Virus genome (UHGV): UHGV-0179428
Reading direction: 5' to 3' (one strand)
Length of the DNA: 64,000 nucleotides
From: a virus
This document shows positions 1 to 64,000 of this stretch, one piece after another (positions within the stretch are counted from its first letter, which is position 1; each line of letters begins with the position of its first letter). Made by a program: the position numbers and the translations under genes. The notes beneath the pieces were generated by a model. The model did no database searches. It saw only the letters and a program-made list of their open reading frames with translations, and had not been told where the DNA came from.

Positions 1-492
1 GCTCAGGATGAAGTAGACAACACCCCCATTTAATCCGATGTTACCCTGTCGAAGTTCGAGAGCAATTTCCAGGGGACGTGAAATCTCCCCCAAACCAAAG
101 AAAGATTCGTCGTGCGCCGCAACAACTTCGTACTTATTCACGCCTTGTTCTACAACAACGAACCAGTTATCCGACACTGGATACGGATTGCGCATGAAAG
201 AATGTTCGATCCCCACGCTTGGGTCAACAGTAACGGTTGTATGGCGCATTCCCATGGCGAAGTTGAACGTATCCCCATTTTGAACCGCAATTGCACAGTC
301 AATCGGAAGAATATCGGTGGTTCGATCGATAGAGAAAATCGTTTCCTGCGTAATTGAAGACTGATTGCTGCCTAGGAAATGGTTACGCAGAAAAGCAGCG
401 GTTGGACCTACGCTGGTTTGCAGCATATGGTAGCTATAACGACGACGTAGAGTGTTAGCCAGTTCGTAAATTACTTCAGATGGAAAAGTCAT
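1..492 (-). CDS. hypothetical protein, N-terminal part (gene runs off window start)
   Basis: Open frame on minus strand from ATG at 492 to position 1 with no stop; upstream CCTAAAAGAGGACTATTAAA-ATG RBS context; absent from the ORF track because it has no stop in the window. Confidence 0.6.
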   Translation of the reverse strand, partial: MTFPSEVIYELANTLRRRYSYHMLQTSVGPTAAFLRNHFLGSNQSSITQETIFSIDRTTDILPIDCAIAVQNGDTFNFAMGMRHTTVTVDPSVGIEHSFMRNPYPVSDNWFVVVEQGVNKYEVVAAHDESFFGLGEISRPLEIALELRQGNIGLNGGVVYFILS

Positions 493-545
493 TTTAATAG
501 TCCTCTTTTAGGTTTGTTCAAATCAACTAAGGGTTATGTAAAAAG

Positions 546-1025
546 TTAAAACAGTGGTAAGTTACGCCATTGACCTACCGAGTAAAAAGCTTTTGGATGT
601 TTACGGATATACGCTTTCGCTTCTTCTGGCAACCAACGATTGCCTACCAGTTTTTGTTGCGCAACAATTACCGCCAACAGCAAATACGGGTTTTTCGCGC
701 CGGGGAACTTTGCATTGGTTTCTAGCGCAATATCTAACATTGACGACCAGCCCAGTAATTTACGTTGCGCCGGTAAACGTTCTTCAATAAACATTAACCA
801 GTCCATGATTTGTCTAGGTTTATACGGACACGTATAATTCGCCCAACTTACCATCCCGAACTTAATAGCCTTCGCAATAACCCATACAGGAACTGCCACG
901 AAAAGACAGAAAATGGTCAACTGTGAGGCAGGTGCATCGATAAAAGTAACCGCTACAAGAACCATACACAGTTCAAGCACCACAAACCAAAAACGTGTTG
1001 GATAACGCCAAATGAATTTTATCAT
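546..1025 (-). CDS. small integral membrane protein (hypothetical)
   Basis: ORF track; strongly hydrophobic segments; CCCTAAAGGAACAGAGAT-ATG RBS context. Confidence 0.7.
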   Translation of the reverse strand: MIKFIWRYPTRFWFVVLELCMVLVAVTFIDAPASQLTIFCLFVAVPVWVIAKAIKFGMVSWANYTCPYKPRQIMDWLMFIEERLPAQRKLLGWSSMLDIALETNAKFPGAKNPYLLLAVIVAQQKLVGNRWLPEEAKAYIRKHPKAFYSVGQWRNLPLF

Positions 1026-1091
1026 ATCTCTGTTCCTTTAGGGAATGAAAATAAAAGTACCCCTTACTCCGTAAAGGGTAAGGGGTAGAGG

Positions 1092-1601
1092 TTAGAAGAA
1101 CGGCTGATTTGGAATGACAGCGTACTCTAAAATGAACATGTGCTCTGGGGCGTCTTCTTTACGCCAGACTTTGTGTGTTATCACAAGTTTTTCCAGAATC
1201 GTTAGAAAACTACGCTGGCAGTATGTGTTTTCGCCAAGTAGCAGTTTCTGAAGTTCTACAGTAGCGTCCATATACGCCTGTTTAAAGACTAAGCTACGGT
1301 TATACTGTCCAGTAAAATTCCAAAGCAAGACTTTCCCTTCTTCGGTTTCTTTTACCGTTGGTCGTAAACCACAAATCCACAGCAAGGCAAGGTTGACGTT
1401 CCAGTCAAACTCTAAACCTTCTTCTTCGTCATCACCGAATGCTGTAGGTAAAGCATCGTAAAATTCGTGCTTCTCTGCGAACTCTTCATCCGATTTAATC
1501 TCGTCTTCGATGCTGCTTCGGACGATACCGTAAATGTCTTTCGCGGTTAGCTGTGCGGCCTTTGTAATGCCTTTATACCAATCGGTTACAACGATGCTCA
1601 A
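1092..1601 (-). CDS. hypothetical protein
   Basis: ORF track; TTG start preceded by GAGGAG; start overlaps stop of upstream gene (translational coupling). Confidence 0.65.
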   Translation of the reverse strand: MSIVVTDWYKGITKAAQLTAKDIYGIVRSSIEDEIKSDEEFAEKHEFYDALPTAFGDDEEEGLEFDWNVNLALLWICGLRPTVKETEEGKVLLWNFTGQYNRSLVFKQAYMDATVELQKLLLGENTYCQRSFLTILEKLVITHKVWRKEDAPEHMFILEYAVIPNQPFF

Positions 1602-2296
1602 AGGGTAACTCCTCTATCGGTTGGAAAACTCATGTTTATTGTATCCCAAATTTTACTAACTTCCGCCAATTGAATCTGACGTGATGTTTTCTTCGCAAAC
1701 GCAAGCTGACGTGGGGCCGAGCCCACAACAACAGGCACATCGATTTTCGCGCTATAGAACGCGGCATCTTTCATAAAGCCTGCCATTTCTCGTTGTGCTG
1801 CTCGAGATTTGCTTTTGATTCGCGTGTGAGCGCCACTTTCACCCCAGTGGTAAGCTAACGCAACTTCAGCCATGGTGGGCTTGCGTTTGAGTCGTTTGGT
1901 TAACCCCTTCTCAAGATGTTTAACATACGCGGTAGCCAGCAAAACAGCGTTACGCGGATTATACAAATCGGTGTTCTGACTAAGACCTAATTCTTTTCCA
2001 TAAAGCTTTAGCAGATTGCGCTTGGTACTTGGAAGCATCTGTACCAGGCTGTGCGCTCGTGTGCTTTTGTTGTAAGCCTTGGGATCAAAACGTGATTCGC
2101 GATAAATCAGCGTAATCATCAGTTTAGGATCAACGCCTTGTTTTCGTGAGATTTCCACAATTAACGGACTGACTTTTTCGAACCGATGTTGGATTTGTGT
2201 AAACTCACGCTGATGCTTAGAATGTGGCGTTGACGTTGACGCCTGTGCGTTAAACGCGAAAAGTGTTACCAGTAAAAGAAAGAAGATACGAAACAT
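1598..2296 (-). CDS. putative lytic transglycosylase (SLT-domain) with N-terminal signal peptide
   Basis: ORF track 1598-2323; preferred ATG at 2296 preceded by GGAGAAAC; N-terminal hydrophobic signal-like segment; ESRFDP...LVQMLP motif resembling the SLT catalytic region. Confidence 0.55.
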   Translation of the reverse strand: MFRIFFLLLVTLFAFNAQASTSTPHSKHQREFTQIQHRFEKVSPLIVEISRKQGVDPKLMITLIYRESRFDPKAYNKSTRAHSLVQMLPSTKRNLLKLYGKELGLSQNTDLYNPRNAVLLATAYVKHLEKGLTKRLKRKPTMAEVALAYHWGESGAHTRIKSKSRAAQREMAGFMKDAAFYSAKIDVPVVVGSAPRQLAFAKKTSRQIQLAEVSKIWDTINMSFPTDRGVTL

Positions 2297-2396
2297 TTTG
2301 TTTCTCCAGTTGGATTTATACATTTCCGTATTCCGTAAGACGAAATGACGGCGCGGACAGCTAATACTCCTTTGTTGTGTGCCCTAATGATAATAT

Positions 2397-2957
2397 CTAT
2401 TTAAAAGAGTTTGGAATTAATGACTCTGCTTCTCGATACAACCTATCGGGTAAGTATAACGTGTAGTGTTGCCTCCTCGGTTCAAGTTTTTTGTAAAGCC
2501 ACAAGAAGATTTCTTGTCTTTCCCAGGAATCTAACCACCCATTTGCCATTCCCAGTGGAGGGATAGCAACGCTGGTATCCAGCTCCTCAACACAATCTGC
2601 TAATGCGGTAATGCCCGCAGTAACATAAGAAACCTGGGACTTTAAACGCCAATGTGTTTTCGTTGGGAGCAAGATGCACTTTTCATCAGGGTAAACGTAA
2701 ACGCTTCCAATCTTAATTTCGTCTTCACGACACCGCTTACGGTAATCTTGATATAGGTTGGGGTAGCGTTCACGGCACGCCAGCGCAATACCGCGGCCCA
2801 TTGCTCCTACACAGTTAATGGTAACGACTTTATAGTCTTCGGGCGCATTAAAAAGATCGCTACCAATTTCAGATTCTTTACGTACCGTTAACATAACGAA
2901 TCGGCCGCAGTTGATGTGTAGTATTAAAACGTGTACCGCCGATTGATAACTCGACAA
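2397..2957 (-). CDS. putative macro-domain-like (ADP-ribose binding/processing) protein
   Basis: ORF track; VVTINCVGAMGRG and later AIPPLGMANG segments resemble the two glycine-rich loops of macro domains; start uncertain (TTG 2957 or ATG 2894). Confidence 0.35.
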   Translation of the reverse strand: MSSYQSAVHVLILHINCGRFVMLTVRKESEIGSDLFNAPEDYKVVTINCVGAMGRGIALACRERYPNLYQDYRKRCREDEIKIGSVYVYPDEKCILLPTKTHWRLKSQVSYVTAGITALADCVEELDTSVAIPPLGMANGWLDSWERQEIFLWLYKKLEPRRQHYTLYLPDRLYREAESLIPNSFK

Positions 2958-2981
2958 GTATAGCGATATACGTTTTACCCA

Positions 2982-3350
2982 TTAGCGATTTTTTGTAATC
3001 CATTGTTTGACCGCCGTTTCTAAACCTTCGTGTTGTAAGCCCAGGCGTTGCATAGCCAGTGCCAAGTTGAGCGTGTGTACAACCTGTTCACGGAACTGAT
3101 GATCGTTCATGCGGTCCCAGACCTTCTCTACCGAAATATTGTGTTTCCAGAGCAAATAAGCTTCGCGACACGATGCGCGACGAACCAAGCTGGGTTTAAC
3201 AAAAGGCAGCTCGATTTCAGGTAAGTAACCTAAAAGCTTAACTAGCTGTGTTACCTGTGTCTTACCAAAGTCGTCACACTGATAACAAATTTGTAGAATG
3301 TCAAATTCATTCAACGGTATGCCGTAAATTGATGGGTTCTCTGTGAACAT
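2982..3350 (-). CDS. hypothetical protein
   Basis: ORF track; GAGGAG RBS 7 nt upstream of ATG. Confidence 0.65.
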   Translation of the reverse strand: MFTENPSIYGIPLNEFDILQICYQCDDFGKTQVTQLVKLLGYLPEIELPFVKPSLVRRASCREAYLLWKHNISVEKVWDRMNDHQFREQVVHTLNLALAMQRLGLQHEGLETAVKQWITKNR

Positions 3351-3552
3351 TCATATTCTCCTCAGGCTCGAAATGTGTTTCGGGTGGCAACGTTCCTAAA
3401 GCCCCTTGGATACAAGCCGTCAGTGAAGGTTTGCCGAAACATACCTTACCTATTGTCCCCATATTGGGATGCTGTAAGAACGCTTTCGCACGTTCGTATT
3501 CTTTCCAACAAATACTCGTATCCAAACCACCCACTCCGTACGATTTTAACAT
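3307..3552 (-). CDS. hypothetical protein
   Basis: ORF track; AGGAGAGCTAATT-ATG RBS; 44-nt overlap with downstream gene. Confidence 0.6.
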   Translation of the reverse strand: MLKSYGVGGLDTSICWKEYERAKAFLQHPNMGTIGKVCFGKPSLTACIQGALGTLPPETHFEPEENMNVHREPINLRHTVE

Positions 3553-3618
3553 AATTAGCTCTCCTGACGTAAATTTCTCACACTCATAGTGAAGTACGCC
3601 AAGAGAGCTTTATTGTTT

Positions 3619-4062
3619 TTAGAATGTTTTGCTAAAATCGACCCACTCACGATCGTGTGAGTAAACCGCCTGATAGCCGCGTCGGATGAAATACTCTTTT
3701 GCTTCTTTACATTTCGCATACATGCCAGTAACAATCTCGCCGAAAACTTCATCAGCTGCAATTGCTTTGAAAATCTCTTTCATTACACCCCGTTGACGAT
3801 AGTCTGGGAGCACGTATACCGAACGTATCTTAAGTGAACCGTTACGATTCCGATAACTACAGTATCCTACCGCGACATCATCCTGATACACCAGAACTAT
3901 GCAGTTACCTTCGATCAGCTGTCGCGCATTTAACTTCGGCACCGACGTTTTGATTTTCAGTAACGTGGCCTGGTGGTCTAAGTAACGGTAGTGTAGTTTG
4001 AGTAAATCGGCAGCTTGTCGCTCACCGACTTTAGAAGATGCGTTCAACAAATAAATTTCCAT
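3619..4062 (-). CDS. GNAT-family N-acetyltransferase
   Basis: ORF track 3619-4068; ATG at 4062 preceded by TAAGG; motif VYVLPDYRQRGVMKEIF matches the GNAT acetyl-CoA binding motif A. Confidence 0.6.
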   Translation of the reverse strand: MEIYLLNASSKVGERQAADLLKLHYRYLDHQATLLKIKTSVPKLNARQLIEGNCIVLVYQDDVAVGYCSYRNRNGSLKIRSVYVLPDYRQRGVMKEIFKAIAADEVFGEIVTGMYAKCKEAKEYFIRRGYQAVYSHDREWVDFSKTF

Positions 4063-4093
4063 TTGCAAACCTTAGAGACGCAAAAAAGTAAAA

Positions 4094-4222
4094 TTAAAAC
4101 CAACGCGCGATGACGAAAGCCGCAGCGGCTAATATGGCTGTGGTGATTATCAATCCACCCCATGAAAGTTCCGCGTCGTATAGTGCGGATATCGCTACAT
4201 TCGTAGCGTTTATCGTGGTCAT
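4094..4222 (-). CDS. small membrane protein (42 aa), hypothetical
   Basis: Manually translated: ATG at 4222 preceded by CAGGAGCAGAAA; peptide MTTINATNVAISALYDAELSWGGLIITTAILAAAAFVIARWF with C-terminal hydrophobic helix; below ORF-track size cutoff. Confidence 0.35.
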   Translation of the reverse strand: MTTINATNVAISALYDAELSWGGLIITTAILAAAAFVIARWF

Positions 4223-4279
4223 TTTCTGCTCCTGTCAATACCCTCACACCGGAGGGTATCTTCTGGACTATTTGGGTGG

Positions 4280-4378
4280 TTAATCTTCGAATGCCCAACG
4301 GTGACGTTTAATCAGCCAGTTTAAACCTTTACCAATTAACCACAACGAGCCAAGTGTTAACAGAACCCCTACAACCAT
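4280..4378 (-). CDS. small membrane peptide (32 aa), hypothetical
   Basis: Manually translated: ATG at 4378 preceded by AGGAGAGGGG; peptide MVVGVLLTLGSLWLIGKGLNWLIKRHRWAFED. Confidence 0.3.
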   Translation of the reverse strand: MVVGVLLTLGSLWLIGKGLNWLIKRHRWAFED

Positions 4379-4388
4379 ATCCCCTCTC

Positions 4389-4574
4389 CTAATTCCGCCA
4401 TTCGCATTCGCGTTGACGCCAAATTGAACCCCACGATAGTTTAATCAGATAAGATGAAACTACCCATAAAATCATCACCACACAAAACATGACATAAAGA
4501 ACCGCTAGAATGGACATGAAGCCAAACCCTGCCGCATCCACAATACGACGGAACCAATCAGTTTGCATAAACAA
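4389..4574 (-). CDS. small membrane protein, hypothetical
   Basis: ORF track; hydrophobic core; AGGAG RBS; overlaps the end of the upstream ATPase gene. Confidence 0.5.
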   Translation of the reverse strand: MFMQTDWFRRIVDAAGFGFMSILAVLYVMFCVVMILWVVSSYLIKLSWGSIWRQRECEWRN

Positions 4575-7062
4575 TTTTTACTCCTTCGTTATACACCGCA
4601 GGCAATGTCACCCCTTCCGGTTCGATGACACAGTACGATGCTTCATTAAGTTTAGAATGAACCTCGGCTTCGTGGGAGACTACCAACAGTTGAGAAAATT
4701 CTCCCGAGTTTGCTAACGTTTTAATAAAGCCGACCAGGTTGTTACGGTGCTCCTCATCCATACCTTCCGAAGGCTCATCCAAAAGCAATGGAAACTGATG
4801 CAACTTCAGCGCTTTGTACGCGGTCAGCCTGAACATCAGATTAAATATCGCACGCTGCGCCTTAGACCCTTTACGCACGTCAGGAACAGGCTCAGGATGC
4901 GTTTTTAGCTGGACAGGAAAAGTATAATCCAAATCACCGTCAGTGAGATCGCAAGGCATGACGCGCATGGGGTACGTCCAGACCTGTTCGATATAACGCG
5001 TCATTAACTCTGTGATTCTAACGATAGCGTTGTAAAAATACTTTCTAAGCACACCCTTTTCTGGCGAGAAGGCTTGAATCATCAGTTTGTTATTGAACTG
5101 CTGGGCTTGCAAGTCAGCAAGTTCGCGTTCCAAACTGTTGAGCTGATTCAATTCATTTTCCATCTGACGATAACGTTCGCGTGCGGTTGTAAAAGCATCC
5201 AGCTTCCCTTCTCGTGCACGTAAGAGTTCCTCGACGACTGTATTTGTCAACGTAACCTTAACATCACTCTCTAACCGTTCGAATAACGCACTGAAATCAT
5301 CTACAGCACGTTTAACATTCACCAGATAGGTAAGTGTCGTGTTAGCCAGTTCGTGCTCTCTACGACGCATTGAGAGCATCTCTGTGGCTTTACCTAATCG
5401 CGACTGTTGGAAAGCGATTTTCTGTTGTAAAGCACCATCGACGTTACCAACGGCCGCTACGGCATCCTGCCATTCTTTTTCCGCTTTCACTAACCGTTGT
5501 CGGGTTTCATGGTACTCAATAGCAGAGTACAACTCACTGTCAAACGCTGCGCATAGGCTCCCGAACTGCTCGCGTGATTCTGTGAAAACGTTACGTTCTT
5601 GCAAACGCTTAAAGAACATGCTCAATACCGGGTCCTTTGAATACGTCAGTACAATCTCACGAACCTGTCGCATATAAGTTACATCGGATTCTAACTCAAC
5701 ACGATCGCGTAATAGGGCCTCTAACTGCGTTTGTAGTTCCGTGCGCTGCTGTTGTTGTCCGCGAATCGAAGACTCAAGTTCAGGTAAAGAACGTGTAACA
5801 CCAGGCCGAAACTTAAACCGACACTGCGGACAATCCACTTCTGCTGTTTCTAAGTAGTGATTACGCTCATGATTTAAATTCTGTAAAACGTTCTCCACTC
5901 GCTGGAGTCTATCCCGCAACCCTGCGGTTTTTTGATCCATCACCAGAAGCCGTTCTTCCAAAACATTGAGTTTTTCGGTTGAATGAATTGCGTCCAGTGT
6001 TGTTCCTAACCGTTGCCCCCAGACACGCGCATCGGTAGCCGCACGAAGTTGGTCTAAATTGACGTTGTCGTTAAATAGACCCGGAAAGAGATGCTCGGTG
6101 TCCCATTTGGTAAGTAACTCACGTAAACGTGCCAGCGTATTCTTGAGACCTTCGTGATTCCGCATCAGGTAGTCTTGTCGTGTCGACTCATCCATTAATA
6201 ACGACAAGTCTTTATTCAACATCGATACCTCTGTTTCAGTAGAAACAACAGCTTCGCGGGCGGTCGCTTCGTTTTGTCGCGCGACCAGTATCTGTTCATC
6301 AGTAGGCAATCCACCACGATGTTGTAATATTGCGTCGATGGTTGGACCCAAGCTGTTTAATAACGCTTGGATTGTTTCGATGGTGACGGCACGATTTAAT
6401 CCTGGCAACTGTTCGATTTCTCGGTTCAGTTCACGTAAATCCGATTCCAAACCTTTTAATCTCGTCGCTAACTGCTGCCGTTCTTCCTCGTTCTCAATAA
6501 CGCGCGTCCGTAATTCGGCGATCTTACGGCTGGTGATTTCAATACCCCCATTTAAAGCAGTAAGGTTTTTACGCAAACGTTGATAAAACCCTAACGCGTA
6601 AGTGAGGTCAGAGGTACTTAAACGGTAAAACCACTTGCGGCGTAGTTCGGTTCCCGCGTCAGTTAACAACACCTCACCATTTAATAGTTCTTTAATCTCT
6701 TTCGTAATACCCGTGATTTCTTCAACACGGGAGTTGTAGACTTTCGCATTACCTTGCTCGACGATCTTTGTCCCCGTGGTCAAGTTCTCAATATCACAAA
6801 CCAGTGAGTTGCCTTTACGGGCAACTTTGAATCGATAGCGTTGATCGCCAACTAAACAGTAGTTTGTGTAAGAACCTCCGTCCCTGAATTCGGTTTTAGC
6901 CGGTGCTAAGGGTAAGAACACAGACAGTAGACTGGTTTTCCCGCAGCCGTTCCCACCCAGGATAATTGTTGTCGGTGACTGGATAGTGAAATCGAAGGTT
7001 TCAATTTCATGTAACCCCATCCCCGTAAAACCTTTGAGTATAATGCGTTCAACTTTTAGCAT
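4558..7062 (-). CDS. SMC/Rad50/SbcC-like ATPase with coiled coil
   Basis: ORF track 4558-7278; preferred ATG at 7062 after GGAGGTG; N-terminal Walker A GGNGCGKTS, long central coiled-coil region with CPQC, C-terminal Walker B LLLDEP and VVSHE. Confidence 0.7.
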   Translation of the reverse strand: MLKVERIILKGFTGMGLHEIETFDFTIQSPTTIILGGNGCGKTSLLSVFLPLAPAKTEFRDGGSYTNYCLVGDQRYRFKVARKGNSLVCDIENLTTGTKIVEQGNAKVYNSRVEEITGITKEIKELLNGEVLLTDAGTELRRKWFYRLSTSDLTYALGFYQRLRKNLTALNGGIEITSRKIAELRTRVIENEEERQQLATRLKGLESDLRELNREIEQLPGLNRAVTIETIQALLNSLGPTIDAILQHRGGLPTDEQILVARQNEATAREAVVSTETEVSMLNKDLSLLMDESTRQDYLMRNHEGLKNTLARLRELLTKWDTEHLFPGLFNDNVNLDQLRAATDARVWGQRLGTTLDAIHSTEKLNVLEERLLVMDQKTAGLRDRLQRVENVLQNLNHERNHYLETAEVDCPQCRFKFRPGVTRSLPELESSIRGQQQQRTELQTQLEALLRDRVELESDVTYMRQVREIVLTYSKDPVLSMFFKRLQERNVFTESREQFGSLCAAFDSELYSAIEYHETRQRLVKAEKEWQDAVAAVGNVDGALQQKIAFQQSRLGKATEMLSMRRREHELANTTLTYLVNVKRAVDDFSALFERLESDVKVTLTNTVVEELLRAREGKLDAFTTARERYRQMENELNQLNSLERELADLQAQQFNNKLMIQAFSPEKGVLRKYFYNAIVRITELMTRYIEQVWTYPMRVMPCDLTDGDLDYTFPVQLKTHPEPVPDVRKGSKAQRAIFNLMFRLTAYKALKLHQFPLLLDEPSEGMDEEHRNNLVGFIKTLANSGEFSQLLVVSHEAEVHSKLNEASYCVIEPEGVTLPAVYNEGVKIVYAN

Positions 7063-7093
7063 ACCCACCTCCATAAAGACGGAGTGTGGTGTA

Positions 7094-7137
7094 AAAAGAA
7101 AAAAAAATAAAGAAAGGGAGAACCCGAAGGTTCTCCC
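7094..7137 (-). terminator. rho-independent terminator
   Basis: GGGAGAACC-cgaa-GGTTCTCCC hairpin followed on minus strand by a long T tract. Confidence 0.7.
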
Positions 7138-7142
7138 AAACG

Positions 7143-7751
7143 TTATTTGGTGTAGAGGTGATAACCCATTGAAGTCCAATAATCGACGTTCTTCGTGTTT
7201 TCTACCCAAACCTGTCCCGCCTTTGTGGCTAAGACTTCCATTGTCAATGTACAGATCAGATTTGTTACCGGGATACAATTTCCAGGTGTAACATCATCCA
7301 GATAAACCGGGTATAAAAACGGCGATTTAATGGATTGGTACGGGTAAGAATAGTGGCTACCGACCTTCCACCCTTCTTCTACAGGACAGAGATTAAAAGT
7401 GCGTGTTTCAGGAACTGCGTTTTCAGAGATCCAGTTAACAACATCGGCTTTAATTCGATCGTGGTCGATATAGTAGAACACAACACGTTGTGGGATACTT
7501 GTGGTACCAGCCGGGTCTAAAGCCTCCAACGCCTTAAAAGGCGACGTTAACAATGTTGTACTGTTCTCAAGCGCGTAAACCAACTTTTCGTAAGCAGTCG
7601 GTGTTTTACGTTTAAAATATTCCCGTAAGCGAGGGTATGCCAGGAATCCCTCTACTTCTTCTTCCATTAAGTCAATGAATAAAGGCGTATGCGAAAAACG
7701 CTCTGCATTTTGCATCGCTTCAAGAAAACGAACTAATGTAATTTCGTTCAT
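7143..7751 (-). CDS. hypothetical protein
   Basis: ORF track; AAGGAAAG RBS; flanked by terminator hairpins. Confidence 0.7.
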   Translation of the reverse strand: MNEITLVRFLEAMQNAERFSHTPLFIDLMEEEVEGFLAYPRLREYFKRKTPTAYEKLVYALENSTTLLTSPFKALEALDPAGTTSIPQRVVFYYIDHDRIKADVVNWISENAVPETRTFNLCPVEEGWKVGSHYSYPYQSIKSPFLYPVYLDDVTPGNCIPVTNLICTLTMEVLATKAGQVWVENTKNVDYWTSMGYHLYTK

Positions 7752-7771
7752 CTGGTCTTTCCTTTTAGATC

Positions 7772-7801
7772 AAAAAAAGAAGCCCCGAGTAAACGGGGCC
7801 G
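7772..7801 (-). terminator. rho-independent terminator
   Basis: GCCCCG-agtaaa-CGGGGC hairpin with T tract on minus strand. Confidence 0.55.
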
Positions 7802-7807
7802 GGCTAA

Positions 7808-8284
7808 TTACAGCCCTAAGTGCGTGAGTGATAAAATAGGTTGTGTTTCACCTTTAATCGTCGCGAAGGAACGATACATTTCTGCGTTACTTGAAAAAAC
7901 TTCGTTAGCAACGATACATTCACCCGTCTCTAAAGAAAGGAGATAAATGTAGTCGCTCCATACGCTTTGTACCAACACCCACTCAAGTGCGGTATCATTT
8001 TCGCGTGTTGTTCGCAGGTGGTGAAAGTAAGGACGGATTGCATCAACTGCCGCATTAAAACGACGGTGATAAATTCGGGTTAAATCAAAGGTCCAGATTG
8101 TTTCCAGGTCGACTGGATGTAGTGTGCGCACCGTTTCGATAATCGTCGACTGATCGTTAAGGCGCGAGGCTTCGGCGATACGTAGCAGTTTCCAGGCCAC
8201 CGTTAAGTTGTGGCGAATTTGTTCAGGTTTAGCCGACAGGTCATGATGAAATTGCGCAGCTTGGTAAACGTTAGATAATTGCAT
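7808..8284 (-). CDS. hypothetical protein
   Basis: ORF track; ACCTAAAGGAGTATTAAA-ATG context. Confidence 0.75.
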   Translation of the reverse strand: MQLSNVYQAAQFHHDLSAKPEQIRHNLTVAWKLLRIAEASRLNDQSTIIETVRTLHPVDLETIWTFDLTRIYHRRFNAAVDAIRPYFHHLRTTRENDTALEWVLVQSVWSDYIYLLSLETGECIVANEVFSSNAEMYRSFATIKGETQPILSLTHLGL

Positions 8285-8311
8285 TTTAATACTCCTTTAG
8301 GTAAACATGTC

Positions 8312-8340
8312 GTAAAAAGGACCCCGGACGTACCGGGGTC
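8312..8340 (-). terminator. rho-independent terminator
   Basis: GACCCCGG-acgta-CCGGGGTC hairpin then T-rich run on minus strand. Confidence 0.6.
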
Positions 8341-8350
8341 AAGACTACAC

Positions 8351-8740
8351 TCAATGATCTAATTCAATAGCACCAGCCATCTTGCCCCGTTCTTCGATAA
8401 CGATCAGATAACGGTCGCGAGATTTGCTTTTAGCGAGAGTTAAGACAACGGTAGGGTCGCACGTTTTCGTGGTGATAGGAAGAACCTCTCTTGCGACGGA
8501 ATCGAGCAGAAAGTAATAACCTGCGGGACACATTGTGCCACCGTCAGCTTTTACCAGAATATAGCGCCCGTCTGCGCCGACTTCTTGGCAGATTGTTTCA
8601 CCGACTTCGCAAACTTCAAACCCCGGAGGATTGTACTGATAATCGGTATTGTTGTTTGGGGTTAGCAGTAAATCGTTAACTTGGGTAGATGCTGCTACAC
8701 TCAGGGAGAAGAAGAATGCTAAAACGCAGACGAGACGCAT
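8351..8740 (-). CDS. secreted/periplasmic protein with signal peptide, hypothetical
   Basis: ORF track; N-terminal MRLVCVLAFFFSLSVAAST; AAGGAG RBS. Confidence 0.7.
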   Translation of the reverse strand: MRLVCVLAFFFSLSVAASTQVNDLLLTPNNNTDYQYNPPGFEVCEVGETICQEVGADGRYILVKADGGTMCPAGYYFLLDSVAREVLPITTKTCDPTVVLTLAKSKSRDRYLIVIEERGKMAGAIELDH

Positions 8741-8750
8741 GAGTTACTCC

Positions 8751-9161
8751 TTAAATTTTAAGTTTATCCATAGCTACAACGATAGGTTTTTCCGAAGTGT
8801 CTAATATCCCTACCATTGGCACACCATCTACGACTTCGAAGAATGGTTTGTTATTACCAGAGCACAGACGTTTGTCGTTGTATTCGAGACGCTGGGCCTT
8901 CCACGTTTCGAGGTTGAGTACGGACATTGGGCTGTCGTAGCACCAGGCACCACCCTGCTCAACGATGAATACGTATCTGCTACCTTTGTATTTAAACAGA
9001 CTCTTTGCCTGACAGTACAAGCCGTCGATTTCCGTACAATAGAAATCATCGGTGCTATTGACGTACTTAATATTGTCTGGCAACTGTATTGTTTTTGCTG
9101 TAGTGTTGACAGAGAATAGAACAGCCATTGCAATGAGGAGAGTATTAATGATAGTTTTCAT
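8751..9161 (-). CDS. secreted protein with signal peptide, hypothetical
   Basis: ORF track; N-terminal MKTIINTLLIAMAVLFSVNTTA; TAAGGA RBS. Confidence 0.7.
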   Translation of the reverse strand: MKTIINTLLIAMAVLFSVNTTAKTIQLPDNIKYVNSTDDFYCTEIDGLYCQAKSLFKYKGSRYVFIVEQGGAWCYDSPMSVLNLETWKAQRLEYNDKRLCSGNNKPFFEVVDGVPMVGILDTSEKPIVVAMDKLKI

Positions 9162-9172
9162 GATAAAAGTCC

Positions 9173-9658
9173 TTAGTATTTAGATTGTTCTACGTACTTC
9201 TTAACCAGGTAAGCGAATTCGGCAACACCGATATCACCGAACCAAATCAGATAACCGGGGTCGATGTTGTAGTAATAGCCGACGAGTTTCTTGGTGTGTG
9301 GGTTGTATAGCGTTACGATGTATTCCCAACCACAAGCGTTAGCTTTACAACCGCCACTTTCAATCCAGATTTTGTTGTTGATGTTTACCGGATACATGTT
9401 ACCGCCAGGGCCATCCATGTAACCTTTAGAGCCGAACATACCATCCAGCCCCACAGGGTCTAATGTTTTATCAACAACGGCTTTAAACGACTTATCGGTA
9501 TCGTACAAGTCGTTGATGTTTGGGCACGCATTTGGCTGACCTTCCCAAGCGTTTCCATCACAGGTAAGCAGTTCGTCTACGGAGGCCGCATCTACACTTG
9601 GTGTGGCACCGATAAACAAGAAAACCAGAAAGAACATCAGTGTGTGTAAACGTTTCAT
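9173..9658 (-). CDS. secreted protein with signal peptide, hypothetical
   Basis: ORF track; N-terminal MKRLHTLMFFLVFLFIGATPSVDA; AAAGGAG RBS. Confidence 0.7.
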   Translation of the reverse strand: MKRLHTLMFFLVFLFIGATPSVDAASVDELLTCDGNAWEGQPNACPNINDLYDTDKSFKAVVDKTLDPVGLDGMFGSKGYMDGPGGNMYPVNINNKIWIESGGCKANACGWEYIVTLYNPHTKKLVGYYYNIDPGYLIWFGDIGVAEFAYLVKKYVEQSKY

Positions 9659-9676
9659 TGTAACTACTCCTTTAGA

Positions 9677-10063
9677 TTATTCGGCAGGACGATTTAAGGT
9701 AACGCGTCCGATTAATTCGGCGTTGTGAAAGAAGTCCACAGCGGTATAGTTACCAACTGATAGCGGATGGATACTAACTGACATTACCTTTGGTTGTTCG
9801 CAAGCGATATCCGTCAGACGTTGGTAGACTTGTGCACGGGTGTCAGCAATGAGTAATCCCGTACACGTTTCACCACGCACTAAACGATAAACTTGCAGTT
9901 TACCGAAACTGCGCATTAACGTAGGCGTCTCGTCCGGGTTGATAATCGGTGAGTCAGGAGCCGGTTCGTAATAGCGGACATCCGAATCACCGAAAGCATA
10001 AGTGCCAGTAATTCCGACTGCACAGAAAATAATGATAGTATAAAGTATAGTTCTGATATTCAT
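9677..10063 (-). CDS. secreted protein with signal peptide, hypothetical
   Basis: ORF track 9677-10069 (GTG); ATG at 10063 gives MNIRTILYTIIIFCAVGITGTYA signal-like N-terminus. Confidence 0.6.
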   Translation of the reverse strand: MNIRTILYTIIIFCAVGITGTYAFGDSDVRYYEPAPDSPIINPDETPTLMRSFGKLQVYRLVRGETCTGLLIADTRAQVYQRLTDIACEQPKVMSVSIHPLSVGNYTAVDFFHNAELIGRVTLNRPAE

Positions 10064-10091
10064 TTTCACGCACTCTAAAAAAGATTAATAG

Positions 10092-10553
10092 TTATTTGTT
10101 AGGACGGGTGTGTCCACAGTTCTGGAAGAAAGTTTCAGACAGACGTTCGCCTTCTACGGTAAAGTTAGCGGCATCGTTACCATTGATACTCACACTGAAA
10201 GTTTTGGCATTACCGATAGCATTAACGAAAGCAACCCAAGCGTGTTCTGCTTTGTCACTACCGTCCACGGTAGGGATGTTATAGGTTTTGCCGTTTACGA
10301 CAATATCCATCGTGTTATCTTCAGCGTTAGTTGCACCTACGGGTTCACCGTAATACCAGACCATGCGACCGTAAAATTTGCGATTCGCAGTTTCAGTGTC
10401 ACAGTTGATAGACAGTCCGTTTCCGGCGGTGTCTTCAATTTCGTAAACTGCCTGGCCAGGGTTTTGTATTTGTTCCCAGCTGTTGATAGCGGCGTGTGCA
10501 GTATTGAGGCCGAAAGTTAAAATGGTTATTAAGAAAGTGATAAAGGTTTTCAT
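10092..10553 (-). CDS. secreted protein with signal peptide, hypothetical
   Basis: ORF track; N-terminal MKTFITFLITILTFGLNTAHA; AAGGAG RBS. Confidence 0.7.
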   Translation of the reverse strand: MKTFITFLITILTFGLNTAHAAINSWEQIQNPGQAVYEIEDTAGNGLSINCDTETANRKFYGRMVWYYGEPVGATNAEDNTMDIVVNGKTYNIPTVDGSDKAEHAWVAFVNAIGNAKTFSVSINGNDAANFTVEGERLSETFFQNCGHTRPNK

Positions 10554-10599
10554 TGAAATGCTCCTTCGGGTTATGGGGAAATTCCCACAAATTATGAAA

Positions 10600-10971
10600 T
10601 TAAATAACTGTGTTGGGTAATGCTTTAATCTGTGTATAACTATCTCCGATACCTCTTATCATTTCCAGACGCTCTTCTGTAGAAAGGCTTTGGTTAATGT
10701 CTTTGTCAAGATTGAACAGTGTCAAGAGTTTTGCAATTGCAACCGTCAGGTTGTCGGACAGCTCGTTGTTTTTACGCCATTCTTCGTTACGGAAAATAGA
10801 GATAAGGTCTTTCGCCTGGCCTTCAGCGTGTGGTTTGGCTAACTGCGCGTCACGCTGTTCGATAAGGTATGCTTCGTTAGTAAGTAAACGTTTCAGGTTT
10901 TCTGGGTTAGTGGCAGCGCGAGTAACGATCATTAATACAACAAACGGGTCTTTAAATAATTCGTTTTTCAT
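10600..10971 (-). CDS. hypothetical protein
   Basis: ORF track; TTTTAGGAGAACTAAAG-ATG; preceded by conserved promoter-like leader module. Confidence 0.7.
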   Translation of the reverse strand: MKNELFKDPFVVLMIVTRAATNPENLKRLLTNEAYLIEQRDAQLAKPHAEGQAKDLISIFRNEEWRKNNELSDNLTVAIAKLLTLFNLDKDINQSLSTEERLEMIRGIGDSYTQIKALPNTVI

Positions 10972-10979
10972 CTTTAGTT

Positions 10980-11050
10980 CTCCTAAAATGGTTTTAGTTA
11001 AGTGAGTGCTTTTGTACTCTCACCTAAGTAATATATATCTGAAATTATTT
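10980..11050 (-). promoter_or_regulatory. conserved promoter-like motif plus 5' leader hairpin (copy 1)
   Basis: Motif TAAGTAATATATATCTGAAAT (plus strand) next to 11-bp-stem hairpin TTAAGTGAGNG-loop-CTCTCACnTAA and AGGAG RBS; about 80 nt nearly identical to 48075-48150. Confidence 0.5.
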
Positions 11051-11063
11051 TTAATATTAACGA

Positions 11064-11097
11064 ACAAAAAAATAAAAGGTGGGGGTTTACCCCCACC
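11064..11097 (-). terminator. rho-independent terminator
   Basis: GGTGGGGG-ttta-CCCCCACC hairpin then T tract on minus strand. Confidence 0.65.
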
Positions 11098-11101
11098 GAT
11101 G

Positions 11102-11680
11102 TTATACATCGAACCGGTACTGCCGGGAGTTAATGAGGAATTCGGTATTCAGCTCAATCCATTCGAGTAAATCACCCAACGGTAATCGGTTTGGGTTTTC
11201 TAACTCAATAGACGCTACCGGATAAGAGTTTACTAATTCCGTAATTGCCTCAATACCCTCTTGCGTTCCGTCGTCTTCTAAGGTGATTGTAAACGGCATA
11301 TCGGTACGTCCCGCATTAGGATTGTACAAACTGACTTTCGTTGCTTGCACAAACGCAGTCAGGTCGTCTCGCATAATGCGAATATCCGGCGCTAGAACCA
11401 CCCAGAGATGTTGCCCTGGCTGGAGTTTACGTTTTGCGTAATTTAAGAAAGGACTTGCCGTCAAGTTCTCTAAACTACAACAGATGTTACGTAAATGGAT
11501 TCCGCGTGGATCTTTGTAATCCACGTCGAAAATCCCCACAGGTTCATTCGCTGCCTGTTTTATCAGAAAGGCTAATACCGTGTCCGCTCTTTCTGGTAAG
11601 GAAAGCTCTATTCCCTCAAGCTCCCCATCGACGAGATTTTCTAACCAAACGTCTTTTCGCATTTCTATTAATCGGTACAC
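11102..11680 (-). CDS. hypothetical protein
   Basis: ORF track; GTG start after GAGGTGG. Confidence 0.65.
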   Translation of the reverse strand: MYRLIEMRKDVWLENLVDGELEGIELSLPERADTVLAFLIKQAANEPVGIFDVDYKDPRGIHLRNICCSLENLTASPFLNYAKRKLQPGQHLWVVLAPDIRIMRDDLTAFVQATKVSLYNPNAGRTDMPFTITLEDDGTQEGIEAITELVNSYPVASIELENPNRLPLGDLLEWIELNTEFLINSRQYRFDV

Positions 11681-11692
11681 GGTTCCACCTCA

Positions 11693-12466
11693 CTAATAAT
11701 TAAGTTTTACATCGGCAATAAACAGCAACTGTTTACCGTGTTGCTGCACTTCTTTCCAACCTAGCTTCATAGCAGCGTCAACAACATCTATCATGCTGTA
11801 ACGAGACATCAACGCGGTTGATTTTGTTCCTGACATTAAGTAAAGCGGCTCGTTGGGGCAACGGTCGCGTGCATCAGGAAGTTCCCGAGAGACTGCTGAG
11901 CCTTCGGGTACGGTAACAACATGAATCACGGTAAATGGTCTTTTGTGGGTTAAATAAATACGAAACCCAACGTGTTCAGACTCATGAAAGACTTTTTTCA
12001 CAACCACATCTTTTAGTGTCGTCTGAACATCAATCCCAGGTAATATCATGGATTCGCGAGAAACAAAACAACGACTATTTTCAACCGTGGAGAAATAATT
12101 ACGTATCGGCAAACTGGCGTTATGATCGTGCAGTTTTTTGCTCAGTAGATCGAAGTTCAGTTCTTTAACTTTCTCTAGCCATTCTTTGGCTTGTTGTATG
12201 TAATAACTACCAACGGTGCGATAAGTCAATACCTTACCTGTGCTTACTTTCCAAAGTTTAACGCTTAGTGAATTCGGCTTATAGCGACGATACTCACCCC
12301 GCGTATAGTTGATGCGCTCGTAACGCTCTACATCGTCAACGGGCGCAGATTCGATCGATTGTAATTGCAACGTACGATCTAATCTATCGGCGAATAGTAG
12401 TGATGTTAGCGGACCTTCGATCAAATACGGTTCGGTTTTAAAGATATCATCTAGATGGATTTTCAT
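11693..12466 (-). CDS. hypothetical protein, member of C-terminal GW..QLLF module family
   Basis: ORF track; AAGGAAATAGAA-ATG; C-terminus KLGWKEVQQHGKQLLFIADV shared with neighbours. Confidence 0.75.
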   Translation of the reverse strand: MKIHLDDIFKTEPYLIEGPLTSLLFADRLDRTLQLQSIESAPVDDVERYERINYTRGEYRRYKPNSLSVKLWKVSTGKVLTYRTVGSYYIQQAKEWLEKVKELNFDLLSKKLHDHNASLPIRNYFSTVENSRCFVSRESMILPGIDVQTTLKDVVVKKVFHESEHVGFRIYLTHKRPFTVIHVVTVPEGSAVSRELPDARDRCPNEPLYLMSGTKSTALMSRYSMIDVVDAAMKLGWKEVQQHGKQLLFIADVKLNY

Positions 12467-12533
12467 TTCTATTTCCTTCTTAACAAAAGCCGCGACTAAA
12501 GCGCGGCAGTTAGAGAAAGTGTATTTTCACTTA

Positions 12534-13685
12534 TTAGAGGTCAGCAACAAACAACAGCTGACTGCCGTATTTTTGCACGTCAGCCCAACCGTAGTCTTTC
12601 CCGATTATAGGTAGATGTAAAGCATCCAGCTTCTCGTCTTTCGCCTTCAGTTTCGCCATTAACGCATTGGACTCCTCAGCACTGAGCAGTAATGCGGGTT
12701 CTTTTTCAGTACGTCCTTCTGCGGTCGGGAAGAAATCGTAATAGCTGCGAGTAGGTAAATCGACAGAAAAACTACGATTGCCTATTGTGATGAAGAACGC
12801 AACTCCTTCACAGTTAGCGTCTACACTACACGACCACCCCGCCTCTGTTAAAAGGTCTTTTAACAGACACCACACTTTAAGTTGGTTCTTAGAAAGTGTA
12901 CGGTAAATAGCAAGATGGTCAGGAAGTAAATGCACACCCATAACCACGTTTTCAGATTTCTCGTCAAGCAACTCTGGATGTTGAATCGGGAATAATAATT
13001 CACTGATACCCACGCTATCAATTTTGTTAACAAAATCAGTTAATTCATCTTTTAAGGTACGCACGGATTTTTCTCCTTCGACTTCAATAATCTGGTGGGG
13101 TTCGCCGCTAATTAAAATGTGGTAAACGATATCGTCGGTAGAACGGTAAGTGAGTTTGATAGCTTTATCACTTAACATTTCGTAGCGGAAGAAACTTTCG
13201 TACCAAGTTGACCCGAAATCGTTTCGTGTAAGTTCCTGCTCAACTTTGATGGTTTTTGCTTCAAAGCCGATTAACCCGCTTAATAACGCGAGTTCTGGTT
13301 TAGTTAAAATGTCCGCGCCGTGAAAGGGCACTTTCTCAAGCTGAAGACATAAATTACTGACTTTACCACTTGGGAAGACCTTAAACATAATCTTCCGGCT
13401 GCTACTCTTTTCCCTAACAACGAGTTTACGGTAATTTAGTCCACAATTTGTGTAAACCGCGAACTTGTAACCTTCAATTTCTTCATCGTAAGTACAGACA
13501 TCGACAGGCGCGATAATCTCATTGTATTCAGTAAGTACACAGCAGCCCAAGTTATAACCAAACAACTCACGTTGTAATGAAGACTCGATGGTTAAGCTTG
13601 GTAGCGACCAAGTCCGATTATAGCATCTGTCCATCAGTTCTTTTAGGATTTTGACATGTCCCGGTTTAGAAATAATATTTCGCAT
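12534..13685 (-). CDS. hypothetical protein, member of C-terminal GW..QLLF module family
   Basis: ORF track; CCTAAAGGAGAGTAAAA-ATG; C-terminus DYGWADVQKYGSQLLFVADL. Confidence 0.75.
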   Translation of the reverse strand: MRNIISKPGHVKILKELMDRCYNRTWSLPSLTIESSLQRELFGYNLGCCVLTEYNEIIAPVDVCTYDEEIEGYKFAVYTNCGLNYRKLVVREKSSSRKIMFKVFPSGKVSNLCLQLEKVPFHGADILTKPELALLSGLIGFEAKTIKVEQELTRNDFGSTWYESFFRYEMLSDKAIKLTYRSTDDIVYHILISGEPHQIIEVEGEKSVRTLKDELTDFVNKIDSVGISELLFPIQHPELLDEKSENVVMGVHLLPDHLAIYRTLSKNQLKVWCLLKDLLTEAGWSCSVDANCEGVAFFITIGNRSFSVDLPTRSYYDFFPTAEGRTEKEPALLLSAEESNALMAKLKAKDEKLDALHLPIIGKDYGWADVQKYGSQLLFVADL

Positions 13686-13714
13686 TTTTACTCTCCTTTA
13701 GGTTTTTTCGTTAC

Positions 13715-14269
13715 TTAAGCAGGGTAAGCTAAGAACAACAGCTGCTGGCCGATTTTACGTACGGTATACCAACCGTGGGCTTTAGCGACCGCGATCAACG
13801 TTTCCCAGTCGTCAACATCGCACTGTTCATTCCGAAGTCTCGTAAAGAGTGCTTCGGCTTCGCTTTGGTTTAATAACTTACCTGGGTTGTCTGGGGTACA
13901 GTCAGTAGGGGTTGGAAAGAAAGCATACTGACGCGCTAAGAGAAAATCGACCAGATACTTGGTGTTCTCTTTATAAACCAGCGTGGAAGTCTTCCCTTCG
14001 TGGAAGAAGCTGCCTGTTTTCCAAACGCTATCTTTCAGTAGGCTTTGAAAGTAATCTGTAAAACCCGTTCTAAACGGGATATGGGCTTTACGTGTGATGT
14101 TGCGACGCAGTGGGGTTTCCTCCACAGCTTGTACACTTACCCCTACTATCATCGCACCTGGCTGAATAATGGTATTGGTCAGTACGGTATAAGGACGGAC
14201 AAAGAAATGTTCGCCTACGCCCTTTTCAAGGGTTTGGATAATTTCATTTTTCAGTTCAGTTTGAAACAT
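13715..14269 (-). CDS. hypothetical protein, member of C-terminal GW..QLLF module family
   Basis: ORF track; AAAAGGAGAATATACC-ATG; C-terminus AHGWYTVRKIGQQLLFLA. Confidence 0.75.
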   Translation of the reverse strand: MFQTELKNEIIQTLEKGVGEHFFVRPYTVLTNTIIQPGAMIVGVSVQAVEETPLRRNITRKAHIPFRTGFTDYFQSLLKDSVWKTGSFFHEGKTSTLVYKENTKYLVDFLLARQYAFFPTPTDCTPDNPGKLLNQSEAEALFTRLRNEQCDVDDWETLIAVAKAHGWYTVRKIGQQLLFLAYPA

Positions 14270-14298
14270 GGTATATTCTCCTTTTTCGGTTTTCTTAA

Positions 14299-15036
14299 TT
14301 ACGCGGTTTTAATTAACAGCAGATAGTCCTTCGTAATCTCAGCACAACCCCACCCTCTCATCGCGGCGATTTTACGAAGATCAATTTTCTCGTGATATTT
14401 CAATAAGGGATCATCTGAGTTAATCTCAACCAGGTGGGTGGCTTTAGAAATCGTTTCTACATCAGGGATCTGTTTTGCTAAGTCTGATGCAATTAACTCG
14501 ATGATACGGTATCCCTCTAACACAGAAACATAAATGCGTAAACCATATAGCGTGCCCTCGTCTTCTAATGGACAAAGATCGATGCCGGGTCCAAGCAGTG
14601 ATAACTCGACGTTATCGGGAAGGTTTTCCGCATTTCGGAGTAACCCTATCCCATTTCTAAACAGAGGGAAGTAAGAGAATAGTGGTGGTAAAGCCCAACC
14701 GTTCCCAATAAGCACATCGGCGATACTAGTAGGTGTGTTCGCAAGGAGACGAATGTGGTCAGCCACAACTTCAAGTTCGGCGTCACTGATCAACTTATAG
14801 ATTAACATGACACTGGTTTCGGTATTAATAACAAAGAAGACGCGGTTGGCGTAACTGCCTATCACGTATTCGTCAATCATACAGTCGATAACGTCACTGT
14901 CTGGATAATCTTCAGGTTTAATTGTTCCAGCATCGATTAACTTAGCAGGTTGCGATTGTTTTATTAGTTCGTTAACCACCGTAGAAGAAAGTTCTAAACT
15001 GGTGTTGGTAAAGATATCGTCTAGTAATTCTCTCAT
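14299..15036 (-). CDS. hypothetical protein (degenerate C-terminal GW module)
   Basis: ORF track; weak RBS; C-terminus MRGWGCAEITKDYLLLIKTA. Confidence 0.6.
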   Translation of the reverse strand: MRELLDDIFTNTSLELSSTVVNELIKQSQPAKLIDAGTIKPEDYPDSDVIDCMIDEYVIGSYANRVFFVINTETSVMLIYKLISDAELEVVADHIRLLANTPTSIADVLIGNGWALPPLFSYFPLFRNGIGLLRNAENLPDNVELSLLGPGIDLCPLEDEGTLYGLRIYVSVLEGYRIIELIASDLAKQIPDVETISKATHLVEINSDDPLLKYHEKIDLRKIAAMRGWGCAEITKDYLLLIKTA

Positions 15037-15278
15037 GATTTACTCGCTAATCCCAAAGAAGGGAAGGCTATTATTATGGATTGTAAAGGAGGTATAAGGA
15101 AGTCACTACGTTCCTCTGGGAAGAGTATGTCGGTATACTCCGTATACCTCCGCTATTTATATCCGTATACATAATGCCCCCTACCCCCTACCGGTATCCC
15201 GAGTAGCAGAATAAAGGGTCATAATGTAATTTTTTAGTAACCTTTAACGAAAGGTACTAAAAGGGTAACGTGTCCGTA

Positions 15279-15332
15279 GGGACTGAAGTACCAGTTCAGT
15301 CCCTATTCACTTAAGTAAAATATATCTGAAAT
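15279..15332 (-). promoter_or_regulatory. conserved promoter-like motif plus hairpin (copy 4) in divergent intergenic region
   Basis: GGGACTGAA-gtacca-TTCAGTCCC hairpin followed by CACTTAAGTAAAATATATCTGAAAT. Confidence 0.4.
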
Positions 15333-15357
15333 CAATTCCGATCTAAGGAACGTCCCG

Positions 15358-16323
15358 ATGGAGAAATCCAGTGTTGATTTTTTCTCAATTGGTATCGTCG
15401 CGGAAGACAAACCCCGTGGTACAGATCGGGTAAAAGTGATACCAATTGAAACCAACTTTGCTAACCCTACCGTGGTGCAATCTGTTTCTTCAGCAACTGA
15501 AAAGACGCATGAAACATCCGGTGCAACAGATAACCTAACCATTAAGACGGGAAACACGATAACAGCAAAGTGGTGGAAGTTTAACTCCAACCGAATTAAT
15601 TCCCCTGACGTTAAACGAGAAGACTACGTTATCTTGTTACGTTTGGGGAAAACCGATATTTATTTTTGGATTGATCTGAACTTCGCTAACGTTAAGCGAT
15701 TAGAAGATGCGGTTTATGCGTGGTCGGCTGACCCTGAAAACCAAATGGCGGATGACTTGTCCAATGCGTATGTGTTGAACGTTTCGACGATTGACAAACA
15801 TATCACGCTAAGAACGAGTATGGTGAATGGCGAGAAAGCGGCGTGGTTGTTTCAGTTTGATAATGCAAACGGTACGTGGCAGTGCGTTGACCATAAAGGA
15901 AACAAGTATTACATTAACTCGGTTGAAGATGATCTCGGGTTTGAGAATGCGATGCTTTCAAAAGTGAACATCAACAAAGAAGATGCGTTCATTTATTCAA
16001 AGCGTTCTATTAACCTGGAAACGAAAACGATTAATGAAAAATGCGAAGTCCGCAATACGGAAGCAGCGAGTTCCGTTACGTTTAAAACACAAACCTGGTT
16101 AACAGAAGCGGGCAGTTCGACAACGTTTAAAACGCCGAACTTTAAACAGGAAGGGAAGGAAGCGATGTTCACCGGTAATTTGGAAGTCGCTAAGAACTTC
16201 AAATACGGTGGTACGGGTGAGGGTGTGGGTGTCTTTACGGTTAAAGATGCCATTATTTCCGGTATTACCTTTAGCGTTCACATTCACCAAGGTAAACATG
16301 GCCCGACATCACCTCCGCAATAA
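15358..16323 (+). CDS. putative baseplate central spike / beta-helical fibre protein with C-terminal HxH apex
   Basis: ORF track; AAGGAACG RBS; C-terminal beta-strand-like repeats ending in SVHIHQGKHG, reminiscent of metal-binding spike tips. Confidence 0.35.
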   Translation: MEKSSVDFFSIGIVAEDKPRGTDRVKVIPIETNFANPTVVQSVSSATEKTHETSGATDNLTIKTGNTITAKWWKFNSNRINSPDVKREDYVILLRLGKTDIYFWIDLNFANVKRLEDAVYAWSADPENQMADDLSNAYVLNVSTIDKHITLRTSMVNGEKAAWLFQFDNANGTWQCVDHKGNKYYINSVEDDLGFENAMLSKVNINKEDAFIYSKRSINLETKTINEKCEVRNTEAASSVTFKTQTWLTEAGSSTTFKTPNFKQEGKEAMFTGNLEVAKNFKYGGTGEGVGVFTVKDAIISGITFSVHIHQGKHGPTSPPQ

Positions 16324-16529
16324 TTCCCCTTTTTCTTACGTTGTGTTTATATATTGTGACCTGACGTTGGTAAAGCTTTTTTATCAACACTTTTCTTAAA
16401 CCCATCGTTTAGTTAAGCAGGCCACTTTTTCGCGCACTCTACTCCTCCCTACGGGGAGGAGCTATCTTATGCTTCGGTTGTAACACACGTCGGTCTTAGA
16501 CCACCTTCCTTTTGAAATGGAGAGCTGTT

Positions 16530-16739
16530 ATGTCTATTAAAGAGTTCTCTTCTGCTGAGCATATTCCAGAAGAGTTTAAGAAAATCGGTAACGTTAGCGC
16601 CTTCGGCGACACCGTTGATCATGTAACGGGTAAGCTGGCTGCTGAAGCTGAAAAAATTGGCGGCGACGCATTCAAAGTTATCGGTATTTCCGGCAACAAC
16701 AAACTGCACGGTAACGCAATTGTCTACAAAAAAGACTAA
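16530..16739 (+). CDS. DUF1471 (YdgH/BhsA-like) domain protein lacking signal peptide
   Basis: ORF track 16512-16739; ATG at 16530 after GGAGAGCTGTT; KIGNVSAFGDTVDHVTGKLAAEAEKIGGDAFKVIGISGNNKLHGNAIVYK fits the DUF1471 pattern. Confidence 0.5.
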   Translation: MSIKEFSSAEHIPEEFKKIGNVSAFGDTVDHVTGKLAAEAEKIGGDAFKVIGISGNNKLHGNAIVYKKD

Positions 16740-16744
16740 GCGAA

Positions 16745-16800
16745 AAAAAAAACGTGCTACTCCTACCCTCTAAGAGGGTAGGAGGTTACTTTATTTTTTT
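16745..16800. terminator. bidirectional rho-independent terminator between convergent genes
   Basis: CCTACCCTC-taa-GAGGGTAGG hairpin flanked by a 10-A run upstream and a T-run downstream. Confidence 0.7.
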
Positions 16801-18053
16801 CGTGCTCTAAAGCGATGCATTTCTAAATACACTTTTTCCCAGGGACCGAATGGACCGACGATTGCTTGCGCGTCGTTAATCTTCTTCTGATTATACCACC
16901 GGGCTTCACGAAAGACGTAGTTTTGACTGTCGAATTCGGTGGTGTTAAATACCCACTCACCCTCCTCCCATGTAGGCCAATAGCCCACCGTCTTTCCGAA
17001 ACGATTATTTAAGTACCCTAATGGTTTTTCAGAATCAGGATCGCTAGGGTCCTTGAGATAACAACGTCCCCAAACTGCGTTATGCGATACACCCACAACC
17101 TCTTCTTCTAAATACGGATTATCTACCGTAAAGATAAACGAAGACTCGTGGAGTAAAAGCGCCTTTAATGTTTCGGGGTTGCGAATACGTTGGACATTAG
17201 TAGGTGTTGATAAATCCCCTACACCGATGGCGTCCCAGTCGTAATAGCGGCGGGTTTCCAGAACGGTCCGCGCAAGATCAAAATTCGGTAAAGAAATCAT
17301 GATCGCACGGTCGGAGAAATAACCGCCCGGAGGCAACCAACGTAACAGTCCACCGATGACGAAACCCACCGTTTTTCCCGTGATAGATTCTGGCAGCGAA
17401 ATCATTAGCGTGGAGTAATAGTCACGTGTAGTGTCGAGCTTGTTTAGGGTAAGGTTGGCAATGGGGTAAGTTTTAACATTCCCTAACTGACCAAAAACCA
17501 TACAGCCGATATCTGGCGTACAGGCTCTTCGTACGATTTTACCGGCTCCAGGTAATCGCACACCTACGGTATCTGTCTGATGCGGTACCCATTGACCGTT
17601 AATGTTGTACAGTACACTATTACGGTATTTGTCCTTCCACTTGTCCTCACAAACGATGACAACGTCATCAGCATCGTCTAAGCTGAAATCTTGACTGTGG
17701 TGGTACCCAGGCGGACACAGATATGTTTCAACGGGTACGTCGGCATTAATCGATTGGTAATGTGCCCAACTGAATTCGAGTTTCGGCAATCCGGCCCTTA
17801 GAGTGGGGATGACGTTTCCGGCTTTTTCATTTAACCAATCTTGTAAAGTGTCTGTTCGGTTTTGTAGTTCGGCAAGATGGTATTGGCTGACTAACGTATA
17901 GTCTTTACCAAGTGCACTTAAACCGATCTCAAAGGTGTGGTAGTCTGAACACAACGTATTTAAGGGTTGCGTGACATCGATGGCTCCCCAGGTACGGGAC
18001 TCTCGAGAGAAGCCAAAAGCGCTGTCGGGCCGCACTTGATAAGCAGTAGTCAC
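16791..18053 (-). CDS. hypothetical protein (possibly virion-associated)
   Basis: ORF track; divergent from the fibre gene block; bidirectional terminator at 3' end. Confidence 0.7.
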   Translation of the reverse strand: MTTAYQVRPDSAFGFSRESRTWGAIDVTQPLNTLCSDYHTFEIGLSALGKDYTLVSQYHLAELQNRTDTLQDWLNEKAGNVIPTLRAGLPKLEFSWAHYQSINADVPVETYLCPPGYHHSQDFSLDDADDVVIVCEDKWKDKYRNSVLYNINGQWVPHQTDTVGVRLPGAGKIVRRACTPDIGCMVFGQLGNVKTYPIANLTLNKLDTTRDYYSTLMISLPESITGKTVGFVIGGLLRWLPPGGYFSDRAIMISLPNFDLARTVLETRRYYDWDAIGVGDLSTPTNVQRIRNPETLKALLLHESSFIFTVDNPYLEEEVVGVSHNAVWGRCYLKDPSDPDSEKPLGYLNNRFGKTVGYWPTWEEGEWVFNTTEFDSQNYVFREARWYNQKKINDAQAIVGPFGPWEKVYLEMHRFRARKK

Positions 18054-18121
18054 AGCTCTTTTCCTCTATAGATTCAAGTCATAGTATGAACTTCGACGCC
18101 CACGGACTATAGGAGTAGAGA

Positions 18122-21100
18122 ATGGCTGTCGTCCTAGACCCACACTTCAAAAAACCGGGGAATAAAATAACCGGTGAAGCGGTCGCCGTCATTGGTACGA
18201 AATACCGAATGTTGGTACCTGCCCACGCCCCTTTTTTCACCACATCCCTGGTGGTCAAGAGCGGCGGCAAAACACTGACCTTAGGCGACGATTACATTAT
18301 TACACACCCGTACGAGACCGGTATGTTGCGCACAGCCTATCTCATTCACGGGATGATTTGGATTGTTAATGACAAATACAAATCGAATTTTACGGTAGAT
18401 TACCACGCCGTTGGTTGTGGTCAGGCTACCCAACAACAGATTACCGCAGAACGCGAACTCAATAAAGATAAATACCCGACTACGTGTCAGTGGGACACCG
18501 TCATCGGGGACGTTTACTTTCCGCCGGTCGATATCCAGTTCGATTGGGAGAATTGGAAAGGCGAACTGGAGTTAATGCAGGCTATTGCTGGATTAGGCGA
18601 TTCGTTAGGGGAAGTCGTGAGTCGACTTAACCCCATCGCACGCAATACCCTGGATTTAGAATACCGTGCTAACAGCAAGGTTATCACTTCCGAGCAGTAT
18701 GCCGTATACGACAATAAAGGTGGTTTCACCTACAACACTACCCGTCATCGTTATAGCTTGAGTTATAAAACTGCAACCTTTAACGACTACGTCCTGTCCG
18801 TGAAACACAGAATTCCTGCTATTCTGCCAGACATGACGAAATTGAATCCAAACGAACAGATCGATTGGATGCTCTGTTATGCTAACGGCGGTGCAAGCAT
18901 TCTACGGTTGCAGCTAAAACAGCGCAAAATCTCACTGGTCTTAACGGTCGCTATTGGCAGCGGTTCAACAAACTACGATTATACGTTAATCAACGGTTTA
19001 ACTGACGATGAGTTAAAAAACGATATCGATTTTAGTGTAACCCGTCAACCCGGAAACGGTGTTTACGTCATCGTAGTAAAAACAAATAAACAGACCATGG
19101 ATTACACATTCAACGTCGATACGCCGCCTGATGAGTTCTCGGCAGGGTATTCGAAAACGGATGTTGCTAAATGGTTGAAGTTTAAAACGAACATTAATCT
19201 AAACTGGTATGCGGCCGAAAACGATTATATTCAAATTCGTTCTTTACCCGGCGCACCAGAACCTGACGTCGATAATGATGTTTACCAGTTAATAGTCAAA
19301 TACCATCAGTTAGTTGAGCAGCTGTATCGTAACGCGCCTGCACACGAACACGTTACACGTAAGGACAACCCGCACACCGATACGTGGGGACCGATCCGTG
19401 CGTTAGAGCTGAATGGTATTGCGTCGGATGCCGCGTTAGCTTACGGGAAAACGAAACAGCAGTTAACGGATTACGTTAATGCTAAGTACCCAACACAAGC
19501 AACGTTAACCGCACAGAAAAAACTGCTTCGTGAATCGGCGAGCAAGAACGTTAACGGCACGATTACCACACTTCCGGGTTTTACTTCGTTCACGACGGAA
19601 GTTGATCCGGTTTCGATGTCGAAATACGTGAGTCCTTATTTTAGCGAAAGCTATGTTAGTAGTGGTCACAGATATCACGGCGCGCTTCGTTACACAGGAA
19701 CGAAAAGCGGTTTCAGTGCTAACTTTAATGCGGTGCCTGCCAACCTGCAAGATATTGACTTTATTGTTACTGGACGTAAAACAGCGTCTGGTAATGAAGC
19801 GGTCGGTAGGGTTGGTTTACGTTTCTACCAAAATCCTGGTAGTAACTCCGGTAAGTACGTAGAGATTACCGGTGAAATCTGGTCCGGTACTCTTACTATC
19901 GAACTGGCGTTGCACGGTTACGGTAGTCCGGTACCGGCAGTTCGGTATATTTCACAAGCTCCTAACCCGGCAATACCGGATGGGGATTTTACGCTACGTT
20001 TTCAACTGAAGCGTACAGGGAATGTGTTTGACGTCGTTATTACCGTAAACAGTAAAACGTATAGCGGTCGGATTAACTTCAATAACATGGACGCTGCGTT
20101 AGAAGCATTAGAGAATCAGCACCACTTTAAATCGCTGATTAATAATGTTGCCGACGCCGTTACCATTAGTTCGCAAAACAAAGGTAACACAGTTACCATT
20201 AAGAAAGCACCGGATGTTGTTGACGAGACACGTTTAGGCGCTCAGTTTGTCGTTGATCCGAAATCCATTAAGTTCATCGGTCAAGGTTCTACTGATGTTA
20301 ACGTGGGTAACAACCCCGTAACGTTCCAAGCAGGTACTAACCAGCTTGTGCTATACCCCGATGACCGAGGATTGTTGTGGCGTGGTAAAAAACTCTTAGA
20401 CCCCACCACCGTAGCCCCGTATCTGCCAGGCAATACCGCAGGTGGTACAGGTTTATTCTACGCAAACTCGACAACAACGGTTACGATCACCGGTAGCGGG
20501 ATAAAAGCCTCGCCGTTCGTAGCGACCTTTATTCTTCCTACCGCGACCGATACAACAGCTCTGGCGGCTTGGCAGTTGACCGATGAGTTTGGTACCGCTG
20601 AAAACCTTGCAGCAACGCCAGCACTGATTGAAAAACTCGATGCGGAGTTCACCGGTAAGTTAGTTGCAGTTAAATCGTACATTAACGACATGCAACTTAC
20701 CAGCTCGGTTACTATCGATAAGATTACCTTTGGTTTAGGTAATGTTGCGAATACGCCTGATGTTGATTTACCGATTTCTACAGCACAACGTGCGGAGTTA
20801 GATAAATACTCGCCTAAAGTTCACCAACACCCGTTTACCGCTTTTGGTACAGGGAACGCAACCACAGCGAAACGTGGTCTGATTAAATTTGGTCTGGATG
20901 TGGATGATGCGACTTTAGCACTCGATGGGAGTGTGGTAATGGCGCAGACTTCCCAGATTGAAAAATTGGAGCGCGCTGTCAGCGGTGTTGACTCGGAGGC
21001 ACGTCTTGACATTATACGTTTTGGTGAGTCTGGTAACGACTTAATAGACCTTACGGTCAAAGACAAAATTCTGGTCACGCTTCCAGCTTCAACGTATTTT

Positions 21101-22444
21101 ATCGGTGGTGAAACATACGACGTTCCGTTGATGACGATTAACGTCAGTGAACGTTTTCCGAAATTGAATACAGAAATCTACGCAGGGATTTTTGTTGATA
21201 TTGTTGACAACAAAGCGAAGTATATTGTCCATGACAGCTACAGTCAGGCTGAAACGGATACCATGACGCGTGTAGGGTTGATTGGTGTTAACGACATTTC
21301 TGAGGTGTTCGTTACGGAGATGCGTAATGTCACACGGTTGGGTGATTTCCGTGAACTGAAAGATCATAAAGCCGATGACAACGCACACATTCAGCGCTCC
21401 GCGTCACGTGCAGCGCTTGGGTTAGCTAACTTAACCGTAGGCGCGCCTTGCTGGGCTTCTGGACTCCAGGCAGTAGTACGCGGTGAAGCAGATTGGCGTT
21501 ATGTTGCCGGTGGGCAGTATAAAGCTTTAGACGGGGTGAAATACGACCAACTCGCATCAAAGTGGATTTTTGACGCGAAAGGGGTAAGCGATAACCTACA
21601 CGGGTTTATCCACAACATGTTCCCAGCTTTTAAGAACGCAGGAATGCGGGTAAGTTGGGAAACAGAAAGCAACGCAAAAACCGGCACGGTGTTAGAAACT
21701 GTTTTAGGTTGTTGGAAAAACACCGACGGCGAGTTTATGCGGTTGTCGTTACTTATCACTCGTGGTTATCGTTTAACTGACAGCAATGGTGAATATTGTT
21801 ACGCAGGGTTCGGTTTGAACTTCGGTAGCGGGAAATCGGTAGTGGTAGGTTTCACACCAACGAAGCGTGTTACGCCTGCACCGTGGAATACGTTACAACC
21901 TGACGTAACGTTTACCCACACCCGTGCTGCAAACAACGCAATAACGTTTAACGCAACACTGACCTTAGCGGGCACTACGTATACCATCGTGGTGTTTTTA
22001 TCTGCGACAGATAAATACGTAAGCTGCACGGCAGCAGGGGGAGCTACGCAGAAAATCCCTCTAACTGACCGTTTAACAGGGTTCAATATCGCACCTATCG
22101 TTAACGATCCGTATACCCCTATTTACTACGGTTTAGGGGGACTTTATGAGGATGAGGTTCGTGCCAACATCCGTTCTACGGCAGACAGCGCAACCTCGAA
22201 TAAAGTCTATGGTACGTTGTTAGACTATATTAGCAACTATTCCTCATTAAATCGTGTGCGCGTTATGGAATTGACCGGTGTCAGTTCAGACCCCGAAACG
22301 CTTAATGCGTTAGTGGCAACTGAATTTAATAACAACCTGGCGGATTACGCTGCGTTACCGATACCTCCTTATCTTAACAAGGAGCGCGTAATGTCGTTTA
22401 TCGACACCAACAATAAAGTGCAGGCGGTAATCATTCGCGATTAA
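18122..22444 (+). CDS. giant tail fibre / receptor-binding-like protein 1 (1440 aa)
   Basis: ORF track; AGGAGTAGAGA-ATG; N-terminal region shares the PFF...GDDY module with the next three genes. Confidence 0.7.
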   Translation: MAVVLDPHFKKPGNKITGEAVAVIGTKYRMLVPAHAPFFTTSLVVKSGGKTLTLGDDYIITHPYETGMLRTAYLIHGMIWIVNDKYKSNFTVDYHAVGCGQATQQQITAERELNKDKYPTTCQWDTVIGDVYFPPVDIQFDWENWKGELELMQAIAGLGDSLGEVVSRLNPIARNTLDLEYRANSKVITSEQYAVYDNKGGFTYNTTRHRYSLSYKTATFNDYVLSVKHRIPAILPDMTKLNPNEQIDWMLCYANGGASILRLQLKQRKISLVLTVAIGSGSTNYDYTLINGLTDDELKNDIDFSVTRQPGNGVYVIVVKTNKQTMDYTFNVDTPPDEFSAGYSKTDVAKWLKFKTNINLNWYAAENDYIQIRSLPGAPEPDVDNDVYQLIVKYHQLVEQLYRNAPAHEHVTRKDNPHTDTWGPIRALELNGIASDAALAYGKTKQQLTDYVNAKYPTQATLTAQKKLLRESASKNVNGTITTLPGFTSFTTEVDPVSMSKYVSPYFSESYVSSGHRYHGALRYTGTKSGFSANFNAVPANLQDIDFIVTGRKTASGNEAVGRVGLRFYQNPGSNSGKYVEITGEIWSGTLTIELALHGYGSPVPAVRYISQAPNPAIPDGDFTLRFQLKRTGNVFDVVITVNSKTYSGRINFNNMDAALEALENQHHFKSLINNVADAVTISSQNKGNTVTIKKAPDVVDETRLGAQFVVDPKSIKFIGQGSTDVNVGNNPVTFQAGTNQLVLYPDDRGLLWRGKKLLDPTTVAPYLPGNTAGGTGLFYANSTTTVTITGSGIKASPFVATFILPTATDTTALAAWQLTDEFGTAENLAATPALIEKLDAEFTGKLVAVKSYINDMQLTSSVTIDKITFGLGNVANTPDVDLPISTAQRAELDKYSPKVHQHPFTAFGTGNATTAKRGLIKFGLDVDDATLALDGSVVMAQTSQIEKLERAVSGVDSEARLDIIRFGESGNDLIDLTVKDKILVTLPASTYFIGGETYDVPLMTINVSERFPKLNTEIYAGIFVDIVDNKAKYIVHDSYSQAETDTMTRVGLIGVNDISEVFVTEMRNVTRLGDFRELKDHKADDNAHIQRSASRAALGLANLTVGAPCWASGLQAVVRGEADWRYVAGGQYKALDGVKYDQLASKWIFDAKGVSDNLHGFIHNMFPAFKNAGMRVSWETESNAKTGTVLETVLGCWKNTDGEFMRLSLLITRGYRLTDSNGEYCYAGFGLNFGSGKSVVVGFTPTKRVTPAPWNTLQPDVTFTHTRAANNAITFNATLTLAGTTYTIVVFLSATDKYVSCTAAGGATQKIPLTDRLTGFNIAPIVNDPYTPIYYGLGGLYEDEVRANIRSTADSATSNKVYGTLLDYISNYSSLNRVRVMELTGVSSDPETLNALVATEFNNNLADYAALPIPPYLNKERVMSFIDTNNKVQAVIIRD

Positions 22445-22457
22445 GGAGAATTTTTTG

Positions 22458-25400
22458 ATGAAAGCGTATCCTTACGATCCTCGGGGGACGAAAGCCGAGA
22501 ATCACTTCTTAGAGGAGCGTATCATCGGGTCAGAGAACAACAACGATCGGGTGGTGATTTTAGACCACCGCCCGTTCTTTGAAGATTTGGTCGTCAGACA
22601 ACCAGGTTCAACCACCCCACTGAGTCGTGGGGTGGACTACGAACTGCAATATCAGCTGACGGAACTGGATGACTCGGTAGCAGCCAACGTGTATTGTGGG
22701 GTACACCTTATCAACCCATCCATCAAGGGTATCGTAACCTTTGAAGGACAAATGCTCGGCGGTACGTTCTACGACCCGTTTGTTGATATTCTCGATGAAC
22801 TGGTGAAATATTTGAATAACCCAGTCAGTGCTGACTGGTTGTTATTAGACGGTAGACCATCGTTATATCCAGCGACGCCAGCAGCAACGTCCTGGGCGGA
22901 TTTGCTGAACAAAAAATATTTAGCGTCGGCAGTTCACGACATTGAATTGAAAACCGACGACGCTAACCAATTAATTAAAGACAAATTAGCTGAAGTTAAA
23001 GCGTTAGTGACTGCGTTGGGTAAAGAAATCGAAGCATTTAACTACCCAGCACATATCGCAGCGAAGAACCCGCACGAAACCACATCCGCGCAGATTAACG
23101 CGCATCCTGTTAACTTGAAAACCCCCGACACCTTTATGGCGTACGGGTTAAAGTTGAAAGCACTGACGGATGAGCTGAAAGCGTTTCGTTTACCCCAGTC
23201 AGTTATCGACACGTATATCTCTCACTGGATTTCTTCGGAAGTACGGGGCGTGTTTAACTGTACGGTGTCAGGAAACCGCGCACAGTTCCGTTCGAAAAAC
23301 GGTGAGTCAGAAATCATTTTTGCCAACGATGGCTTTACGTTAAAATCCAACGGTTCTGTGGTATTAGCGGTAGGACATCTGGAAGGCACAGGTGCAGGAC
23401 GTTACATTAATTGGCGTGCTGGTAAAAACACCTTACGTATCGAGTCAACCGGCGATGCTTTAGGGATGAACAAACTCACCCTGAATGGTAACCCGTTACT
23501 GACTACCACAGCTTTGATGGAATACCAACAAGATCCTGATGCTGGCGGGAGCGGCGGCGGTGATCCTGATGACTCGAAGGTGTACATCGAAGGCCGTAAT
23601 GGGATTAGCTTCACCGGTAAAGGCTCTCGGACCGATCCTATCGTGGGTACTATCGACCCGACGAAAGCGACAACCGCTGAAAAAGGTGTTGTTAAGCTTA
23701 AAACTGGTAAAGGTACAGAAACGGTTGGGGTTGCAGCAACGCCAGCGTCATTAACACCTTATTCGACCGACCTATCAGGGTATGTGGCTAAAACGACCAT
23801 GATTAACGGTAAGCCAATGAATGACGGCTCCAGGACAATCACGAAAGCTGACCTGGGGTTAGGGCAAGCGGATAACACCGCAGACCTTGACAAACCGTTG
23901 TCAACCGAGTTAACTAAGGCGGTTAGCGGTCTAGCAGATGTAGGCCATCATCACGATTGGTCGGAGTTAGGCATTTATAAAGCTTCTCAATCTGTTTACG
24001 GTATTGGTCGTTATGCAACTAACCAGAACGGTTTGGTTGAAAACCGTGCAGTGGTACCGAACATCTTAAAAGAGCTTTCGGCACGTTTAAGTGTGGTCGC
24101 TGCGGCAATTGCAAATGCGAAAGAAGGAACAGTCACGGATTTCGCTGCTGTAAAAGGCGCAGACTGGCGATTTAATAGCCAGGGTACGGCAATCTCCGTT
24201 CAGGATTTGAAATATTTCTATTTGCTGGACGGCACGAAAGGTGACAGTACCGTTACCGGTGCGATTGACCTGCAAACCACCCCGATGTTTAACTGGTTCT
24301 CACCGAACAACCAACTTGAGCTGACTTGGGCTACGGGTAAGGTGAGTAACGGTACGGGAATCAACTGGACGGGTATTGAAGAACCGCCATTGATGGGGTT
24401 CCAGTCTGTCCCGGTAGGTAAGACTGCTACACAGATGGGTGACCAGTCAGTTGTTACTGTATTGGCAAAAACGCGTGTAAAAGCATACCAACCGAAGCTC
24501 TGGGTTTATGCTGCTGGGGGTGGTCCGGTTACGGTTTACATTAACGGTATCCAGGCAGCCACAGGCCAGTCTCCACTCGTCGCGGTGTATGAAACGTCGT
24601 CAGACGTTGAAAATTACACAGTGGCGGTTAAAGCCGAGTGTAGCGACACGACTAAATCCGCAGCGGTACAGTTCGAAGTTTACGATGGTGACTACCCCGT
24701 TTATTTCAGTGGCCCTGAAACGCGCGTAGAGCTTCTCCAGGAGTTTGTTACAACGCACGTAGGGGTTCGTCACTATTTGTACGTTAACATGCTCACAGGC
24801 TCTCTGTATTCGCGTGCTGAACCGATTCAGAGTATTGCCGTCGACCCAGAACGCGGTTATATCGGTTATGTTGATATCGTTCCTGGTCAGTCTTACGCGA
24901 ATAAAACTGTGGGATTTGAAACCACGTTTGATTTCGGGAAAAGTGCGGAAGTTAGCGAGCACATCAGCACTCGTAAGGCACACGGTCTCAGCGCTGTTGA
25001 CTGGGCGTTAACGGATAACCCACGGTTGCCGTTATTAAACCGTGCTATTGCTGAACCAAGAGCGTGTATCTTTAGGAAACCGTTAGCAACCGCTACAGGG
25101 GATGTTTTCCATCTTGTCAGTCGTGGCCTTTATACCTACGCACACAACCAAAACGTGAAGTCGAGTCTTCAATACGTTGTGATACCTGAAGGTGCTACGC
25201 CGTATTGTTGGTTTACACCATTTAACCCGAAAGAAAACAACGCACCGACATTCGAAGGCTCGTTTGCGTTCGATGTTGACGATGTTGGTGGAACGCAAGC
25301 CCTTGCTGCTGCGCCGGATTTGGTTCTATGCACGTCAACGCAAGGTAGCAGCGTTAAACGTCGCTATCTGCGCATTGACCTAACTACCAAAACCTGTAAG

Positions 25401-26639
25401 TTGGGGATTGGTTCCCGTTCAGATTCTGCTGTTACGGATATTCCGTTAGTGATGGAGGAGTCTGGGGAAACGGCAGTGGCCGCAACGTTTAAGGATGTGT
25501 TGTTCAACGGTGAGGAAACCAACGCGGCGACGCTCGACTTGATAGGTTGGGGTGCCAGCCGAGATAAAATTCCTGCAAACCATGCACCTCGTGGCATGAT
25601 TCGCTATCGTTACAACGTAAACAGTCGGGTATTACGTTTAGCACTGACGTTCTCACAGTTCGGAACGACAACAGTTAAACATCGACAGCTGGAGATTCAA
25701 TTCCCGTTCGATTTAGTGGATTATTTCACTGGCGACGGTGTGGGATTGTCGTTTAAAGAACTGTCTGCGAAATGTCGTGTAACGATTAGTCACGCGCTGA
25801 TTGATCCGGCTACGAGTAACGTCGACATTGATAAGTACCATTACTTACGTTCGTTGTTCGAATCGTATCTGGATTCGTCCGTTGGGTATTTGGCTGATAC
25901 CAAAGACGTTGATTTTAGTCAGTCTGTGATTGACCCTGCGACTTATGAGGTTAGTCAAAAATACCGCGTTACAGAAAGCATCGCGCTGCCAACCGGCCAG
26001 GGAAGTGTTGCTGTTTCCCATGACGGTCAGTTGCCTGCGCAGTTCTTTGACCGTAAGCTGTCTCGTGGTGCCTTGATGGCCAAGAAAGGTGAACTCAACG
26101 CTTCCTGGAATAATGAGTGGAGCACGACTAAAGCTGCTGCGAGTCGTTATCGCCATAAACTCATTCTACGCTTTGCACAAGGTGCTGATAAACAGCAGTA
26201 TCGCGTTGCAAAAGTGGCCGGGACGGTGAAGTCTAACTGGCCGGGTAAAGTGATTATCGGTGATGCCGGGAAGGACCCGTATGTATCGGCTATTGATAGC
26301 GTATCTTTTGCGCTTTCGACCGCCTCTGATACAGGTAAAGCGATTACTCTTACGCCAAAGGACTTACGTGTAGGTCAAGACATTTATATTGTCTTAGAAC
26401 CGCCCGGCAATAATCCAGAAGGTTATGAACTTAACTTCACTTGTTCGTTAGATGTCACTGACGAGAAAAGTGTCCGTCAAGATCAACTCAATGCACAGAG
26501 TTTCGAACTCCGTAGCGGCGAAAGTCAGTTCTTAATGGAGAAACGCAACCCGTACCACATCACGAGTAAAGCGTGGAAGTGGATTCTGGCTGTACTGAAA
26601 CGAGAACTTAACGGGAAGCAGTTAGGGGATCGTACTTAG
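22458..26639 (+). CDS. giant tail fibre / receptor-binding-like protein 2 (1393 aa)
   Basis: ORF track 22455-26639; ATG at 22458 after AAGGAGAA; N-terminal RPFFEDL...GVDYEL module; terminator hairpin downstream. Confidence 0.7.
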   Translation: MKAYPYDPRGTKAENHFLEERIIGSENNNDRVVILDHRPFFEDLVVRQPGSTTPLSRGVDYELQYQLTELDDSVAANVYCGVHLINPSIKGIVTFEGQMLGGTFYDPFVDILDELVKYLNNPVSADWLLLDGRPSLYPATPAATSWADLLNKKYLASAVHDIELKTDDANQLIKDKLAEVKALVTALGKEIEAFNYPAHIAAKNPHETTSAQINAHPVNLKTPDTFMAYGLKLKALTDELKAFRLPQSVIDTYISHWISSEVRGVFNCTVSGNRAQFRSKNGESEIIFANDGFTLKSNGSVVLAVGHLEGTGAGRYINWRAGKNTLRIESTGDALGMNKLTLNGNPLLTTTALMEYQQDPDAGGSGGGDPDDSKVYIEGRNGISFTGKGSRTDPIVGTIDPTKATTAEKGVVKLKTGKGTETVGVAATPASLTPYSTDLSGYVAKTTMINGKPMNDGSRTITKADLGLGQADNTADLDKPLSTELTKAVSGLADVGHHHDWSELGIYKASQSVYGIGRYATNQNGLVENRAVVPNILKELSARLSVVAAAIANAKEGTVTDFAAVKGADWRFNSQGTAISVQDLKYFYLLDGTKGDSTVTGAIDLQTTPMFNWFSPNNQLELTWATGKVSNGTGINWTGIEEPPLMGFQSVPVGKTATQMGDQSVVTVLAKTRVKAYQPKLWVYAAGGGPVTVYINGIQAATGQSPLVAVYETSSDVENYTVAVKAECSDTTKSAAVQFEVYDGDYPVYFSGPETRVELLQEFVTTHVGVRHYLYVNMLTGSLYSRAEPIQSIAVDPERGYIGYVDIVPGQSYANKTVGFETTFDFGKSAEVSEHISTRKAHGLSAVDWALTDNPRLPLLNRAIAEPRACIFRKPLATATGDVFHLVSRGLYTYAHNQNVKSSLQYVVIPEGATPYCWFTPFNPKENNAPTFEGSFAFDVDDVGGTQALAAAPDLVLCTSTQGSSVKRRYLRIDLTTKTCKLGIGSRSDSAVTDIPLVMEESGETAVAATFKDVLFNGEETNAATLDLIGWGASRDKIPANHAPRGMIRYRYNVNSRVLRLALTFSQFGTTTVKHRQLEIQFPFDLVDYFTGDGVGLSFKELSAKCRVTISHALIDPATSNVDIDKYHYLRSLFESYLDSSVGYLADTKDVDFSQSVIDPATYEVSQKYRVTESIALPTGQGSVAVSHDGQLPAQFFDRKLSRGALMAKKGELNASWNNEWSTTKAAASRYRHKLILRFAQGADKQQYRVAKVAGTVKSNWPGKVIIGDAGKDPYVSAIDSVSFALSTASDTGKAITLTPKDLRVGQDIYIVLEPPGNNPEGYELNFTCSLDVTDEKSVRQDQLNAQSFELRSGESQFLMEKRNPYHITSKAWKWILAVLKRELNGKQLGDRT

Positions 26640-26675
26640 GACAGACTGCCTGCGGGCAGTTGTGTGTCCGTAGGT

Positions 26676-26714
26676 AACCCCTCCCTGTAATGGGGAGGGG
26701 TATCCATTTTATTT
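26676..26714 (+). terminator. rho-independent terminator
   Basis: ACCCCTCCC-tgtaat-GGGGAGGGGT hairpin followed by T-rich tract. Confidence 0.6.
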
Positions 26715-26733
26715 AAAAGTAGGAGTCTTTACG

Positions 26734-29700
26734 ATGCCGAGAGAAGACGCGGCGCAGTTTAACGGTACGCTAAGCACAGTGACGTACCCTAACCGATTTA
26801 ACGTGGTCATTCCGCCTGAAGGACCTTTTTATCGTATCGGATTAAAACTCACAGTAGCCGACGATACCGCGCCTAACGGACGTCGTACTCTGATTGAGGG
26901 GTTGGACTACTATTTAGGCTATTACTTTAAAGAACTCGCAGAAGCTGAACAAGATCAGATTTATGGCGGGTTTATGTTGCTTACTGCAACAGAAATCGAA
27001 TATGAGATTTTAGGGGTAGCACGGCAGTATCGTGTACCGCAATCTGAAATCGGGAAGTTCTTAGTTCGTACTGACCTGAAAGACCCACGTAACGTGGACT
27101 GGTCGGAGTTAATGGCGTACGCGCCGGTTATTCAACCAATCGACCCCCCTGCTAACTTAGAAGAAGCTATTCTGAGGGACGAGGTCGTTAAAGCGTTGAA
27201 CGATATCCGCAAGAAAATCATTCAGCGTTCAACAGAGTTAGATGCGGCCTTCACCGAAGTCACTAACCTGATTTACGAGAACGGTAAAAAGATTTTCGAT
27301 GAAGAACTATACCAACACCACCTTAATCCTAACGCTCACCAGTATACGACCAATGACGTTGGGGCCCTTCCGGTTTTAGGACGTGCTGTTGACGCTACAA
27401 AAGCGTTTGGGTTGACAATTGACCAACTGGCTACGCTGATGGGTTCGGCGGGCATTGAGCAATCAGACGTTGAACAGTTAATGGGCGAAGCCCTCGGTAC
27501 CGTTTACGGTCGTTGGGGTACCACGAACGGTAATGAACTAACGTTTAAAACACCGGGTGGACACATCATCAGCATCCGTGGTGATAAGTGGTTAATTACT
27601 TCACCACAACCGTTAGTGATTAAAGCAGACCAAGACAACAACGAATCCGGTTTGGCGGTTGAGTTTAGTGCGGGGCTGAATACGCTTTGGGTACACTCTG
27701 GGTCAGAACAGGATGTATTAGCACCGGTCTATAACTCTGTGTATTTGGTTACACCAGAAATGGTGAACATGTACCTGACGTCTGTAACGTTACTTGAAGC
27801 GAACGCCTATTTCAAATCGTCTGACACCGTAAAACCGTACGGTACAGCGAAGCAGTCTAACCCACTAACGTTGAATGCGAATATTCCCACAGCAACCGAG
27901 TCGGTTTATGGGGTGTTTTCGATTACGAATATCGCAACCTCTGTAGCGCTAGGCACTGCTATTTCCCAAAAGGCTGTGACCGAGTTAAAAAACCGGTTGG
28001 ACTTGTACGTTGATGATAGCTACACGGTTAACGGTAAAGGGTTTGTTAAGACAGGCGACAACATGGTGTTAACCTTAACGAAGGCCGATTTCGGTATCGA
28101 TAAGATGAATAACACCACACCCATCGCTAAACCGGTAACAAAAGCATTAGCGAACGTGCTGAAAAATAAAAGTTTGAAGGTACACACGCACACTACCGCT
28201 GATTTGGATAATGTCCCGATTGGTAGCGCAACAGTGGACGGTATCTTACAGCTGTGGGATGCGATTGATACCACGAATGATAAAGCCGTTACATCACGCC
28301 AAGGGTGGTTGTTCGCAAAAGAGATTAAGAAGGTCTCTGATAAACTGAATACCCTCTTGCCCGCATGGACAACGGCCGGGAGCAAATATACCAACAATTC
28401 GATATTGCCGATCTTGTCGATGGGTAATTACGAAGGTTATGGTAAAAACATGGATGCGCTCCAGATGGTTATAGGGGTACAACAAGGTAAGCTTTACGCT
28501 TTAATTAGTTCTAAATCTGCCCTTCCGGGAACTGAGGGTATTTATTACGCTGTTGCTGGGTTAAAAAACGACAAAAGTCTCGGTGAAATTTACAAAACAA
28601 CTTTCCGTTATAAGCCGAAAGGGTTAGAGACGAATTATCCGGGGGTGGAACTAAAAGAAATTACCGTTACTGGTACCGAAGCATTTATAGCGAAGGGCAG
28701 CGACGATAATTATTATTTAGTTAAACTGAACGGTTCAATGGATTACACCAAACATACCGATGTCAGGTTGGTAACTTTCTCAGAATTTGTTTCAGAAACA
28801 ACATGGGAATTTGTGCCGAATATGTTCATGGATCGTGTGGTCATAGCCGATAACGGCGTCTATGTTTTGCGTACGATGCTAATGGCCGATCTGAAAAACA
28901 ATAGTCTGGTGGACTACATTAAGGATACTCCGCAACCTATGTTCCGTGTTGGGTTATTGCGGCTTAATAAAACCGATCGGTTTGAACAGGTTGATTTAAG
29001 CTCTACACGAAAAATCGGTAAGTGTGCCGATTTGGTTGAACCTGGCGCGTTCGATGTAGATAATCCGAATACGAAGCGTCTTGCCTACTTCACTGCGGAA
29101 GGCAAAGCGTTGTGGACAGTGAATTTACAATTAACTAGAGGGGTGTCAAGATGGATAACGCCCGTTGTTAAGGACGGTCACTTGTTAACCGTCGGCGTGT
29201 CTGGCGTTTGTCTTGGTTTTTCTTCAACGAAAGGTACCACATTCGGGCCATGGAATGGTGCTTATCGTCTCGACCTATTAACCGGGGAGGTTGGGTTAGA
29301 GACAACTAACATCTTCCCAATCAAAATCGATACTACAGGTTGCTACTTAAAAGACGGAACAAAAATAGAGCTGAAATGGAAATGGGCTACTCGAAGTTCT
29401 GGCTATATGACCGACAATAGAATCTGTGTCGGTGATATGGTTTATTCTTGCTGCTGTTCGACAGAAAAACAACTTGCACCATCTCTCCATTACCAGAAAC
29501 TCCCAGAAGGAGTTAGTTATCTGGACTATGTTAAGTTGAGTGCGGGGTATGAGGGGCAATCTACGTTTGAAAATCGGATAAACCCTGTGGTGGGTTCGGT
29601 GTGGAAACCGTCTATGACCTTCCCATTGTTCTTCCCAGGAACAAACAAAGTATGGCTTAAACATCAAAAAACGGCTTATTTCATTGAAGCCGAATATGAT

Positions 29701-31920
29701 AAAGATACGACTTATGGTTATCCTGGATACGGCGGGTTTGGACCAACATCCCGCCGTGTTGAAAAAAAAGCGAACGAATACGGCGTATTGACAAATATAC
29801 CGCTGGTTGTTACGCCAGACATACCGAAAGGTCTACTAGATGGGGCTTACTTTATCGGTGCTGAAAGTAAACCATGTAAAGTTGTTTACGGTACCACTAC
29901 GGTGGCTAGTGATCGGTTGTCTATCGATGCGGCAGAATGGGCGAAGTTGACTAATATTGTTCAGTCCAGCCAGTTCTCTGGGGCTTCTAACGGCAACGCC
30001 TATGAGCGGATTAGCGTAGCTAAGACCAAAAAGAACAACTACAGTTTGTCCTTTTGGGTGCTTGGTCAAACGATGTCTGGTGGTCCGCTTTGTATCGCGA
30101 TAGTGAGTCTTATCTATAAAGACACTGACGGGGTAAATAAGTTTGCTTTTTACTTCTTTCAGGTAAAACCGACTATAACCAACGGGGTCATAAGGTTCGT
30201 TAGTTCGGAAGCGAGAATGATGACGTTCAGGGAAAAAGTGGCCAGTAACGCCATTAATCTCTCACCCACAGCTTTTAATGGTGAACTTAAACAACGCTCC
30301 GGTCAAGTTTTCCTTTATTCGCAAGACGGACAAAAGTTCAGATTCTCAATACATAACCTGGTTGGCGGGAATCTTGTAGGATCAGAGATTTCTTTTGCTT
30401 TTGGGATAAACTTGACTAAAAAAGGAGAATGGTTTACCGGCGAAATTCATCGGGCGTGGGGCTATACGTATACGCTGAATAATACATCTGAAGTCTATAT
30501 ACCCGATCTCTCGGGCATCGCGCTATTGACTTGTAACTCGGAAGATTTAAACGAGTTGTATCTCGGTGGCGAACAGTATAGAATCTCTGATTTGTTTAAC
30601 AAAAAATATACTGTTATCGATAAGATTATTATTGGCGGCGTACAAACACAGAGCGGTTGGAATTTCTATCTGACGGAGGAAACCGAGTTAAGTTTTGGAA
30701 ATAAAAGATATACCGTTCCAAGATGGTCCGTTGATTTAAGCGATGAATTCCCGACTAATCACGCTAACCAGACATTCTACGTTTATGCTGAAGTGGTCGG
30801 TTCTACTGCCCAATACCGCATCGGTTTAGAGCAGTTAGCTGATACCTCGTCGAGACTGTTTGTTGGGACAGTAACCACTGATTCGAACCGTATTACGGAT
30901 ATCAGTATCGATAAAGTAAAACGGTTAGGTCGTGTAAAAGAGCTGGAAAATCATGCCTCGGTTGTTGATCAGCACGATGTGGCGCAGGCGTTCGACAGGA
31001 AAACTGGTCCACTATTAACAGTGGTTAATAAACCCGTTAAAGCCATTACAGCATCTGCGAGCAAGGGTGCTGGGTATGTCGATGGTCAGAAATGGAATAC
31101 GTTGTCCGGGATTGCAACGCGGCCCAGGTTGCCGGTACAGGAAACCTATTCAGGTTATAAAAGTATCAGCAGGGTGGCGTATGAGAACTGCGCTGACCAG
31201 TTCTGGCAGAAAGCGGTTGCTGCGAACGTTGCAGCGGCTACTGCTTCTGAGAACAAACAAGCAGCAACCGCGAACATGAAGTGGTTGGGTGCGTATACGA
31301 AACCGACTACCGGCGAGTATGCATATCTGGCATTGAGTCTGCGTGTTAAAGTACCTGGCGATCCTGGTACTACTAATCGTCGACTGAAAATCAGGCTTGC
31401 GGCCCCGACAGGTATAACTCAAGTTCGTTACGGGCTAAATCAGTCTGGCGGTACGATGACTGAACAGACAGTAACATTAACTGCTAACAGCTATCTGGAA
31501 AAAGAACACGCCGGATTTAAGCCAGCCGAAGAAGTCCGTGTACATGCTACGTTTGTCATTCCAAAAAATGAATACGATAGCTACCGTACGAAGTTCGGTG
31601 CTGTTCAGCTGATTGACGTTGAGTCGAACACTGTCATTAAACAGACAGATATCGACACACCGTTTATCGTGTATACCGACACGGAGTTAGCAGCACAATC
31701 TGGTTTGGTGTATAAAGCGGTTAAGGGTCAGTTCCATCAACTCCCGTCTCAACCTGTCGTCATTGTAACTGATGGACAGACAGGGACTACGCCACCGGTG
31801 AAAACCTCGTTTGCTGACGGGACATTAACGGTCTACGTGGCAACCACGTACGACGCGGTGAATCCAGCACAAACGCGCGATATCGATAAGCTCCAGTTCA
31901 ATCTTATGTTTACATCTTAA
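26734..31920 (+). CDS. giant tail fibre / receptor-binding-like protein 3 (1728 aa)
   Basis: ORF track; AGGAGTCTTTACG-ATG; N-terminal GPFYRIGL...GLDYYL module. Confidence 0.7.
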   Translation: MPREDAAQFNGTLSTVTYPNRFNVVIPPEGPFYRIGLKLTVADDTAPNGRRTLIEGLDYYLGYYFKELAEAEQDQIYGGFMLLTATEIEYEILGVARQYRVPQSEIGKFLVRTDLKDPRNVDWSELMAYAPVIQPIDPPANLEEAILRDEVVKALNDIRKKIIQRSTELDAAFTEVTNLIYENGKKIFDEELYQHHLNPNAHQYTTNDVGALPVLGRAVDATKAFGLTIDQLATLMGSAGIEQSDVEQLMGEALGTVYGRWGTTNGNELTFKTPGGHIISIRGDKWLITSPQPLVIKADQDNNESGLAVEFSAGLNTLWVHSGSEQDVLAPVYNSVYLVTPEMVNMYLTSVTLLEANAYFKSSDTVKPYGTAKQSNPLTLNANIPTATESVYGVFSITNIATSVALGTAISQKAVTELKNRLDLYVDDSYTVNGKGFVKTGDNMVLTLTKADFGIDKMNNTTPIAKPVTKALANVLKNKSLKVHTHTTADLDNVPIGSATVDGILQLWDAIDTTNDKAVTSRQGWLFAKEIKKVSDKLNTLLPAWTTAGSKYTNNSILPILSMGNYEGYGKNMDALQMVIGVQQGKLYALISSKSALPGTEGIYYAVAGLKNDKSLGEIYKTTFRYKPKGLETNYPGVELKEITVTGTEAFIAKGSDDNYYLVKLNGSMDYTKHTDVRLVTFSEFVSETTWEFVPNMFMDRVVIADNGVYVLRTMLMADLKNNSLVDYIKDTPQPMFRVGLLRLNKTDRFEQVDLSSTRKIGKCADLVEPGAFDVDNPNTKRLAYFTAEGKALWTVNLQLTRGVSRWITPVVKDGHLLTVGVSGVCLGFSSTKGTTFGPWNGAYRLDLLTGEVGLETTNIFPIKIDTTGCYLKDGTKIELKWKWATRSSGYMTDNRICVGDMVYSCCCSTEKQLAPSLHYQKLPEGVSYLDYVKLSAGYEGQSTFENRINPVVGSVWKPSMTFPLFFPGTNKVWLKHQKTAYFIEAEYDKDTTYGYPGYGGFGPTSRRVEKKANEYGVLTNIPLVVTPDIPKGLLDGAYFIGAESKPCKVVYGTTTVASDRLSIDAAEWAKLTNIVQSSQFSGASNGNAYERISVAKTKKNNYSLSFWVLGQTMSGGPLCIAIVSLIYKDTDGVNKFAFYFFQVKPTITNGVIRFVSSEARMMTFREKVASNAINLSPTAFNGELKQRSGQVFLYSQDGQKFRFSIHNLVGGNLVGSEISFAFGINLTKKGEWFTGEIHRAWGYTYTLNNTSEVYIPDLSGIALLTCNSEDLNELYLGGEQYRISDLFNKKYTVIDKIIIGGVQTQSGWNFYLTEETELSFGNKRYTVPRWSVDLSDEFPTNHANQTFYVYAEVVGSTAQYRIGLEQLADTSSRLFVGTVTTDSNRITDISIDKVKRLGRVKELENHASVVDQHDVAQAFDRKTGPLLTVVNKPVKAITASASKGAGYVDGQKWNTLSGIATRPRLPVQETYSGYKSISRVAYENCADQFWQKAVAANVAAATASENKQAATANMKWLGAYTKPTTGEYAYLALSLRVKVPGDPGTTNRRLKIRLAAPTGITQVRYGLNQSGGTMTEQTVTLTANSYLEKEHAGFKPAEEVRVHATFVIPKNEYDSYRTKFGAVQLIDVESNTVIKQTDIDTPFIVYTDTELAAQSGLVYKAVKGQFHQLPSQPVVIVTDGQTGTTPPVKTSFADGTLTVYVATTYDAVNPAQTRDIDKLQFNLMFTS

Positions 31921-31960
31921 CGCCACGAGACAAGGACGTCTCGGATTAAGGAGAGTGGCC

Positions 31961-33160
31961 ATGGCCTCCATTGTATACCAATACCCTTTAGATTTAACGG
32001 GAAGCCTAACCTCTAACGCCGTGGAGCGTCAGGTTACGTTAGGTACAGGTAAAGTTAACCGTGCGTTTGCTTTTCCTGATGGACCGTTTTATGCCGATAC
32101 GTTCCGCTTGCGGGTTGCCAACCGACCCGATGCGACGTATGAGCGCGGAACGGACTATGAGTTGATTTTTGCACATCCGGCTTACGAGAAATTGACGAAG
32201 AACCGGGAAGTGGTAATGGCGGTTGTTGTAACGAACACCGCCATTCCGACCGATATCACGGTATCGGCGCAAGTAGTCGGGGGTCCGCAGTCTGCAAACG
32301 TGACTGCGATAGAACAGGCGATTGCTGAGTTGAATCTCGATAATCGAACTGTCGGCTTTAAAGACTTGCGAAATGTTCCTGATACATTTCCGTCAGCACC
32401 AACGTATAAAGACGTCGGTGATATTTACGGTTTCGAATATATCATTACAGTGCTCGCTGGCATTAAAGATGCGATAACGGCGGGCGATGCTGTACAGCTT
32501 GAGAACATCAAAGCGATTCTCGAAAGCCTGAAAAACGATTTCCTGGACGCGCTGAACGCACACATTAACGCCACGGGTAACGTCCACCATCTGGATATTC
32601 ACCAGGTTAACGGGTTAACAGAAACGGAGATCCGTGCACTTATCCGTGATGTACAGTCTGCCATCGATGCAACCATTACCGATATTAATGCGTTGAAGAA
32701 AGCAGATGAAGCGTTAGGAAAACGTATTGATGCTGTTGTCAAATCTTTGGAAGCGTGGAACGACCAACTTAACATCGTTGCACAAAACTACCAGAAAATG
32801 GCATTGGCATTGGCGAACCTAAATTCGTTAGTGTTACAGTTACAGAAAAATATCAACGATCTGAACACCAAACTCAACCAAGCGATTCAGCGCATTGCTG
32901 CGTTAGAACAGCGGGGTAATGAGTCCGATCAGAAAATTGATAATCTGCAACAAAACCTGGATGCGCTTAAACAACAGGTTGCGAATAACACGAACGCAAT
33001 CAGTCAGGCGAATCAGAACCTACAAAACCATATTGCGGCAGATAACCCACACACGGGCTATCTCCACAAGAAATACGGTGGTGTGGTTCAGGCTCCAGTG
33101 CACGTTAACGCTAACTTGACGTCCCGTGATGACGTTCAGGCAGAAGCGGGTACGAAATAA
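31961..33160 (+). CDS. fibre-like protein 4 with coiled coil (399 aa)
   Basis: ORF track 31955-33160; ATG at 31961 after AAGGAGAG; N-terminal GPFYADTF...GTDYEL module; heptad-like Q/N/L-rich region. Confidence 0.7.
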   Translation: MASIVYQYPLDLTGSLTSNAVERQVTLGTGKVNRAFAFPDGPFYADTFRLRVANRPDATYERGTDYELIFAHPAYEKLTKNREVVMAVVVTNTAIPTDITVSAQVVGGPQSANVTAIEQAIAELNLDNRTVGFKDLRNVPDTFPSAPTYKDVGDIYGFEYIITVLAGIKDAITAGDAVQLENIKAILESLKNDFLDALNAHINATGNVHHLDIHQVNGLTETEIRALIRDVQSAIDATITDINALKKADEALGKRIDAVVKSLEAWNDQLNIVAQNYQKMALALANLNSLVLQLQKNINDLNTKLNQAIQRIAALEQRGNESDQKIDNLQQNLDALKQQVANNTNAISQANQNLQNHIAADNPHTGYLHKKYGGVVQAPVHVNANLTSRDDVQAEAGTK

Positions 33161-33227
33161 CTTTATTACAGGAGGAACTATGCTTATGGGCGTAGTCCTC
33201 CATTCTTTTTTATTTTAAGGATACGTG

Positions 33228-33623
33228 ATGGCGATCAGTGTTAAAAATGTACGTGACCGAATCACCAACGTAGAGAACCAAATGGCAACTGGCCCACGTG
33301 TTGATCCGCAAGTTGCGTCGAAAGCACATAATGCCGCCGACACTTTTTCGGGTTGGACGCCAAGTCGGTTAGACTGCGGGGGGAGTTGCAGCTGGACGTG
33401 CTCAAACGGTTGTACGCATGGCTGTACGAGTTGTTCGGGCACCTGTACGTCAGTGTGTGTAGGTAGCTGCTCCTCTGCGTGCGGTAACCAGTGTACTGGA
33501 TGTAGTTCAACGTGTTCCGGTGGCTGCTCAGGTTGCAGTGGGACCTGTGGGGGTGCTTGCTCGGGCCGTTGTTCTACGGGTTGTTCTGGTGCTTGCTCTG
33601 GTGGCTGTTCTGGCCCAACCTAA
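33228..33623 (+). CDS. Cys-rich (C-x3-C)n protein 1, candidate rSAM substrate / precursor
   Basis: ORF track 33225-33623; ATG at 33228 after AAGGA; about 60-aa N-terminal region then about 70 aa of C-x3-C repeats with S/G/T spacers starting at LDCGGSCSWTCS. Confidence 0.75.
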   Translation: MAISVKNVRDRITNVENQMATGPRVDPQVASKAHNAADTFSGWTPSRLDCGGSCSWTCSNGCTHGCTSCSGTCTSVCVGSCSSACGNQCTGCSSTCSGGCSGCSGTCGGACSGRCSTGCSGACSGGCSGPT

Positions 33624-34030
33624 GAGGTGAAAAATGGCAATTGGATTACCTGCGCTACAAGCGCGGCTAAATAACATTGACAACACTGCATTGAAGAATA
33701 CGGGTGCAGTACAAAACTATATTCGTGGGAAAGCGACGAACAACGCAGACTTATTCGGTGGGCAAGCTCGCAACCACTATGACTGTGGTGGGAGCTGTAG
33801 CTGGACCTGTTCGAGCTGTTCTGGTGGTTGTACAGGGAACGCATCAGGCGGCTGTGGTTCTTCCTGTTCTGCAAACTGTGTATCAGGTTGTAGTGCAGGC
33901 TGTAGTGGATGTTCGAATACCTGTTCTGGTGGCTGTTCAGGAAGCTGTACGGGGAGTTGTTCTAACTCGTGTGTAGGAAACTGTTCTGCAGGCTGCTCAG
34001 GTAGTTGTTCTGGTGGGTGTTCTGGGAGGT
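33390..34030 (+). repeat. low-complexity TGY/AGC/GGN codon repeats encoding (C-x3-C)n
   Basis: Visible periodic Cys codons every fourth codon across two adjacent genes. Confidence 0.7.
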
Positions 34031-34032
34031 AA
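33634..34032 (+). CDS. Cys-rich (C-x3-C)n protein 2, candidate rSAM substrate / precursor
   Basis: ORF track; AAGAGGTGAAAA-ATG; same architecture, core begins YDCGGSCSWTCSS. Confidence 0.75.
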   Translation: MAIGLPALQARLNNIDNTALKNTGAVQNYIRGKATNNADLFGGQARNHYDCGGSCSWTCSSCSGGCTGNASGGCGSSCSANCVSGCSAGCSGCSNTCSGGCSGSCTGSCSNSCVGNCSAGCSGSCSGGCSGR

Positions 34033-34034
34033 TT

Positions 34035-34241
34035 GTGATTAGCCTTAAGAACCTTCGTGATCGGTTAGTAACAGCGGAAGGGTATATTACGACCGCTAAC
34101 GCAAACAACTATATTGCAAACCAGGGCACTGTGTCTTCAACCAATAACCTTGCCGGTTTACCTTTAAGCCATTATAACTGTAACGGTGGATGTAGCTGGT
34201 CGTGCAGTGGTAGCTGTAGTAAAGGTGCGGGGGGAAGGTAA
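34035..34241 (+). CDS. Cys-rich protein 3 (short paralog), candidate rSAM substrate
   Basis: ORF track 34005-34241; GTG at 34035 after GGGAGG; VISLKNLRDR N-terminus parallels protein 1; core YNCNGGCSWSCSGSCS. Confidence 0.6.
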   Translation: MISLKNLRDRLVTAEGYITTANANNYIANQGTVSSTNNLAGLPLSHYNCNGGCSWSCSGSCSKGAGGR

Positions 34242-34390
34242 CTAAGCCCTCCAGTGGTAGTATGTCTATTACGCAATAACCGAGTTAATTGTACGGGTTT
34301 ACTACTGAGTTTCAAGTCACCGGTAGGCAATGGCGCGGTGGTTTCTATACCCTGAATGTCCGTTTGACCGTGAAATAATTGGAGCAATCA

Positions 34391-35278
34391 ATGAAGAATG
34401 ATTTACATTTAGCGTACAAAACAATTTTCAATCATCCACTTCACATTTCTTCCCCTGATTCCGTACGTGCACACTTAGCAGATGAAGTTCGTCTGCTGAC
34501 TCAGTTGCCGGGCGAATGGCCTAAAGTGCGCGGACGTTTCTTTACCGATCGTAAAAACTATCGTGTAGAAAATACGTTTAAGATTCGTGATCTGACGGCA
34601 GAAAGTGTAGTGGTCTTTACCGGTGACTCCGAGTTGCGTGGTAAACTGGTTGCGGGTAAATATTTCTTTAGTGACGGGATTTTGAATAACTCCGTAGATA
34701 TGGAATTGTTCTTTACCCCATTTGAAGAAATGGGCGCAAAACCGGTTGCCCGTCGTTGGTGGTCACCGGATTACTTAGGCTCGTTCCCGTATTTCTTTAC
34801 CCTGGTAACACCAGAAACGAAGAACTATTTCGATACGGAATCGTATATCGAAATTGAAGGGTACGAAGCGTTAGGGATTAATTGCTTAGCGGATTTAATG
34901 GCGTATAGCTATAAGTTCGTGTGGGATCGTGAACGTTCCGTGTGGGTTGCCCTGACGGATGAACACGAAATCACAAAACGCATCCGTAAGCCTTGGATGC
35001 AGCATTTGATTCAAACGCGTATTGGCGAGCATCCGTCAACAGAAGCGGATCTGGCAAAACTCGTTAGTTTCTTAATGACGAAAGTCACGTTAACTGACGA
35101 AGAGAAAGCAGCAGTGTCGGCGGTGTTGGACCGTAACGTAACGTTAGCGGATTTAGAACGTTTAAATGTCCGTTATAAAGACCTTAACCGTGTTTTGGAA
35201 GCGTATAACTCTCCATTTTTGTTAACCCCTGGTGCTAACGTAGACGACGATCCTTTGTTCGCCATTGATTATATTTAA
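34391..35278 (+). CDS. hypothetical protein in rSAM cluster
   Basis: ORF track 34379-35278; ATG at 34391 after GGAG. Confidence 0.7.
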   Translation: MKNDLHLAYKTIFNHPLHISSPDSVRAHLADEVRLLTQLPGEWPKVRGRFFTDRKNYRVENTFKIRDLTAESVVVFTGDSELRGKLVAGKYFFSDGILNNSVDMELFFTPFEEMGAKPVARRWWSPDYLGSFPYFFTLVTPETKNYFDTESYIEIEGYEALGINCLADLMAYSYKFVWDRERSVWVALTDEHEITKRIRKPWMQHLIQTRIGEHPSTEADLAKLVSFLMTKVTLTDEEKAAVSAVLDRNVTLADLERLNVRYKDLNRVLEAYNSPFLLTPGANVDDDPLFAIDYI

Positions 35279-35299
35279 AAACGACCGGAGTCACCTGCA

Positions 35300-36223
35300 A
35301 TGACAACCAATGCAGAACCAAGGTTATCGAATCGTTTATACGATAAACCCACCGTATTGTCCGTAGTCGCTACGTCCAAGTGTAACCTGGATTGTAGCTT
35401 CTGCGGTGGAGCCTATTACATGAATCGTGAAGATTCTCCGCGAGAGTTTCAACGTGAGCGAATTTTGGAAGCGCTGGAAGCTAATCCAACCATTACCGAA
35501 ATTCAGTGGACGGGTGGTGAGCCATTACTGGCAACCCGTAAAATTGAGGCGTTTGTTGACGAATTAAAAGTGATTCGTCCAGAACTCAAACACCAGTTGT
35601 ATACCAATGGCTTAAAGATGCGTAAATCGCATCTCCCGTTGCTAAAACAGTTTGACAATGTCTACGTTAGCATCGATGGGTTTAAGTCGTCTGAGCGCCC
35701 GTTTATGCGCTTTATTGACGAAGGCTGTTACGAAGCACTGGAAACGATCTACGAGCTGGATAATGTCCAGACTTGGGGTGTCCTGACACGGGACCGTTTA
35801 GGGGACAAACGCTGGCACGAAGATATTATTCAGCTGCACAGCGCGATTTACCATTACGGTTTCCGTGCAATGACGTTACTCTTAGATGCGAAAATGCCAA
35901 AACCTTTATCGCCTGACCACGTCATGAACTTTATTTACGGCTACTATCAGGTTCAGGACAACATTGAACGGCTGAATGTAGTAAATAGTCGTGAATGCGG
36001 CTTTACGGTAAGTAAAGTGTTTGAAGAAGGGTGTAACGTTTGCAGCGAAAGTCTTTGGATTAATGCAGACGGTGGTGAGCACCAACTCCAGAATGCACCT
36101 AACGTTCTGGAATCGGGATGTAACCAACTGGCCTTCTCTATCGGTGTAGAGGCGTACGAATATATTCGTCGTGTGGTGATGGCAGGGCGTAATAGAGGGG
36201 CGGCAAATGAGTCAAGTAAATGA
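35300..36223 (+). CDS. radical SAM enzyme 1
   Basis: ORF track; CNLDCSFC (C-x3-C-x2-C) near N-terminus, GGEPLL SAM-binding motif, additional C-terminal Cys cluster. Confidence 0.8.
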   Translation: MTTNAEPRLSNRLYDKPTVLSVVATSKCNLDCSFCGGAYYMNREDSPREFQRERILEALEANPTITEIQWTGGEPLLATRKIEAFVDELKVIRPELKHQLYTNGLKMRKSHLPLLKQFDNVYVSIDGFKSSERPFMRFIDEGCYEALETIYELDNVQTWGVLTRDRLGDKRWHEDIIQLHSAIYHYGFRAMTLLLDAKMPKPLSPDHVMNFIYGYYQVQDNIERLNVVNSRECGFTVSKVFEEGCNVCSESLWINADGGEHQLQNAPNVLESGCNQLAFSIGVEAYEYIRRVVMAGRNRGAANESSK

Positions 36224-37529
36224 ATTCCCTAAGCAGTTAACGTATCAGATCGTAACCAACCTTTCGTGTAACCTGGACTGCGAATATTGTTACGAACGTA
36301 AGTACCCGCGTAACAACAAAGCGGCTGACATTGTTGATTTCTTACACGCCTGTTTTGAACGTGATAAAAACGAACCGAATGTTGAAGTTATTATCGACAT
36401 TATCGGTGGTGAACCGTTCATGCAGCCTAAACTGCTGTTGGCTGCGTTTGAAACCGCTGAGCAGTTGTGTAAAGAACACAACCGACCGTTTATGTTTAGT
36501 ATCTCCACGAACGGAACGCTGTTAGATCGTCCGTTGAACCGTGAGATTGTAGAACGTTGGAAAGATAAACTTTCGGTTGGGGTTTCGATTGATGGCTTAC
36601 CTGAATCCCATGACCGTTATCGTATCTTCACAACAACACGCCAGGGTTCTTACGAAGCCGCAGTACGTGGCTATAACTACTTAAAAGAGGTTGGCATTGC
36701 AGAGCTCGGCGTAAAAGCAACCTTTACGTTAGAAACGCTGCCGTTCTATGCTGCGGGGATGAAGTCATTAATTGACATTACTGGCGGTGGGACAATTTCT
36801 GGAAACGTAACTTTCGAAGACGTTATGCCACGTAGCATGGCGACGTCAATCGCTTTACAGATGATGGATGTGATAGATTACTGGGTTGAGAAAGGATTAC
36901 ACACCAACCCACGTAATATCCTATCGCATATCATTCCAGAAGGGTTGGATTTCGACACGATTTGGGAACCGAACTGGCGTGACCAGTTACTGTATAATGA
37001 CACCGTACGGTTGAACCCGGAACGCTTACGTCCGTTCTGTGGGACGTTAACGCACATGACGTGCTTAGGGTTTGACCGTAAGATCTTTGGCTGTAACCGC
37101 TTTATGTCAACGGTAACGTCGCGTTCTGCGGTGTTTGAGTTGGTAGGTCGGGAATTCGTCAGTCTGGACAACGGTAAATTGTTAGAAGAGATTCAAACGC
37201 AATATACCAACTACCCAGAGACCTGTTTAGGTTGTCCGATGAAACACGCTTGTGGTAGCTGCGCAGCGGCTTCTTACGAGAACGGGGAAGGAACGTTAGA
37301 AGACCGTAAAGCGTATCACGCTGAACGACGTCAGTGTGGCTGGACGACAGCGAAACTGATGGTGGCGGAATACTGGAAACAGAAGATGGGTACGACGTCA
37401 GCAAAAGCGTTCCACGACACGAGTATGTGTTATTGCCCACGCTGTGTTCGTGAACGTGCCCAAAAGGAAAAATTATTAAGAGAAGCCAAAGATGAAACCA
37501 ATTCTGATCAACAATATTACGAAGCGTAG
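36207..37529 (+). CDS. radical SAM enzyme 2 with SPASM-like C-terminal Cys-rich domain
   Basis: ORF track; CNLDCEYC, GGEPF, C-terminal CLGCPMKHACGSC plus further Cys including CYCPRC; 17-nt overlap with upstream rSAM gene. Confidence 0.8.
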   Translation: MSQVNEFPKQLTYQIVTNLSCNLDCEYCYERKYPRNNKAADIVDFLHACFERDKNEPNVEVIIDIIGGEPFMQPKLLLAAFETAEQLCKEHNRPFMFSISTNGTLLDRPLNREIVERWKDKLSVGVSIDGLPESHDRYRIFTTTRQGSYEAAVRGYNYLKEVGIAELGVKATFTLETLPFYAAGMKSLIDITGGGTISGNVTFEDVMPRSMATSIALQMMDVIDYWVEKGLHTNPRNILSHIIPEGLDFDTIWEPNWRDQLLYNDTVRLNPERLRPFCGTLTHMTCLGFDRKIFGCNRFMSTVTSRSAVFELVGREFVSLDNGKLLEEIQTQYTNYPETCLGCPMKHACGSCAAASYENGEGTLEDRKAYHAERRQCGWTTAKLMVAEYWKQKMGTTSAKAFHDTSMCYCPRCVRERAQKEKLLREAKDETNSDQQYYEA

Positions 37530-38064
37530 AATTCGACTTCTGGATAAGTTTCTGGAAAACAGTAAGCTATTTGGTTGTTATGTGGTGATTAACGGTGAAG
37601 ATTTTACCGATGACGTAAAACGCTTGCTGATTCGTCACGGTGTGACTGTAATCATCCCAATGTACTGCACCGAACTTACTGACCTGTCGGTCGCGGAAAT
37701 TGAAAAACGTAACCCAGGGTTTGAAGAACGGGTATTGGATTTCCCACGTCACAAAATTGCGTTTCTACGCCGCTCTTTAAGCGAACCCAGCGCAGAATCT
37801 ATCACTGTGTTGGCATTGTCCTTCCCCGGCATTACTATCTTCGCAACACGTAACCCGAACTCACCGATTGATGGGTTTTACGATGAGCGGGAGAAATTTA
37901 ATACCGTGATTTTTCCTGAGCTAACGCCAGAAGAATGCCAGGGTATCCGTATCGATTGGGAATCGGACTTCGACACAAGATTCCGTCATATCGATTTTGA
38001 ACTGTTAATCGAATTAGGGTTGATTAAAGGAGACGATGAATGTCTGCTACTGGTGAAGGCTTAA
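37492..38064 (+). CDS. hypothetical protein in rSAM cluster
   Basis: ORF track; overlaps 3' end of rSAM 2. Confidence 0.6.
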   Translation: MKPILINNITKRRIRLLDKFLENSKLFGCYVVINGEDFTDDVKRLLIRHGVTVIIPMYCTELTDLSVAEIEKRNPGFEERVLDFPRHKIAFLRRSLSEPSAESITVLALSFPGITIFATRNPNSPIDGFYDEREKFNTVIFPELTPEECQGIRIDWESDFDTRFRHIDFELLIELGLIKGDDECLLLVKA

Positions 38065-46771: not shown

Positions 46772-47519
46772 TCATGAACCCCTTTGTTTTTATCCAATAT
46801 AAGCAATTTGTACCAACCTGAACTGGTTCGATCCTATCGAGTTCTTCCATCAAAGCCAGATAAGTCTGCCAAACGATTTGACGTTCGAGGAAAAATGATG
46901 TTGTGCCATTAGACCTAACACAAGCACGTACCAGGTGCTCGGTTTGTGAAAACTGAATATTAACGTTGTTCAGGACACGTTGAATAGTATCAGAATCGTA
47001 ATGCGCGAAACGATCTTTGTATACCAGAACCATCTCTATAGGCGTGGAGCCATCATTGACTGAAAAAGGTTCGTCAATACGAATAAGGTTATTCCGGTGA
47101 GGTACCCCATCATAACCGAGCGTATAGACATCCATACCTTCCCCTGGGTTACAGTCGAAATACTCCAGAAGTTTATCAGCGTTTTTCTCCGCTGAACGTT
47201 TAAAGTAAACAATATAAACGCCATGACTAACCTTCTCAACTTCGTATACTTTTTCGGAGAGTGCCCTGAAGATTGCCATGATGTTTAATCTTCCTTTGTC
47301 TTTAGCAACATAACTCGCAACCAAACACGTCGCGTTGCCATGAAGAACATCGTCAATGAACTCTTTTGCACGTTTTAATTCTTCCTCGTTAAAACCACCG
47401 ATAGTGAGCTCATTTCCACAAAACTGATAAGCGAGGTGCGAAGTAACGTTTTTCAGGAAACTCGTAATGATGTGCGAGTATGCCCAAAGACTGCTATTTT
47501 TAAACTCAACAGTTTTCAT
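46743..47519 (-). CDS. hypothetical protein
   Basis: ORF track; AAAAGGAAGATAAA-ATG. Confidence 0.7.
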   Translation of the reverse strand: MKTVEFKNSSLWAYSHIITSFLKNVTSHLAYQFCGNELTIGGFNEEELKRAKEFIDDVLHGNATCLVASYVAKDKGRLNIMAIFRALSEKVYEVEKVSHGVYIVYFKRSAEKNADKLLEYFDCNPGEGMDVYTLGYDGVPHRNNLIRIDEPFSVNDGSTPIEMVLVYKDRFAHYDSDTIQRVLNNVNIQFSQTEHLVRACVRSNGTTSFFLERQIVWQTYLALMEELDRIEPVQVGTNCLYWIKTKGFMNENTQFRFA

Positions 47520-47574
47520 TTTTATCTTCCTTTTTAGTTTTTACATGTCGAAGTGATAATGAGTTGATTTATGC

Positions 47575-48069
47575 TTAGAGATGTTTTCCGATAACTTCCG
47601 AAACTAATTCGTAAAGGTCATCGTCACTGCACAAGTCTACACTAATCCCAATGTCGATGCTACGGCTGCGGAATCCCACTTTCACCACTTTACCGAGTTC
47701 GGTTTGTAGGGCTTTATAGAGTCTATTCTTATCTTCTTCAGTGAGAGGAACGGGTAGCCTAACGGTGAACTTGTAATGTTCTTTCGAAACAAGCTCGTTG
47801 GAATAATTAAGTCGTTTGGCTACTTGCGTTCCGACAATCTGTGTTACCAGCTTAAACATTTCTTCGTCACTATACGGTGTTGCGCCATAACCGATATCAA
47901 TAGAATTTCTACGGAAACCTGCGCAGAACAAAGCACCGAACTGCTCACGGAATTCTTTGTGTAGAATATCTTTTTCTACATCCAACAACCCGTAACCCAA
48001 GTCAACAGTGAATTTGTATTTTTCTTTGTCAACTAATTCGTTAGTGTAATCAAGTCTAGTGAAGTTCAT
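47575..48069 (-). CDS. hypothetical protein with internal tandem duplication
   Basis: ORF track; two about 80-aa repeats (NELVxKExYKFTV...GFRxxSIDIG...DxxLxxLV); preceded by conserved leader module. Confidence 0.7.
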   Translation of the reverse strand: MNFTRLDYTNELVDKEKYKFTVDLGYGLLDVEKDILHKEFREQFGALFCAGFRRNSIDIGYGATPYSDEEMFKLVTQIVGTQVAKRLNYSNELVSKEHYKFTVRLPVPLTEEDKNRLYKALQTELGKVVKVGFRSRSIDIGISVDLCSDDDLYELVSEVIGKHL

Positions 48070-48074
48070 GGTAT

Positions 48075-48150
48075 ATTCTCCTAAAATGGTTTTCGTTAAG
48101 TGAGAGCTTTTGTACTCTCACTTAAGTAATATATATCTGAAATTATTTTT
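48075..48150 (-). promoter_or_regulatory. conserved promoter-like motif plus 5' leader hairpin (copy 2)
   Basis: Near-identical copy of the 10980-11050 block upstream of an unrelated gene. Confidence 0.5.
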
Positions 48151-48151
48151 A

Positions 48152-48433
48152 TTAAAAACCCGCAATAAAACTGCCTAGCGAGACACGCTGTAGGTATTTT
48201 GGCTTGCGAGCCAGGTAACAGTTCTTAGGATCACCTATTGCCATCTGCGCAACTGCACGTTCTAAACGCGGTGCTTCTAAGATGGCGCGATAGTTCCCTT
48301 CGTAATGCATTAACCACGCACATTCTTCAACGAAACGTTTTGCTTCTCGGTATTCTAATGTACGGATTAACTTCTTACCCCGGTACTGTTTTACATCACC
48401 GTTTTGACAAAATACAATAGTTTCACGCTTCAT
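48152..48433 (-). CDS. hypothetical protein
   Basis: ORF track. Confidence 0.55.
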   Translation of the reverse strand: MKRETIVFCQNGDVKQYRGKKLIRTLEYREAKRFVEECAWLMHYEGNYRAILEAPRLERAVAQMAIGDPKNCYLARKPKYLQRVSLGSFIAGF

Positions 48434-48731
48434 TGATAATCTCCCAATTCGCTCTTATAATCTCACGTTTACAGTCTTCAATATCTTTACGGTAAAACGA
48501 CGTTTTTTCTTTTAATAGTTTTAATATCTCCTCTTTAGGCAATTTCCCCTCACAACCCAATTCAGCAATAGCACAAACGAGAACAGTCAAATATTCTACT
48601 GAACCAGTTTTCGCACGGTATTCAGAGATAAGTTCTTGTTGTGTTTCAACTGTTTCTTCTAATAGCTTGATAAATTCTTCGTGCTTTGTGCACTCTTTGC
48701 ATTTTCCGAAACCTAGCAATTTAAAAACCAC
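48423..48731 (-). CDS. hypothetical protein
   Basis: ORF track 48423-48770; GTG at 48731 after GAGGAGGT. Confidence 0.5.
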   Translation of the reverse strand: MVFKLLGFGKCKECTKHEEFIKLLEETVETQQELISEYRAKTGSVEYLTVLVCAIAELGCEGKLPKEEILKLLKEKTSFYRKDIEDCKREIIRANWEIINEA

Positions 48732-49032
48732 TGTTACCTCCTCTGGCAATCCAGGTCGCCACACGCACATGGGCGTCCTGAAAGGATGAGATCAGTAAGA
48801 TCACACCACCTAACGTACGAGGTACGCGTAAGGCTTCGAAACGTCGGCAGTAAGAGCGTACGCAATACTCGGAACCTAAGATAGCGATTTCGCAGTATTC
48901 TGAACGAATAGGCAGTAGTTGAGAAACGAGTTTATCGCACGTTTCTTTGTTGTCTTCTAGTAACCCGCCACTGAGAATATAATTGACAATGTTCTCAGGT
49001 GCCGATGTGTTCGCGATTTTATTTTCCATCAT
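48721..49032 (-). CDS. hypothetical protein
   Basis: ORF track 48721-49107; ATG at 49032 after AGGAG, TAATG overlap with upstream gene stop. Confidence 0.5.
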   Translation of the reverse strand: MMENKIANTSAPENIVNYILSGGLLEDNKETCDKLVSQLLPIRSEYCEIAILGSEYCVRSYCRRFEALRVPRTLGGVILLISSFQDAHVRVATWIARGGNSGF

Positions 49033-49430
49033 TAAACTCCTATTGTGATCTCCGTAATGTGCATTCTTCGCATCTCGCGGATCATTCTGTCCATTGCTCG
49101 TTGACACTCGAATAAATTGTCGTAGTATTTCTGGGCGGTAACATTGAATAAAACTCGACCATCTTTCAATTGTTTAGCAGCGACTCTTATAGTTTCCGAT
49201 TCAAACAACCGACCGCCACCCCTACCAACCTTAACCATAACGTCACGAATAGTAACGTTTATAAGTTCACCGTTAGGGGAAGTCACAACCTCCGTATACC
49301 AGTCGCCTTCTTTAACGACATATTGTACCCTTTTACCGCACAGCCAGTTTTTAACTTTCTCGTTAACAAACAGTTGGGCTTTTAATGACAAACGCCTTTT
49401 TAAGTAAACTAAACGTATCATGTAAATCAC
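49032..49430 (-). CDS. hypothetical protein
   Basis: ORF track. Confidence 0.6.
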   Translation of the reverse strand: MIYMIRLVYLKRRLSLKAQLFVNEKVKNWLCGKRVQYVVKEGDWYTEVVTSPNGELINVTIRDVMVKVGRGGGRLFESETIRVAAKQLKDGRVLFNVTAQKYYDNLFECQRAMDRMIREMRRMHITEITIGV

Positions 49431-49464
49431 CTTATCTCCCTCGGTATTCCCGAGGGAGAGATAA

Positions 49465-49746
49465 TCACAGTTTCTCTTCTATTGTATCTAATCGAACTAG
49501 CGCATCGTGACTGACTTTACGTGCGTGTCCAATCGTACTACCTAAAGCTTTTGTTGTTGGGTCTAAGGTATTCAGACGGTGATACTGGTAATCGATATCT
49601 CGTATACAACGCGCCTGTTGTTTTACCATCCGAATTAATTGTCGTTTGGTTTGACGATTGTTACTAAGCTCCTGCCGTAATCGTGTGTTTTCTTTATAAA
49701 GCTCCTGTTGACGTGAGTTAATTAAACCCAACAACCAATCTAACAT
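49465..49746 (-). CDS. hypothetical coiled-coil protein
   Basis: ORF track; Q/R/L-rich heptad-like N-terminal half. Confidence 0.6.
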   Translation of the reverse strand: MLDWLLGLINSRQQELYKENTRLRQELSNNRQTKRQLIRMVKQQARCIRDIDYQYHRLNTLDPTTKALGSTIGHARKVSHDALVRLDTIEEKL

Positions 49747-49748
49747 TT

Positions 49749-50264
49749 TTACCCCCGGTGCAAGAAAATACGGTTAGTGTTTTCGAATTTCGGTTCTGTC
49801 CACTCCAGTTCCCAGTAAGCCTGGTTAATATCGCGAGACGTGAGTTTCAAATTCGAAACGCCGGGGATGTCGATCTGCTGCAGTAAATTAATAATCGTCA
49901 CCAGCTCTTTACGAGGACGGTTCCAGATAACTTCAAGATATTCCTTTAGGCGTTCTGGGTAAGCGACAGGACGAATATAAACTAACCCAGAAGGATACTC
50001 AATTGCTGAGGGTGTTCTTGGCACTAACCAAACCCAGTCTTTTAATAGCGGTCCTGGGTGATAGTTAGAGAGTTGAGTAAGCGCGTTTGCGACCGAACAA
50101 CAACGGAAGTAGGTGATATCCCAATCGTGTTCATGGCAATTTCGCGCAACGATAACTTTTAAACGGTCAATAGGTTTACCGTCGATGGTCGTAACGCCAG
50201 GTTGATTCGCCAGAATCTGACGTTCACGTTTAGTATAAAGATTCATGTTAATATTTACTGACAT
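49749..50264 (-). CDS. hypothetical protein
   Basis: ORF track; ACCTAAAGGAGCATTAA-ATG. Confidence 0.75.
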   Translation of the reverse strand: MSVNINMNLYTKRERQILANQPGVTTIDGKPIDRLKVIVARNCHEHDWDITYFRCCSVANALTQLSNYHPGPLLKDWVWLVPRTPSAIEYPSGLVYIRPVAYPERLKEYLEVIWNRPRKELVTIINLLQQIDIPGVSNLKLTSRDINQAYWELEWTEPKFENTNRIFLHRG

Positions 50265-50307
50265 TTAATGCTCCTTTAGGTAAATGGTGGGGGTAGTTAA
50301 TGCTTCG

Positions 50308-51135
50308 TTATTTAATATTCTGAATTTCTCTCATCTCGTTACAAAACTTATCAAACAGCTGGCCGTATACACACTCTCCAAAAAAGTGGTGTGCAAAGCG
50401 CTGTCTGATTTCCTTTTCGTATTTCTCGAGAACGTGTTTAAAAGATTCACTGTCTCTCTTAATTTTCTTCGCATGGGTTTCCAAAGTTTTAAGAAGTCGT
50501 GGTTCGTTTTTGATCAGGAGATGCAAGTCACCTTTAAGATATCTGCTTTGATAAATCATTATTTTGGCGAGCTTGTGTTCACCTTTCACAACACTGATAA
50601 GCTCATCAGCACCGGCTTCTGTAATGTTTTCAACGGTAAATAGCAGAATATTTTCACCCTCTATATCTTTCAATAATTGATTTATACTAGCGCGATAAGC
50701 AGTATATTCATAGCTCACTTTAAGCATGTTGTCTTCAATCACATACGTGAATTTATCGCCGAAAAAATGGTATAGTATTGGTCCAATTTTATCTGCTTGT
50801 TTGGGGGTAAGTGGGAACTCCTTTGTGTAGTAAGCGACGTCTTTCGTAGTTGGCTTGTCCTTTAACCCACAAGTCGACTGTTCTGGTAATTCTGGATCTT
50901 TAGACACCTCAACAGACCGTACTAAAATATCCGTAATCGCACTAATGAGTTTGTTAGGAAAATCGACATCACCTTCTACCCAGAAAATGTTAAATGATTC
51001 CGATTTAACTTTATAGTAAAAGGTGTACGCTTTTTGTAGCTCAGCAATTTCCTTAATTTGTTCTTCAGTAGGGATAGGGGAGATCTTAAATCGGCTGATG
51101 ACTTTTTCTTCTTCGGTGAGTTCGAACTGTAACAT
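50308..51135 (-). CDS. hypothetical protein
   Basis: ORF track; AAGGAAC RBS. Confidence 0.7.
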   Translation of the reverse strand: MLQFELTEEEKVISRFKISPIPTEEQIKEIAELQKAYTFYYKVKSESFNIFWVEGDVDFPNKLISAITDILVRSVEVSKDPELPEQSTCGLKDKPTTKDVAYYTKEFPLTPKQADKIGPILYHFFGDKFTYVIEDNMLKVSYEYTAYRASINQLLKDIEGENILLFTVENITEAGADELISVVKGEHKLAKIMIYQSRYLKGDLHLLIKNEPRLLKTLETHAKKIKRDSESFKHVLEKYEKEIRQRFAHHFFGECVYGQLFDKFCNEMREIQNIK

Positions 51136-51146
51136 GTTATAGTTCC

Positions 51147-51590
51147 TTAAATCATACCTGGGAATTCGAAATCGATTTTATCTAAAAGTTTGTAGTCTTC
51201 TTTTAGCTGAAGCATTAGCGTATTCTTAAACAGTTCAAGCGAACCGATAAAGTAAGCCGTATAGCAGCTACCAAGAACAGAAGAGGAAAGACCCAAGTCT
51301 CTTAAACATTGTTTCAAGATTTCATGTTCTTCAGCGGTACCGAAAAGTTGGAAATTGATAACGGTAATCTGTTTATTAATGATTGCCGATAACCATTCTT
51401 TAATTCTTCTCGTGGTTATACGTTCTTTGAAATCACTAGCTTCTGGCAACCAGGTAATGTGAACGAACGGTGCATCGTAATCCACGAGAACTTTCTGCTG
51501 CCAACGTACTTGCATCAAACCACGAATACGGTTTGCTAACGTTTCAGAATCACAAAGCAACATAATGCCATTAGTAGTATTTGGTTTCAT
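51147..51590 (-). CDS. hypothetical protein
   Basis: ORF track; AAGGAAGGG RBS; ATGA overlap with upstream gene. Confidence 0.7.
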   Translation of the reverse strand: MKPNTTNGIMLLCDSETLANRIRGLMQVRWQQKVLVDYDAPFVHITWLPEASDFKERITTRRIKEWLSAIINKQITVINFQLFGTAEEHEILKQCLRDLGLSSSVLGSCYTAYFIGSLELFKNTLMLQLKEDYKLLDKIDFEFPGMI

Positions 51591-52438
51591 AATTGCCCTT
51601 CCTTCTTAATGTAATCTTCAACCAACTTATCAAACACGATTTTTATCTTCTCGCGTTCTTTTTCACCCAATTCACCGGAACAGGTTAGTCCATTTATCTT
51701 TCCGTACCGTAATTCCAACACATATTTCAACCGATGACGTAAGGCTTGTTCAAAATGTGTCGGGATATAGATCGGTTCGAAGTTGTGCAATAAAGTAAAA
51801 TTGTCTTCGGTGTGTTTAGGGGGTTCGAATTTTACTCTATCTAAGATAGTAAGCCAGCGTTGTCTGTCGACTAGCCGATCGTCCCAATAAACAGGTTTTG
51901 TTTTAGAGGGGGTAAGTGTATTGTAGTTACTGGAATCGGAGATACGGAAATTTGCTGTGACGTAAGTCTTCGTGAGTAACGAGAGAAGACAAATCGTTCC
52001 TTCTTCGGAGTAACTTAAACCCTCGTCGAGTACGTCTTTAGCTTTCTTGAAGTAGTCTTCAATATAGTCTTCAGCAATTGGTTGAATCTCTACTTCTATA
52101 GCGCTAATTTGGGGCCCGTCTATCCGTAAAGGAAATTTTAGTTCAGCAATATATTGCCTATCCGATGTATAAGCGCGTGTAATAATAGGGTAAGTAACAG
52201 GCTTAGCCAAATGACGATATTCACCAACCCTAATGACTGCGGAACGTCCAAAGTCACCTTTATTCGATTTTGAAAAACCGTAAAGGTCTTTTAGATACTC
52301 CAAATACTGGTCATCAGTCATTTCGTCGGTATTAAATTCACGAATGTAAAGTCGATTAAAAGATCCCTTTGTTTGTTCGTAGTAATAACCGGGGTCCCTA
52401 TTTGCTAGAATGTGCGGGAGATAATACGGGTGATACAT
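51587..52438 (-). CDS. hypothetical protein
   Basis: ORF track; CCTAAAGGAGGATTAG-ATG; preceded by promoter-like motif. Confidence 0.75.
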   Translation of the reverse strand: MYHPYYLPHILANRDPGYYYEQTKGSFNRLYIREFNTDEMTDDQYLEYLKDLYGFSKSNKGDFGRSAVIRVGEYRHLAKPVTYPIITRAYTSDRQYIAELKFPLRIDGPQISAIEVEIQPIAEDYIEDYFKKAKDVLDEGLSYSEEGTICLLSLLTKTYVTANFRISDSSNYNTLTPSKTKPVYWDDRLVDRQRWLTILDRVKFEPPKHTEDNFTLLHNFEPIYIPTHFEQALRHRLKYVLELRYGKINGLTCSGELGEKEREKIKIVFDKLVEDYIKKEGQL

Positions 52439-52461
52439 CTAATCCTCCTTTAGGCTATAAC

Positions 52462-52512
52462 TAATGGAGTGAACGTAAATTTCACTCTCCCCTAGGTAAT
52501 ATATATCTGAGA
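52462..52512 (-). promoter_or_regulatory. conserved promoter-like motif plus hairpin (copy 3)
   Basis: CCTAGGTAATATATATCTGAG with adjacent GAGTGAA...TTCACTC hairpin upstream of 51587-52438. Confidence 0.4.
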
Positions 52513-52552
52513 AAAAATAAAAAAGGTAGTAGGGGCTAAGCCCCTACTACCT
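52512..52552 (-). terminator. rho-independent terminator (strong 12-bp stem)
   Basis: GGTAGTAGGGGC-taa-GCCCCTACTACC hairpin flanked by A/T runs. Confidence 0.7.
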
Positions 52553-52557
52553 AAAAA

Positions 52558-53178
52558 TTACTTCATTCCGTTCTGAGAAAGTGTTGTCCCTGCAAGATGT
52601 TTAATAACGATCTTAACAGGTAAATTACCATTCTCGTACTGTACTTCGGTTTCAGACAAATCGTCGATATTGATAACTTTAGAGGGTACCTTCGCTAAAA
52701 CAACACGAATGGTGTGGGTTATTGTACTGGCTGTAGTTTTTGTATTACTAACGTAGAAATACGCATCAATAATACTACCATCCGCTGCCAGGTAAACCAA
52801 TTTATTTTCCAACAGGCACTGGCTATAAATTGACACTCCTGATAATTGCGAAACACCCAGCCTGTTGTTAACGTCAACCGTTGTTTTGCAGATTACCGCA
52901 CCACCCGTCAACGTTTTTTCTACTACCATATTTCCCGATAAGGTTTTTGCATCTATTTTTGGTACTACCGGATGAGCACCATTAACAAATAACCCATCGT
53001 TATTAGACTTAAGGATGTTATTCGCCGACGGACTCACTGTAACCTCAGTACCCCCTAATTTCTCAATCGGGAGTTGGTATTCAGTTTGTTCCTTAGACGC
53101 TAAGACTACTACACCCGTGACGTCTTCTGAAAGTGTCGGCAGTTCGTGAACGCGTACCTTTCCTACCAGTTCAGTCAT
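52558..53178 (-). CDS. short fibre-like protein sharing N-terminal module with the 1479-aa fibre
   Basis: ORF track; GGAGG RBS; N-terminal VRVHELPTLSEDVTGVVVLASKEQTEYQLPIEKL parallels fibre N-terminus IRLHDLRPYTGDIGEGVLLFSKDEKDYKLPVREI. Confidence 0.7.
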   Translation of the reverse strand: MTELVGKVRVHELPTLSEDVTGVVVLASKEQTEYQLPIEKLGGTEVTVSPSANNILKSNNDGLFVNGAHPVVPKIDAKTLSGNMVVEKTLTGGAVICKTTVDVNNRLGVSQLSGVSIYSQCLLENKLVYLAADGSIIDAYFYVSNTKTTASTITHTIRVVLAKVPSKVINIDDLSETEVQYENGNLPVKIVIKHLAGTTLSQNGMK

Positions 53179-53693
53179 TGGCGACCTCCGAATGTTAAGG
53201 CACGGTTATCTGCAGTGACGATTAAATCGTTGTCTTTTACTACAGCGGCTTCTTCGTCGTTACCGAAAACCAGAACGGAGAATTGACCTTTATAACCTAA
53301 CGAGTTGGGTGAAACCTGTAATGTTACAGTGTCTCTCCCTACGGTAAATGGTTCGTCGGTAAGATCTTCGGCTTGTAAATTGCAACCACAAGCCGCGTTA
53401 ATTCCGTCGATTAGATCGTGTGCGGTAAAGCCATTACCGAAAACCTTTACCAGAATAGGCTGCTGGTTTAACCACCGCTCTGCGGTTAAACGGTTGTAAT
53501 AGATCTGTAACGTTCTGTTGCCAGGACGTTTGATCTTTACAACAGCGGTAGTATCACGATCCATTTCATCGCTGATCTTTACTTCGCTGATTTCAACCTC
53601 ATTCTCTTGCAGATTGAGCTGAAGGTCGTGGTTGATCAGCGAAATAACCATGTTAGGTGAGGTTAGCGACAAATCTGGCACGAATTGTCCCAT
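53175..53693 (-). CDS. paralog-family protein (VPDLSL...LINHD N-terminus)
   Basis: ORF track 53175-53735; ATG at 53693 preferred from alignment with 59725-60291; ATGA overlap with downstream gene. Confidence 0.6.
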   Translation of the reverse strand: MGQFVPDLSLTSPNMVISLINHDLQLNLQENEVEISEVKISDEMDRDTTAVVKIKRPGNRTLQIYYNRLTAERWLNQQPILVKVFGNGFTAHDLIDGINAACGCNLQAEDLTDEPFTVGRDTVTLQVSPNSLGYKGQFSVLVFGNDEEAAVVKDNDLIVTADNRALTFGGRQ

Positions 53694-53781
53694 AAGCTTA
53701 CTCTCTACGGTTGGGGGATAAAATGATTCTAGCAATATTTTATCCCCGATTATATTTTCAAGCGCATTCAGTTGAAAATAA

Positions 53782-54285
53782 TTAGCTAATTCTCAAATCA
53801 CGCAGCGCGCCTGTTGATTTCATCACGTTTTGGAACGCAGCGCTGATGTTATTAGTCCAGTAATAATGCTGTCCGTTAATAACCTGCTGATAGGTCAGCG
53901 CGCAGGTGTTGCCACCTAAATTTACGGTAATGTTAGAGCCTCTGCCTCCTTGTAAGTAAACCGCTAAAGTAGGCTTTGCGTTGGCAACTATCGTTGTTAA
54001 CTGTAACTCAATACCTACTAAAGTTCCCACCCCGCAGTTACCCGCGTTTTGAATGGTTCCCTGATTTTTCTGGTTTAACGGCCAGCTTGGTCCTACTGCG
54101 CCCCATTTCTTACCTAAAGAATCGCTATATGCAGCGGTTGCAATTTTACAGCCCATAGATCGTCCCACCATTTGACTCATCATAAAAGGTCTACCCAATC
54201 CTAATTTACTACCAGCGGCGCTCATCCATTGTTCGCCCGTTTCGTTCTTGGCCGAAGAACCGACCCATCCAGATGCTACCCCCAT
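53782..54285 (-). CDS. Gly-rich protein (short paralog)
   Basis: ORF track; N-terminal GVASGWVGSSAKNE...EQWMS parallels 54302-55084. Confidence 0.65.
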   Translation of the reverse strand: MGVASGWVGSSAKNETGEQWMSAAGSKLGLGRPFMMSQMVGRSMGCKIATAAYSDSLGKKWGAVGPSWPLNQKNQGTIQNAGNCGVGTLVGIELQLTTIVANAKPTLAVYLQGGRGSNITVNLGGNTCALTYQQVINGQHYYWTNNISAAFQNVMKSTGALRDLRIS

Positions 54286-54301
54286 CTACCCTCTTTTTTA
54301 A

Positions 54302-55084
54302 TTAAACACGTGAACCGTATATTGCACCTACTGCGTCCCATCTTGGCGCATTACCAGTAACAGCTTTACCAGCTGCTCCGCCGTTATATTCTGTACCGTT
54401 ACCTTGAGTATTACATCTTCCTCCAGCAGCACCGACATTACCACCCGAACCGCCTGTATATGCACTAAGAGACCCCTCACCAACAGATCCTCTACCAGGA
54501 GCGGAAATAGTACCAGCAGCTGCACCGGAACTCATATGAGAGGAAGACCCACCAGCACCGAATGGGCGACCACCGCCACCACCAAATATTAGTCTACCCC
54601 TGTTACCGCCACCACCGCCGCCACCGCCTCCGGCAATAGCGCCACGGTTGGTTATACGCAGTCTGTTTCCTATTCCGTTCTGTATTGCGGTTCCACCTGC
54701 ACCGCCTGGTGAGTTAGAACCGCCGTTGCCTCCTCTGCCGTATACTGTAACCCCAGGATTGATGATGAGGGTAATATACGAATTTGGAAGATTGCTAGGG
54801 AATTCTAAACAAGGAACCGTGCTACTATGGGACACTAAATCCCCCGTAATAGTCACAACGACAGCAGTAGAGCCTAAAGAACGTAAATAGTTAATAAGCG
54901 TATCTTTATTGTAATTGTGATTAGCCCCGATCGAATACTGAACCTCTTTTGATTTTCCCGCCAATTGCGACATCCAGCCTGGAACCGGCACACCAAGTGT
55001 GCGCATCGCGCCAGACATCCATTCGTTACCAGCTTCAGCTTTTGCTGAAGAACCAATCCAACCACCTACGCCGACAACTGCCAT
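54302..55084 (-). CDS. Gly-rich protein with poly-Gly tract
   Basis: ORF track; start ATG overlaps fibre stop (TAATG); GGGGGGGGG and GGxGG runs. Confidence 0.7.
   Translation of the reverse strand: MAVVGVGGWIGSSAKAEAGNEWMSGAMRTLGVPVPGWMSQLAGKSKEVQYSIGANHNYNKDTLINYLRSLGSTAVVVTITGDLVSHSSTVPCLEFPSNLPNSYITLIINPGVTVYGRGGNGGSNSPGGAGGTAIQNGIGNRLRITNRGAIAGGGGGGGGGNRGRLIFGGGGGRPFGAGGSSSHMSSGAAAGTISAPGRGSVGEGSLSAYTGGSGGNVGAAGGRCNTQGNGTEYNGGAAGKAVTGNAPRWDAVGAIYGSRV
54571..54640 (-). repeat. GGN-codon simple repeat encoding poly-glycine
   Basis: ccgccaccaccgccgccaccgcc-type run on plus strand inside the Gly-rich gene. Confidence 0.7.

Positions 55085-64000: not shown

Follow-up and report, generated by a model that had tools for sequence, protein, structure and literature searches.

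The minus-strand gene at positions 2397–2894 of the window, i.e., the whole stretch of 64,000 nucleotides of viral DNA analysed here, encodes a single-domain DarG-type macrodomain. By analogy with its phiKZ ortholog AdfM, this protein probably (at roughly 0.8) counters the DarTG2 defence system of the host by removing ADP-ribose from DNA. A sequence-only reading of the window had proposed a phage anti-defence role through the reversal of DarT-type DNA ADP-ribosylation, and that proposal is supported by analogy, as this activity was shown experimentally for the ortholog phiKZ gp104/AdfM. No new principle is involved: the family, the mechanism and a 62%-identical ortholog were already published in 2026. 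The assignment would nevertheless give a function to a protein whose copies in Salmonella and metagenome assemblies are always labelled ‘hypothetical protein’, and it would add one more SPN3US-like jumbo phage to the range of the AdfM family, which has been defined by experiment. A further consequence is the prediction that this phage, a possible candidate for Salmonella therapy or biocontrol, resists hosts carrying DarTG2.

Sequence and Fold of the Macrodomain

The tentative description of the product as a macrodomain protein is borne out both by sequence comparison (Pfam, PDB, PADLOC and NCBIfam) and by the predicted fold. The Pfam Macro family (PF01661) matches residues 25–116, scoring 27.2 bits where the gathering cut-off is 22 (E = 4e-6). 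The AlphaFold2 model, built from an alignment of 29 sequences, has a pLDDT of 94.1 and a pTM of 0.90, and the three-layer alpha/beta/alpha macro fold is present in it. Comparison of the model with the PDB using Foldseek gave 168 matches at E ≤ 1e-3; each of the 50 listed is either a macrodomain or a designed protein with this fold. The first four ranks are occupied by DarG and DarTG structures (5M3E, 5M3I, 5M31 and 7OMU), above the TARG1 and viral nsP3 macrodomains, and the top three show TM-scores of 0.78–0.86, rmsd values of 1.8–2.2 Å and 33–34% identity.

Sequence searches, with E-values that lie well outside the range of chance, point to the same subtype. With phmmer against the PDB, the M. 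tuberculosis DarG macrodomain (5M3I) is found at 3e-26 and that of T. aquaticus (5M31/5M3E) at 5e-21, with the Thermosipho DarTG fusion (7OMU) next; all other matches have E-values of 0.02 or worse. A profile made from 29 homologs reaches 7.6e-46 and 2.6e-41 for DarG, 2.9e-28 for the DarTG fusion and 1.5e-7 for TARG1. The PADLOC DarG model matches at 5e-37, over its macro half only. The sole NCBIfam match, antitoxin_DarG (NF048014), scores 124.9 bits over model positions 7–154 of 338, which is under the cut-off of 250 because the protein has nothing that corresponds to the C-terminal half of DarG. The same model is the best NCBIfam description of all ten cellular relatives sampled (296–386 aa; 198–236 bits), and the nearest non-phage relatives in an exhaustive HMMER scan are mostly 300–390 aa long. 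Judged from sequence and from the structural model, the protein is of the DarG subtype, nearer to DarG than to the MacroD, TARG1 or viral nsP3 types.

The C-terminal DarT-binding domain of DarG is absent from the 165-aa protein, the antitoxin_DarG match being confined to the model positions given above, and neither DarT/DUF4433 nor an ADP-ribosyltransferase was found among the tested flanking ORFs. Since both the DarT-binding domain and an adjacent toxin gene are absent on testing, the protein does not qualify as a DarG antitoxin in the narrow sense. It is a predicted orphan antitoxin-like enzyme and, by analogy, most likely works like the DarG macrodomain.

Database annotations suggest another activity. 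Homologs carry the names ‘Appr-1-p processing protein’, ‘phosphatase’ and ‘ADP-ribose 1-phosphate phosphatase’, and PHROG 335, labelled ‘phosphatase’, is matched at 2e-35. Structures of ADP-ribose 1''-phosphate phosphatases do match, although weakly (6LFT at E = 0.02; 1.8e-6 by profile, over the N-terminal third only). A generic hydrolase of ADP-ribose metabolites or ADP-ribosylated proteins (a MacroD-type O-acetyl-ADP-ribose deacetylase or an Appr-1''-p phosphatase) with no role against DarT is nonetheless quite unlikely. The ‘phosphatase’-type annotations are automatic name transfers, and no NCBIfam model of the MacroD/YmdB/Poa1 type matches at E ≤ 1, the PDB giving only weak partial matches at E = 0.02–0.05. 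The first loop has the motif N-x-V-G-x-M-G-x-G, which is of DarG rather than MacroD type. DarG macrodomains score some 20–40 orders of magnitude better than the phosphatase structures, and the MacroD or phosphatase reading of the annotations was rejected on these relative scores. In addition, the phiKZ ortholog acts on DarT2-modified DNA (PMC13309987).

Gene Coordinates and Translation Start

The sequence-only reading had placed the protein at 2397–2957. An open reading frame of exactly this extent is real, but it lies on the minus strand, where it is the longest in the ORF listing (186 aa from TTG), and its likely start is the ATG at 2894 rather than the TTG at 2957. A plus-strand reading of the interval was ruled out, as its translation contains stops throughout.

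The choice between the two starts is based on several lines of evidence. In alignments, the SPN3US, Asesino and phiKZ orthologs start within a few residues of the Met at 2894, and in SPN3US the aligned ATG comes directly after a stop codon. An apparent upstream extension of the tblastn alignment in SPN3US crosses a stop codon and was discarded. The DNA upstream of the ATG is unconserved, the exact 165-aa product has been called independently by gene callers on public assemblies, and residues 2–6 form the first beta-strand, which AlphaFold2 models confidently. For these reasons, the TTG start was dropped in favour of the ATG, and the coding sequence most likely encodes 165 aa (Table 1). Residue numbering counts from this ATG.

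No obvious Shine–Dalgarno sequence precedes the ATG at 2894, whereas other genes of the window carry AAAGGAG. A strong Shine–Dalgarno sequence, CCTAAAGGAG, is located directly upstream of five minus-strand genes (8292, 13693, 45139, 50271 and 52445). The lack of a comparable site means that the macrodomain gene may be weakly translated or translationally coupled. The lack of a clear ribosome-binding site would also suit a frame that is open by chance or a pseudogene in decay, an explanation whose probability is negligible in view of the conservation of the protein. There are 48 homologs at 33–98% identity, the exhaustive HMMER scan returned 5,116 relatives at E ≤ 1e-3, and the catalytic and loop residues are invariant; the fold is intact and confidently predicted, and the frame is full length, matching its orthologs from end to end.

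Table 1. Features of the macrodomain gene and of its predicted active site; positions are those of the window.
Feature	Position	Strand	Basis
Coding sequence (most likely extent, stop codon included) of the 165-aa orphan DarG-type macrodomain, AdfM ortholog by sequence	2397..2894	-	ORF; ortholog alignment; Pfam Macro; PADLOC DarG; AlphaFold2; Foldseek
Upstream part of the longest TTG ORF (5' extension), probably untranslated	2895..2957	-	No ortholog counterpart; DNA upstream of the ATG unconserved
Beta-strand and glycine-rich loop 1 of the predicted ADP-ribose pocket, residues 23-45, VVTINCVGAMGRGIALACRERYP	2760..2828	-	Conservation in 29 homologs; aligns with the T. aquaticus and M. tuberculosis DarG loop
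Loop 2, predicted diphosphate-binding, residues 110-121, AIPPLGMANGWL	2532..2567	-	Conservation; aligns with DarG (A/V)(L/V)PPLG(A/V)GNGGL
Asn27 codon, equivalent to phiKZ AdfM N23 and T. aquaticus DarG N22	2814..2816	-	Pairwise alignments
Lys79 codon in PTKTHWR, equivalent to phiKZ AdfM K78 and T. aquaticus DarG K80	2658..2660	-	Conservation and alignment

ADP-Ribose Loops and Active Site

Both peptides that had been likened to the diphosphate-binding loops of macrodomains are present in the minus-strand product, and the likeness is upheld by their invariant glycines and by their alignment to the loops of DarG. Within the set of 29 homologs, residues G30, M32, G33, G35 and A37 of loop 1 are invariant and T25, N27, V29 and A31 nearly so, while A110, P112, P113, L114, G115 and G119 of loop 2 are invariant. 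The stretches NCVGAMGRG (27–35) and PPLGMANG (112–119), which align with the DarG loops, are invariant or nearly so.

The putative catalytic residues are conserved as well. T78 and K79 are invariant in the 29 homologs, and the segment PTKTHWR, which contains Lys79, is aligned with PTKKHWR of DarG and PTKDNWR of phiKZ gp104. In pairwise alignments, Asn27 lies in TINCVG, opposite N22 of T. aquaticus DarG and N23 of phiKZ gp104. The lysines K80 of T. aquaticus DarG and K78 of phiKZ AdfM, together with N22/N23, have been named as active-site residues, and the N23A mutation lowers the activity of phiKZ AdfM (PMC13309987). The alignment of N27 and K79, combined with the conservation of the loops, consequently identifies the two segments as the two ADP-ribose-binding loops.

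Orthologs and Source Phage

The protein is 62% identical to Asesino gp217 (2e-73) and 37% identical to phiKZ gp104 (1e-29). Using tblastn, it was found in 265 phage records, mostly of jumbo phages; the best matches are in SPN3US-like Salmonella phages (64–66%) and in Erwinia phages, Asesino among them (62%); phiKZ-like phages reach about 37%. The positional orthologs of the gene are SPN3US gp196 and Asesino gp217, the order SMC/SbcC-like gene, GNAT acetyltransferase, small ORFs, macrodomain gene and SLT transglycosylase being common to the window, SPN3US and Asesino. As far as sequence can tell, the gene is an ortholog of AdfM (phiKZ gp104, Asesino gp217, SPN3US gp196).

The 64-kb window as a whole is colinear, in reverse orientation, with positions 105–176 kb of SPN3US, and the ORFs that align by ORF-by-ORF tblastn are 25–82% identical at the amino acid level. 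Both Seoulvirus, the genus of SPN3US, and Erskinevirus, that of Asesino, belong to Chimalliviridae, the jumbo phages that form a nucleus. A megablast search of window positions 1–8000 against the phage collection gave no match, and the phage therefore has no close sequenced relative in that collection. Contigs of up to 223 kb carry the exact protein, and near-identical copies occur in Salmonella enterica assemblies. The source is an SPN3US-like jumbo phage, about 225 kb in size and so far undescribed, that is seen in Salmonella assemblies.

Proposed Function

The functional assignment draws on work on the phiKZ ortholog. Phage phiKZ gp104 was named AdfM, ‘anti-DarT factor macro’, by Morgan et al. 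(Cell Rep 2026; PMC13309987), with phiPA3 gp108, Goslar gp83 and Asesino gp217 as further members. According to the same study, macrodomain homologs are present in about half of chimalliviruses, and the alignment with DarG includes Asesino gp217 (PMC13309987). In vitro, phiKZ AdfM removes the ADP-ribose attached by DarT2 to a TNTC oligonucleotide, and it fully rescues DarT2 toxicity (PMC13309987). Deletion of AdfM lowers the titre by 3–6 logs on DarTG2 hosts, and the phage DNA is more ADP-ribosylated without it (PMC13309987). Protection against DarTG2 was shown for phiKZ AdfM and, by phenotype, phiPA3 AdfM only, and Asesino gp217 was examined for localisation only; the phage nucleus is where the proteins of Asesino, phiKZ and phiPA3 are all located (PMC13309987). 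The import of phiKZ gp104 depends on PicA, and nuclear import is signalled by surface patches that are specific to the phage and unreadable from sequence (PMC11087766).

The mechanism that can be proposed for the present protein follows these results. In the literature, host DarT2 of the DarTG2 system is described as ADP-ribosylating thymidine in TNTC motifs of single-stranded phage DNA. As shown for the phiKZ ortholog, the protein would bind this ADP-ribose in its two glycine-rich loops and hydrolyse the thymidine–ADP-ribose bond at the Asn27/Lys79 site. Unmodified DNA would thereby be restored, allowing replication and packaging to proceed. It would be the product of the toxin that is neutralised and not the toxin itself: with no DarT-binding C-terminal domain and no toxin partner, the protein could undo what DarT has made and presumably could not sequester DarT. 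Import into the phage nucleus, where the DNA is located, is probable, as in Asesino, phiKZ and phiPA3.

Against an AdfM-like function stands the identity of only 37% to the biochemically tested phiKZ enzyme. Combined with a different C-terminal third, this identity leaves room for a wider substrate range or a late role. The protein of the SPN3US/Asesino clade might act on substrates beyond DarT2 adducts, for instance on other ADP-ribose marks of nucleic acids, or be dedicated to clearing ADP-ribose from DNA late, shortly before packaging; this is unlikely, and if true it would represent a new activity within the AdfM family. The same 37% identity, together with the versatility of macrodomains, could also favour action against another NAD+- or ADP-ribose-based defence, with RNA ADP-ribose (CmdTAC-type toxins) or ADP-ribose-derived signals (Thoeris-type) as substrates, and substrate specificity is not read directly by the sequence and structure comparisons used. 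Such a role is improbable, however, as the nearest relatives by structure and by profile are without exception DNA-specific DarG enzymes, and the catalytic Asn and Lys are kept.

A housekeeping role, in which the protein reverses or tunes ADP-ribosylation by the phage's own ADP-ribosyltransferases instead of opposing a host defence, is very improbable. It is suggested by some distant homologs that fall under features annotated ‘ADP-ribosyltransferase’ in actinophages, yet the neighbours of the gene include no ADP-ribosyltransferase that could be found, and on hosts that lack DarTG2 the growth of phiKZ AdfM deletion mutants is normal (PMC13309987). The gaps in score, the conserved active site and the results on the orthologs weigh against all these alternatives, and the removal of ADP-ribose from DNA modified by DarT2 is the preferred reading.

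The timing of expression is a separate matter. The sequence-only reading had assigned the gene to an early-gene block, a claim that found no support. The neighbouring SbcC/SMC-like ATPase, GNAT and SLT transglycosylase genes give no temporal signal, and phiKZ AdfM is reported to be a late protein (PMC13309987). A k-mer search of the window for a shared early or late promoter motif returned only the RBS-like CCTAAAGGAG.

Other Features of the Window

Directly downstream of the macrodomain gene, the gene at 1598–2323 (minus strand) codes for a lytic transglycosylase with an SLT domain, the N-terminus of which is hydrophobic and signal-like; it is orthologous to SPN3US gp198 (‘putative endolysin’) and to Asesino gp218. 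The SbcC/SMC-like ATPase is encoded at 4558–7278 (minus strand). Its listed TTG ORF of 906 aa overlaps the upstream gene at 7143–7751, and because of this overlap and of a family match that begins at residue 70, the true start is probably an internal Met near MEVGMLKVERI. A tRNA scan of the window found none.

Several regions differ from SPN3US. At 54302–59586 (minus strand), the gene of a 1500-aa tail fibre, whose C-terminal tip matches the distal subunits of T-even long tail fibres, precedes that of a 260-aa T2-type Gp38 tail-fibre adhesin (PF05268 at 5e-70, with Gp38_N in addition). As the SPN3US counterpart is limited to a 46-residue stretch, the pair resembles a T-even receptor-binding module that a chimallivirus has taken up. 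The Gp38 adhesin was the only match in a Pfam scan of ten window-specific ORFs. Minus-strand blocks of ORFs of 147–383 aa at 12534–15036, 45201–48069, 50308–52438 and 61145–63880 are without a tblastn match in the SPN3US region that corresponds to them, and eight of their ORFs gave no match when scanned against Pfam; these blocks may be accessory or anti-defence cargo. At about 43132–43194, the colinearity skips SPN3US 118.4–135.4 kb, and the array of paralogous virion structural genes of SPN3US (roughly gp141–gp155, about 17 kb) has no counterpart in the window.

Paralogous genes are found at two further sites. Three tandem paralogs of 176–180 aa (38791–39321, 39390–39920 and 39986–40528, minus strand) all match the single SPN3US gp160 at 35–45% identity, which indicates a local triplication. 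On the plus strand, three consecutive giant paralogs of 1440, 1394 and 1728 aa (18122–31920) have common N-terminal PHROG 2163/7449/7557/8078 modules and are the counterparts of SPN3US gp170, gp169 and gp168 (40–68% identity). The gene pair at 35300–37529 (plus strand) corresponds to the SPN3US ‘radical SAM superfamily’ proteins 2 and 1 (gp164/gp163), with 69% and 82% identity, and its second gene matches the radical SAM PHROG 1802.

Comparison with Known Systems

Human TARG1 (C6orf130; 4J5Q, 4J5S), which is mainly a protein (Glu/Asp) ADP-ribose hydrolase, belongs to the same macrodomain subclass. It has its catalytic lysine in the equivalent strand and gives Foldseek TM-scores of 0.71–0.84. 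It differs in having only 19% identity to the window protein and a profile E-value of 1.5e-7, compared with 1e-46 for DarG.

Other phage factors against DarT are known. AdfN, the orphan NADAR protein of T4-like phages directed against DarTG1, follows the same strategy, being an orphan enzyme of antitoxin type, carried by a phage, that frees phage DNA of ADP-ribose, but it has the unrelated NADAR fold and acts on the guanine adducts of DarT1 (PMC11825919). AdfB of ICP1 is a probable direct DarT binder. AdfA is not known to be a macrodomain.

DarG of the DarTG2 systems of T. aquaticus and M. tuberculosis (5M31, 5M3E, 5M3I) has the same glycine loops, lysine (K80) and asparagine (N22). However, it is a chromosomal protein of about 340 aa with a C-terminal DarT-binding domain, whereas the window protein is viral, comprises 165 aa without this domain and has no adjacent darT gene that could be found.

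The closest known system is AdfM. Compared with the window protein, phiKZ gp104 carries a 10-residue insertion before loop 2, and its C-terminal 40 residues are unlike those of the window protein. Like AdfM, the window protein is a single-domain DarG-type macrodomain of about 160–166 aa that comes from a probable chimallivirus and keeps the active-site Asn and Lys, and its gene lies where gp217 is found in Asesino and gp196 in SPN3US.

Follow-up and report, generated by a model that had tools for sequence, protein, structure and literature searches.

Ivy (E. coli YkfE, PDB 1gpq/1xs0; P. aeruginosa, 1uuz) is a periplasmic inhibitor of C-type lysozyme, and its classical role is in lysozyme tolerance (PMC2267010). 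Small exported, beta-rich proteins, some of them with disulfides, are also found in the lysozyme inhibitor families MliC/PliC and PliG. Among phages, the T4 protein Spackle (gp61.3), counted together with Imm among the early periplasmic or membrane exclusion proteins, is a periplasmic protein, a helical bundle of 75 residues, which inhibits the T4 tail lysozyme allosterically and confers superinfection exclusion (PMC7677548). The CP4-57 island of E. coli K-12 carries the genes of two adjacent exported proteins, the lipoprotein YfjS and YfjT; functional data on either were not found in the literature. Phages of the phiKZ/SPN3US type have been studied mainly for the cytoplasmic shelter known as the phage nucleus, and their effects on the host envelope are almost unknown.

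The cassette analysed here, referred to as p5 to p1, lies in such a phage and shares features with each of these systems. Its products are, like Spackle, small phage proteins with signal peptides and disulfides that are predicted to be directed to the periplasm. Spackle, however, is the product of one gene, whereas the cassette comprises five genes of three families, and in place of a helical bundle p3 is predicted to have the alpha/beta Ivy fold and p1 and p2 to be all-beta. None of the PHROG or Pfam matches named Spackle, no sequence or fold relationship with it was found, and the cassette may be likened to Spackle in mode of action only, not in family membership. Similarly, the cassette proteins resemble MliC/PliC and PliG in being small, exported and beta-rich, but were placed outside these families by hhalign.

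The locus and its transcription unit

The window, i.e., the whole stretch of 64,000 nucleotides that was analysed (UHGV-0179428), was found by sequence comparison to be a jumbo phage of the SPN3US/phiEaH2 kind, of E. coli/Salmonella type, which fits its initial description as virulent. The first-pass annotation had also reported five back-to-back minus-strand genes of 129–161 aa, and these were borne out within 8351–10553. They are preceded by a leader gene (10600–10971, minus strand; 123 aa), the first gene of the unit, which lacks a signal peptide, belongs to phrog_27024 and was found only in the window and in L021. The five genes that follow, all on the minus strand, are p5 (10092–10553; 153 aa), encoding a predicted exported protein of the YfjT family; p4 (9677–10069; 130 aa if begun at a GTG, although a 128-aa product begun at the ATG at 10063 is more likely), the ortholog of SPN3US gp180; p3 (9173–9658; 161 aa), encoding a predicted exported Ivy-fold protein; p2 (8751–9161; 136 aa), encoding a predicted exported four-cysteine all-beta protein, the ortholog of SPN3US gp182 and a paralog of p1 and gp181; and p1 (8351–8740; 129 aa), encoding a predicted exported four-cysteine protein, the ortholog of SPN3US gp183 and probably a relative of YfjS. 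Strong ribosome-binding sites, which had been claimed for all five, were present for p5, p3 and p1 (AAGGAG, 7–8 nt upstream of the start) and for p2 (TAAGGA), but not for p4, whose GTG start has no good Shine–Dalgarno sequence. Two codons further on, the ATG at 10063 has only a weak AGAGTG in front of it, and the equivalent ATG is the called start of p4 in a relative (128 aa). The region had no megablast match among 50,697 phage records, and nothing relevant on SPN3US gp180–183 or on SPN3US signal peptides was found in the literature.

Both boundaries of the unit were marked by hairpins of the intrinsic-terminator type in a terminator scan of the window. The upstream one, a terminator-like hairpin on the minus strand at 11078–11097 with eight stem pairs (seven G-C) and a following T run, ends the gene at 11102–11680. 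The downstream one, also on the minus strand (8320–8340), consists of GACCCCGG-TACGT-CCGGGGTC followed by CTTTTT and is situated 10 nt past the stop codon of p1. Between the upstream hairpin and the leader gene, a promoter-like motif, TCAGATATATATTAC, occupies 11028–11042 on the minus strand, inside a longer conserved block (TTTCAGATATATATTACyTAGGTGAGAG). The window holds three exact copies of the motif and one copy with a single mismatch, all intergenic and oriented toward downstream genes, and the exact 14-mer was found upstream of the cassette in SPN3US, phiEaH2, Huxley, Asesino, SNUABM_29, SPAsTU and IMG/VR relatives. Early promoter motifs have been described for jumbo phages with RNA polymerases of their own, and the AT-rich motif at 11028–11042 matches that description (PMC7598289); it is probably an early promoter for the virion RNA polymerase. 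Literature searches with the motif string were uninformative. A sigma-70 promoter was also considered as the driver of the unit and was dropped, since none was found on its coding strand. The leader gene and p5 to p1 would thus be read as one transcription unit, running from the conserved motif to the terminator.

Export signals and protein families

Signal peptides were assigned with an in-house heuristic together with homology to known exported proteins, the sequence criteria for Sec export and signal peptidase I being a positive n-region, an h-region of at least 10 residues and small residues at −3/−1. All five proteins were assigned such a signal by this heuristic: their N-termini carry one or two positive charges and no acidic residue, followed by an uncharged hydrophobic core (best 10-residue Kyte–Doolittle mean of 2.5–3.3) and by small residues at −3/−1, with predicted cleavage at AAS/T (p1), TTA/K (p2), VDA/A (p3), TYA/F (p4) and AHA/A (p5). 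With the same heuristic applied throughout, eight of about 80 greedily chosen window genes were signal-peptide-like, and five of the eight were contiguous. The permutation probability of a run of at least five such genes among the window genes was P = 1.4e-4, which argues that the clustering of signal peptides is not random and upholds the first-pass view of five consecutive signal-peptide-like N-termini. Orthologs in which the sequence of the signal peptide has diverged still score as signal peptides. Additionally, the mature parts of p1 to p5 carry even numbers of cysteines (4, 4, 4, 2 and 2, respectively), which are either invariant or kept in register among the homologs of p1, p3 and p5, and three of the families are homologous to exported bacterial proteins (the Ivy fold, YfjT and the lipoprotein YfjS). 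The predicted targeting to the periplasm is therefore well supported by the signal peptides, the conserved cysteine pairs and the homologies. By inspection, a lipobox (L-[AS]-[GA]-C) is absent from all five, suggesting that they are not lipoproteins. SPN3US gp180, the p4 ortholog, has an LAAC, which is not conserved.

The same hydrophobic segments, of 18–24 residues, are long enough to span a membrane, and the N-termini could accordingly be uncleaved anchors that hold the proteins in the inner membrane or in the membrane vesicle that surrounds the injected genome at an early stage of infection by phiKZ-like phages. This reading is regarded as very unlikely, because canonical −3/−1 sites occur in all five proteins and TYA/F is kept among p4 orthologs, because the mature parts have conserved cysteine pairs, and because homologs of p3 and p5 are described as periplasmic by NCBI or in the literature. 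Signal peptides of the Sec/signal peptidase I type together with conserved cysteine pairs indicate instead that the products most likely end up free in the periplasm as small, soluble proteins with disulfide bonds. No transmembrane segment beyond the N-terminal one was found in any of the five, and a lipobox spanin pair is also absent. A holin/spanin lysis cassette was rejected on these grounds, the sole hydrophobic segment of each protein being N-terminal and without a lipobox.

The searches of Pfam, NCBIfam and PADLOC returned nothing significant for p1, p2, p4 and p5, and relationships were established by profile comparison and with PHROGs. PHROGs 5248 and 8968 match the p1/p2 family (E = 5e-31 and 1e-32, respectively), p1 being phrog_5248 (E = 5e-31), and a tblastn search with p1 found matches in 53 jumbo-phage records. 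Cysteines C44, C51, C71 and C94 are invariant in p1 homologs and in register across p1, p2 and SPN3US gp181, which matched one another in hhalign at 97–99%; these three are assigned to one four-cysteine family by profile match and cysteine register. The structure model of p2 is all-beta. The p4 protein corresponds to phrog_9424 (E = 1e-40) and has two conserved cysteines; its orthologs have signal peptides in all relatives examined. In hhalign, p1 was aligned with p4 across the mature domains (79% probability, E = 1.7e-5) and with the E. coli lipoprotein YfjS (85%, E = 6.7e-6), although p2–p4, gp181–p4 and p4–YfjS each stayed below 10%. Both p4 and YfjS retain just the second cysteine pair of the four-cysteine family and are probably distant members of the p1 family. 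YfjS differs from p1 and p2 in being a lipoprotein with two cysteines, p1 and p2 having four and being predicted to be soluble. An island protein, Ec180, was tried as a further member of the p1 family and ruled out (hhalign <12%); no phage homologs of it were found. When every cassette family was compared by hhalign with E. coli MliC and PliG, matches were obtained only over the signal peptides and at no more than 46% probability, so that an identity as MliC/PliG-type inhibitors was ruled out for the four proteins other than p3. No fold was recognised for p4, p2 or p1.

The assignment of p5 to the YfjT family draws on a BLASTP match to K-12 YfjT (E = 6e-14 over 133 residues), in which a cysteine pair and a tryptophan are shared and Cys51 and Cys146 are conserved, and on the precomputed PF27224 (YfjT) match, which was scored on close homologs (75–97% identical) and not on p5 itself. 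Searches of Protein Data Bank sequences with p5 and with the YfjT profile gave noise only. Taken by sequence, the five products fall into three families, the four-cysteine family of p1 and p2, the Ivy-fold p3 and the YfjT-like p5, with p4 probably to be placed with p1 and p2; paralogs probably make up three or four of the five genes.

The relationship of p3 with Ivy is more distant. Against the NCBIfam Ivy model NF007443, p3 scored E = 1.3e-3 (18.6 bits), far below the curated cut-off of 180, and identity with Ivy is 14–17%; hhalign against E. coli Ivy gave 32% probability (E = 4.8e-4). A Pfam scan with E up to 1 returned no family, a sequence search of the Protein Data Bank sequences gave noise, the p3 profile gave weak Ivy lines (E ~1.2), and the model had no match in BFVD, a collection of predicted viral protein structures. 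What p3 and Ivy have in common is a signal peptide, a similar size and a six-residue loop, probably closed by a disulfide, in a C-K-x-x-x-C-G context, which in p3 is Cys104-Lys-Ala-Asn-Ala-Cys109, aligns with the Ivy loop and lies at the tip of the same beta-hairpin in an alpha/beta structure model of moderate confidence (pLDDT 66.5, built from 12 sequences). The p3 protein is assigned to the Ivy fold. It differs from Ivy in having an additional N-terminal cysteine pair (Cys33/Cys45) and in its genomic setting, a jumbo phage and mobile islands rather than the chromosomal ivy locus. It differs also in the loop itself, which is CKANAC in the window p3 and CKPHDC in Ivy, the histidine being replaced by Asn107 and both the proline and the aspartate by alanine. 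The Ivy loop histidine is said to engage the active site of lysozyme. Position 107 is asparagine in every phage copy, that of the window included, histidine being found only in some of the E. coli island alleles (CKAHAC). With the key histidine, the proline and the aspartate all replaced, C-type lysozyme is an unlikely target of p3.

Conservation in phages and in E. coli islands

All of the related jumbo phages examined, which span several genera, have the trio p4-p2-p1; the remaining slots vary between close relatives by replacement, duplication or truncation. Most relatives, among them SPN3US, phiEaH2 and Huxley, lack both p3 and p5, and neither gave a tblastn match in the 50,697 phage records. 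Homologs of p5, p4, p3 and p2 were, however, found in E. coli chromosomal islands, in the gene order of the phage, and DNA similar to p3/p4 was detected in 2378 of 5426 complete E. coli genomes (~44%). In the islands, the cassette is preceded by the exact 14-mer of the phage motif and has a GC content of 42–45%, compared with 52–56% for the island flanks and 44.8% for the phage. The phage-native promoter motif and the phage-like GC content point to transfer of the E. coli cassette from phage to island. The yfjS–yfjT pair of K-12 CP4-57, whose equivalent slot in related islands can hold p5-, p4-, p3- and p2-like genes in the order of the phage, resembles the cassette in encoding adjacent exported proteins, to which p5 (same family) and p1 (probable relative of YfjS) are related, but it has no phage promoter motif and a GC content of ~51%. 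For p3 and p2, dN/dS values of 0.08–0.23 were obtained in phage–phage, phage–E. coli and E. coli–E. coli pairs, indicating that both genes are under purifying selection in phage and islands alike. The alleles are diverse (57–99% mutual identity), and the cassette is conserved yet fast-changing.

The presence of p3 and p5 in many bacteria and their absence from the phage records, together with the differing gene content among close relatives, could mean that the genes are passengers acquired from host islands, which have no role in the phage and are tolerated in a large genome. This is considered highly improbable, as the p4-p2-p1 core with its signal peptides is present in every related phage examined, dN/dS among the phage copies is 0.08–0.2, and the phage-native motif and GC content indicate the opposite direction of transfer for the E. 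coli cassette. The cassette is a conserved, probably early, periplasm-directed module of the phiKZ/SPN3US lineage, in which p3 hints at control of cell-wall hydrolases; in close to half of the complete E. coli genomes it has a phage-like composition, carries a phage promoter motif and is under purifying selection.

Candidate roles in the periplasm

The function preferred here, which is advanced tentatively and judged somewhat short of probable, is that of proteins made early to bind or inhibit targets in the periplasm and so shield the envelope of the infected cell, in a superinfection exclusion like that of Spackle. The unit would be expressed early by the virion RNA polymerase, and the periplasm of the infected cell would be loaded with protein binders or inhibitors guarding the envelope through a long infection. 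Acting as Ivy does, p3 would push its disulfide-clamped hairpin loop into the catalytic cleft of a muramidase or a lytic transglycosylase. Its likeliest target would be the cell-wall-digesting tail enzyme of a superinfecting phage; the module would in that case work like Spackle, the proposed logic of inhibiting the tail lysozyme of an incoming phage being the same. Other targets, in the envelope or on phages, would be bound by the four-cysteine and YfjT-like proteins, and the cassette would have been taken up by E. coli islands for the protection that it gives cells against such phages. Because p4, p2 and p1 have neither a recognisable fold nor MliC/PliG similarity, the inhibitor idea rests on a single member, p3, which is not part of the core.

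Several envelope-directed functions of a generic kind had been offered in the first-pass annotation. The inhibitor fold and loop of p3 lend concrete, if indirect, backing to two of them, superinfection exclusion and lysis timing; nothing in the analysis favours receptor masking. With lysis timing, p3 and perhaps others would restrain the SLT enzyme of the phage or host autolysins in the periplasm until programmed lysis. A candidate enzyme is encoded at 1598–2323, where a predicted signal peptide (AQA/S) is followed by an SLT domain (Pfam E = 3e-15) and the product matches the transglycosylase phrog_4067 (E = 8e-47), and Ivy proteins have reportedly been found to inhibit a bacterial lytic transglycosylase. 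Nevertheless, p3 is missing from most relatives, which excludes it as a core part of the lysis machinery, the cassette follows an early-type motif at a distance of ~6 kb from the SLT gene, and lysis timing offers no reason for purifying selection on the island cassette of E. coli. It is accordingly held to be an unlikely role.

Immunity proteins are typically small, disulfide-bonded and periplasmic, and the cassette might likewise encode orphan periplasmic immunity proteins that shield the infected or island-bearing cell from external cell-wall hydrolases, such as animal lysozymes in the gut or peptidoglycan-attacking effectors that arrive by type VI secretion or as colicin/pesticin-type toxins. 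The classical role of Ivy in tolerance of C-type lysozyme (PMC2267010), the diversity of the alleles and the occurrence of the cassette in mobile islands of 44% of complete E. coli genomes, human and animal isolates included, are in line with such a role. However, the phage copy and many island alleles have lost the lysozyme-binding histidine, ivy, mliC and pliG are already present on the E. coli chromosome, the neighbourhood showed no genes for toxins or effectors, and the payoff for a lytic phage would be less direct. Immunity of this kind is therefore rated as rather doubtful, with a modest chance of being right.

Superinfection exclusion, as preferred here, can be extended to the islands, which would have taken the early exclusion cassette of a jumbo phage whole, with its virion RNA polymerase promoter, and would now use it to defend against that phage lineage. 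This is a speculative extension that is more likely to be wrong by a good distance; if true, the periplasmic cassette would represent a widespread, so far unrecognised module of immunity to jumbo phages, carried by ~44% of complete E. coli genomes. In a bolder form, the retained phage promoter may let the invader's own polymerase induce the island copy. The comparison ties uncharacterised island genes of the YfjS/YfjT type to a phage function, which makes them testable in terms of sensitivity to jumbo phages. SPN3US-like phages are candidates for therapy, and a common host module that possibly excludes them is of practical interest. In line with the preferred role, some islands of this kind also carry anti-phage genes, an argument from guilt by association; CP4-57 of K-12, the holder of yfjS–yfjT, also encodes AbpAB and RnlAB.

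The five-gene unit and its upstream motif

Five adjacent minus-strand genes were read from the ORF list at 8351-8740 (p1, 129 aa), 8751-9161 (p2, 136 aa), 9173-9658 (p3, 161 aa), 9677-10069 (p4, 130 aa from a GTG start) and 10092-10553 (p5, 153 aa), with gaps of 10-22 nt between them. The true start of p4 is probably the ATG at 10063, and the matching ATG is the start called in one relative. The N-termini of all five products carry one or two basic residues and no acidic ones, followed by a hydrophobic core free of charges and by small residues at -3/-1 of a putative cleavage site (AAS|T, TTA|K, VDA|A, TYA|F and AHA|A for p1 to p5, respectively). No lipobox was found in the five sequences inspected. 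The signal peptides were called with our own heuristic, backed by homology to exported proteins; it marked 8 of the ~80 genes in the window, five of them contiguous as p1-p5 (P = 1.4e-4 for such a run, permutation test). ORF list and heuristic confirm the first-pass annotation, which had described five back-to-back minus-strand genes with signal-peptide-like N-termini. It had also credited each with a strong ribosome-binding site, which held for p5, p3 and p1 (AAGGAG, 7-8 nt upstream) and for p2 (TAAGGA) but not for p4, whose site is weak. The mature parts of p1 to p5 contain 4, 4, 4, 2 and 2 cysteines, respectively, those of p1, p3 and p5 being invariant or in register in family alignments; such even, conserved numbers are as expected for proteins folding in the oxidising periplasm. 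That the N-termini are uncleaved membrane anchors was considered very unlikely. The sequence data show an operon-like unit of small, predicted exported proteins belonging to three families.

Together with a 123-aa gene lacking a signal peptide (10600-10971, minus strand), p1-p5 lie between two terminator-like hairpins on the coding strand, one at 11078-11097 forming the upstream boundary and one at 8320-8340, 10 nt past the p1 stop codon. Directly after the upstream hairpin stands a promoter-like motif, TCAGATATATATTAC (11028-11042, minus strand). Four copies were found in the window, three exact and one with one mismatch (11028-11042, 15315-15329, 48126-48140 and 52496-52510), all on the minus strand, intergenic and oriented toward downstream genes. 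No sigma-70-type promoter was found on the coding strand of the unit. The exact 14-mer CAGATATATATTAC directly precedes the cassette in SPN3US, phiEaH2, Huxley, Asesino, SNUABM_29 and SPAsTU, as well as in IMG/VR relatives, and one close relative has a single mismatch to it. A review of jumbo-phage RNA polymerases places a highly conserved AT-rich sequence of ~10 nt upstream of early operons and notes that every such motif put to the test served the virion RNA polymerase as an early promoter (PMC7598289). We infer from the sequence that the cassette is an early operon; TCAGATATATATTAC, conserved across several genera of relatives, is the probable consensus of early promoters in this lineage.

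Protein families of the cassette

The products of p1, p2 and p4 cross-matched in PHROG searches. With extended alignments, hhalign gave 98% for p1-p2, 97% for p1-gp181 and 99% for p2-gp181, gp181 being a paralog in SPN3US, and four cysteines are in register across the three proteins. This family is small, with 33 representatives at E < 1e-3 among 1.84 billion proteins; the 19 that were read are 129-164 aa long, with hydrophobic N-termini and the cysteine pattern. For p2, AlphaFold2 gave an all-beta model (pLDDT 61.8), which nothing in the Protein Data Bank matched convincingly. The mature domain of p4 aligned with that of p1 (79% probability, E = 1.7e-5) and keeps the second cysteine pair only; its membership of the four-cysteine family is probable but unproven. 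The E. coli K-12 lipoprotein YfjS also matched the p1 profile (85%, E = 6.7e-6), sharing the motif C-x-G-x-Y-Y-x-L-[LV]-D...C. By sequence, p5 is a YfjT-family protein: its close homologs are assigned to Pfam PF27224 "YfjT", it matches K-12 YfjT in BLASTP (E = 6e-14), and a cysteine pair is conserved between them. YfjS and YfjT are named, and no functional data on them were found in literature searches.

The most informative member of the cassette is p3. It matches the NCBIfam model of Ivy, a known family, only weakly (E = 1.3e-3, far below the cut-off), and the p3-family profile aligns CKANACG of p3 with CKPHDCG of Ivy (1gpq, 1xs0). The p3 model places this loop at the turn joining strands 96-105 and 108-119. 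On the weak match, aligned loop and modelled hairpin, p3 is assigned the Ivy fold and an Ivy-like loop architecture. It falls short of the curated family threshold, and every phage copy has Asn at the position of the loop histidine; in island alleles the loop is CKAHAC, CKSNAC, CKANAC or CKANTC. Likeness of the non-p3 families to Ivy, MliC or PliG was rejected, hhalign revealing no resemblance. Among the 50,697 phage records a single one, that of Escherichia phage PHB10 (MK524177.1, 14591-14950), has a canonical Ivy homolog; annotated as hypothetical, this protein is 38% identical to the E. coli one (E = 8e-23).

Distribution in jumbo phages and bacterial islands

No close DNA match to the region was found at megablast level among the 50,697 phage records. 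The p1 protein matched 53 jumbo phages there at 34-51% identity, including SPN3US, phiEaH2, Asesino, Stratton and Huxley/Machina, and is carried at 80-100% identity by IMG/VR contigs of 221-225 kb. These matches, together with an E. coli record, identify the window as an SPN3US-like jumbo phage, whose host is probably E. coli. That record (NZ_CP173450.1) is a 221,873-bp circular "plasmid" of strain 98232 from human urine, a relative of the window's phage with the same cassette and 78% DNA identity over p4-p3; it points to a clinical isolate in a carrier state, or to co-isolation.

The syntenic SPN3US genes are gp180-gp183, all four with signal-peptide-like N-termini, and gp184, gp185 and the SMC-like gp186 follow directly, as in the window. 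The window's gp186 ortholog (4558-7278, minus strand), an SMC/SbcC-like ATPase, is listed from an upstream TTG that overlaps gene 7143-7751; its real start is probably the internal MLKVERI..., as in relatives. All relatives examined, Machinavirus-like contigs among them, have the p4-p2-p1 trio, each member with a signal peptide, upstream of gp184/gp185/SMC. Between p4 and p2, Seoulvirus and Erskinevirus have gp181 and the window's clade has the Ivy-like p3; in this clade p4 is preceded by one or two YfjT-like genes. Phage p3 alleles form two groups with only ~64% identity between them, a distance as large as that to the E. coli alleles. In one close relative (L015) p4 is truncated, p2 is missing and the slot-3 gene combines a p3-resembling signal peptide with a different mature domain. 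This alternative gene was observed at L015 7427-7879 and in an E. coli island (L035 5407-5859); its signal peptide (MKRLHALMF...) resembles that of p3, the mature domain is gp181/p2-like at its N-terminal end, and it looks, by sequence, like a domain swap behind a shared signal peptide. The cassette combines a conserved scaffold with contents that are exchanged rapidly.

Homologs of p3 (59-66% identity) sit in CP4-type islands of E. coli chromosomes, flanked on one side by dynamin, RdcB(YjcZ) and patatin genes and on the other by DUF932, antirestriction, RadC and CbeA/CbtA genes. In blastn the similarity (~72%) runs upstream into p4 and reaches the promoter element, and p4-p3 DNA matches were found in 2378 of 5426 complete E. 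coli genomes, almost always chromosomal. One island keeps p4 as a pseudogene; others carry, in phage order, a YfjT-like gene (77% identity to the second of the YfjT paralogs in the phage relative L014), a truncated p4 (58-63%), an Ivy-like or alternative slot-3 gene and an intact p2 homolog (65%). The alignments show a cassette conserved in the jumbo-phage lineage and also present in bacterial islands. The exact CAGATATATATTAC precedes it in three sampled islands, with one mismatch in a fourth; its GC content is 42-45%, against 52-56% for its islands and 44.8% for the phage; and p4, which like p2 is core in the phage lineage, is truncated or degraded in the sampled islands. Motif, low GC and decayed p4 point to transfer of the E. 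coli cassette from phage to island. The motif is absent upstream of K-12 yfjS-yfjT (GC ~51%) and from a Yersinia rohdei island, where a gene 73% identical to the phiEaH2 gp181-like protein adjoins a YfjT gene (pair 45%, locus 47% GC), so that traffic may run in both directions. For p3 and p2, dN/dS was 0.08-0.23 in every pair compared, whether of two phage copies, two E. coli copies or one of each; on these values both are functional in phage and islands alike. That p1-p5 are passenger genes was rated highly improbable.

Signal-peptide proteins of 180 aa (L004 7098-7640) and 209 aa (L035 4343-4972), with charged C-terminal halves, head the cassette in two E. coli islands. No phage homolog of the 180-aa protein was found, and hhalign does not support placing it in the p1 family; in some island alleles its N-terminus is fused to the Ivy-like gene (223-227 aa).

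Proposed role and other genes of possible envelope function

Envelope-acting exported phage proteins are a known kind, T4 Spackle and Imm among others. No report on SPN3US gp180-183 was found in literature searches, and neither the cassette nor its promoter nor its occurrence in E. coli islands seems to have been described in the searchable literature. Ivy acts in the periplasm and inhibits C-type lysozyme in the nanomolar range (PMC2267010), and inhibitors of its class insert an inter-beta-strand loop into the hydrolase active site (PMC7677548). The p1-p5 products would be made early as periplasmic binders or inhibitors guarding the envelope of the infected cell, and p3 would act by the Ivy mechanism, its loop entering a hydrolase active site. 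The loss of the loop histidine makes a C-type lysozyme an improbable target; the best guess would be a phage tail muramidase or transglycosylase. The module would then work like T4 Spackle, which inhibits the gp5 tail lysozyme in the periplasm and keeps out superinfecting phages (PMC7677548). Spackle-like protection of the envelope is the favoured reading, though a tentative one. It would explain why islands with anti-phage genes keep the cassette; K-12 CP4-57 carries AbpAB and RnlAB. Immunity to external hydrolases (lysozyme, type VI secretion effectors or colicins) is more plausible in islands than in a lytic phage, and was considered doubtful.

A possible exported endolysin is encoded in the window at 1598-2323 (minus strand); its 241 aa comprise a signal peptide that looks cleavable (AQA|S) and an SLT lytic-transglycosylase domain (Pfam E = 3e-15; phrog_4067 E = 8e-47). 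By restraining this enzyme p3 might act in lysis timing, but p3 lies outside the core gene set and retention of the cassette in E. coli would be left unexplained; this role is considered unlikely. The neighbouring genes 546-1025 and 4389-4574 have transmembrane segments. A 163-aa predicted lipoprotein (40660-41151, lipobox LAGC) is encoded by a lone plus-strand gene amid minus-strand genes and matches phrog_9559, with no Pfam match found. The 69-aa product of 16530-16739 (plus strand), a gene also present in L014 and L015, has a YdgH/BhsA/McbA-like (DUF1471) domain (Pfam E = 1.4e-9) but lacks a signal peptide; in bacteria, proteins of this family are exported. Finally, two tiny adjacent minus-strand genes (60752-60949 and 60946-61158) encode a 65-aa product with a signal-peptide-like N-terminus (ANA|E), for which no PHROG match was found, and a 70-aa product with one transmembrane segment.

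Follow-up and report, generated by a model that had tools for sequence, protein, structure and literature searches.

The DNA analyzed here (the window) is a stretch of 64,000 nucleotides from UHGV virus genome UHGV-0179428, in which one arrangement recurs at four intergenic sites (Table 1); read along the minus strand, each copy consists of an A/T-rich tract, the element TCAGATATATATTAC, a hexamer (YTAGGT, YTAAGT, or CTAGGG), a G, and an inverted repeat. The core is TATATATTAC at the three sites 1 to 3 and TATATTTTAC at site 4, and the canonical TATATATTAC is present at the site orthologous to site 4 in a relative (L067). Every copy is co-oriented with the minus-strand genes downstream of it; two of the four, at sites 1 and 3, lie directly after a strong intrinsic terminator, and site 4 is located at the junction with an oppositely oriented baseplate gene (15358-16323). 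The original prediction had placed a ribosome binding site (RBS) and an ATG after the hairpin of each copy; this holds for sites 1 to 3, whose leaders measure 50, 50, and 51 nt from the predicted start, but not for site 4, where the untranslated leader runs for 272 nt before the first open reading frame (ORF) (14299-15036). None of the 10 promoter-proximal genes nearest the four sites has a Pfam domain, and Pfam and PHROGs together returned nothing informative for the promoter-proximal genes; the first gene after site 1 is a homolog of the gene that lies behind the promoter copy at 223275 in the Salmonella phage SPN3US. Rfam at gathering thresholds found no family in the whole window, and its sole match around site 4 was a subthreshold chance match to U5.

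Table 1. Features at the four repeat sites of the window (+1, predicted transcription start; z, folding score against shuffled sequence)
Feature	Position	Strand	Description
Intrinsic terminator before site 1	11078..11097	-	GGTGGGGGTAAACCCCCACC, then T run; 8 pairs, 7 of them G-C; closes the upstream unit ending with gene 11102-11680
Site 1, probable promoter	11022..11055	-	A/T-rich ATTAAAAATAATT, TCAGATATATATTAC at 11028-11042, TTAGGT; predicted +1, G 11021
Site 1, inverted repeat/hairpin	10998..11027	-	UUAGGUGAGAG...CACUCACUUAA; -10.4 kcal/mol, z -4.0
Site 1, first gene of unit	10600..10984	-	RBS AGGAG at 10980-10984, ATG 10971; 123 aa, no Pfam domain
Site 2, probable promoter	48120..48153	-	AATAAAAATAATT, TCAGATATATATTAC at 48126-48140, TTAAGT; predicted +1, G 48119
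Site 2, hairpin	48096..48125	-	12-bp inverted repeat UUAAGUGAGAGU-ACAAAA-GCUCUCACUUAA; -16.3 kcal/mol, z -6.3
Site 2, first gene	47575..48069	-	164 aa, no Pfam or PHROG match; 50-nt leader from predicted +1
Strong intrinsic terminator before site 3	52524..52552	-	13-bp stem, then T run; directly upstream of site 3; ends the unit including gene 52558-53178
Site 3, probable promoter	52490..52523	-	T-rich tract, TCAGATATATATTAC at 52496-52510, CTAGGG; predicted +1, G 52489
Site 3, hairpin	52466..52489 (about)	-	GAGAGUGAA-AUUUACG-UUCACUCC; 5' edge at predicted +1
Site 3, first gene	51587..52438	-	283 aa, no Pfam or PHROG match; leader 51 nt, RBS AGGAGG
Site 4, probable promoter	15309..15342	-	Variant core TCAGATATATTTTAC at 15315-15329, then TTAAGT; predicted +1, G 15308
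Site 4, hairpin	15277..15305	-	UAGGGACUGAA-CUGGUAC-UUCAGUCCCUA; starts at +4; -16.4 kcal/mol, z -3.7
Site 4, predicted untranslated leader	15037..15308	-	272 nt; nearly invariant block at about 15095-15225

A search with TAAGTAAWATATATCTGA, allowing up to three mismatches, returned four matches in the window (11025-11042, 15312-15329, 48123-48140, and 52493-52510), all on the plus strand, against a chance expectation of 0.08; a count of four was reached in none of 100 dinucleotide shuffles. The claim that the motif occurs four times in a single orientation is thereby borne out. The original prediction had also proposed a motif search, and fuzzy regex scans together with a position-weight scan, whose matrix was built from sites retrieved with an exact 15-mer and is therefore biased toward that core, revealed no further or weaker copies on either strand of the 64-kb window. 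Equal frequency within coding regions had been named as the pattern that would count against a promoter, and this is not what was found: noncoding DNA makes up 8.4% of the window, and all four copies fall within it (chance probability, about 5e-5).

The spacing of the transcription start was set by analogy with phages AR9, phiKZ, and phiR1-37; for the latter two, a distance of 6 nt from the consensus to the start downstream has been reported (PMC5312081). Early promoters of this type characteristically start at a conserved purine, in most cases G. The position predicted in this way, seven bases after TTAC, is occupied by a G at all four sites of the window and at all six SPN3US sites described below. 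Counted from this G, which would be the initiating nucleotide, the putative promoter would comprise an A/T-rich region from about -35 to -22, the near-invariant TCAGATATATATTAC from -21 to -7, and YTAGGT from -6 to -1.

The window is part of a phiKZ-related, SPN3US-like jumbo phage. It is syntenic with the 101- to 176-kb region of SPN3US in an ORF-by-ORF tblastn comparison, and its three giant ORFs (18122-31920) encode virion proteins about 50% identical to their counterparts in SPN3US and in Erwinia phages of the genus Erskinevirus. Its nearest relatives are two uncultivated contigs in IMG/VR, one of 225 kb (IMGVR_UViG_3300029126_000001) and one of 221 kb, with 93 to 97% nucleotide identity. 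The clade to which this phage belongs is absent from GenBank; when the stretch around site 1 (9000-13000) was searched against GenBank phages at the nucleotide level, the promoter cassette was the sole match, and it matched intergenic DNA of the Erwinia phages Asesino, phiEaH2, and Stratton.

No RNA polymerase gene lies within the 64-kb window. [quoted passage not shown] Pfam returned no match for the vRNAP homolog of the relatives, so its identity rests on the homology to SPN3US and on the literature.

The same motif was found in other phages. An IMG/VR scan keyed on the exact 15-mer returned at least 120 stretches. Among the matches listed, at least about 50 unique 15-mer sites, in at least 14 uncultivated contigs of 205 to 246 kb, have common flanks, and about half of the matches listed are chance occurrences in unrelated contigs without these flanks, three of which (L003, L036, and L055) were excluded by hand. 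Conservation within the 15-mer is a product of the retrieval with an exact key; the common flanks lie outside the query and consist of GATTAAAAATAATT upstream and of YTAGGTGA followed by the hairpin downstream. The predicted leaders have a median length of 51 nt, and 84% of them measure between 40 and 65 nt. In some relatives, a -35-like GATT or TTGATT is present 17 bp upstream of TATATT. Between close relatives, a gene-cassette indel has its junction at the promoter copy.

SPN3US itself carries six perfect copies of CAGATATATATTACYTAGGTGA, all on the plus strand, intergenic, and directly upstream of genes, with predicted start Gs at 56313, 65432, 94258, 114005, 165706, and 223296. The leader there contains AATCGACTATTAATCTAAAGGAG, and the whole cassette is conserved, including the length and the sequence of the leader. 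A second motif class in SPN3US has the variant AGATAGATATTATCT, which occurs only once in the window. In the first 50 kb of phiKZ, seven occurrences of TATATTAC-N5-TG(A/C) were found; each lies between genes and points in the direction of the genes, and one of the seven precedes the nuclear-shell gene. A full-text literature search with TATATTAC or ATATATTAC alone gave mostly noise, and no transcriptome of an SPN3US-like phage was found in the literature searched.

These findings support the proposal that the repeats are phage promoters whose transcripts begin with a 5' stem-loop, and they suggest an answer to the question, left open by the original prediction, of which polymerase recognizes them. 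The best explanation overall, to which we assign a probability of about 0.78, is that the repeats are early promoters of a vRNAP combined with a 5' stem-loop in a phiKZ-related, SPN3US-like jumbo phage; that the four repeats are early promoters of the phiKZ type is, taken by itself, very probable. The early promoters of the vRNAP are marked, in every jumbo phage with RNA polymerases of its own, by a highly conserved, AT-rich stretch of about 10 nt centered near -10 (PMC7598289). Promoters of this class act within minutes of infection and withstand both rifampicin and a block of protein synthesis. Such an element, with the core TATATTA(C/T), is present near -10 here, and the copies are intergenic and co-oriented ahead of small nonstructural genes at all four sites of the window and all six sites of SPN3US. 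The lack of Pfam domains in the promoter-proximal genes of the window parallels the report that the early promoters of 201phi2-1 all precede hypothetical genes (PMC11512511). Judging from homology, the virion-packaged multisubunit RNA polymerase is the most likely recognizer, rather than a T4-type late or a T7-type system. For vRNAPs in general, recognition of the motif in vitro and a specificity factor were both unreported (PMC5312081), and we found no newer report. The exact start site, the early timing, and the dependence on vRNAP are proposed for this phage by analogy; the start site and the timing rest on homology.

The original prediction of a hairpin adjoining every copy was confirmed (Table 1); the site 3 fold, at -7.4 kcal/mol, has a z of only -1.4 in a 34-nt context and reaches -7.6 kcal/mol and a z of -2.7 when folding begins at the predicted start. 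Numbered from the predicted +1 of each site, the stem begins at +1 at sites 2 and 3, at +3 at site 1 (weakly), and at +4 at site 4, with loops of 6 to 8 nt in the window and 3 to 12 nt elsewhere. The inverted repeats at sites 1 and 2 reach 6 nt upstream of the predicted +1, which implies either that transcription starts further upstream there or that part of the palindrome is present only in the DNA. If the predicted +1 is right, the RNA of site 1 would hold only the part from 11021 onward, which folds weakly (-3.0 kcal/mol over positions +1 to +35, and a z of -1.35 when all 50 nt of the leader are folded); the corresponding part at site 2 (GAGAGU/GCUCUC) retains -8.3 kcal/mol and a z of -3.1. 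The hairpin loop of site 4 is flipped between relatives.

Hairpin statistics were drawn from 62 nonredundant sites of this type. Over the first 35 nt after the predicted start, the mean z against dinucleotide shuffles was -2.4, with 61% of the 62 sites below -2, figures that overstate independence because many of the sites are related by descent. When the first helix was taken and extended upstream as far as pairing allows, 24 of 53 sites had its 5' edge at the predicted +1; in 14 sites the edge lay between +2 and +4, and in 15 it lay upstream of +1. Folding from -19 in place of +1 scattered the edge between -10 and 0, as a result of pairings with the AT-rich promoter. Folding of the seven phiKZ sites revealed no such hairpin (mean z of -0.16 versus -2.4; Mann-Whitney p = 6e-4).

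Pairing is conserved among these sites to a greater extent than sequence. RNAalifold gave no consensus structure for a MAFFT alignment of 30 hairpin regions, because loop lengths differ and the 3' arms fall out of register, and an alignment-free permutation test was used in its place. The 7-nt arms comprise 41 different sequences, and an arm matches its own downstream region at 5.58 of 7 positions, compared with a permutation mean of 5.21 (sd, 0.08); none of 2,000 permutations reached the observed 5.58. A compensatory change separates site 4 from its orthologue in L121, where GGGACUGAA/UUCAGUCCC has become GGGGCUGAA/UUCAGCCCC (A-U to G-C). The stems contain 29 G·T pairs, and of the two strands it is the sense strand that gives the better fold in 41 sites, against 23 with the opposite preference; both features speak for a structure formed by the transcript as RNA and not for a cruciform in the DNA. 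The stem-loop at +1, for which we found no description in the literature, appears to be a lineage-specific addition that is structurally conserved.

On this basis, the following mechanism can be proposed. The vRNAP injected with the DNA would, with high probability, recognize the element from -21 to -1 and initiate at the G, and minus-strand transcription would then proceed into operons of small, presumptive takeover genes to which no function has been assigned. The first 20 to 30 nt or so of the transcript would fold into a stem-loop at the 5' end or a few bases from it, followed, after a uniform leader of about 50 nt, by the RBS. In Escherichia coli, 5'-terminal stem-loops protect transcripts from RppH/RNase E decay; stabilization by 5' stem-loops and decay that depends on the 5' end are reportedly the subject of work by Emory et al. 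in 1992 and Deana et al. in 2008. By analogy, the stem-loop may shield the 5' end of early mRNA from this RppH/RNase E pathway in enterobacterial hosts; this is the simplest and likeliest of its possible roles, but a tentative one whose odds we place slightly short of even.

Host sigma-70 promoters, from which the host RNA polymerase would transcribe the first phage genes by way of TATATT as the -10 element and a weak -35 element, and in which the conserved flanks would be incidental or bind a phage factor, are a very unlikely explanation for the repeats. TATATT does lie 7 to 8 nt upstream of the predicted start, the Erwinia-phage copies read TTGATT-N17-TATATT, and a GATT near -35 is modestly conserved in the weight matrix. 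However, measured against the class definition (-35 TTGACA, -10 TATAAT, 16 to 18 bp apart), only one of the four sites passes even a permissive scan (site 2, flagged as TTAATA-16-TATATT, 9 of 12), sigma-70-like sites are not enriched over shuffles in either of two regions scanned (22 versus 26 expected and 39 versus 35 expected), and the invariant TCAGA, TTAC, and GTGA are not sigma-70 contacts. A near-invariant block of 23 nt is also much tighter than usual sigma-70 promoters. In phiKZ-type phages, moreover, the same core gives rifampicin-independent early transcription (PMC13282480), and the injected DNA shares a vesicle with the vRNAP (bioRxiv 2023.09.20.558163). It is likewise highly improbable that the repeats are middle or late promoters read by a second, nonvirion phage polymerase, even though some genes of 201phi2-1 that would be expected to be early have middle promoters (PMC11512511). 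The middle and late motifs that have been mapped differ from this one and are weak (in phiKZ, an AT-rich patch at -24 and TATG; in AR9, AACA-N6-TA/G) and are not findable bioinformatically (PMC7598289), whereas a strongly conserved motif of the TATATTAC type is the early class in phiKZ, AR9, and 201phi2-1; in the window, neither the virion-gene block (15358-38711) nor the tail-fiber gene has any of the four copies ahead of it.

The hairpin need not be a shield against decay; it might act in initiation or promoter escape by the vRNAP, form an attenuator or small-RNA module, or serve as a tag for exit from the vesicle, possibilities that we regard as unlikely when taken together but as deserving real weight. 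The palindromes of sites 1 and 2 take in the conserved bases from -6 to -1, and the cassette conservation that extends to the leader would fit such a role. The SPN3US copy at 165685 is followed by a hairpin and then by a terminator-like stem and T run before the gene, so that a transcript of about 55 nt is predicted. Against this, most of the hairpins are not followed by a U run, and pairing persists although the stems are free to vary in sequence and the loops differ widely in length, which points to a generic structure rather than to a sequence-specific protein site; the phiKZ promoter copies examined have no hairpin, which indicates that a hairpin is not needed for vRNAP initiation in general. 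An element that acts as DNA, for example a cruciform, a site for recombination or packaging, or a DNA-hairpin promoter in the style of phage N4, is the least probable of the explanations considered. The copies are inverted repeats, and both the indel junction and the flipped loop of site 4 would suit such an element, but a cruciform would have to accommodate the G·T pairs as mismatches, with A·C on the opposite strand, the better fold belongs to the sense strand, and the copies keep a strict orientation to genes and a fixed distance to the RBS. N4 hairpins, in addition, are upstream of the start and have 3-nt loops, whereas the repeats here are downstream of the -10-like box.

With early vRNAP promoters followed by a transcribed stem-loop as the preferred reading, the current understanding of jumbo-phage transcription is unchanged, and the promoter of this clade joins the family formed by those of phiKZ, AR9, OBP, and N1M2. 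The combination of TCAGATATATATTAC-YTAGGT-G, the hairpin, and a leader of about 50 nt offers a handle for annotating the early host-takeover regulon in uncultivated jumbo phages of the nucleus-forming type, and the compact promoter-leader cassette could find use in phage engineering. The 5' stem-loop provides a testable idea about the survival or handling of early mRNA in enterobacterial hosts. A bolder and clearly unlikely proposal is that the +1 stem-loop is more than a passive shield and functionally marks the transcripts of the virion polymerase, and that promoter, hairpin, and the leader of about 50 nt form one mobile cassette; were this true, the stem-loop could be needed for promoter escape in the early-infection vesicle or be recognized when early mRNAs pass from the vesicle to ribosomes, and the cassette would double as a junction for the swapping of early genes.

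Compared with known phage systems, the motif does not resemble a T4-type late promoter: TATAAATA, which defines that class at -10, is not part of it, and the octamer occurs once in the window, against 3.3 occurrences expected. T7-type promoters have a conserved 23 bp from -17 to +6 and go together with a single-subunit RNA polymerase gene in the phage. The promoters of the N4 virion polymerase share with the putative promoters of the window a polymerase delivered with the virion, the service of early genes, and an inverted repeat at the promoter. The N4 enzyme is a single-subunit polymerase, and its DNA hairpin, which has a stem of 5 to 7 bp and a loop of 3 nt, is positioned upstream of the start site and depends on SSB and supercoiling. 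In the window, by contrast, the repeats stand at or after the predicted start with the longer and variable loops noted above, and their G·U pairs point to RNA. Stabilizers of the E. coli ompA-leader type have a stem that begins within about 0 to 3 nt of the 5' end of the transcript and whose removal shortens the mRNA half-life in a manner dependent on RppH and RNase E; the stem-loops here are predicted to lie at or within a few nucleotides of the 5' end and likewise conserve pairing while sequence varies. Here, however, the element is bound to a single class of promoter and recurs with it as a cassette.

The closest parallels are the early promoters of other jumbo phages. Those of AR9, AAATATATATTAT-(6N)-G+1, combine AT richness and high conservation with sensitivity to single changes, and early transcription in AR9 is insensitive to chloramphenicol (PMC5312081). 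They share with the window ATATATATTA and the G seven bases after the motif, but AR9 has a Gram-positive host and a uracil-containing genome, its motif ends in T rather than C, and neither the conserved YTAGGTGA nor a hairpin has been reported for it. For the Klebsiella phage N1M2, a promoter TBYAWWWWWTTTCARRYAKATATTATYWAAGTGWA was predicted, together with related strings in the Pseudomonas phages OBP and 201phi2-1 and TATATTAC for phiKZ (PMC7058600); within it, the consensus AWWWWWTTTCARRYAKATATTATYWAAGTGWA aligns base for base with AATAATTTCAGATATATATTACTTAGGTGAG of the window, and the strings given for all four phages contain this motif. The strings of N1M2, OBP, and 201phi2-1 differ in having TTAT instead of TTAC and in allowing G at the K position, and the paper that describes them mentions no hairpin (PMC7058600). 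The phiKZ class, which experimental mapping has shown to be early and not to require the host RNA polymerase (PMC7598289, PMC13282480), shares with the window the identical core TATATTAC, N5-TGA at the same spacing, an A/T-rich upstream region, and an intergenic, co-oriented position. In comparison with phiKZ, the motif of the window extends over more bases and varies less (TCAGATATATATTAC-YTAGGTGA), has AATAATTTCAGA in place of the upstream box TTTAAACAG, and is followed by the +1 hairpin, which was not seen in the phiKZ copies examined and may be specific to enterobacterial jumbo phages of the SPN3US/Erskinevirus type. The repeat is an element of a known kind in a phage clade absent from GenBank, with the stem-loop as its lineage-specific extra.

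The predicted untranslated leader of the site 4 transcript, which starts at the phiKZ-type promoter copy beside the baseplate gene, has a predicted fold of -93 kcal/mol and matched no family in Rfam. Within it lies a near-invariant block that shows almost no change across the relatives L067, L075 and L121, although the overall identity of L121 is just 83%; in Salmonella phage SPN3US, a 77% match to this block over 71 nt falls at 161480-161549, a divergent gap adjoining the baseplate gene. A possible reading of the leader, and especially of the block, is a non-coding RNA or regulatory region.

Two differences among relatives were seen in the same region. At 15288-15294, the site 4 hairpin has a 7-nt loop that reads CUGGUAC in the window and GUACCAG in the close relatives L067 and L075; the loops are reverse complements on identical 11-bp stems, a hairpin-loop flip. 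In L067 (~490-590) and L121 (~6190-6290), a small open reading frame (MSTKK...) with its own ribosome-binding site is placed between the hairpin and the conserved block, and it is cleanly deleted from the window and L075.

Coordinates of the features (window positions unless SPN3US is named)
Feature	Position	Strand	Length	Remark
Untranslated leader of site 4 transcript	15037-15308	minus	272 nt	
Near-invariant block in site 4 leader	~15095-15225	minus	~130 nt	
Three tandem paralogous genes	38791-40528	minus	176-180 aa	Common match is one SPN3US gene
Examples of AGATAGATATTATCT motif	SPN3US 23810, 28969, 72486, 72684, 184044			

Promoter copies look like junctions where early-gene cassettes get swapped. 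The 93%-identical relative L069 lacks the segment at 10567-11015, comprising the 5' hairpin, the leader and a 123-aa gene (10600-10971), and its site 1 promoter is joined directly to the next gene; the SPN3US homologue of the 123-aa gene sits behind a different promoter copy (223275-223747). At another SPN3US copy (165685-165780; L126 15685-15780), a terminator-like stem, GGCTACCTTCGGGTAGCC, plus T run lies between the 5' hairpin and the start of the next gene, an arrangement that would give a ~55-nt transcript or an attenuator. Elsewhere in the window, a separate G+C-rich terminator lies behind each of the three paralogues, all of which match SPN3US 138239-138766.

About 15 intergenic copies of a second, related motif, AGATAGATATTATCT, are also present in SPN3US (genome pieces L123-L127), where this motif takes up places that correspond roughly to sites 3 and 4 of the window. 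The hairpins downstream of these copies are weaker or missing (mean z of -1.1), and the leaders are often shorter. A single copy of this type occurs in the window, at 2402 on the minus strand. The AGATAGATATTATCT motif of SPN3US matches the published promoter consensus of the Klebsiella phage N1M2 and the Pseudomonas phage OBP.

What the first reader, a model, noticed from the sequence alone, without database searches (positions are those of the whole stretch)
18122..33160. Four consecutive giant proteins share a common N-terminal module, suggesting a multi-fibre or branched receptor-binding apparatus
The first roughly 80 residues of each protein carry a recurring pattern (RPFF or GPFY, then G-x-DY-x-L about 25 residues later) followed by unrelated, very long C-terminal bodies (1440, 1393, 1728, 399 aa). 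A shared attachment domain with divergent distal parts is typical of phages carrying several different fibres or spikes on one baseplate, which usually broadens host range.
Basis: partly seen in the sequence, partly recalled or inferred. Interest (0 to 1): 0.55.

Follow-up and report, generated by a model that had tools for sequence, protein, structure and literature searches.

The report
Jumbo-phage baseplate fibre gene set
These four genes are a new, divergent copy of an already described set of tail-fibre proteins of giant phiKZ/SPN3US-type phages; they share an N-terminal module that in phiKZ docks the fibres to the baseplate, so the finding is real but ordinary.

Summary
The four ORFs exist as described (1440, 1393, 1728 and 399 aa). 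Their N-terminal similarity is far beyond chance: a profile built only from phiKZ gp131/133/134/135 picks exactly these four ORFs out of 173 in the window (E 5e-28 to 2e-7).

The window comes from a new SPN3US/Erskinevirus-like jumbo phage. The block is syntenic with SPN3US gp170-167 and phiKZ gp131-135, and sits next to a diverging gp130 homologue. In the phiKZ cryo-EM atlas, gp130 is the protein under which the fibres dock.

- The shared module is about 135-220 aa, not about 80 aa. It comprises a beta-sandwich, a helix and a His motif.
- The three giants are not unrelated downstream. They share a collinear scaffold of about 550 aa plus a second module of about 85-155 aa, each marked by invariant histidine pairs.

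The variable parts look like specificity determinants. P3 carries a beta-propeller-containing cassette that has been swapped between near-identical relatives.

The N-domains fall into two ancient types. This lineage has three of type A and one of type B; phiKZ has the reverse. That favours one composite fibre over four independent ones, but this is inference.

Verdict: a new member of a known kind, of modest interest.

The parts
16791..18053 (-). P0: homologue of phiKZ gp130 / SPN3US gp171 (420 aa), transcribed divergently from the fibre operon. Probable docking protein for the fibres.
   Evidence: BLASTP to phiKZ gp130: 21% identity over 416 aa, E 5e-12. 81% identity to Asesino gp191. phrog_3337. 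In phiKZ the fibre attachment sites lie beneath gp130 (PMC13250141). SPN3US gp171 is an essential, tail-associated protein (PMC5105663).
18122..22444 (+). P1 (1440 aa): type-A giant fibre subunit, orthologue of SPN3US gp170 / Asesino gp190.
   Evidence: phrog_7557 E=0. 46-48% identity to Asesino gp190. N-terminus matches phiKZ gp131, E 5e-9.
18122..18601 (+). P1 shared N-terminal module (residues 1-160).
   Evidence: hhalign: P1 1-160 = P2 2-165, and P4 10-147 = P1 3-135, E 2e-15. phiKZ-only profile E 4e-15.
18602..19273 (+). P1 insert A (about residues 161-384), between the N-module and the first His node. Absent from P2, P3 and the Vibrio-phage P1 orthologue.
   Evidence: hhalign block map. 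Node positions in five phages. 20-29% identity to Asesino in this stretch.
19598..20233 (+). P1 insert B (about residues 493-704). Lineage-specific: absent from the Asesino, SPN3US, pEa_SNUABM_38 and Vibrio-phage orthologues.
   Evidence: About 200-residue gap opposite Asesino gp190. The node 1 to node 2 spacing is 483 aa here against 275-282 aa in the other four P1 orthologues.
21029..21496 (+). P1 second shared module (residues 970-1125), with the invariant pair H1082/H1089.
   Evidence: hhalign: P1 970-1125 = P3 1294-1454, E 2e-13; P1 992-1100 = P2 750-853. Invariant His residues.
22458..26639 (+). P2 (1393 aa from ATG 22458): type-A giant fibre subunit, orthologue of SPN3US gp169 / Asesino gp189.
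   Evidence: phrog_8078 E=0. 52% identity to Asesino gp189. AGGAGA ribosome-binding site 8 nt upstream of ATG 22458.
22458..24140 (+). P2 shared scaffold (residues 2-562): N-module, helix, His node 1 (H200/H207), proximal shaft, His node 2 (H498/H500).
   Evidence: hhalign: P2 2-562 = P3 1-548, E 9e-41. Invariant His residues. Weak tail-fibre PHROG hits at residues 405-507.
26734..31920 (+). P3 (1728 aa): type-A giant fibre subunit, orthologue of SPN3US gp168 / Asesino gp188.
   Evidence: phrog_7449 E=0. 43% identity to Asesino gp188. 57 homologues found.
28402..30612 (+). P3 central cassette (about residues 557-1293): all-beta body containing a beta-propeller. Hypervariable and exchanged between near-identical relatives; candidate receptor-binding part.
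30613..31095 (+). P3 second shared module (residues 1294-1454), with the invariant pair H1407/H1414.
   Evidence: hhalign E 2e-13 to P1 970-1125. Invariant His residues. The AF2 monomer model is disordered here (model 874-938 = P3 1402-1466).
31961..33160 (+). P4 (399 aa from ATG 31961): type-B short subunit, orthologue of SPN3US gp167. Consists of N-module, helix, His node (H203/H211), a roughly 140-residue single helix and a second His node (H359/H366).
   Evidence: phrog_2163 E 8e-103. 77% identity to SPN3US gp167. Best phiKZ match is gp135, E 2e-13. AF2: residues 10-125 form a beta-sandwich with pLDDT>90, with helices at 161-204 and 223-361.
15358..16323 (+). Context: baseplate assembly protein homologue (SPN3US gp173 / Asesino gp193).
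   Evidence: phrog_3216 'baseplate assembly protein', E 7e-114. Same position as in Asesino and SPN3US.

Best explanation
**Core (about 0.9 likely).** The four ORFs are the baseplate-fibre paralogue set of an SPN3US-like, phiKZ-related jumbo myophage. They correspond to SPN3US gp170/169/168/167 and phiKZ gp131/133/134/135.

**The shared module.** The first 135-220 residues comprise a small beta-sandwich, an alpha-helix and a His...NPH motif. This is the docking and oligomerisation module. It anchors the proteins under the gp130-like protein P0, which is encoded on the opposite strand immediately upstream.

**The three giants.** They continue with a common proximal shaft of constant length, about 280 residues between two invariant histidine nodes. 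I infer that these nodes are metal-binding oligomerisation clasps of the kind seen in T4 fibres. A third common node follows. Between and after the nodes each chain carries private globular domains. These include a beta-propeller cassette in P3 that has been exchanged among close relatives, and they are the likely host-recognition parts.

**Favoured sub-model (about 0.5, inferred).** The four proteins are subunits of one composite fibre rather than four separate fibres. By analogy with the six N-domains and six-helix bundle seen per fibre in phiKZ, each docking site would hold three copies of P4 (type-B N-domain) and one copy each of P1, P2 and P3 (type-A N-domains), that is, a heterotrimeric giant arm.

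**Shown:** the homology, the synteny, the module map, the cassette mosaicism and the two N-domain types.
**Taken from relatives:** virion and tail location, and the docking site.
**Inferred:** the stoichiometry, the metal nodes and receptor binding.
For: **Homology and synteny**
- The N-termini match phiKZ gp131/133-135 and PHROG 2163.
- The arrangement of a gp130-like gene on the minus strand followed by four fibre genes on the plus strand is conserved in phiKZ, 201phi2-1, SPN3US, Asesino, pEa_SNUABM_38 and a Vibrio phage.
- P0 is homologous to gp130, E 5e-12.

**Location, from relatives**
- gp168 and gp171 are tail-associated proteins and gp171 is essential (PMC5105663).
- The phiKZ atlas reports 12 fibres, each with six gp131-like N-domains and a six-helix bundle under gp130. 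Its candidate composition is gp131x3 + gp133 + gp134 + gp135 (PMC13250141).

**Composite-fibre sub-model**
- The N-domains split into type A and type B with 92% bootstrap support. Every phage examined has at least one of each.
- phiKZ and 201phi2-1 are A1+B3, whereas the SPN3US-like phages and this window are A3+B1.
- The distance between node 1 and node 2 is 275-291 aa in all three giants of all five phages. In the Vibrio phage the nodes are in exact register.
- phiKZ gp131-135 all lack transposon insertions (PMC12676376).
- SPN3US gp167 is the most abundant of the four (SC/M 1.90 against 1.00-1.41).

**Fibre and receptor-binding character**
- Weak tail-fibre PHROG hits fall in the shaft.
- Distant type-B relatives end in the endosialidase-chaperone domain PF13884.
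- The P3 cassette is mosaic.
- The P3 body contains a sugar-binding or sugar-cleaving type of propeller fold.
Against: - No structure or stoichiometry exists for any SPN3US-like baseplate.
- The phiKZ hetero-hexamer is itself a 'candidate' model, fitted at 4.4-4.6 A with AlphaFold N-domains.
- The number of N-domain genes is not constant. Moabite and Goslar have 2 and RAY has 3, so a 3+1+1+1 arrangement cannot be universal.
- The spacing between nodes 2 and 3 differs greatly among the giants (187, 345 and 930 aa). This is awkward for a fibre that stays heterotrimeric along its whole length.
- Spectral counts are only semi-quantitative. A gp167-to-giant ratio of about 1.6 fits neither 3:1 nor 1:1 cleanly.
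- The N-domain fold has no significant match in the PDB copy searched, so the structural equivalence to the phiKZ density rests on sequence alone.
Confidence: 0.5

Rival explanations
1. Four independent fibres. Each paralogue forms its own homotrimer. The homotrimers use the common N-module to plug into equivalent sockets on the baseplate periphery, for example two homotrimers per docking site at the two non-equivalent positions. The phage would then display up to four different receptor-binding fibres.
For: - Distant type-B family members carry the PF13884 C-terminus. That these are homotrimeric fibres is my own knowledge of that domain, not a result here.
- Phages with only two N-domain genes (Moabite, Goslar) are most simply read as two homotrimers per site.
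- The invariant His pairs would suit threefold-symmetric metal sites.
- The very different lengths between nodes 2 and 3 cause no difficulty for homotrimers.
- The four SPN3US proteins are within about two-fold of each other in abundance.
- The window encodes a further, unrelated fibre with a gp38 adhesin, so multi-fibre display is plausible in this phage.
Against: - Three type-A paralogues here, or three type-B paralogues in phiKZ, do not map onto two kinds of docking site.
- Expansion to exactly three happened independently in two lineages.
- All phiKZ paralogues appear essential on a single host, which is unexpected for alternative host-range fibres.
- The set of four is invariant across SPN3US-like phages of Salmonella, Erwinia, Vibrio and the present lineage. 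It does not vary in number as in CBA120- or phiKp24-type branched systems.
Confidence: 0.35
2. Peripheral baseplate scaffold rather than fibres. The proteins would be structural parts of the very large outer baseplate of these phages and would have no direct receptor-binding role. Host recognition would be carried by other proteins, such as the T-even-like fibre with gp38 adhesin at 53.8-59.6 kb and the DUF7941 proteins.
For: - The SPN3US literature calls them only 'baseplate/tail fiber candidates'.
- No Pfam domain is found in P1-P3.
- P4 has no distal globular domain.
- A conventional fibre-plus-adhesin module and DUF7941 genes exist elsewhere in the window.
Against: - The phiKZ atlas places gp131-type proteins in the fibres and fits the gp131 propeller at the fibre's distal end.
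- The giants diverge much faster than P0 and P4 (43-52% against 76-81% identity to Asesino).
- P3 shows clean cassette replacement between near-identical phages. This is the signature of a specificity determinant, not of a scaffold.
Confidence: 0.1

Closest known systems
phiKZ gp131-gp135 paralogous baseplate/fibre family (also 201phi2-1 gp216-220). Sources: Sycheva et al. 2012; phiKZ structural atlas PMC13250141.
   Same: - The N-terminal module is homologous (E 5e-28 to 2e-7 with a phiKZ-only profile).
- The gene neighbourhood is the same, next to a diverging gp130 homologue.
- Both sets have four N-domain paralogues, drawn from the same two N-domain types.
- One member of each set has a beta-propeller body: the gp131 C-terminus in phiKZ and the P3 cassette here.
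   Different: - The composition is reversed: three long type-A plus one short type-B here, against one type-A plus three type-B in phiKZ.
- The giants are two to three times longer, at 1393-1728 aa against 771 aa.
- Beyond the first 165-200 residues there is no detectable similarity to gp131.
- P1-P3 have a shared proximal shaft of about 280 aa and a third node that gp131 lacks.
SPN3US 'Paralog family C' (gp168, gp169, gp170) plus gp167 and gp171 (PMC5694885, PMC5105663).
   Same: - They are direct orthologues in the same order and with similar lengths. P4 is 77% identical to gp167.
- The block is syntenic.
[quoted passage not shown]
   Different: - The sequences are strongly diverged. The nearest annotated phage, Asesino, is only 43-52% identical in the giants.
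- P1 has an extra insert of about 210 aa.
- The SPN3US authors did not include gp167 in the paralogue family. Here it clearly shares the N-module.
Branched multi-tailspike systems with shared N-terminal adaptor domains (CBA120 TSP1-4, G7C gp63.1/gp66, phiKp24, phi92). This comparison rests on my own knowledge.
   Same: Several large receptor-binding proteins are encoded in tandem. Each has a conserved N-terminal attachment part and a divergent, exchangeable distal part.
   Different: - No similarity to those adaptor domains was detected; there were no Pfam hits at all.
- The number of paralogues is fixed rather than variable.
- In phiKZ the N-domains assemble six per site with a six-helix bundle, rather than branching off one another.
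T4-type fibres with histidine metal sites (gp12, gp37) and the widespread 'W..I..KP..FPP..H.H' fibre motif.
   Same: - Invariant His pairs recur along the chains.
- The linker after the N-domain matches the repeated motif of a solved tail collar fibre, 9d93 gp4, E 6e-7.
   Different: - There is no overall homology.
- The Pfam fibre repeat families are not matched in P1-P4.
- Metal binding here is untested.

Membership tests
phiKZ gp131-like baseplate-fibre paralogue family | N-terminal domain homologous to gp131/gp133/gp134/gp135 | tested here: met
   The phiKZ-only profile hits P4, P2, P1 and P3 at E 5e-28, 9e-21, 4e-15 and 2e-7, and no other window ORF. BLASTP and hhalign at 99-99.6% probability agree.
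phiKZ gp131-like baseplate-fibre paralogue family | Tandem paralogues encoded next to a divergently transcribed gp130 homologue | tested here: met
   ORF 16791-18053 (-) matches gp130 at E 5e-12. The same layout is found in phiKZ, 201phi2-1, SPN3US, Asesino, pEa_SNUABM_38, a Vibrio phage, Goslar, RAY and Moabite.
phiKZ gp131-like baseplate-fibre paralogue family | Located in the virion at the baseplate periphery or in the fibres | not testable with these tools
   Known only for relatives: SPN3US mass spectrometry and a tailless mutant, and phiKZ immunogold labelling and cryo-EM.
phiKZ gp131-like baseplate-fibre paralogue family | Six N-domains plus a six-helix bundle per fibre docking site | not testable with these tools
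   Only monomer prediction was available. The P4 model shows the beta-sandwich (pLDDT>90) followed by a helix at 161-204. No multimer modelling was possible.
phiKZ gp131-like baseplate-fibre paralogue family | Distal seven-bladed beta-propeller (gp131 C-terminal domain) | tested here: inconclusive
SPN3US Paralog family C (gp168-170) | Orthology in sequence, length and gene order | tested here: met
   PHROG families 7557, 8078 and 7449 each match at E=0. The blocks are syntenic. The P1, P2 and P3 clades have bootstrap support of 96, 79 and 100%.
Branched tailspike adaptor systems (CBA120/G7C type) | Gp10-like/XD-type N-terminal adaptor domains and beta-helix tailspike bodies | tested here: not met
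   No Pfam family is matched in P1-P3. The P3 body is a propeller-containing all-beta structure, not a beta-helix.
T4-type long tail fibre | Phage_fiber_2 repeats, Gp34/Gp37-type trimerisation domains and a gp38 adhesin partner | tested here: not met
   None of these are present in P1-P4. They are present in a different gene set of the window at 53782-59586 (-).

The most novel reading that the evidence does not exclude
The gp131-like N-domain exists in two ancient types that always co-occur. One type, a different one in each lineage, has independently expanded to exactly three paralogues: type B in phiKZ-like phages and type A in SPN3US-like phages.

If this reflects the six-fold N-domain socket seen in phiKZ, the three giants of this window form an obligate heterotrimeric fibre of about 500 kDa. 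P1, P2 and P3 would be held in register by three histidine nodes, paired with a P4 homotrimer. Each chain would contribute a different, exchangeable receptor-binding body. The result would be a single asymmetric fibre presenting three specificities at once, which differs from the homotrimeric fibres that are usual in tailed phages.
Probability: 0.4. Interest if true: 0.55.

Novelty: new member of a known kind. Interest (0 to 1): 0.3.

Why it matters
The family is already known, so its existence here is not news. It was annotated as paralogues in the 201phi2-1 record, described for phiKZ in 2012 and for SPN3US in 2016-17, and partly visualised in phiKZ in 2026.

This window adds three things:
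- A clean module map for the SPN3US-type giants: the anchor, three His nodes and the private inserts.
- Evidence that the P3 propeller cassette is the exchangeable unit. This is useful for host-range engineering of jumbo phages.
- The reciprocal three-plus-one paralogue pattern. This gives a concrete, testable prediction about fibre stoichiometry in a group whose peripheral baseplate is still unresolved in Goslar and unsolved in SPN3US-like phages.

Tried and rejected
- **Pfam scan of the four proteins.** It returned nothing except coiled-coil noise in P4.
- **PDB sequence searches.** P4, P2 and the P1, P2 and P3 family profiles found no relatives. The N-domain profile hit only a short linear fibre motif in 9d93. 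The phiKZ N-domain models are evidently not in this PDB copy.
- **Foldseek of the P4 model against the PDB.** There was no significant match (best E 0.047), so the N-domain fold could not be tied to a solved structure.
- **The search for homologous proteins with the P3 cassette alone.** It found nothing. This was a word-index limitation: the exhaustive HMMER search then found 17 hits, nearly all long proteins matching at the same position as in P3 orthologues.
- **The idea that the P3 cassette is a foreign domain imported from elsewhere.** Rejected, because it is private to this protein family.
- **A search for further N-domain genes in the window.** None were found.
- **A possible repeated beta-sandwich shared by P1 insert A, P1 insert B and the P2 C-terminus.** Only E about 0.01-0.02, so it is not claimed.
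- **Similarity of the giants' bodies to the gp131 C-terminus.** None was found.
- **The N-terminal 250 aa of the separate 1500-aa fibre.** It has no tblastn match among phages.
- **Literature search for a structure of an SPN3US-like baseplate.** None was found.
Full report
**1. What is there**

The region holds four tightly spaced + strand ORFs. They are P1 at 18122-22444, P2 at 22455-26639, P3 at 26734-31920 and P4 at 31955-33160. For P2 and P4 the likely true starts are the ATGs at 22458 and 31961, each 8 nt downstream of an AGGAGA site. Immediately upstream, on the opposite strand, lies a 420-aa ORF (16791-18053), here called P0.

**2. Is the N-terminal similarity real?**

Yes. Simple BLASTP among the four is marginal for some pairs: P1-P2 N-termini give E 0.24 and P2-P4 give E 4e-5. 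Every profile test is decisive.
- The independently built PHROG family 2163 matches the N-terminus of all four (E 6e-18, 3e-30, 4.5e-40, 8e-103).
- A profile built only from the first 230 residues of phiKZ gp131, gp133, gp134 and gp135 retrieves exactly these four ORFs from the 173 ORFs of at least 60 aa in the window. The E-values are 5e-28, 9e-21, 4e-15 and 2e-7, and nothing else scores below E 10.
- Comparisons between orthologue-family profiles align P4 with P1 (residues 10-147 against 3-135, E 2e-15), with P2 (2-219 against 1-215, E 9e-25) and with P3 (32-223 against 19-214, E 2e-14).

It consists of a beta-sandwich (P4 residues 10-125, pLDDT above 90), a linker carrying the common fibre motif W..L..P..FPP, a helix, and an H-x(6-7)-(N)PH motif.

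**3. The bodies are not unrelated**

The three giants are collinear well beyond the N-module.
- P2 2-562 aligns with P3 1-548 (E 9e-41).
- P1 1-1100 aligns with P2 2-853 (E 7e-40). P1 carries two inserts relative to P2, A at about 161-384 and B at about 493-704.
- A second common module lies downstream: P1 970-1125 aligns with P3 1294-1454 (E 2e-13). The P2 761-848 to P3 1335-1419 match is weaker (E 2e-4, 47% probability).

Each giant has three pairs of histidines that are invariant in the five orthologues aligned:
- P1: H410/H418, H901/H903 and H1082/H1089.
- P2: H200/H207, H498/H500 and H836/H843.
- P3: H195/H202, H484/H486 and H1407/H1414.

P4 has one invariant pair, H203/H211, and one nearly invariant pair, H359/H366.

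The distance from the first node to the second is 275-291 residues in all three giants of all five phages examined. The one exception is window P1, because of insert B. In the Vibrio phage the nodes sit at the same residue numbers in all three proteins.

The truly private parts are:
- P1 inserts A and B, and P1 1126-1440;
- P2 about 580-750, and P2 854-1394;
- P3 557-1293, and P3 1455-1728.

**4. Identity**

The best DNA match of the region is only about 76% identical, to Erwinia phage Asesino. It is confined mostly to the first 467 nt of P1, the anchor.

The block is syntenic with Asesino gp191/190/189/188/187, SPN3US gp171/170/169/168/167, pEa_SNUABM_38 and a Vibrio phage. More distantly, it is syntenic with phiKZ gp130/131/133/134/135 and 201phi2-1 gp215-220. 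P0 is homologous to phiKZ gp130 (21% identity over 416 aa, E 5e-12).

The literature on relatives adds the following.
- gp167 and gp171 are also virion proteins.
- gp171 is an essential, tail-associated protein and gp168 is a tail protein (PMC5105663).
- The 2026 phiKZ structural atlas reports 12 fibres per baseplate. Each docks beneath gp130 through six gp131-like N-domains and a six-helix bundle. The candidate composition is gp131x3 + gp133 + gp134 + gp135 (PMC13250141).
- phiKZ transposon sequencing finds no insertions in gp131-135 (PMC12676376).

The finding is therefore a new, divergent instance of a described family.

**5. Evolutionary pattern**

I counted the N-domain genes next to the gp130 homologue:

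| Phage(s) | N-domain genes |
|---|---|
| Moabite | 2 |
| Goslar | 2 |
| RAY | 3 |
| phiKZ and 201phi2-1 | 4 (one long, three short) |
| SPN3US-like phages and this window | 4 (three giant, one short) |

A neighbour-joining tree of 35 N-domains splits them into two types with 92% bootstrap support.
- Type A holds gp131, Goslar gp29, Moabite gp145, RAY gp17 and the P1, P2 and P3 clades.
- Type B holds gp133-135, Goslar gp25, Moabite gp146, RAY gp18/19 and the P4 clade.

The P1, P2, P3 and P4 orthologue clades have 96, 79, 100 and 94% support. Every phage has at least one member of each type. One type has expanded to exactly three members, a different type in each of the two lineages.

**6. The variable parts**

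Against Asesino, P0 and P4 are 81% and 76% identical, while the giants are 43-52% identical. Identity falls from 74-85% in the N-module to 16-40% distally.

In a close relative from a public read-set assembly (L004, with the same 1440/1393/1727/399 block), P2 and P4 are 93% identical but P3 is only 64%. Across P3 homologues the mosaic is sharp.
- P0110 is 99-100% identical in residues 1-400 and 95-100% in 1500-1728, but only 21-43% in 600-1300.
- P0109 shares the cassette (95-99%) but differs at the C-terminus (75-86%).

An exhaustive HMMER search of 1.84 billion representative proteins with the cassette found only 17 hits. Nearly all are long proteins matching at the same position as in P3 orthologues. 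The cassette is therefore private to this protein family and highly divergent, not imported from elsewhere.

**7. Mechanism**

*Shown:* homology to the gp131 family, synteny with gp130, the module map, the cassette mosaicism and the two N-domain types.

*Taken from relatives:* location in the tail and docking under gp130.

*Inferred:*
- (a) The N-module is the docking and oligomerisation unit here as well.
- (b) The His pairs are metal-binding oligomerisation nodes, as in T4 gp12 and gp37. This comparison is from my own knowledge and is untested.
- (c) The private bodies bind receptors.
- (d) The four proteins co-assemble, with three P4 and one each of P1-P3 per site.

Point (d) rests on four things: the phiKZ hexameric socket, the reciprocal three-plus-one pattern, the equal proximal shaft lengths, and the essentiality of all the phiKZ paralogues. 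It is weakened by three things: the phages with two or three paralogues, the unequal spacing between nodes 2 and 3, and the only semi-quantitative SPN3US abundances (gp167 at 1.90 against 1.00-1.41). I put (d) at about 0.5, independent homotrimeric fibres at about 0.35, and a purely structural role at about 0.1.

**8. Verdict**

It is real and non-random, but the module is larger than stated and the bodies are partly related.
These are anchored baseplate fibres, but they are probably not four optional fibres added to broaden host range.
- Novelty: a new member of a known kind.
- Interest is modest. The most useful products are the module map, the exchangeable P3 cassette, and a testable stoichiometry prediction for SPN3US-like phages, whose baseplate is unsolved.

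Noticed in passing
window 53782-59586 (- strand): A second, unrelated fibre system of T-even type lies in a GC-rich patch (48-50% against about 41% in the flanks). ORF 55084-59586 (1500 aa) matches Phage_fiber_2, Gp34_trimer and Peptidase_S74, plus many tail-fibre PHROGs. ORF 54302-55084 (260 aa) is a T2-type Gp38 adhesin (PF05268, E 5e-70). It is 75-81% identical in protein and 77-81% in DNA to gp38 of E. coli Krischvirus phages (RB49, JSE, Phi1). ORF 53782-54285 has only the Gp38_N domain. This looks like horizontal acquisition by a jumbo phage and suggests an E. coli-like host. The first 250 aa of the fibre have no tblastn match among 50,697 phage records.
   Followed up: partly
window 33225-37529 (+ strand), directly downstream of P4: Two paralogous 132-aa ORFs (33225-33623 and 33634-34032; 44% identical; phrog_6085) have C-terminal halves made almost entirely of Cys/Ser/Gly/Thr repeats (CSGxCSG...). 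They are followed by a phrog_8030 ORF and two radical-SAM ORFs (35300-36223 and 36207-37529). Asesino gp185 is homologous (42-70% identical), and radical-SAM genes lie nearby in Asesino and SPN3US. The cluster resembles a peptide-modification (RiPP-like) cluster. I found no literature on it.
   Followed up: partly
window 38791-40528 (-) and 59725-60324 (-): Four small DUF7941 ORFs (176, 176, 180 and 199 aa). This family was recently proposed to form head-to-tail filaments, a 'fibre cloud', on the peripheral baseplate of phage Goslar (bioRxiv 10.64898/2026.04.21.720040). One of them sits directly upstream of the T-even-like fibre gene.
   Followed up: no
window 19598-20233 (P1 residues about 493-704): A lineage-specific insert of about 210 aa in P1. 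It is absent from the Asesino, SPN3US, pEa_SNUABM_38 and Vibrio-phage orthologues. There is a weak, non-significant resemblance (E about 0.01-0.02) to P1 insert A and to P2 residues 1238-1324.
   Followed up: partly
L007 (Vibrio phage pVp-JHP1101) 16561-16956; L002 (phiKZ) 8811-9143: Some relatives carry a small extra gene inside the fibre block. The Vibrio phage has a 131-aa 'tail fiber assembly protein' just before the short paralogue. phiKZ gp132 and 201phi2-1 gp217 (about 110 aa) match only the His-motif part of the N-module profile (E about 2e-4). The window has no equivalent gene between P1 and P4.
   Followed up: no
window 4558-7278 (-): An SbcC-like protein (phrog_77, E 9e-92) lies a few genes from the baseplate-assembly and fibre genes. 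Asesino, Goslar, RAY and Moabite also have an SMC/SbcC/RecN-type gene near their fibre block, so the wider neighbourhood is conserved.
   Followed up: no

Follow-up and report, generated by a model that had tools for sequence, protein, structure and literature searches.

Long runs of C-x-x-x units encoded beside radical-SAM/SPASM enzymes are captured in the NCBIfam/TIGRFAMs "CXXX-repeat" system by TIGR04114 (target repeat; Pfam PF27846) and TIGR04115 (radical SAM peptide maturase, CXXX-repeat target family), together with TIGR04117. To our knowledge, and as far as a literature search shows, the TIGR04114/TIGR04115 family has been defined in silico only. Characterized enzymes of related type act on short peptides, as in the SCIFF ranthipeptide pair CteB/CteA and in PapB/PapA, where the PapA cysteines stand at a regular four-residue spacing and the product, freyrasin, carries six C-x3-D thioether rings. 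Other SPASM enzymes act on proteins that are kept in the final assembly: QhpD introduces thioether cross-links into QhpC, a structural enzyme subunit, and anSME modifies folded proteins. The distal part of some phage tail fibres depends on dedicated helpers encoded beside the fibre gene, but the helpers that we know of are chaperones and not radical-SAM enzymes. Our literature searches found no description of enzymatic fibre cross-linking and nothing relevant that links phage SPN3US to radical SAM or the CXXX repeat.

The window analyzed here, a stretch of 64,000 nucleotides from virus genome UHGV-0179428, comes from an SPN3US-like jumbo phage. As in the CXXX-repeat system, it carries a long C-x-x-x run adjoining a SPASM radical-SAM enzyme (Table 1). 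The genes lie directly 3' of the counterparts of SPN3US gp168 and gp167, which are both virion non-head proteins in that phage, and the arrangement thus resembles that of fibres with helper genes. SPN3US gp168 is essential and a baseplate/tail-fibre candidate (PMC5694885), and gp167 was detected in virions without a head flag (PMC5694885 Supplementary Table 1). The gp167 counterpart matches phrog_2163, and so does a tail fibre of a gut phage whose gene immediately precedes that of a CXXX protein. Near this locus, the SPN3US annotation lists a tail assembly chaperone and DUF4376. The gene content suggests a cassette in which two long and one short Cys-repeat protein are accompanied by the 295-aa and 190-aa proteins and by two radical-SAM enzymes, one small and one of SPASM type. 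The 223-aa ORF may or may not belong to it; the DUF4376 label of this ORF derives from syntenic genes (SPN3US annotation; Pfam PF14301 in L188).

Table 1. Features of the Cys-repeat locus and its surroundings (positions refer to the window).
Feature	Position	Strand	Remarks
1728-aa protein, SPN3US gp168 counterpart	26734..31920	+	baseplate/tail-fibre candidate
401-aa coiled-coil virion protein, SPN3US gp167 counterpart	31955..33160	+	phrog_2163
Hairpin and U-run	33171..33215	+	between gp167-like gene and paralog 1; dG -21.4 kcal/mol, z -4.7
Paralog 1	33228..33623	+	131 aa, ATG start, 21 Cys
Paralog 1 junction	33369..33404	+	LDCGGSCSWTCS
Paralog 2	33634..34032	+	132 aa, ATG start, 20 Cys
Paralog 2 junction	33778..33813	+	YDCGGSCSWTCS
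Paralog 3	34035..34241	+	68 aa, GTG start, 4 Cys; stops just past junction
Paralog 3 junction	34173..34208	+	YNCNGGCSWSCS
Accessory protein	34391..35278	+	295 aa from ATG; phrog_8030; ORF opens at TTG 34379
Small radical-SAM enzyme	35300..36223	+	307 aa; CNLDCSFC motif; best PDB match SkfB
Radical-SAM/SPASM maturase	36207..37529	+	440 aa; PapB family/TIGR04115/CteB matches; without N-terminal RRE
SPN3US gp162-like protein	37492..38064	+	190 aa; travels with cassette
223-aa ORF	38040..38711	+	last gene before terminator; position of DUF4376 proteins in SPN3US and L188
Bidirectional terminator-like hairpin	38734..38764	.	closes unit

The first-pass annotation of this DNA had described three tandem paralogs with related N-terminal parts and a common junction to the repeat. 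Alignment of the three proteins and their matches to phrog_6085 (E 1.5e-40, 4.7e-38 and 2.3e-24 for paralogs 1, 2 and 3) confirm the relationship, and the junction, (L/Y)(D/N)-C-(G/N)-G-x-C-S-W-(T/S)-C-S, is present in all three exactly as it had been written. In paralog 1, an N-terminal region of ~49 aa, consisting of an amphipathic helix and an NAAD-F-G segment, leads through the junction into 21 cysteines with CX3/CX2 spacing, of which we counted by inspection 20 intervals in succession. The cysteines of paralog 2 follow the spacing string 3323733332333333333, which is the same in its orthologs. The third gene is, as annotated, a truncated version with a GTG start, whereas its cysteines number four and not five. 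Residues between the cysteines of the cores are S, G or T, and tryptic sites are almost absent from the cores. Tryptic peptides expected from the N-terminal parts of the three proteins include VQIVEANMATGPR and NTTNVQNYIR. In an alignment of nine sequences (the three paralogs with SPN3US and Erwinia orthologs), M1, I3, R11, C50, G52, C54, S55, C58, S59, C62 and G65 are invariant. The first proposal had been made to depend on conservation of the junction in homologs, and there it is retained. Elsewhere in the 64-kb window the pattern C-x-G-x-C-S-[WFY] occurs only once, in a spurious short ORF.

The three paralogs are real genes under purifying selection. Compared with SPN3US, dN/dS is 0.13 and 0.09 for the two long paralogs, and paralog 3 shows a dN of 0.10 with saturated dS; both shifted frames yield dN/dS >1, versus ~0.1 in the Cys frame only. 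Each gene is preceded by a Shine-Dalgarno-like sequence (AAGGA, AGAGGTG and GGGAGG, respectively), and with intergenic gaps of 10 and 2 nt the three are predicted to be translationally coupled. For paralog 3, Erwinia phage pEa_SNUABM_29 has an ATG where the window has the GTG, which supports this start. Several overlapping ORFs in other frames and on the opposite strand, as well as the different frame called by RefSeq at the SPN3US locus, where the public annotation lacks or mis-frames the three ORFs, might suggest that the frames simply arise from a GC-rich repeat. We give this idea practically no credence: the selection test refutes it, orthologs are kept at 66-74% nucleotide identity within the genes, and the ribosome-binding sites, the PHROG family and the 30 representatives recovered in an exhaustive search all argue against it. 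Among relatives, the 68-69 aa short form corresponding to paralog 3 is the one most often annotated by gene callers. In the SPN3US record JN641803, the three ORFs occupy the complement at about 143195-144222, in three frames as in L001 4950-5979.

The cassette is strongly conserved. In 19 of 19 SPN3US-like loci examined, with SPASM enzymes 59-100% identical, the triad is present in unchanged order and always followed by the 295-aa protein and two radical-SAM genes. The co-occurrence with radical-SAM genes, which the first-pass annotation had proposed to check, is complete in the loci examined. Across these loci, paralog 1 contains exactly 21 Cys, paralog 2 contains 20-23 and paralog 3 contains 4 or 2. 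Cys spacing strings are conserved, and the intervening residues drift. L006 and L018 have an additional copy of the small radical-SAM gene between paralogs 1 and 2, and in L188 paralog 3 runs on into a 140-aa domain. SPFM5-type phages seemed to have lost the cassette, but this was rejected as an artefact of the sequence record and represents no biological absence. The distant phage contig L004 encodes two long and one short paralog, a homolog of the phrog_8030 protein (E 3e-31), two radical-SAM enzymes and, 3' of the SPASM enzyme, a gp162-like protein (E 2e-12). A homolog of the 295-aa protein is also encoded beside the radical-SAM enzymes of the Deferribacter prophage (E 4e-10). A structure search with the AF2 model of this protein (pLDDT 86) found no structural neighbour; the fold is an orphan.

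Among characterized families, the SPASM enzyme scores best with PapB (116.8 bits). Its alignment to TIGR04115 is nearly full-length (enzyme residues 10-371, profile positions 3-345 out of 359), but the score of 114.7 bits is far below the cut-off of 350 bits. Scores rise from the window enzyme (115 bits) through those of L118 (157) and L132 (309) to that of L181, which at 446 bits exceeds the cut-off, and phage loci with bona fide members show the layout of the window. These values place the window enzyme as a distant TIGR04115 relative and not as an equivalog. The best solved structure is CteB (5wgg, E 5.6e-38), followed by anSME; the alignment covers CteB residues 104-429 and extends through the SPASM region. 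Since it begins only at CteB residue 104, the N-terminal RRE of CteB has no counterpart in the window enzyme. In 16 diverse SPASM homologs, the auxiliary-cluster cysteines C296, C340, C343, C349, C352 and C377 do not vary, and C278 and C286 are almost invariant.

The locus also differs from the described systems in several respects. Paralog 2 reaches 20.4 bits with TIGR04114, a marginal score against a cut-off of 20, and the model gives no hit for paralog 1 despite its regular Cys run; by inspection the repeat is clear. Gut-phage CXXX loci encode partners of ~200 and ~100 aa, whereas the window has a small radical-SAM enzyme and the orphan 295-aa protein. The N-terminal region and junction form a separate family, phrog_6085; when its profile was compared with that of the N-terminal domain in CXXX proteins from gut phages, only the Cys part aligned, and we therefore claim no N-terminal homology with those proteins. 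PapA contains 6 Cys and Asp acceptors, whereas the long window proteins contain 20-21 Cys, with S/G/T between them and no Asp acceptors, and the enzyme would act on a protein or a fibre part in place of a short peptide. QhpD/QhpC and anSME are among the matches too, but they are much more weakly related in sequence, have different substrate motifs and lack a phage or fibre context.

Judged from gene neighbourhoods, the radical-SAM enzymes encoded next to the three proteins very probably act on them. Of 69 distant viral loci with a SPASM homolog of 24-37% identity, 66 have an ORF with CXXX repeats within a few kb. Clustering of these enzymes at 70% identity was feasible for 63 and gave 23 clusters. 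For generic SPASM enzymes in bacterial genomes the corresponding count is only 6 of 80 loci, a rough control, as these were selected by the generic CNLDCxYC pattern and are mostly unrelated. Metal-binding and disulfide-rich proteins can have regularly spaced cysteines as well, and the paralogs could accordingly be unmodified structural or metal-binding proteins, stabilized by disulfides or metal, with the radical-SAM enzymes acting elsewhere. The contrast between the two counts, the radical-SAM gene between the paralogs in L006 and the membership of the enzyme in peptide-modifying, thioether-forming lineages make this very improbable.

What the modified proteins may be used for is suggested by fusions to fibres. 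In Campylobacter pinnipediorum and Deferribacter abyssi, SPASM homologs with 33-40% identity are located within prophage tail modules. Homologs of the small radical-SAM enzyme, too, are paired with the SPASM enzyme in prophages. The Campylobacter PF12571 tail-fibre protein has the C-terminal end CNGCSGSCSGSCSSGC..., and a 302-aa Deferribacter protein consists of fibre-type repeats followed by the C-terminal sequence KATNADQLGGQAGSYYRCSDCSWTCSSSC..., so that the Cys module is distal in both prophage fibres. Prophages and another jumbo phage that possess this enzyme set carry the junction and repeat at the C-terminus of proteins of tail-fibre type. In L118, a 568-aa fibre-like protein encoded next to a baseplate wedge gene contains ...LGGQPPDFYTCGGSCSWSC... 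and matches phrog_6085 at residues 443-481; P0213, P0216, P0217 and P0219 have the fibre design of L118 and the prophages. Overall, a leader-like segment, junction and repeats occur internally or C-terminally in tail-fibre-type proteins of 185-568 aa, and core length in relatives reaches about 250 aa. The genes on either side of the CXXX protein are of tail, baseplate or virion type in L118, L132, L181, L122, L147, L182 and L186, and tail genes also lie beside it in L025 and L024, with L004 as an exception. In a 937-aa protein of L142, the repeat region is flanked by two globular parts. A spacer role is indicated by this mid-protein repeat and by the extension of paralog 3 in L188. The Cys module of the paralogs is thus homologous to fibre C-termini in other phages.

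Because the Cys module is a fibre end in other phages, a cross-linked virion part is more likely than a secreted peptide. The first-pass annotation had seen in the paralogs the arrangement of RiPP precursors. This stands insofar as a conserved part precedes a Cys core and the proteins are very probably radical-SAM substrates, but a role as classical precursors of a released peptide is not supported. In a classical RiPP pathway, a leader would be removed from the cross-linked core and the peptide released at lysis as a toxin, signal or anti-defence factor. Tandem genes for small paralogs whose N-terminal part is conserved and whose core varies, next to CteB/PapB-type SPASM maturases, would suit such a pathway, as would the small tandem peptides in bacterial CXXX loci (L033) and the location of the L004 cassette amid non-structural genes (nucleotidyltransferases, GIY-YIG, GroEL and an adjoining Acb2-like gene). 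Nevertheless, we regard it as unlikely. Pfam, NCBIfam and PHROG scans, which covered six genes beginning with paralog 1 and ending with the SPASM enzyme, upstream of the two last genes, detected no protease, exporter or immunity gene. Neither an RRE, the leader-binding domain of RiPP maturases, nor another leader-binding domain was found. At 131-132 aa the two-part proteins are long, the "leader" is internal in fibre-fused homologs, where junction and core are covalently part of the fibre-type protein, and the long cores of relatives also speak against a released peptide. Moreover, the Cys number is constant across lineages, and the short paralog is kept everywhere although it has almost no core. 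The RiPP reading thus has enzyme and substrate right and the product probably wrong. A Cys-rich virion protein, which the first-pass annotation had considered as an alternative, fits the comparative evidence better and can be combined with the radical-SAM link.

In published proteomics of SPN3US virions, gp167-173 are listed, but neither gp161-166 nor any of the three Cys proteins. Because the public annotation omits these three ORFs or calls them in another frame, their absence is weak evidence; Cys carbamidomethylation was set as fixed in the 2023 proteomic search. The small Cys proteins of SPN3US type have no recognisable fibre or baseplate-attachment domain. The missing gp161-166 and the location in a fibre module beside genes annotated in SPN3US as tail assembly chaperone and DUF4376 would also be expected if the modified Cys proteins were kept out of the virion and aided fibre assembly inside the cell, be it as scaffold, chaperone, or redox or iron-sulfur helper. 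That they serve as such an assembly factor seems improbable to us, given that other phages carry the module as a covalent end or internal part of a structural protein and that the virion list weighs little.

We therefore favour, if by a modest degree of confidence, the reading that the three genes encode the substrates of a self-contained phage maturation cassette, with products that are cross-linked, fibre-associated structural proteins; modification, thioether chemistry and presence in the virion are what we infer for them. The SPASM enzyme would recognise the N-terminal segment and the junction (NAD-x-F/L-G-G ... H-Y-D-C-G-G-x-C-S-W-x-C-S) and proceed along the C-x-x-x units, adding regular Cys-derived cross-links, most likely thioethers. 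These would make the Gly/Ser/Thr/Cys-rich chain a stiff rod, resistant to both reduction and proteases. The mature products would be virion components associated with the tail fibre or baseplate and no diffusible peptides, equivalent to the C-terminal Cys module of other phages' fibres. A further-reaching proposal, which we put forward only tentatively, is that of a "cysteine-ladder" rod, a hitherto unrecognised structural element of the phage particle built by radical-SAM enzymes and used as a distal fibre module or spacer. Here, 20 to >60 regularly spaced cysteines would receive serial cross-links in the reducing cytoplasm, and the element would occur in jumbo phages, P2-like and lambda-like prophages and many gut phages. 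Phages of the SPN3US type would have it split off as three small subunits, and the two long and one short subunit may form a mixed three-chain fibre tip via the shared N-terminal helix and the invariant C-G-G-x-C-S-W junction.

The results would add three missing genes to the annotation of the model phage SPN3US and of roughly 50 sequenced relatives. Should the fibre link be wrong and the products be released, they would still be unusually large phage-encoded RiPPs. If the favoured reading is true, the cassette would produce a host-recognition component that standard proteomics would likely miss, and it would offer a route to disulfide-like rigidity inside a reducing, often anaerobic, host. 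Radical-SAM peptide cross-linking would then reach beyond secreted natural products into virion architecture, and the uncharacterised curated family TIGR04114/TIGR04115, which is common in phages including those of the human gut, would be given a function.

The three Cys-rich genes are separated by gaps of only 10 and 2 nt, and each is preceded by a Shine-Dalgarno-like sequence. Their nucleotide identity to the genes of Salmonella phage SPN3US is 66-74%, and dN/dS against SPN3US is 0.13 and 0.09 for the two long paralogs; dS is saturated in the short one (dN 0.10), and both shifted frames give ratios above 1. Judged by these substitution patterns, the frames proposed in the first-pass annotation are real, translated genes. 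The three paralogs can be aligned to each other as well as to their orthologs, match phrog_6085 (a PHROG without known function), and carry exactly the previously described junction between N-terminal region and Cys core (LDCGGSCSWTCS, YDCGGSCSWTCS, and YNCNGGCSWSCS). The short paralog, credited earlier with five Cys, has four. In the cores, Lys, Asp, and Glu are absent and Arg occurs once; Ser or Thr usually occupies position -3 relative to a Cys. The short paralog comprises the N-terminal part and the junction only, yet it is conserved, which suggests a separate function for this region, e.g., as a nucleator of assembly or a cap. The paralogs might also combine into a mixed three-chain assembly.

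The window belongs to a 225-kb metagenomic genome from IMG/VR. DNA identity of the region to SPN3US and its relatives, Seoulvirus jumbo phages of ~240 kb, is ~72%, and the neighborhood is syntenic with SPN3US from the gp168 counterpart through the gp161 counterpart, as listed in the table. The hairpins at the two ends enclose a single unit that holds both the Cys genes and the enzymes. In the SPN3US reference (L001, NC_027402, 4950-5979; JN641803), annotation is missing for paralogs 1 and 3, and the CDS gp100/SPN3US_0166 (gp166; L001 5426-5761) covers paralog 2 in the wrong frame; many related records have nothing annotated at the triad. Using tblastn, we found the short paralog in 50 phage records with Salmonella, Erwinia, Escherichia, and Proteus as hosts, "hypothetical" or unannotated in every one. 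At the position of the minus-strand paralogs that follow the cassette, both ORFs of a 222-kb contig (L188, ENA ERZ2916498) contain Pfam DUF7941.

Features of the Cys-gene cassette and its surroundings, in window coordinates unless a locus is named
Feature	Position	Strand	Size	Remarks
gp168 counterpart			1728 aa	first in syntenic order
gp167 counterpart			401 aa	coiled coil; after gp168 counterpart, followed by the three Cys genes
Hairpin with U-run	33171-33215			dG -21.4 kcal/mol, z -4.7; between gp167-like gene and paralog 1
Three Cys genes (paralogs 1, 2, and 3)	33228-34241	+	131, 132, and 68 aa	open frames
gp165 counterpart			295 aa	phrog_8030; after the three Cys genes
gp164				small radical-SAM enzyme; after gp165 counterpart
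gp163				SPASM radical-SAM enzyme; after gp164
gp162 counterpart				after gp163
gp161 counterpart				DUF4376 by SPN3US annotation; after gp162 counterpart
Bidirectional terminator-like hairpin	38734-38764			after ORF at DUF4376 position
Three tandem paralogous genes	38791-40528	-	176-180 aa	directly after the cassette
Extra small radical-SAM copy	L006 6575-7486 (L018 likewise)		303 aa	between paralogs 1 and 2

Co-occurrence with radical-SAM genes holds throughout: in 19/19 readable SPN3US-like loci, the triad lies in the same order beside the SPASM enzyme (59-100% identical). Paralog 1 has exactly 21 Cys in all 19, paralog 2 has 20-23, and paralog 3 has 4 or 2. The Cys spacing strings (3323733332333333333 in paralog 2) are kept position by position and the intervening S/G/T/N/A residues drift, which is the signature of a defined structure rather than of a drifting low-complexity tract. 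When 1.8 billion representative proteins were searched exhaustively with a profile of the N-terminal and junction region, only 30 relatives emerged, showing that this family is small and specific. A distant phage contig (L004) repeats the full set: its Cys paralogs are again two long and one short, its phrog_8030 homolog is 29% identical (E 3e-31), and a pair of radical-SAM enzymes and a gp162-like protein complete the cassette. Two 93% relatives of the window phage (L006 and L018) carry an additional diverged copy of the small radical-SAM gene within the triad and retain the usual pair downstream. The record of Salmonella phage SPFM5 (L187, LR535903.1 92919-102960) aligns with SPN3US only piecewise, in 63-70-nt blocks that keep the forward orientation but run in the opposite order, as would result from inverting the line order of the sequence file. 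The genes annotated on this record, among them a "radical SAM protein," are accordingly artefacts, and SPFM6, 7, 9, 14, and 15, with the same 42-nt-only match, probably share the defect.

The large (SPASM) enzyme scores 116.8 bits against the PapB ranthipeptide maturase family, well below the curated cut-off, and 114.7 bits over nearly its full length against TIGR04115 ("radical SAM peptide maturase, CXXX-repeat target family"), also well below cut-off. With a profile of 16 homologs, its nearest solved structure is the thioether synthase CteB (E 5.6e-38), followed by anSME; the alignment begins past the N-terminal leader-binding domain of CteB, and the SPASM auxiliary-cluster Cys are retained. 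Against TIGR04114, the model of the CXXX target repeat, paralog 2 scores barely enough to pass. The nearest solved structure to the small radical-SAM enzyme is SkfB, and the 295-aa partner yields a confident predicted model (pLDDT 86) with no structural neighbor in PDB or BFVD except its own ortholog. The three proteins had been proposed to be RiPP precursors or, alternatively, Cys-rich virion proteins. The layout of "leader-like" segment, junction, and core beside a SPASM maturase fits the precursor reading, whereas scans of the cassette genes found no leader-binding domain, protease, or exporter, and homologs fused to fibers also argue against it.

Both bacterial SPASM homologs examined at 33-40% identity lie in prophage tail modules. 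The Campylobacter pinnipediorum locus has the gene order of a P2-like prophage (baseplate J, tail protein I, PF12571 tail-fiber protein, 250-aa protein, two radical-SAM enzymes, sheath, tube), and the end of the fiber protein reads ...GCNGCSGSCSGSCSSGCTACSGCSGSCSG.... In Deferribacter abyssi, the C-terminal part of a 302-aa protein with typical fiber repeats consists of ...KATNADQLGGQAGSYYRCSDCSWTCSSSCTGSC... followed by a stretch dense in Cys, i.e., of the "leader-like" segment, junction, and core found in the window; its 250-aa neighbor is homologous to the 295-aa partner (E 4e-10), as is the small radical-SAM enzyme to its counterpart. A 568-aa fiber-like protein encoded after a baseplate wedge gene on a 213-kb viral contig (L118) contains ...LGGQPPDFYTCGGSCSWSC... 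and matches phrog_6085. In further relatives of 185-258 aa, a fiber-like N-terminal domain precedes the junction, which is kept in homologs. The short paralog of L188 (6001-6633; protein P0196) has no stop and extends into a ~140-aa domain, and protein P0200 carries a different extension of ~80 aa. Between the Cys-tailed fiber gene of L118 and two more radical-SAM genes, a small radical-SAM gene is apparently split into ORFs of 71 and 157 aa (5065-5780).

An alignment of diverse homologs gave 69 further viral loci with SPASM enzymes 24-37% identical over nearly full length; the 63 extractable enzymes fall into 31, 23, and 12 clusters at identity thresholds of 90%, 70%, and 50%. A CXXX-repeat ORF lies within a few kb in 66 of the 69, mostly directly upstream; as a rough control, the neighborhoods of generic SPASM enzymes from bacterial genomes held such an ORF in only 6 of 80 cases. 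The phage enzyme of L181 passes the TIGR04115 cut-off (that of L132 nearly does), so the curated family takes in phage members. Genes for baseplate wedge, tail fiber, tail, or internal virion proteins flank the CXXX ORF in L118, L132, L181, L122, L147, L182, and L186; a PHROG scan of the flanks at three other loci gave no match. A 937-aa protein (L142 3976-6789) consists of a ~270-aa N-terminal domain, ~200 aa of Cys repeats, and C-terminal repeats W-K-N-x-D-G-T-G-T-G-T-G-P, so its Cys region is mid-protein rather than terminal. The CXXX proteins look like parts of structural assemblies rather than small-peptide precursors. Other small Cys-repeat ORFs also occur near SPASM genes: on viral contigs (L020 9534-10000 and L021 4069-4540), two of 68-82 aa with dense C-x-x-C repeats (e.g., CLTCQTCNSCFNCDSCMSCYGCEYC) lie directly upstream, another substrate type, and an uncultured Ruminococcaceae contig (L033 12110-12890) has three in tandem, of 59-70 aa with C-x3 repeats and SSK/GSK ends, ~3 kb from the enzyme, which look like classical small CXXX-type RiPP precursors.

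Several observations speak against reading the proteins as cross-linked fiber parts. The window enzyme falls under the TIGR04115 cut-off, the SPN3US-type Cys proteins have no recognizable attachment domain, the L004 cassette is set among non-structural genes, and the CXXX proteins of gut phages have an N-terminal domain with no detectable relation to that of the window proteins. SPN3US virion proteomics detected gp167-173 and none of gp161-166 (PMC5694885). This absence says little about the three Cys proteins because they are missing from the public annotation, because the 2023 search set Cys carbamidomethylation as fixed (PMC10052503), and because of their core composition. We infer that the three proteins are probably modified and may be located in the virion.

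In the mechanism we propose, the SPASM enzyme, aided by the small radical-SAM enzyme and the 295-aa partner, would dock on the conserved segment and junction and then work along the repeats, installing Cys-derived cross-links at regular intervals. Given the relatives of the large enzyme, these would most likely be thioethers. As a lead only, by analogy with the N-x-x-C and C-x3-D ranthipeptides, Ser/Thr at -3 would let small rings follow one another along the repeats. Such a product would be a rigid, cytoplasmically made rod that withstands reductants and proteases.

Within the literature searched, the pairing of CXXX-repeat target and SPASM maturase is known solely as an in-silico family; we found there no experimental or descriptive paper on it and none on radical-SAM enzymes acting on tail fibers. 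The system in the window is a divergent variant of this kind, set apart by an N-terminal and junction family peculiar to it, the split into three subunits, a second radical-SAM enzyme, and an orphan-fold partner. Taken across loci, the comparative evidence points to enzymatically cross-linked fiber modules in many phage lineages.

Follow-up and report, generated by a model that had tools for sequence, protein, structure and literature searches.

What does a protein do whose gene lies between genes for cysteine-rich repeat proteins and genes for radical-SAM enzymes? The window analyzed here, the whole 64,000-nucleotide stretch of virus genome UHGV-0179428, raises this question with a 295-amino-acid (aa) open reading frame (ORF), termed X, that has two Cys-rich genes upstream and two radical-SAM genes downstream (Table 1). 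Radical-SAM peptide maturases usually find their substrates via a RiPP recognition element (RRE) domain, and stand-alone recognition elements or peptide chaperones are known in PqqD with PqqE and MftB with MftC. The original prediction placed X in a RiPP-type system, as a recognition element, protease, or scaffold without a recognizable motif, and suggested that the two ORFs past the enzymes may belong to the same system.

Table 1. Features of the X locus, in window coordinates
Feature	Coordinates	Strand	Basis
401-aa coiled-coil fiber-like virion protein, SPN3US gp167 homologue	31955..33160	+	PHROG 2163 virion structural protein, E 8e-103
Cys-rich protein A (CysA), 131 aa, 21 Cys	33228..33623	+	PHROG 6085, E 1.6e-40; weak TIGR04114 match
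Cys-rich protein B (CysB), 132 aa, 20 Cys	33634..34032	+	TIGR04114, 20.4 bits vs cutoff 20; PHROG 6085
Truncated third Cys-rich paralogue, 68 aa	34035..34241	+	Direct reading, translation
GGAG ribosome-binding site, 6 nt 5' of the X ATG	34381..34384	+	Direct reading
X, 295 aa, pI 5.4, 1 Cys	34391..35278	+	ORF reading, homologues, model
Radical-SAM protein 1 (rSAM1), 307 aa, CNLDCSFC at 28-35	35300..36223	+	Pfam PF04055, E 6e-14; PHROG 1802
Radical-SAM/SPASM protein 2 (rSAM2), 440 aa	36207..37529	+	NCBIfam PapB and TIGR04115, both below cutoff
190-aa ORF	37492..38064	+	PHROG 7988 (unknown); overlaps rSAM2 end
223-aa DUF4376 protein	38040..38711	+	Pfam PF14301, E 5e-11; weak PHROG 8169/1807/2837 tail-fiber/tail matches
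Bidirectional intrinsic-terminator-like hairpin, end of + strand gene string	38734..38764	.	Terminator scan

X is a real gene under strong purifying selection, as its ribosome-binding site, conserved start, and low dN/dS (about 0.08) indicate, and it occupies the predicted position. The frame runs from an ATG at 34391 to a TAA stop ending at 35278. A longer TTG start at 34379 appears in the mechanical ORF list; all of the 30 aligned homologues (30/30) begin at the MKN/MKS methionine that corresponds to the ATG. Compared with relatives of 99% and 73% identity, X had dN/dS values of 0.078 and 0.076, respectively; synonymous sites were near saturation against relatives with 57 to 75% protein identity, so that the ratio of about 0.08 applies where it was measurable. 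A noncoding spacer of about 150 nt separates X from the truncated third Cys-rich copy, and RNA structure predicted for this spacer (34235-34395) was no better than that of shuffled sequence (z 0.35).

The DNA around X comes from an SPN3US-like jumbo phage (genus Seoulvirus), with about 72 to 74% DNA identity over X and both radical-SAM genes. X is a homologue of SPN3US gp165 (SPN3US_0165/YP_009153459.1, annotated as hypothetical) and is 75% identical to the SPN3US copy (L004); the region shares 99% protein-level identity with a 225-kb IMG/VR contig (L003). Gene order is common to the window, SPN3US, and Erwinia phage pEa_SNUABM_29. Very long fiber or baseplate-periphery proteins are encoded 5' of the cassette, including a 1,728-aa protein homologous to the tail protein gp168, itself a relative of phiKZ gp131 (PMC5105663), and the 401-aa gp167-like gene lies directly 5' of the cassette, with its synteny kept in 17 loci. 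Between the end of this 401-aa fiber gene and the first Cys-rich gene, a GGAGGA...TCCTCC hairpin followed by a T-run can be seen by eye (33171-33215); the terminator scan did not call it. At the other end, three paralogous minus-strand ORFs of 176 to 180 aa (38791-39321, 39390-39920, and 39986-40528) converge on the cassette; ELDGFT forms the C terminus of the first two, and ELEGFT lies close to that of the third. SPN3US has one copy of this paralogue (gp160), detected with high spectral counts and coverage in the virion mass spectrometry, and the Erwinia relative has three.

The Cys-rich proteins share a common plan. CysA begins with a region of about 50 aa bearing a fiber-like NAxD...G...W motif, continues with CGGSCSWTCS, and ends in a run of cysteines spaced mostly at every fourth residue; CysB carries the motif NNADLFGGQARNHYDCGGSCSWTCS followed by CXXX repeats. 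The truncated paralogue retains a leader-like N terminus and CNGGCSWSCSGSCS before its stop codon, and is possibly a duplicate in decay. The CXXX proteins upstream of X in other lineages are tail fibers by PHROG assignment (E down to 2e-40), and the C termini of these fibers match PHROG 6085, the family of the Cys-rich proteins in the window. The upstream protein of contig L021, for example, has a C-terminal every-fourth-residue Cys run (...GCKSGCSGSCISSCSANCSSGCSGSCSYDCGGSCGSSCSG). A segment preceding the repeats is recognizable only in loci with an ...NADxLxGxxxxxYxCxxxCSWTC motif, and the bodies of the substrates are otherwise unrelated.

Annotation of the Cys-rich genes in the reference phage departs from this reading. 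In SPN3US NC_027402 (L001), both real CXXX-repeat ORFs (7950-8342 and 8353-8757) are missing, and the annotated gp166/ACQ60_gp100 (8426-8761) is an out-of-frame ORF over the second of them. Two Seoulvirus-like contigs carry an extra rSAM1-like gene of 303 aa between both Cys-rich genes (L007, 6392-7303; L008, 6393-7304) and no extra X.

The two enzymes downstream of X resemble maturases of repeated cysteine motifs. The rSAM1 gene starts 21 nt past X. For rSAM2, the best NCBIfam matches were the PapB ranthipeptide maturase (E 1.2e-33) and TIGR04115, the "radical SAM peptide maturase, CXXX-repeat target family" (E 6.5e-33), both below curated cutoffs, with 114.7 bits on TIGR04115 against a curated cutoff of 350. 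Identity of rSAM2 across clades was 31 to 35%. In contigs L021 (8579-10639, 686 aa) and L025 (6551-8569, 672 aa), single ORFs fuse an rSAM1-like half to an rSAM2-like half, a sequence arrangement which indicates that the two radical-SAM proteins of the window act together. In both enzymes the radical-SAM motif begins at residue 20 to 28 or thereabouts, leaving no N-terminal recognition domain, which makes it plausible that recognition or scaffolding falls to a separate partner.

In a scripted census, all of the loci with both flanks (26/26) had a CXXX-run ORF directly upstream and a radical-SAM ORF directly downstream of X. These were 18 Seoulvirus-like loci, the window included, and eight loci on unrelated contigs (L020, L021, L022, L024, L025, L030, L031, and L032), the whole census spanning 33 to 61% GC and about 30 kb to 284 kb. 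Distant loci were drawn from viral, genome, and metagenome collections, with the genome and metagenome scans contributing only six loci; locus scans with P0059 returned no match. The distance from the X stop to the radical-SAM start ranged from -83 to +22 nt across the 26 loci, and the genes often overlapped. The upstream partner was either a small Cys-rich protein or a tail fiber with a CXXX-repeat C terminus, and the downstream partner was a single radical-SAM/SPASM gene (about 385 aa), a fused double gene (672 to 686 aa), or a split pair as in the window.

Gene spacing differed between lineages. The order 401-aa fiber, CysA, CysB, X, rSAM1, rSAM2, ORF of about 190 aa, and DUF4376 ORF was found in 17/17 Seoulvirus-like loci, where 230 to 360 nt lie between the Cys-rich genes and X, a looser coupling than that of X to the radical-SAM gene. 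On seven of the unrelated contigs (L020, L021, L022, L024, L025, L030, and L032), the X homologue starts 7 to 53 nt past the tail-fiber gene. With both neighbors present in 26/26 loci, X is a fixed third component of a CXXX fiber/X/radical-SAM cassette. The predicted membership of X in a RiPP-type Cys-rich/radical-SAM system is thus borne out, the family occurring only in this context. The RiPP framing itself calls for correction, as the CXXX repeats of other lineages are the C termini of tail fibers; from its gene content, the cassette looks like one for maturation of a virion fiber protein rather than for production of a secreted peptide.

Enzymes related to rSAM2 are not confined to loci with X. 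When viral contigs were scanned with aligned relatives of rSAM2, at least 303 IMG/VR loci were recovered, which suggests that phage contigs commonly carry the CXXX-repeat system. Among the best 80 of these loci, X was present in 9, in which the radical-SAM protein was at least 33% identical to rSAM2 of the window; most of the other 71 had radical-SAM proteins of 24 to 28% identity, likewise with CXXX-run proteins nearby. In 63 of the best 80, X was replaced by a helical gene product of about 95 to 115 aa whose gene overlaps the radical-SAM start (within L043-L112; for example, L049 4658-4960 and L072 4574-4903), and across the best 80 loci this accessory and X were mutually exclusive. The smaller accessory had no NCBIfam or PHROG match, and homology to X was rejected by hhalign (probability below 1% against three X alignments). 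With 496 bits, the L072 enzyme belongs to TIGR04115 proper, and one of the substrates in related loci passes TIGR04114. By these comparisons, the substrate-accessory-radical-SAM grammar is general, with X as one of two apparently unrelated occupants of the accessory slot.

Contig L088 has a 791-aa TIGR04115-like radical-SAM ORF (2362-4737) with about 390 extra residues inside its CxxxCxxC motif. The ends of the insert, CNLNCSY[C-LVAGTKVL ... SIAVHN]-CYE, resemble those of an intein that needs splicing to restore the Fe-S motif. We had considered this long ORF as an accessory-enzyme fusion and rejected that reading given the intein-type appearance of the extra sequence.

The suggestion that the two ORFs past the enzymes belong to the same system held within one lineage. 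Both lie in the same overlapping gene string as the enzymes, closed by the terminator, and both were kept in 17/17 Seoulvirus-like loci, so that within the Seoulvirus lineage they can be counted with the cassette. A tblastn search found no counterpart of either in any other cassette-bearing lineage. Judged from this distribution, the two ORFs are lineage-specific additions and not part of the conserved core.

Profile searches gave X a family without a function. X matched PHROG 8030 (function unknown) over its full length (E 3.1e-141; residues 1 to 293 against profile positions 1 to 293 of 295), and this was the sole profile match, Pfam and NCBIfam scans giving none at E <= 0.1, in line with the predicted lack of a recognizable motif. 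Homologues formed 48 clusters at 90% identity, and in 1.84 billion proteins the family had 44 representatives at the 50% identity level. An exhaustive profile search added distant relatives of 230 to 290 aa that matched X in its C-terminal half only; ten of them, scanned with Pfam, NCBIfam, and PHROG, yielded nothing informative. Searching the X profile against PDB sequences produced only noise at E > 1.

Structure prediction was also used to look for a fold shared with known proteins. The AlphaFold2 model of X (mean pLDDT 88.2, pTM 0.84), predicted from a shallow alignment of 30 sequences, is compact and globular with a curved beta-sheet. Its N-terminal part is beta-rich alpha/beta, with strands between residues 57 and 187, and is followed by long helices (191-211, 216-229, 236-246, and 252-272) and a lower-confidence tail. 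Foldseek found no match in PDB at E <= 0.001 and, among the viral predicted structures of BFVD, only the orthologue of Erwinia phage Asesino (A0A1B2IAE6, TM 0.94), a true family member annotated as hypothetical. The RRE-like winged-helix, peptidase, or chaperone fold that had been suggested for X therefore did not appear in the predicted model, which had no PDB or BFVD fold match outside its own family. A role as an RRE or PqqD was rejected on the lack of any PqqD or RRE profile match in Pfam and NCBIfam and of a winged-helix fold match, and a role as leader peptidase on the lack of a matching peptidase family and of conserved Ser, His, or Cys. As far as a predicted model can show, X is not an RRE, not a recognizable peptidase, and not a known chaperone fold.

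Conservation within the family divides X into two domains. A lineage-specific N-terminal alpha/beta domain (about residues 1 to 160) is followed by a family-wide C-terminal helical domain (about 164 to 280) and a terminal DDPLF (286 to 290). In hhalign comparisons of close and distant X families, only residues 164 to 295 aligned, D-P-L-F included (probability 97.9%). BLAST detected the C-terminal domain in every clade (22 to 35% identity, E 1e-7 to 1e-21) and the N-terminal domain in no other clade. Among 55 family members, P16, D168, K200, G212, A219, D220, F227, L228, K231, L234, E238, L255, and R261 were kept in at least 80%, and no Ser, His, or Cys reached that level. Since the conserved half pairs with a conserved enzyme and the variable half with variable substrates, we infer from this sequence pattern an adaptor-like role.

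Evidence on whether these proteins are packaged comes from the SPN3US virion proteome (PMC5694885, supplementary tables), which lists 86 proteins, among them gp160 and gp167-171. Proteins gp161-166 are absent from this mass spectrometry list (PMC5694885). Homologues of X (gp165), both radical-SAM proteins, and both downstream ORFs were thus undetected in SPN3US particles, which is weak negative evidence and is consistent with X, the enzymes, and the downstream ORFs being assembly or maturation factors. Clear homology of the kind that would have counted against the original prediction, to an unrelated structural or assembly protein, was not found for X. That gp166 is missing from the list says nothing, because the annotated gp166 is out of frame and the real Cys-rich ORFs are unannotated; with those ORFs missing from the annotation, the SPN3US proteomics could not have detected the Cys-rich proteins.

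Based on these analyses, we lean tentatively, with a little less than even confidence, toward X being a non-catalytic adaptor or chaperone that links the fiber substrate to the maturase. X would be a cytoplasmic, nonvirion, probably non-catalytic accessory subunit of a tail-fiber maturation cassette, the other parts being a CXXX-tailed substrate and one or two ranthipeptide/CXXX-repeat-type radical-SAM/SPASM enzymes. The substrate would be the stand-alone proteins encoded at 33228-34032 in this phage and the tail-fiber C terminus elsewhere. Because the X gene overlaps the first radical-SAM gene or is coupled to it, X and the enzymes would be produced jointly. The N-terminal domain of X may hold the Cys-rich substrate while this is still unmodified and prone to aggregate and oxidize, or may hold the fiber segment that directly precedes it, while the C-terminal helical domain and terminal DPLF peptide may dock on the conserved maturase. 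The CXXX run would thereby be presented for radical-mediated cross-linking, after which X would be released and remain unpackaged. By analogy with the best-matching enzyme families, the modification is probably the formation of thioether cross-links. We infer these binding partners, the lack of catalysis, and the modification chemistry from gene content, conservation, and family resemblance.

An alternative, which we regard as rather doubtful, is that X assists tail-fiber assembly as a chaperone, much as T4 gp38/gp57A or lambda Tfa do, helping the Cys-rich fiber tip to fold, trimerize, or attach to the fiber without contacting the radical-SAM enzymes. A gene 7 to 53 nt past a tail-fiber gene, as in seven non-Seoulvirus loci, is in the classic chaperone position, X is acidic (pI 5.4), gp165 is absent from SPN3US virions, and a lineage-specific N-terminal domain fits fiber-specific recognition. 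Synteny by itself does not separate an enzyme partner from a fiber chaperone. However, X has neither sequence similarity (Pfam and PHROG) nor fold similarity (BFVD and PDB) to known tail-fiber chaperones, and in the census loci the family was never beside a fiber without a radical-SAM gene. Moreover, the part of X with the highest conservation goes with the conserved enzyme and not with the variable fibers, X is coupled more tightly to the radical-SAM gene than to the substrate genes in Seoulvirus loci, and contig L022 has a separate ORF (6224-6922), with a Tfa-like N terminus by eye, just before its CXXX fiber. An enzyme partner is favored over a fiber chaperone because of the exclusive radical-SAM association and the conservation pattern.

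X might also act on the substrate itself, as a third pathway enzyme: as a protease, it would trim the Cys-rich proteins in their N-terminal region; as a transferase or lyase, it would complete the modification. A protease often holds such a position in RiPP clusters, and the compact globular model with its curved beta-sheet would suit an enzyme. An active site might in principle be built from the residues conserved family-wide, D168, K200, D220, E238, and R261; still, the lack of any conserved Ser, His, or Cys leaves X without a catalytic signature, and we consider catalysis by X unlikely. That X is a minor structural protein joining the Cys-rich proteins to the gp167-type fiber would agree with its location inside the fiber/baseplate gene block, yet gp165 is missing from the 86-protein SPN3US virion list, in which its neighbors gp160 and gp167-171 are abundant, the X gene overlaps enzyme genes, and no similarity to structural proteins was found in BFVD or PDB. 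A structural role is accordingly highly improbable.

An adaptor role for X can be set beside several known systems. Like PqqD and MftB, X is a separate and presumably non-catalytic protein, encoded between substrate and enzyme genes beside a radical-SAM/SPASM maturase without a substrate-binding domain. Unlike them, X is three times larger, has two domains, and has no RRE profile or winged-helix match, and the cassette substrates are virion fiber or fiber-like proteins and not short secreted peptides. X would thus be a functional counterpart of leader-binding partners such as PqqD for PqqE, with an unrelated, unmatched fold. PapB is described as acting on repeated Cys-X3-Asp motifs. The comparison with PapB and freyrasin concerns the enzyme and not X: rSAM2 shares the radical-SAM/SPASM architecture but falls below the family cutoff, and the Cys-X3-Cys repeats of the cassette lack an acidic acceptor.

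Closer in substrate is the system of the TIGR04115 maturase and its TIGR04114 and TIGR04117 Cys-Xaa-Xaa-Xaa repeat targets, whose resemblance lies in substrates with Cys at every fourth residue and in a maturase that best matches TIGR04115 and PapB; L072, a true member of the TIGR04115 system, lies in a phage contig with the same gene grammar. The window departs from this system in the low score of rSAM2 (115 versus 350 bits), in its second radical-SAM partner, and in having X in place of the accessory of about 100 aa in canonical loci, to which X has no detectable homology. With the tail-fiber chaperones (T4 gp38/gp57A and lambda/Mu Tfa), X has in common a gene directly past the fiber gene in several lineages, an SPN3US product (gp165) that is unpackaged, and a lineage-specific N-terminal part, whereas it differs in its lack of sequence or structure similarity and in its obligate radical-SAM linkage. 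CXXX-repeat radical-SAM maturation is already known in the form of curated NCBIfam models; what X adds is a new fold-orphan accessory family in a divergent, tail-fiber-linked branch. The literature searched describes neither gp165 nor this cassette, nor any phage tail fiber modified by radical-SAM enzymes; a "cysteine-rich" match concerning phage Pam3 was discarded, as it involves disulfides only.

In sum, the phage maturase branch described here has no RRE and is invariably paired with X, and in a sister branch another small protein fills this slot. Should X be the recognition or chaperone subunit, radical-SAM enzymes would be seen to receive protein-sized substrates by a new route, and X would provide a handle for reconstituting the system. 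It is possible, though we hold this with some reserve, that X founds a new class of folds whose members present substrates to radical-SAM enzymes acting on whole virion proteins, and that diverse phages, from 30-kb contigs to 240-kb jumbo phages, cross-link a rod with Cys at every fourth residue at the fiber end. Such modification, if true, would be RiPP-style enzymatic chemistry on a phage structural protein, for which the searched literature held no description. In SPN3US, a model jumbo phage, the Cys-rich genes concerned are unannotated or misframed in the reference annotation. Collectively, these results suggest that the ends of phage tail fibers may be enzymatically cross-linked, which bears on fiber stability, host recognition, and the engineering of receptor-binding proteins.
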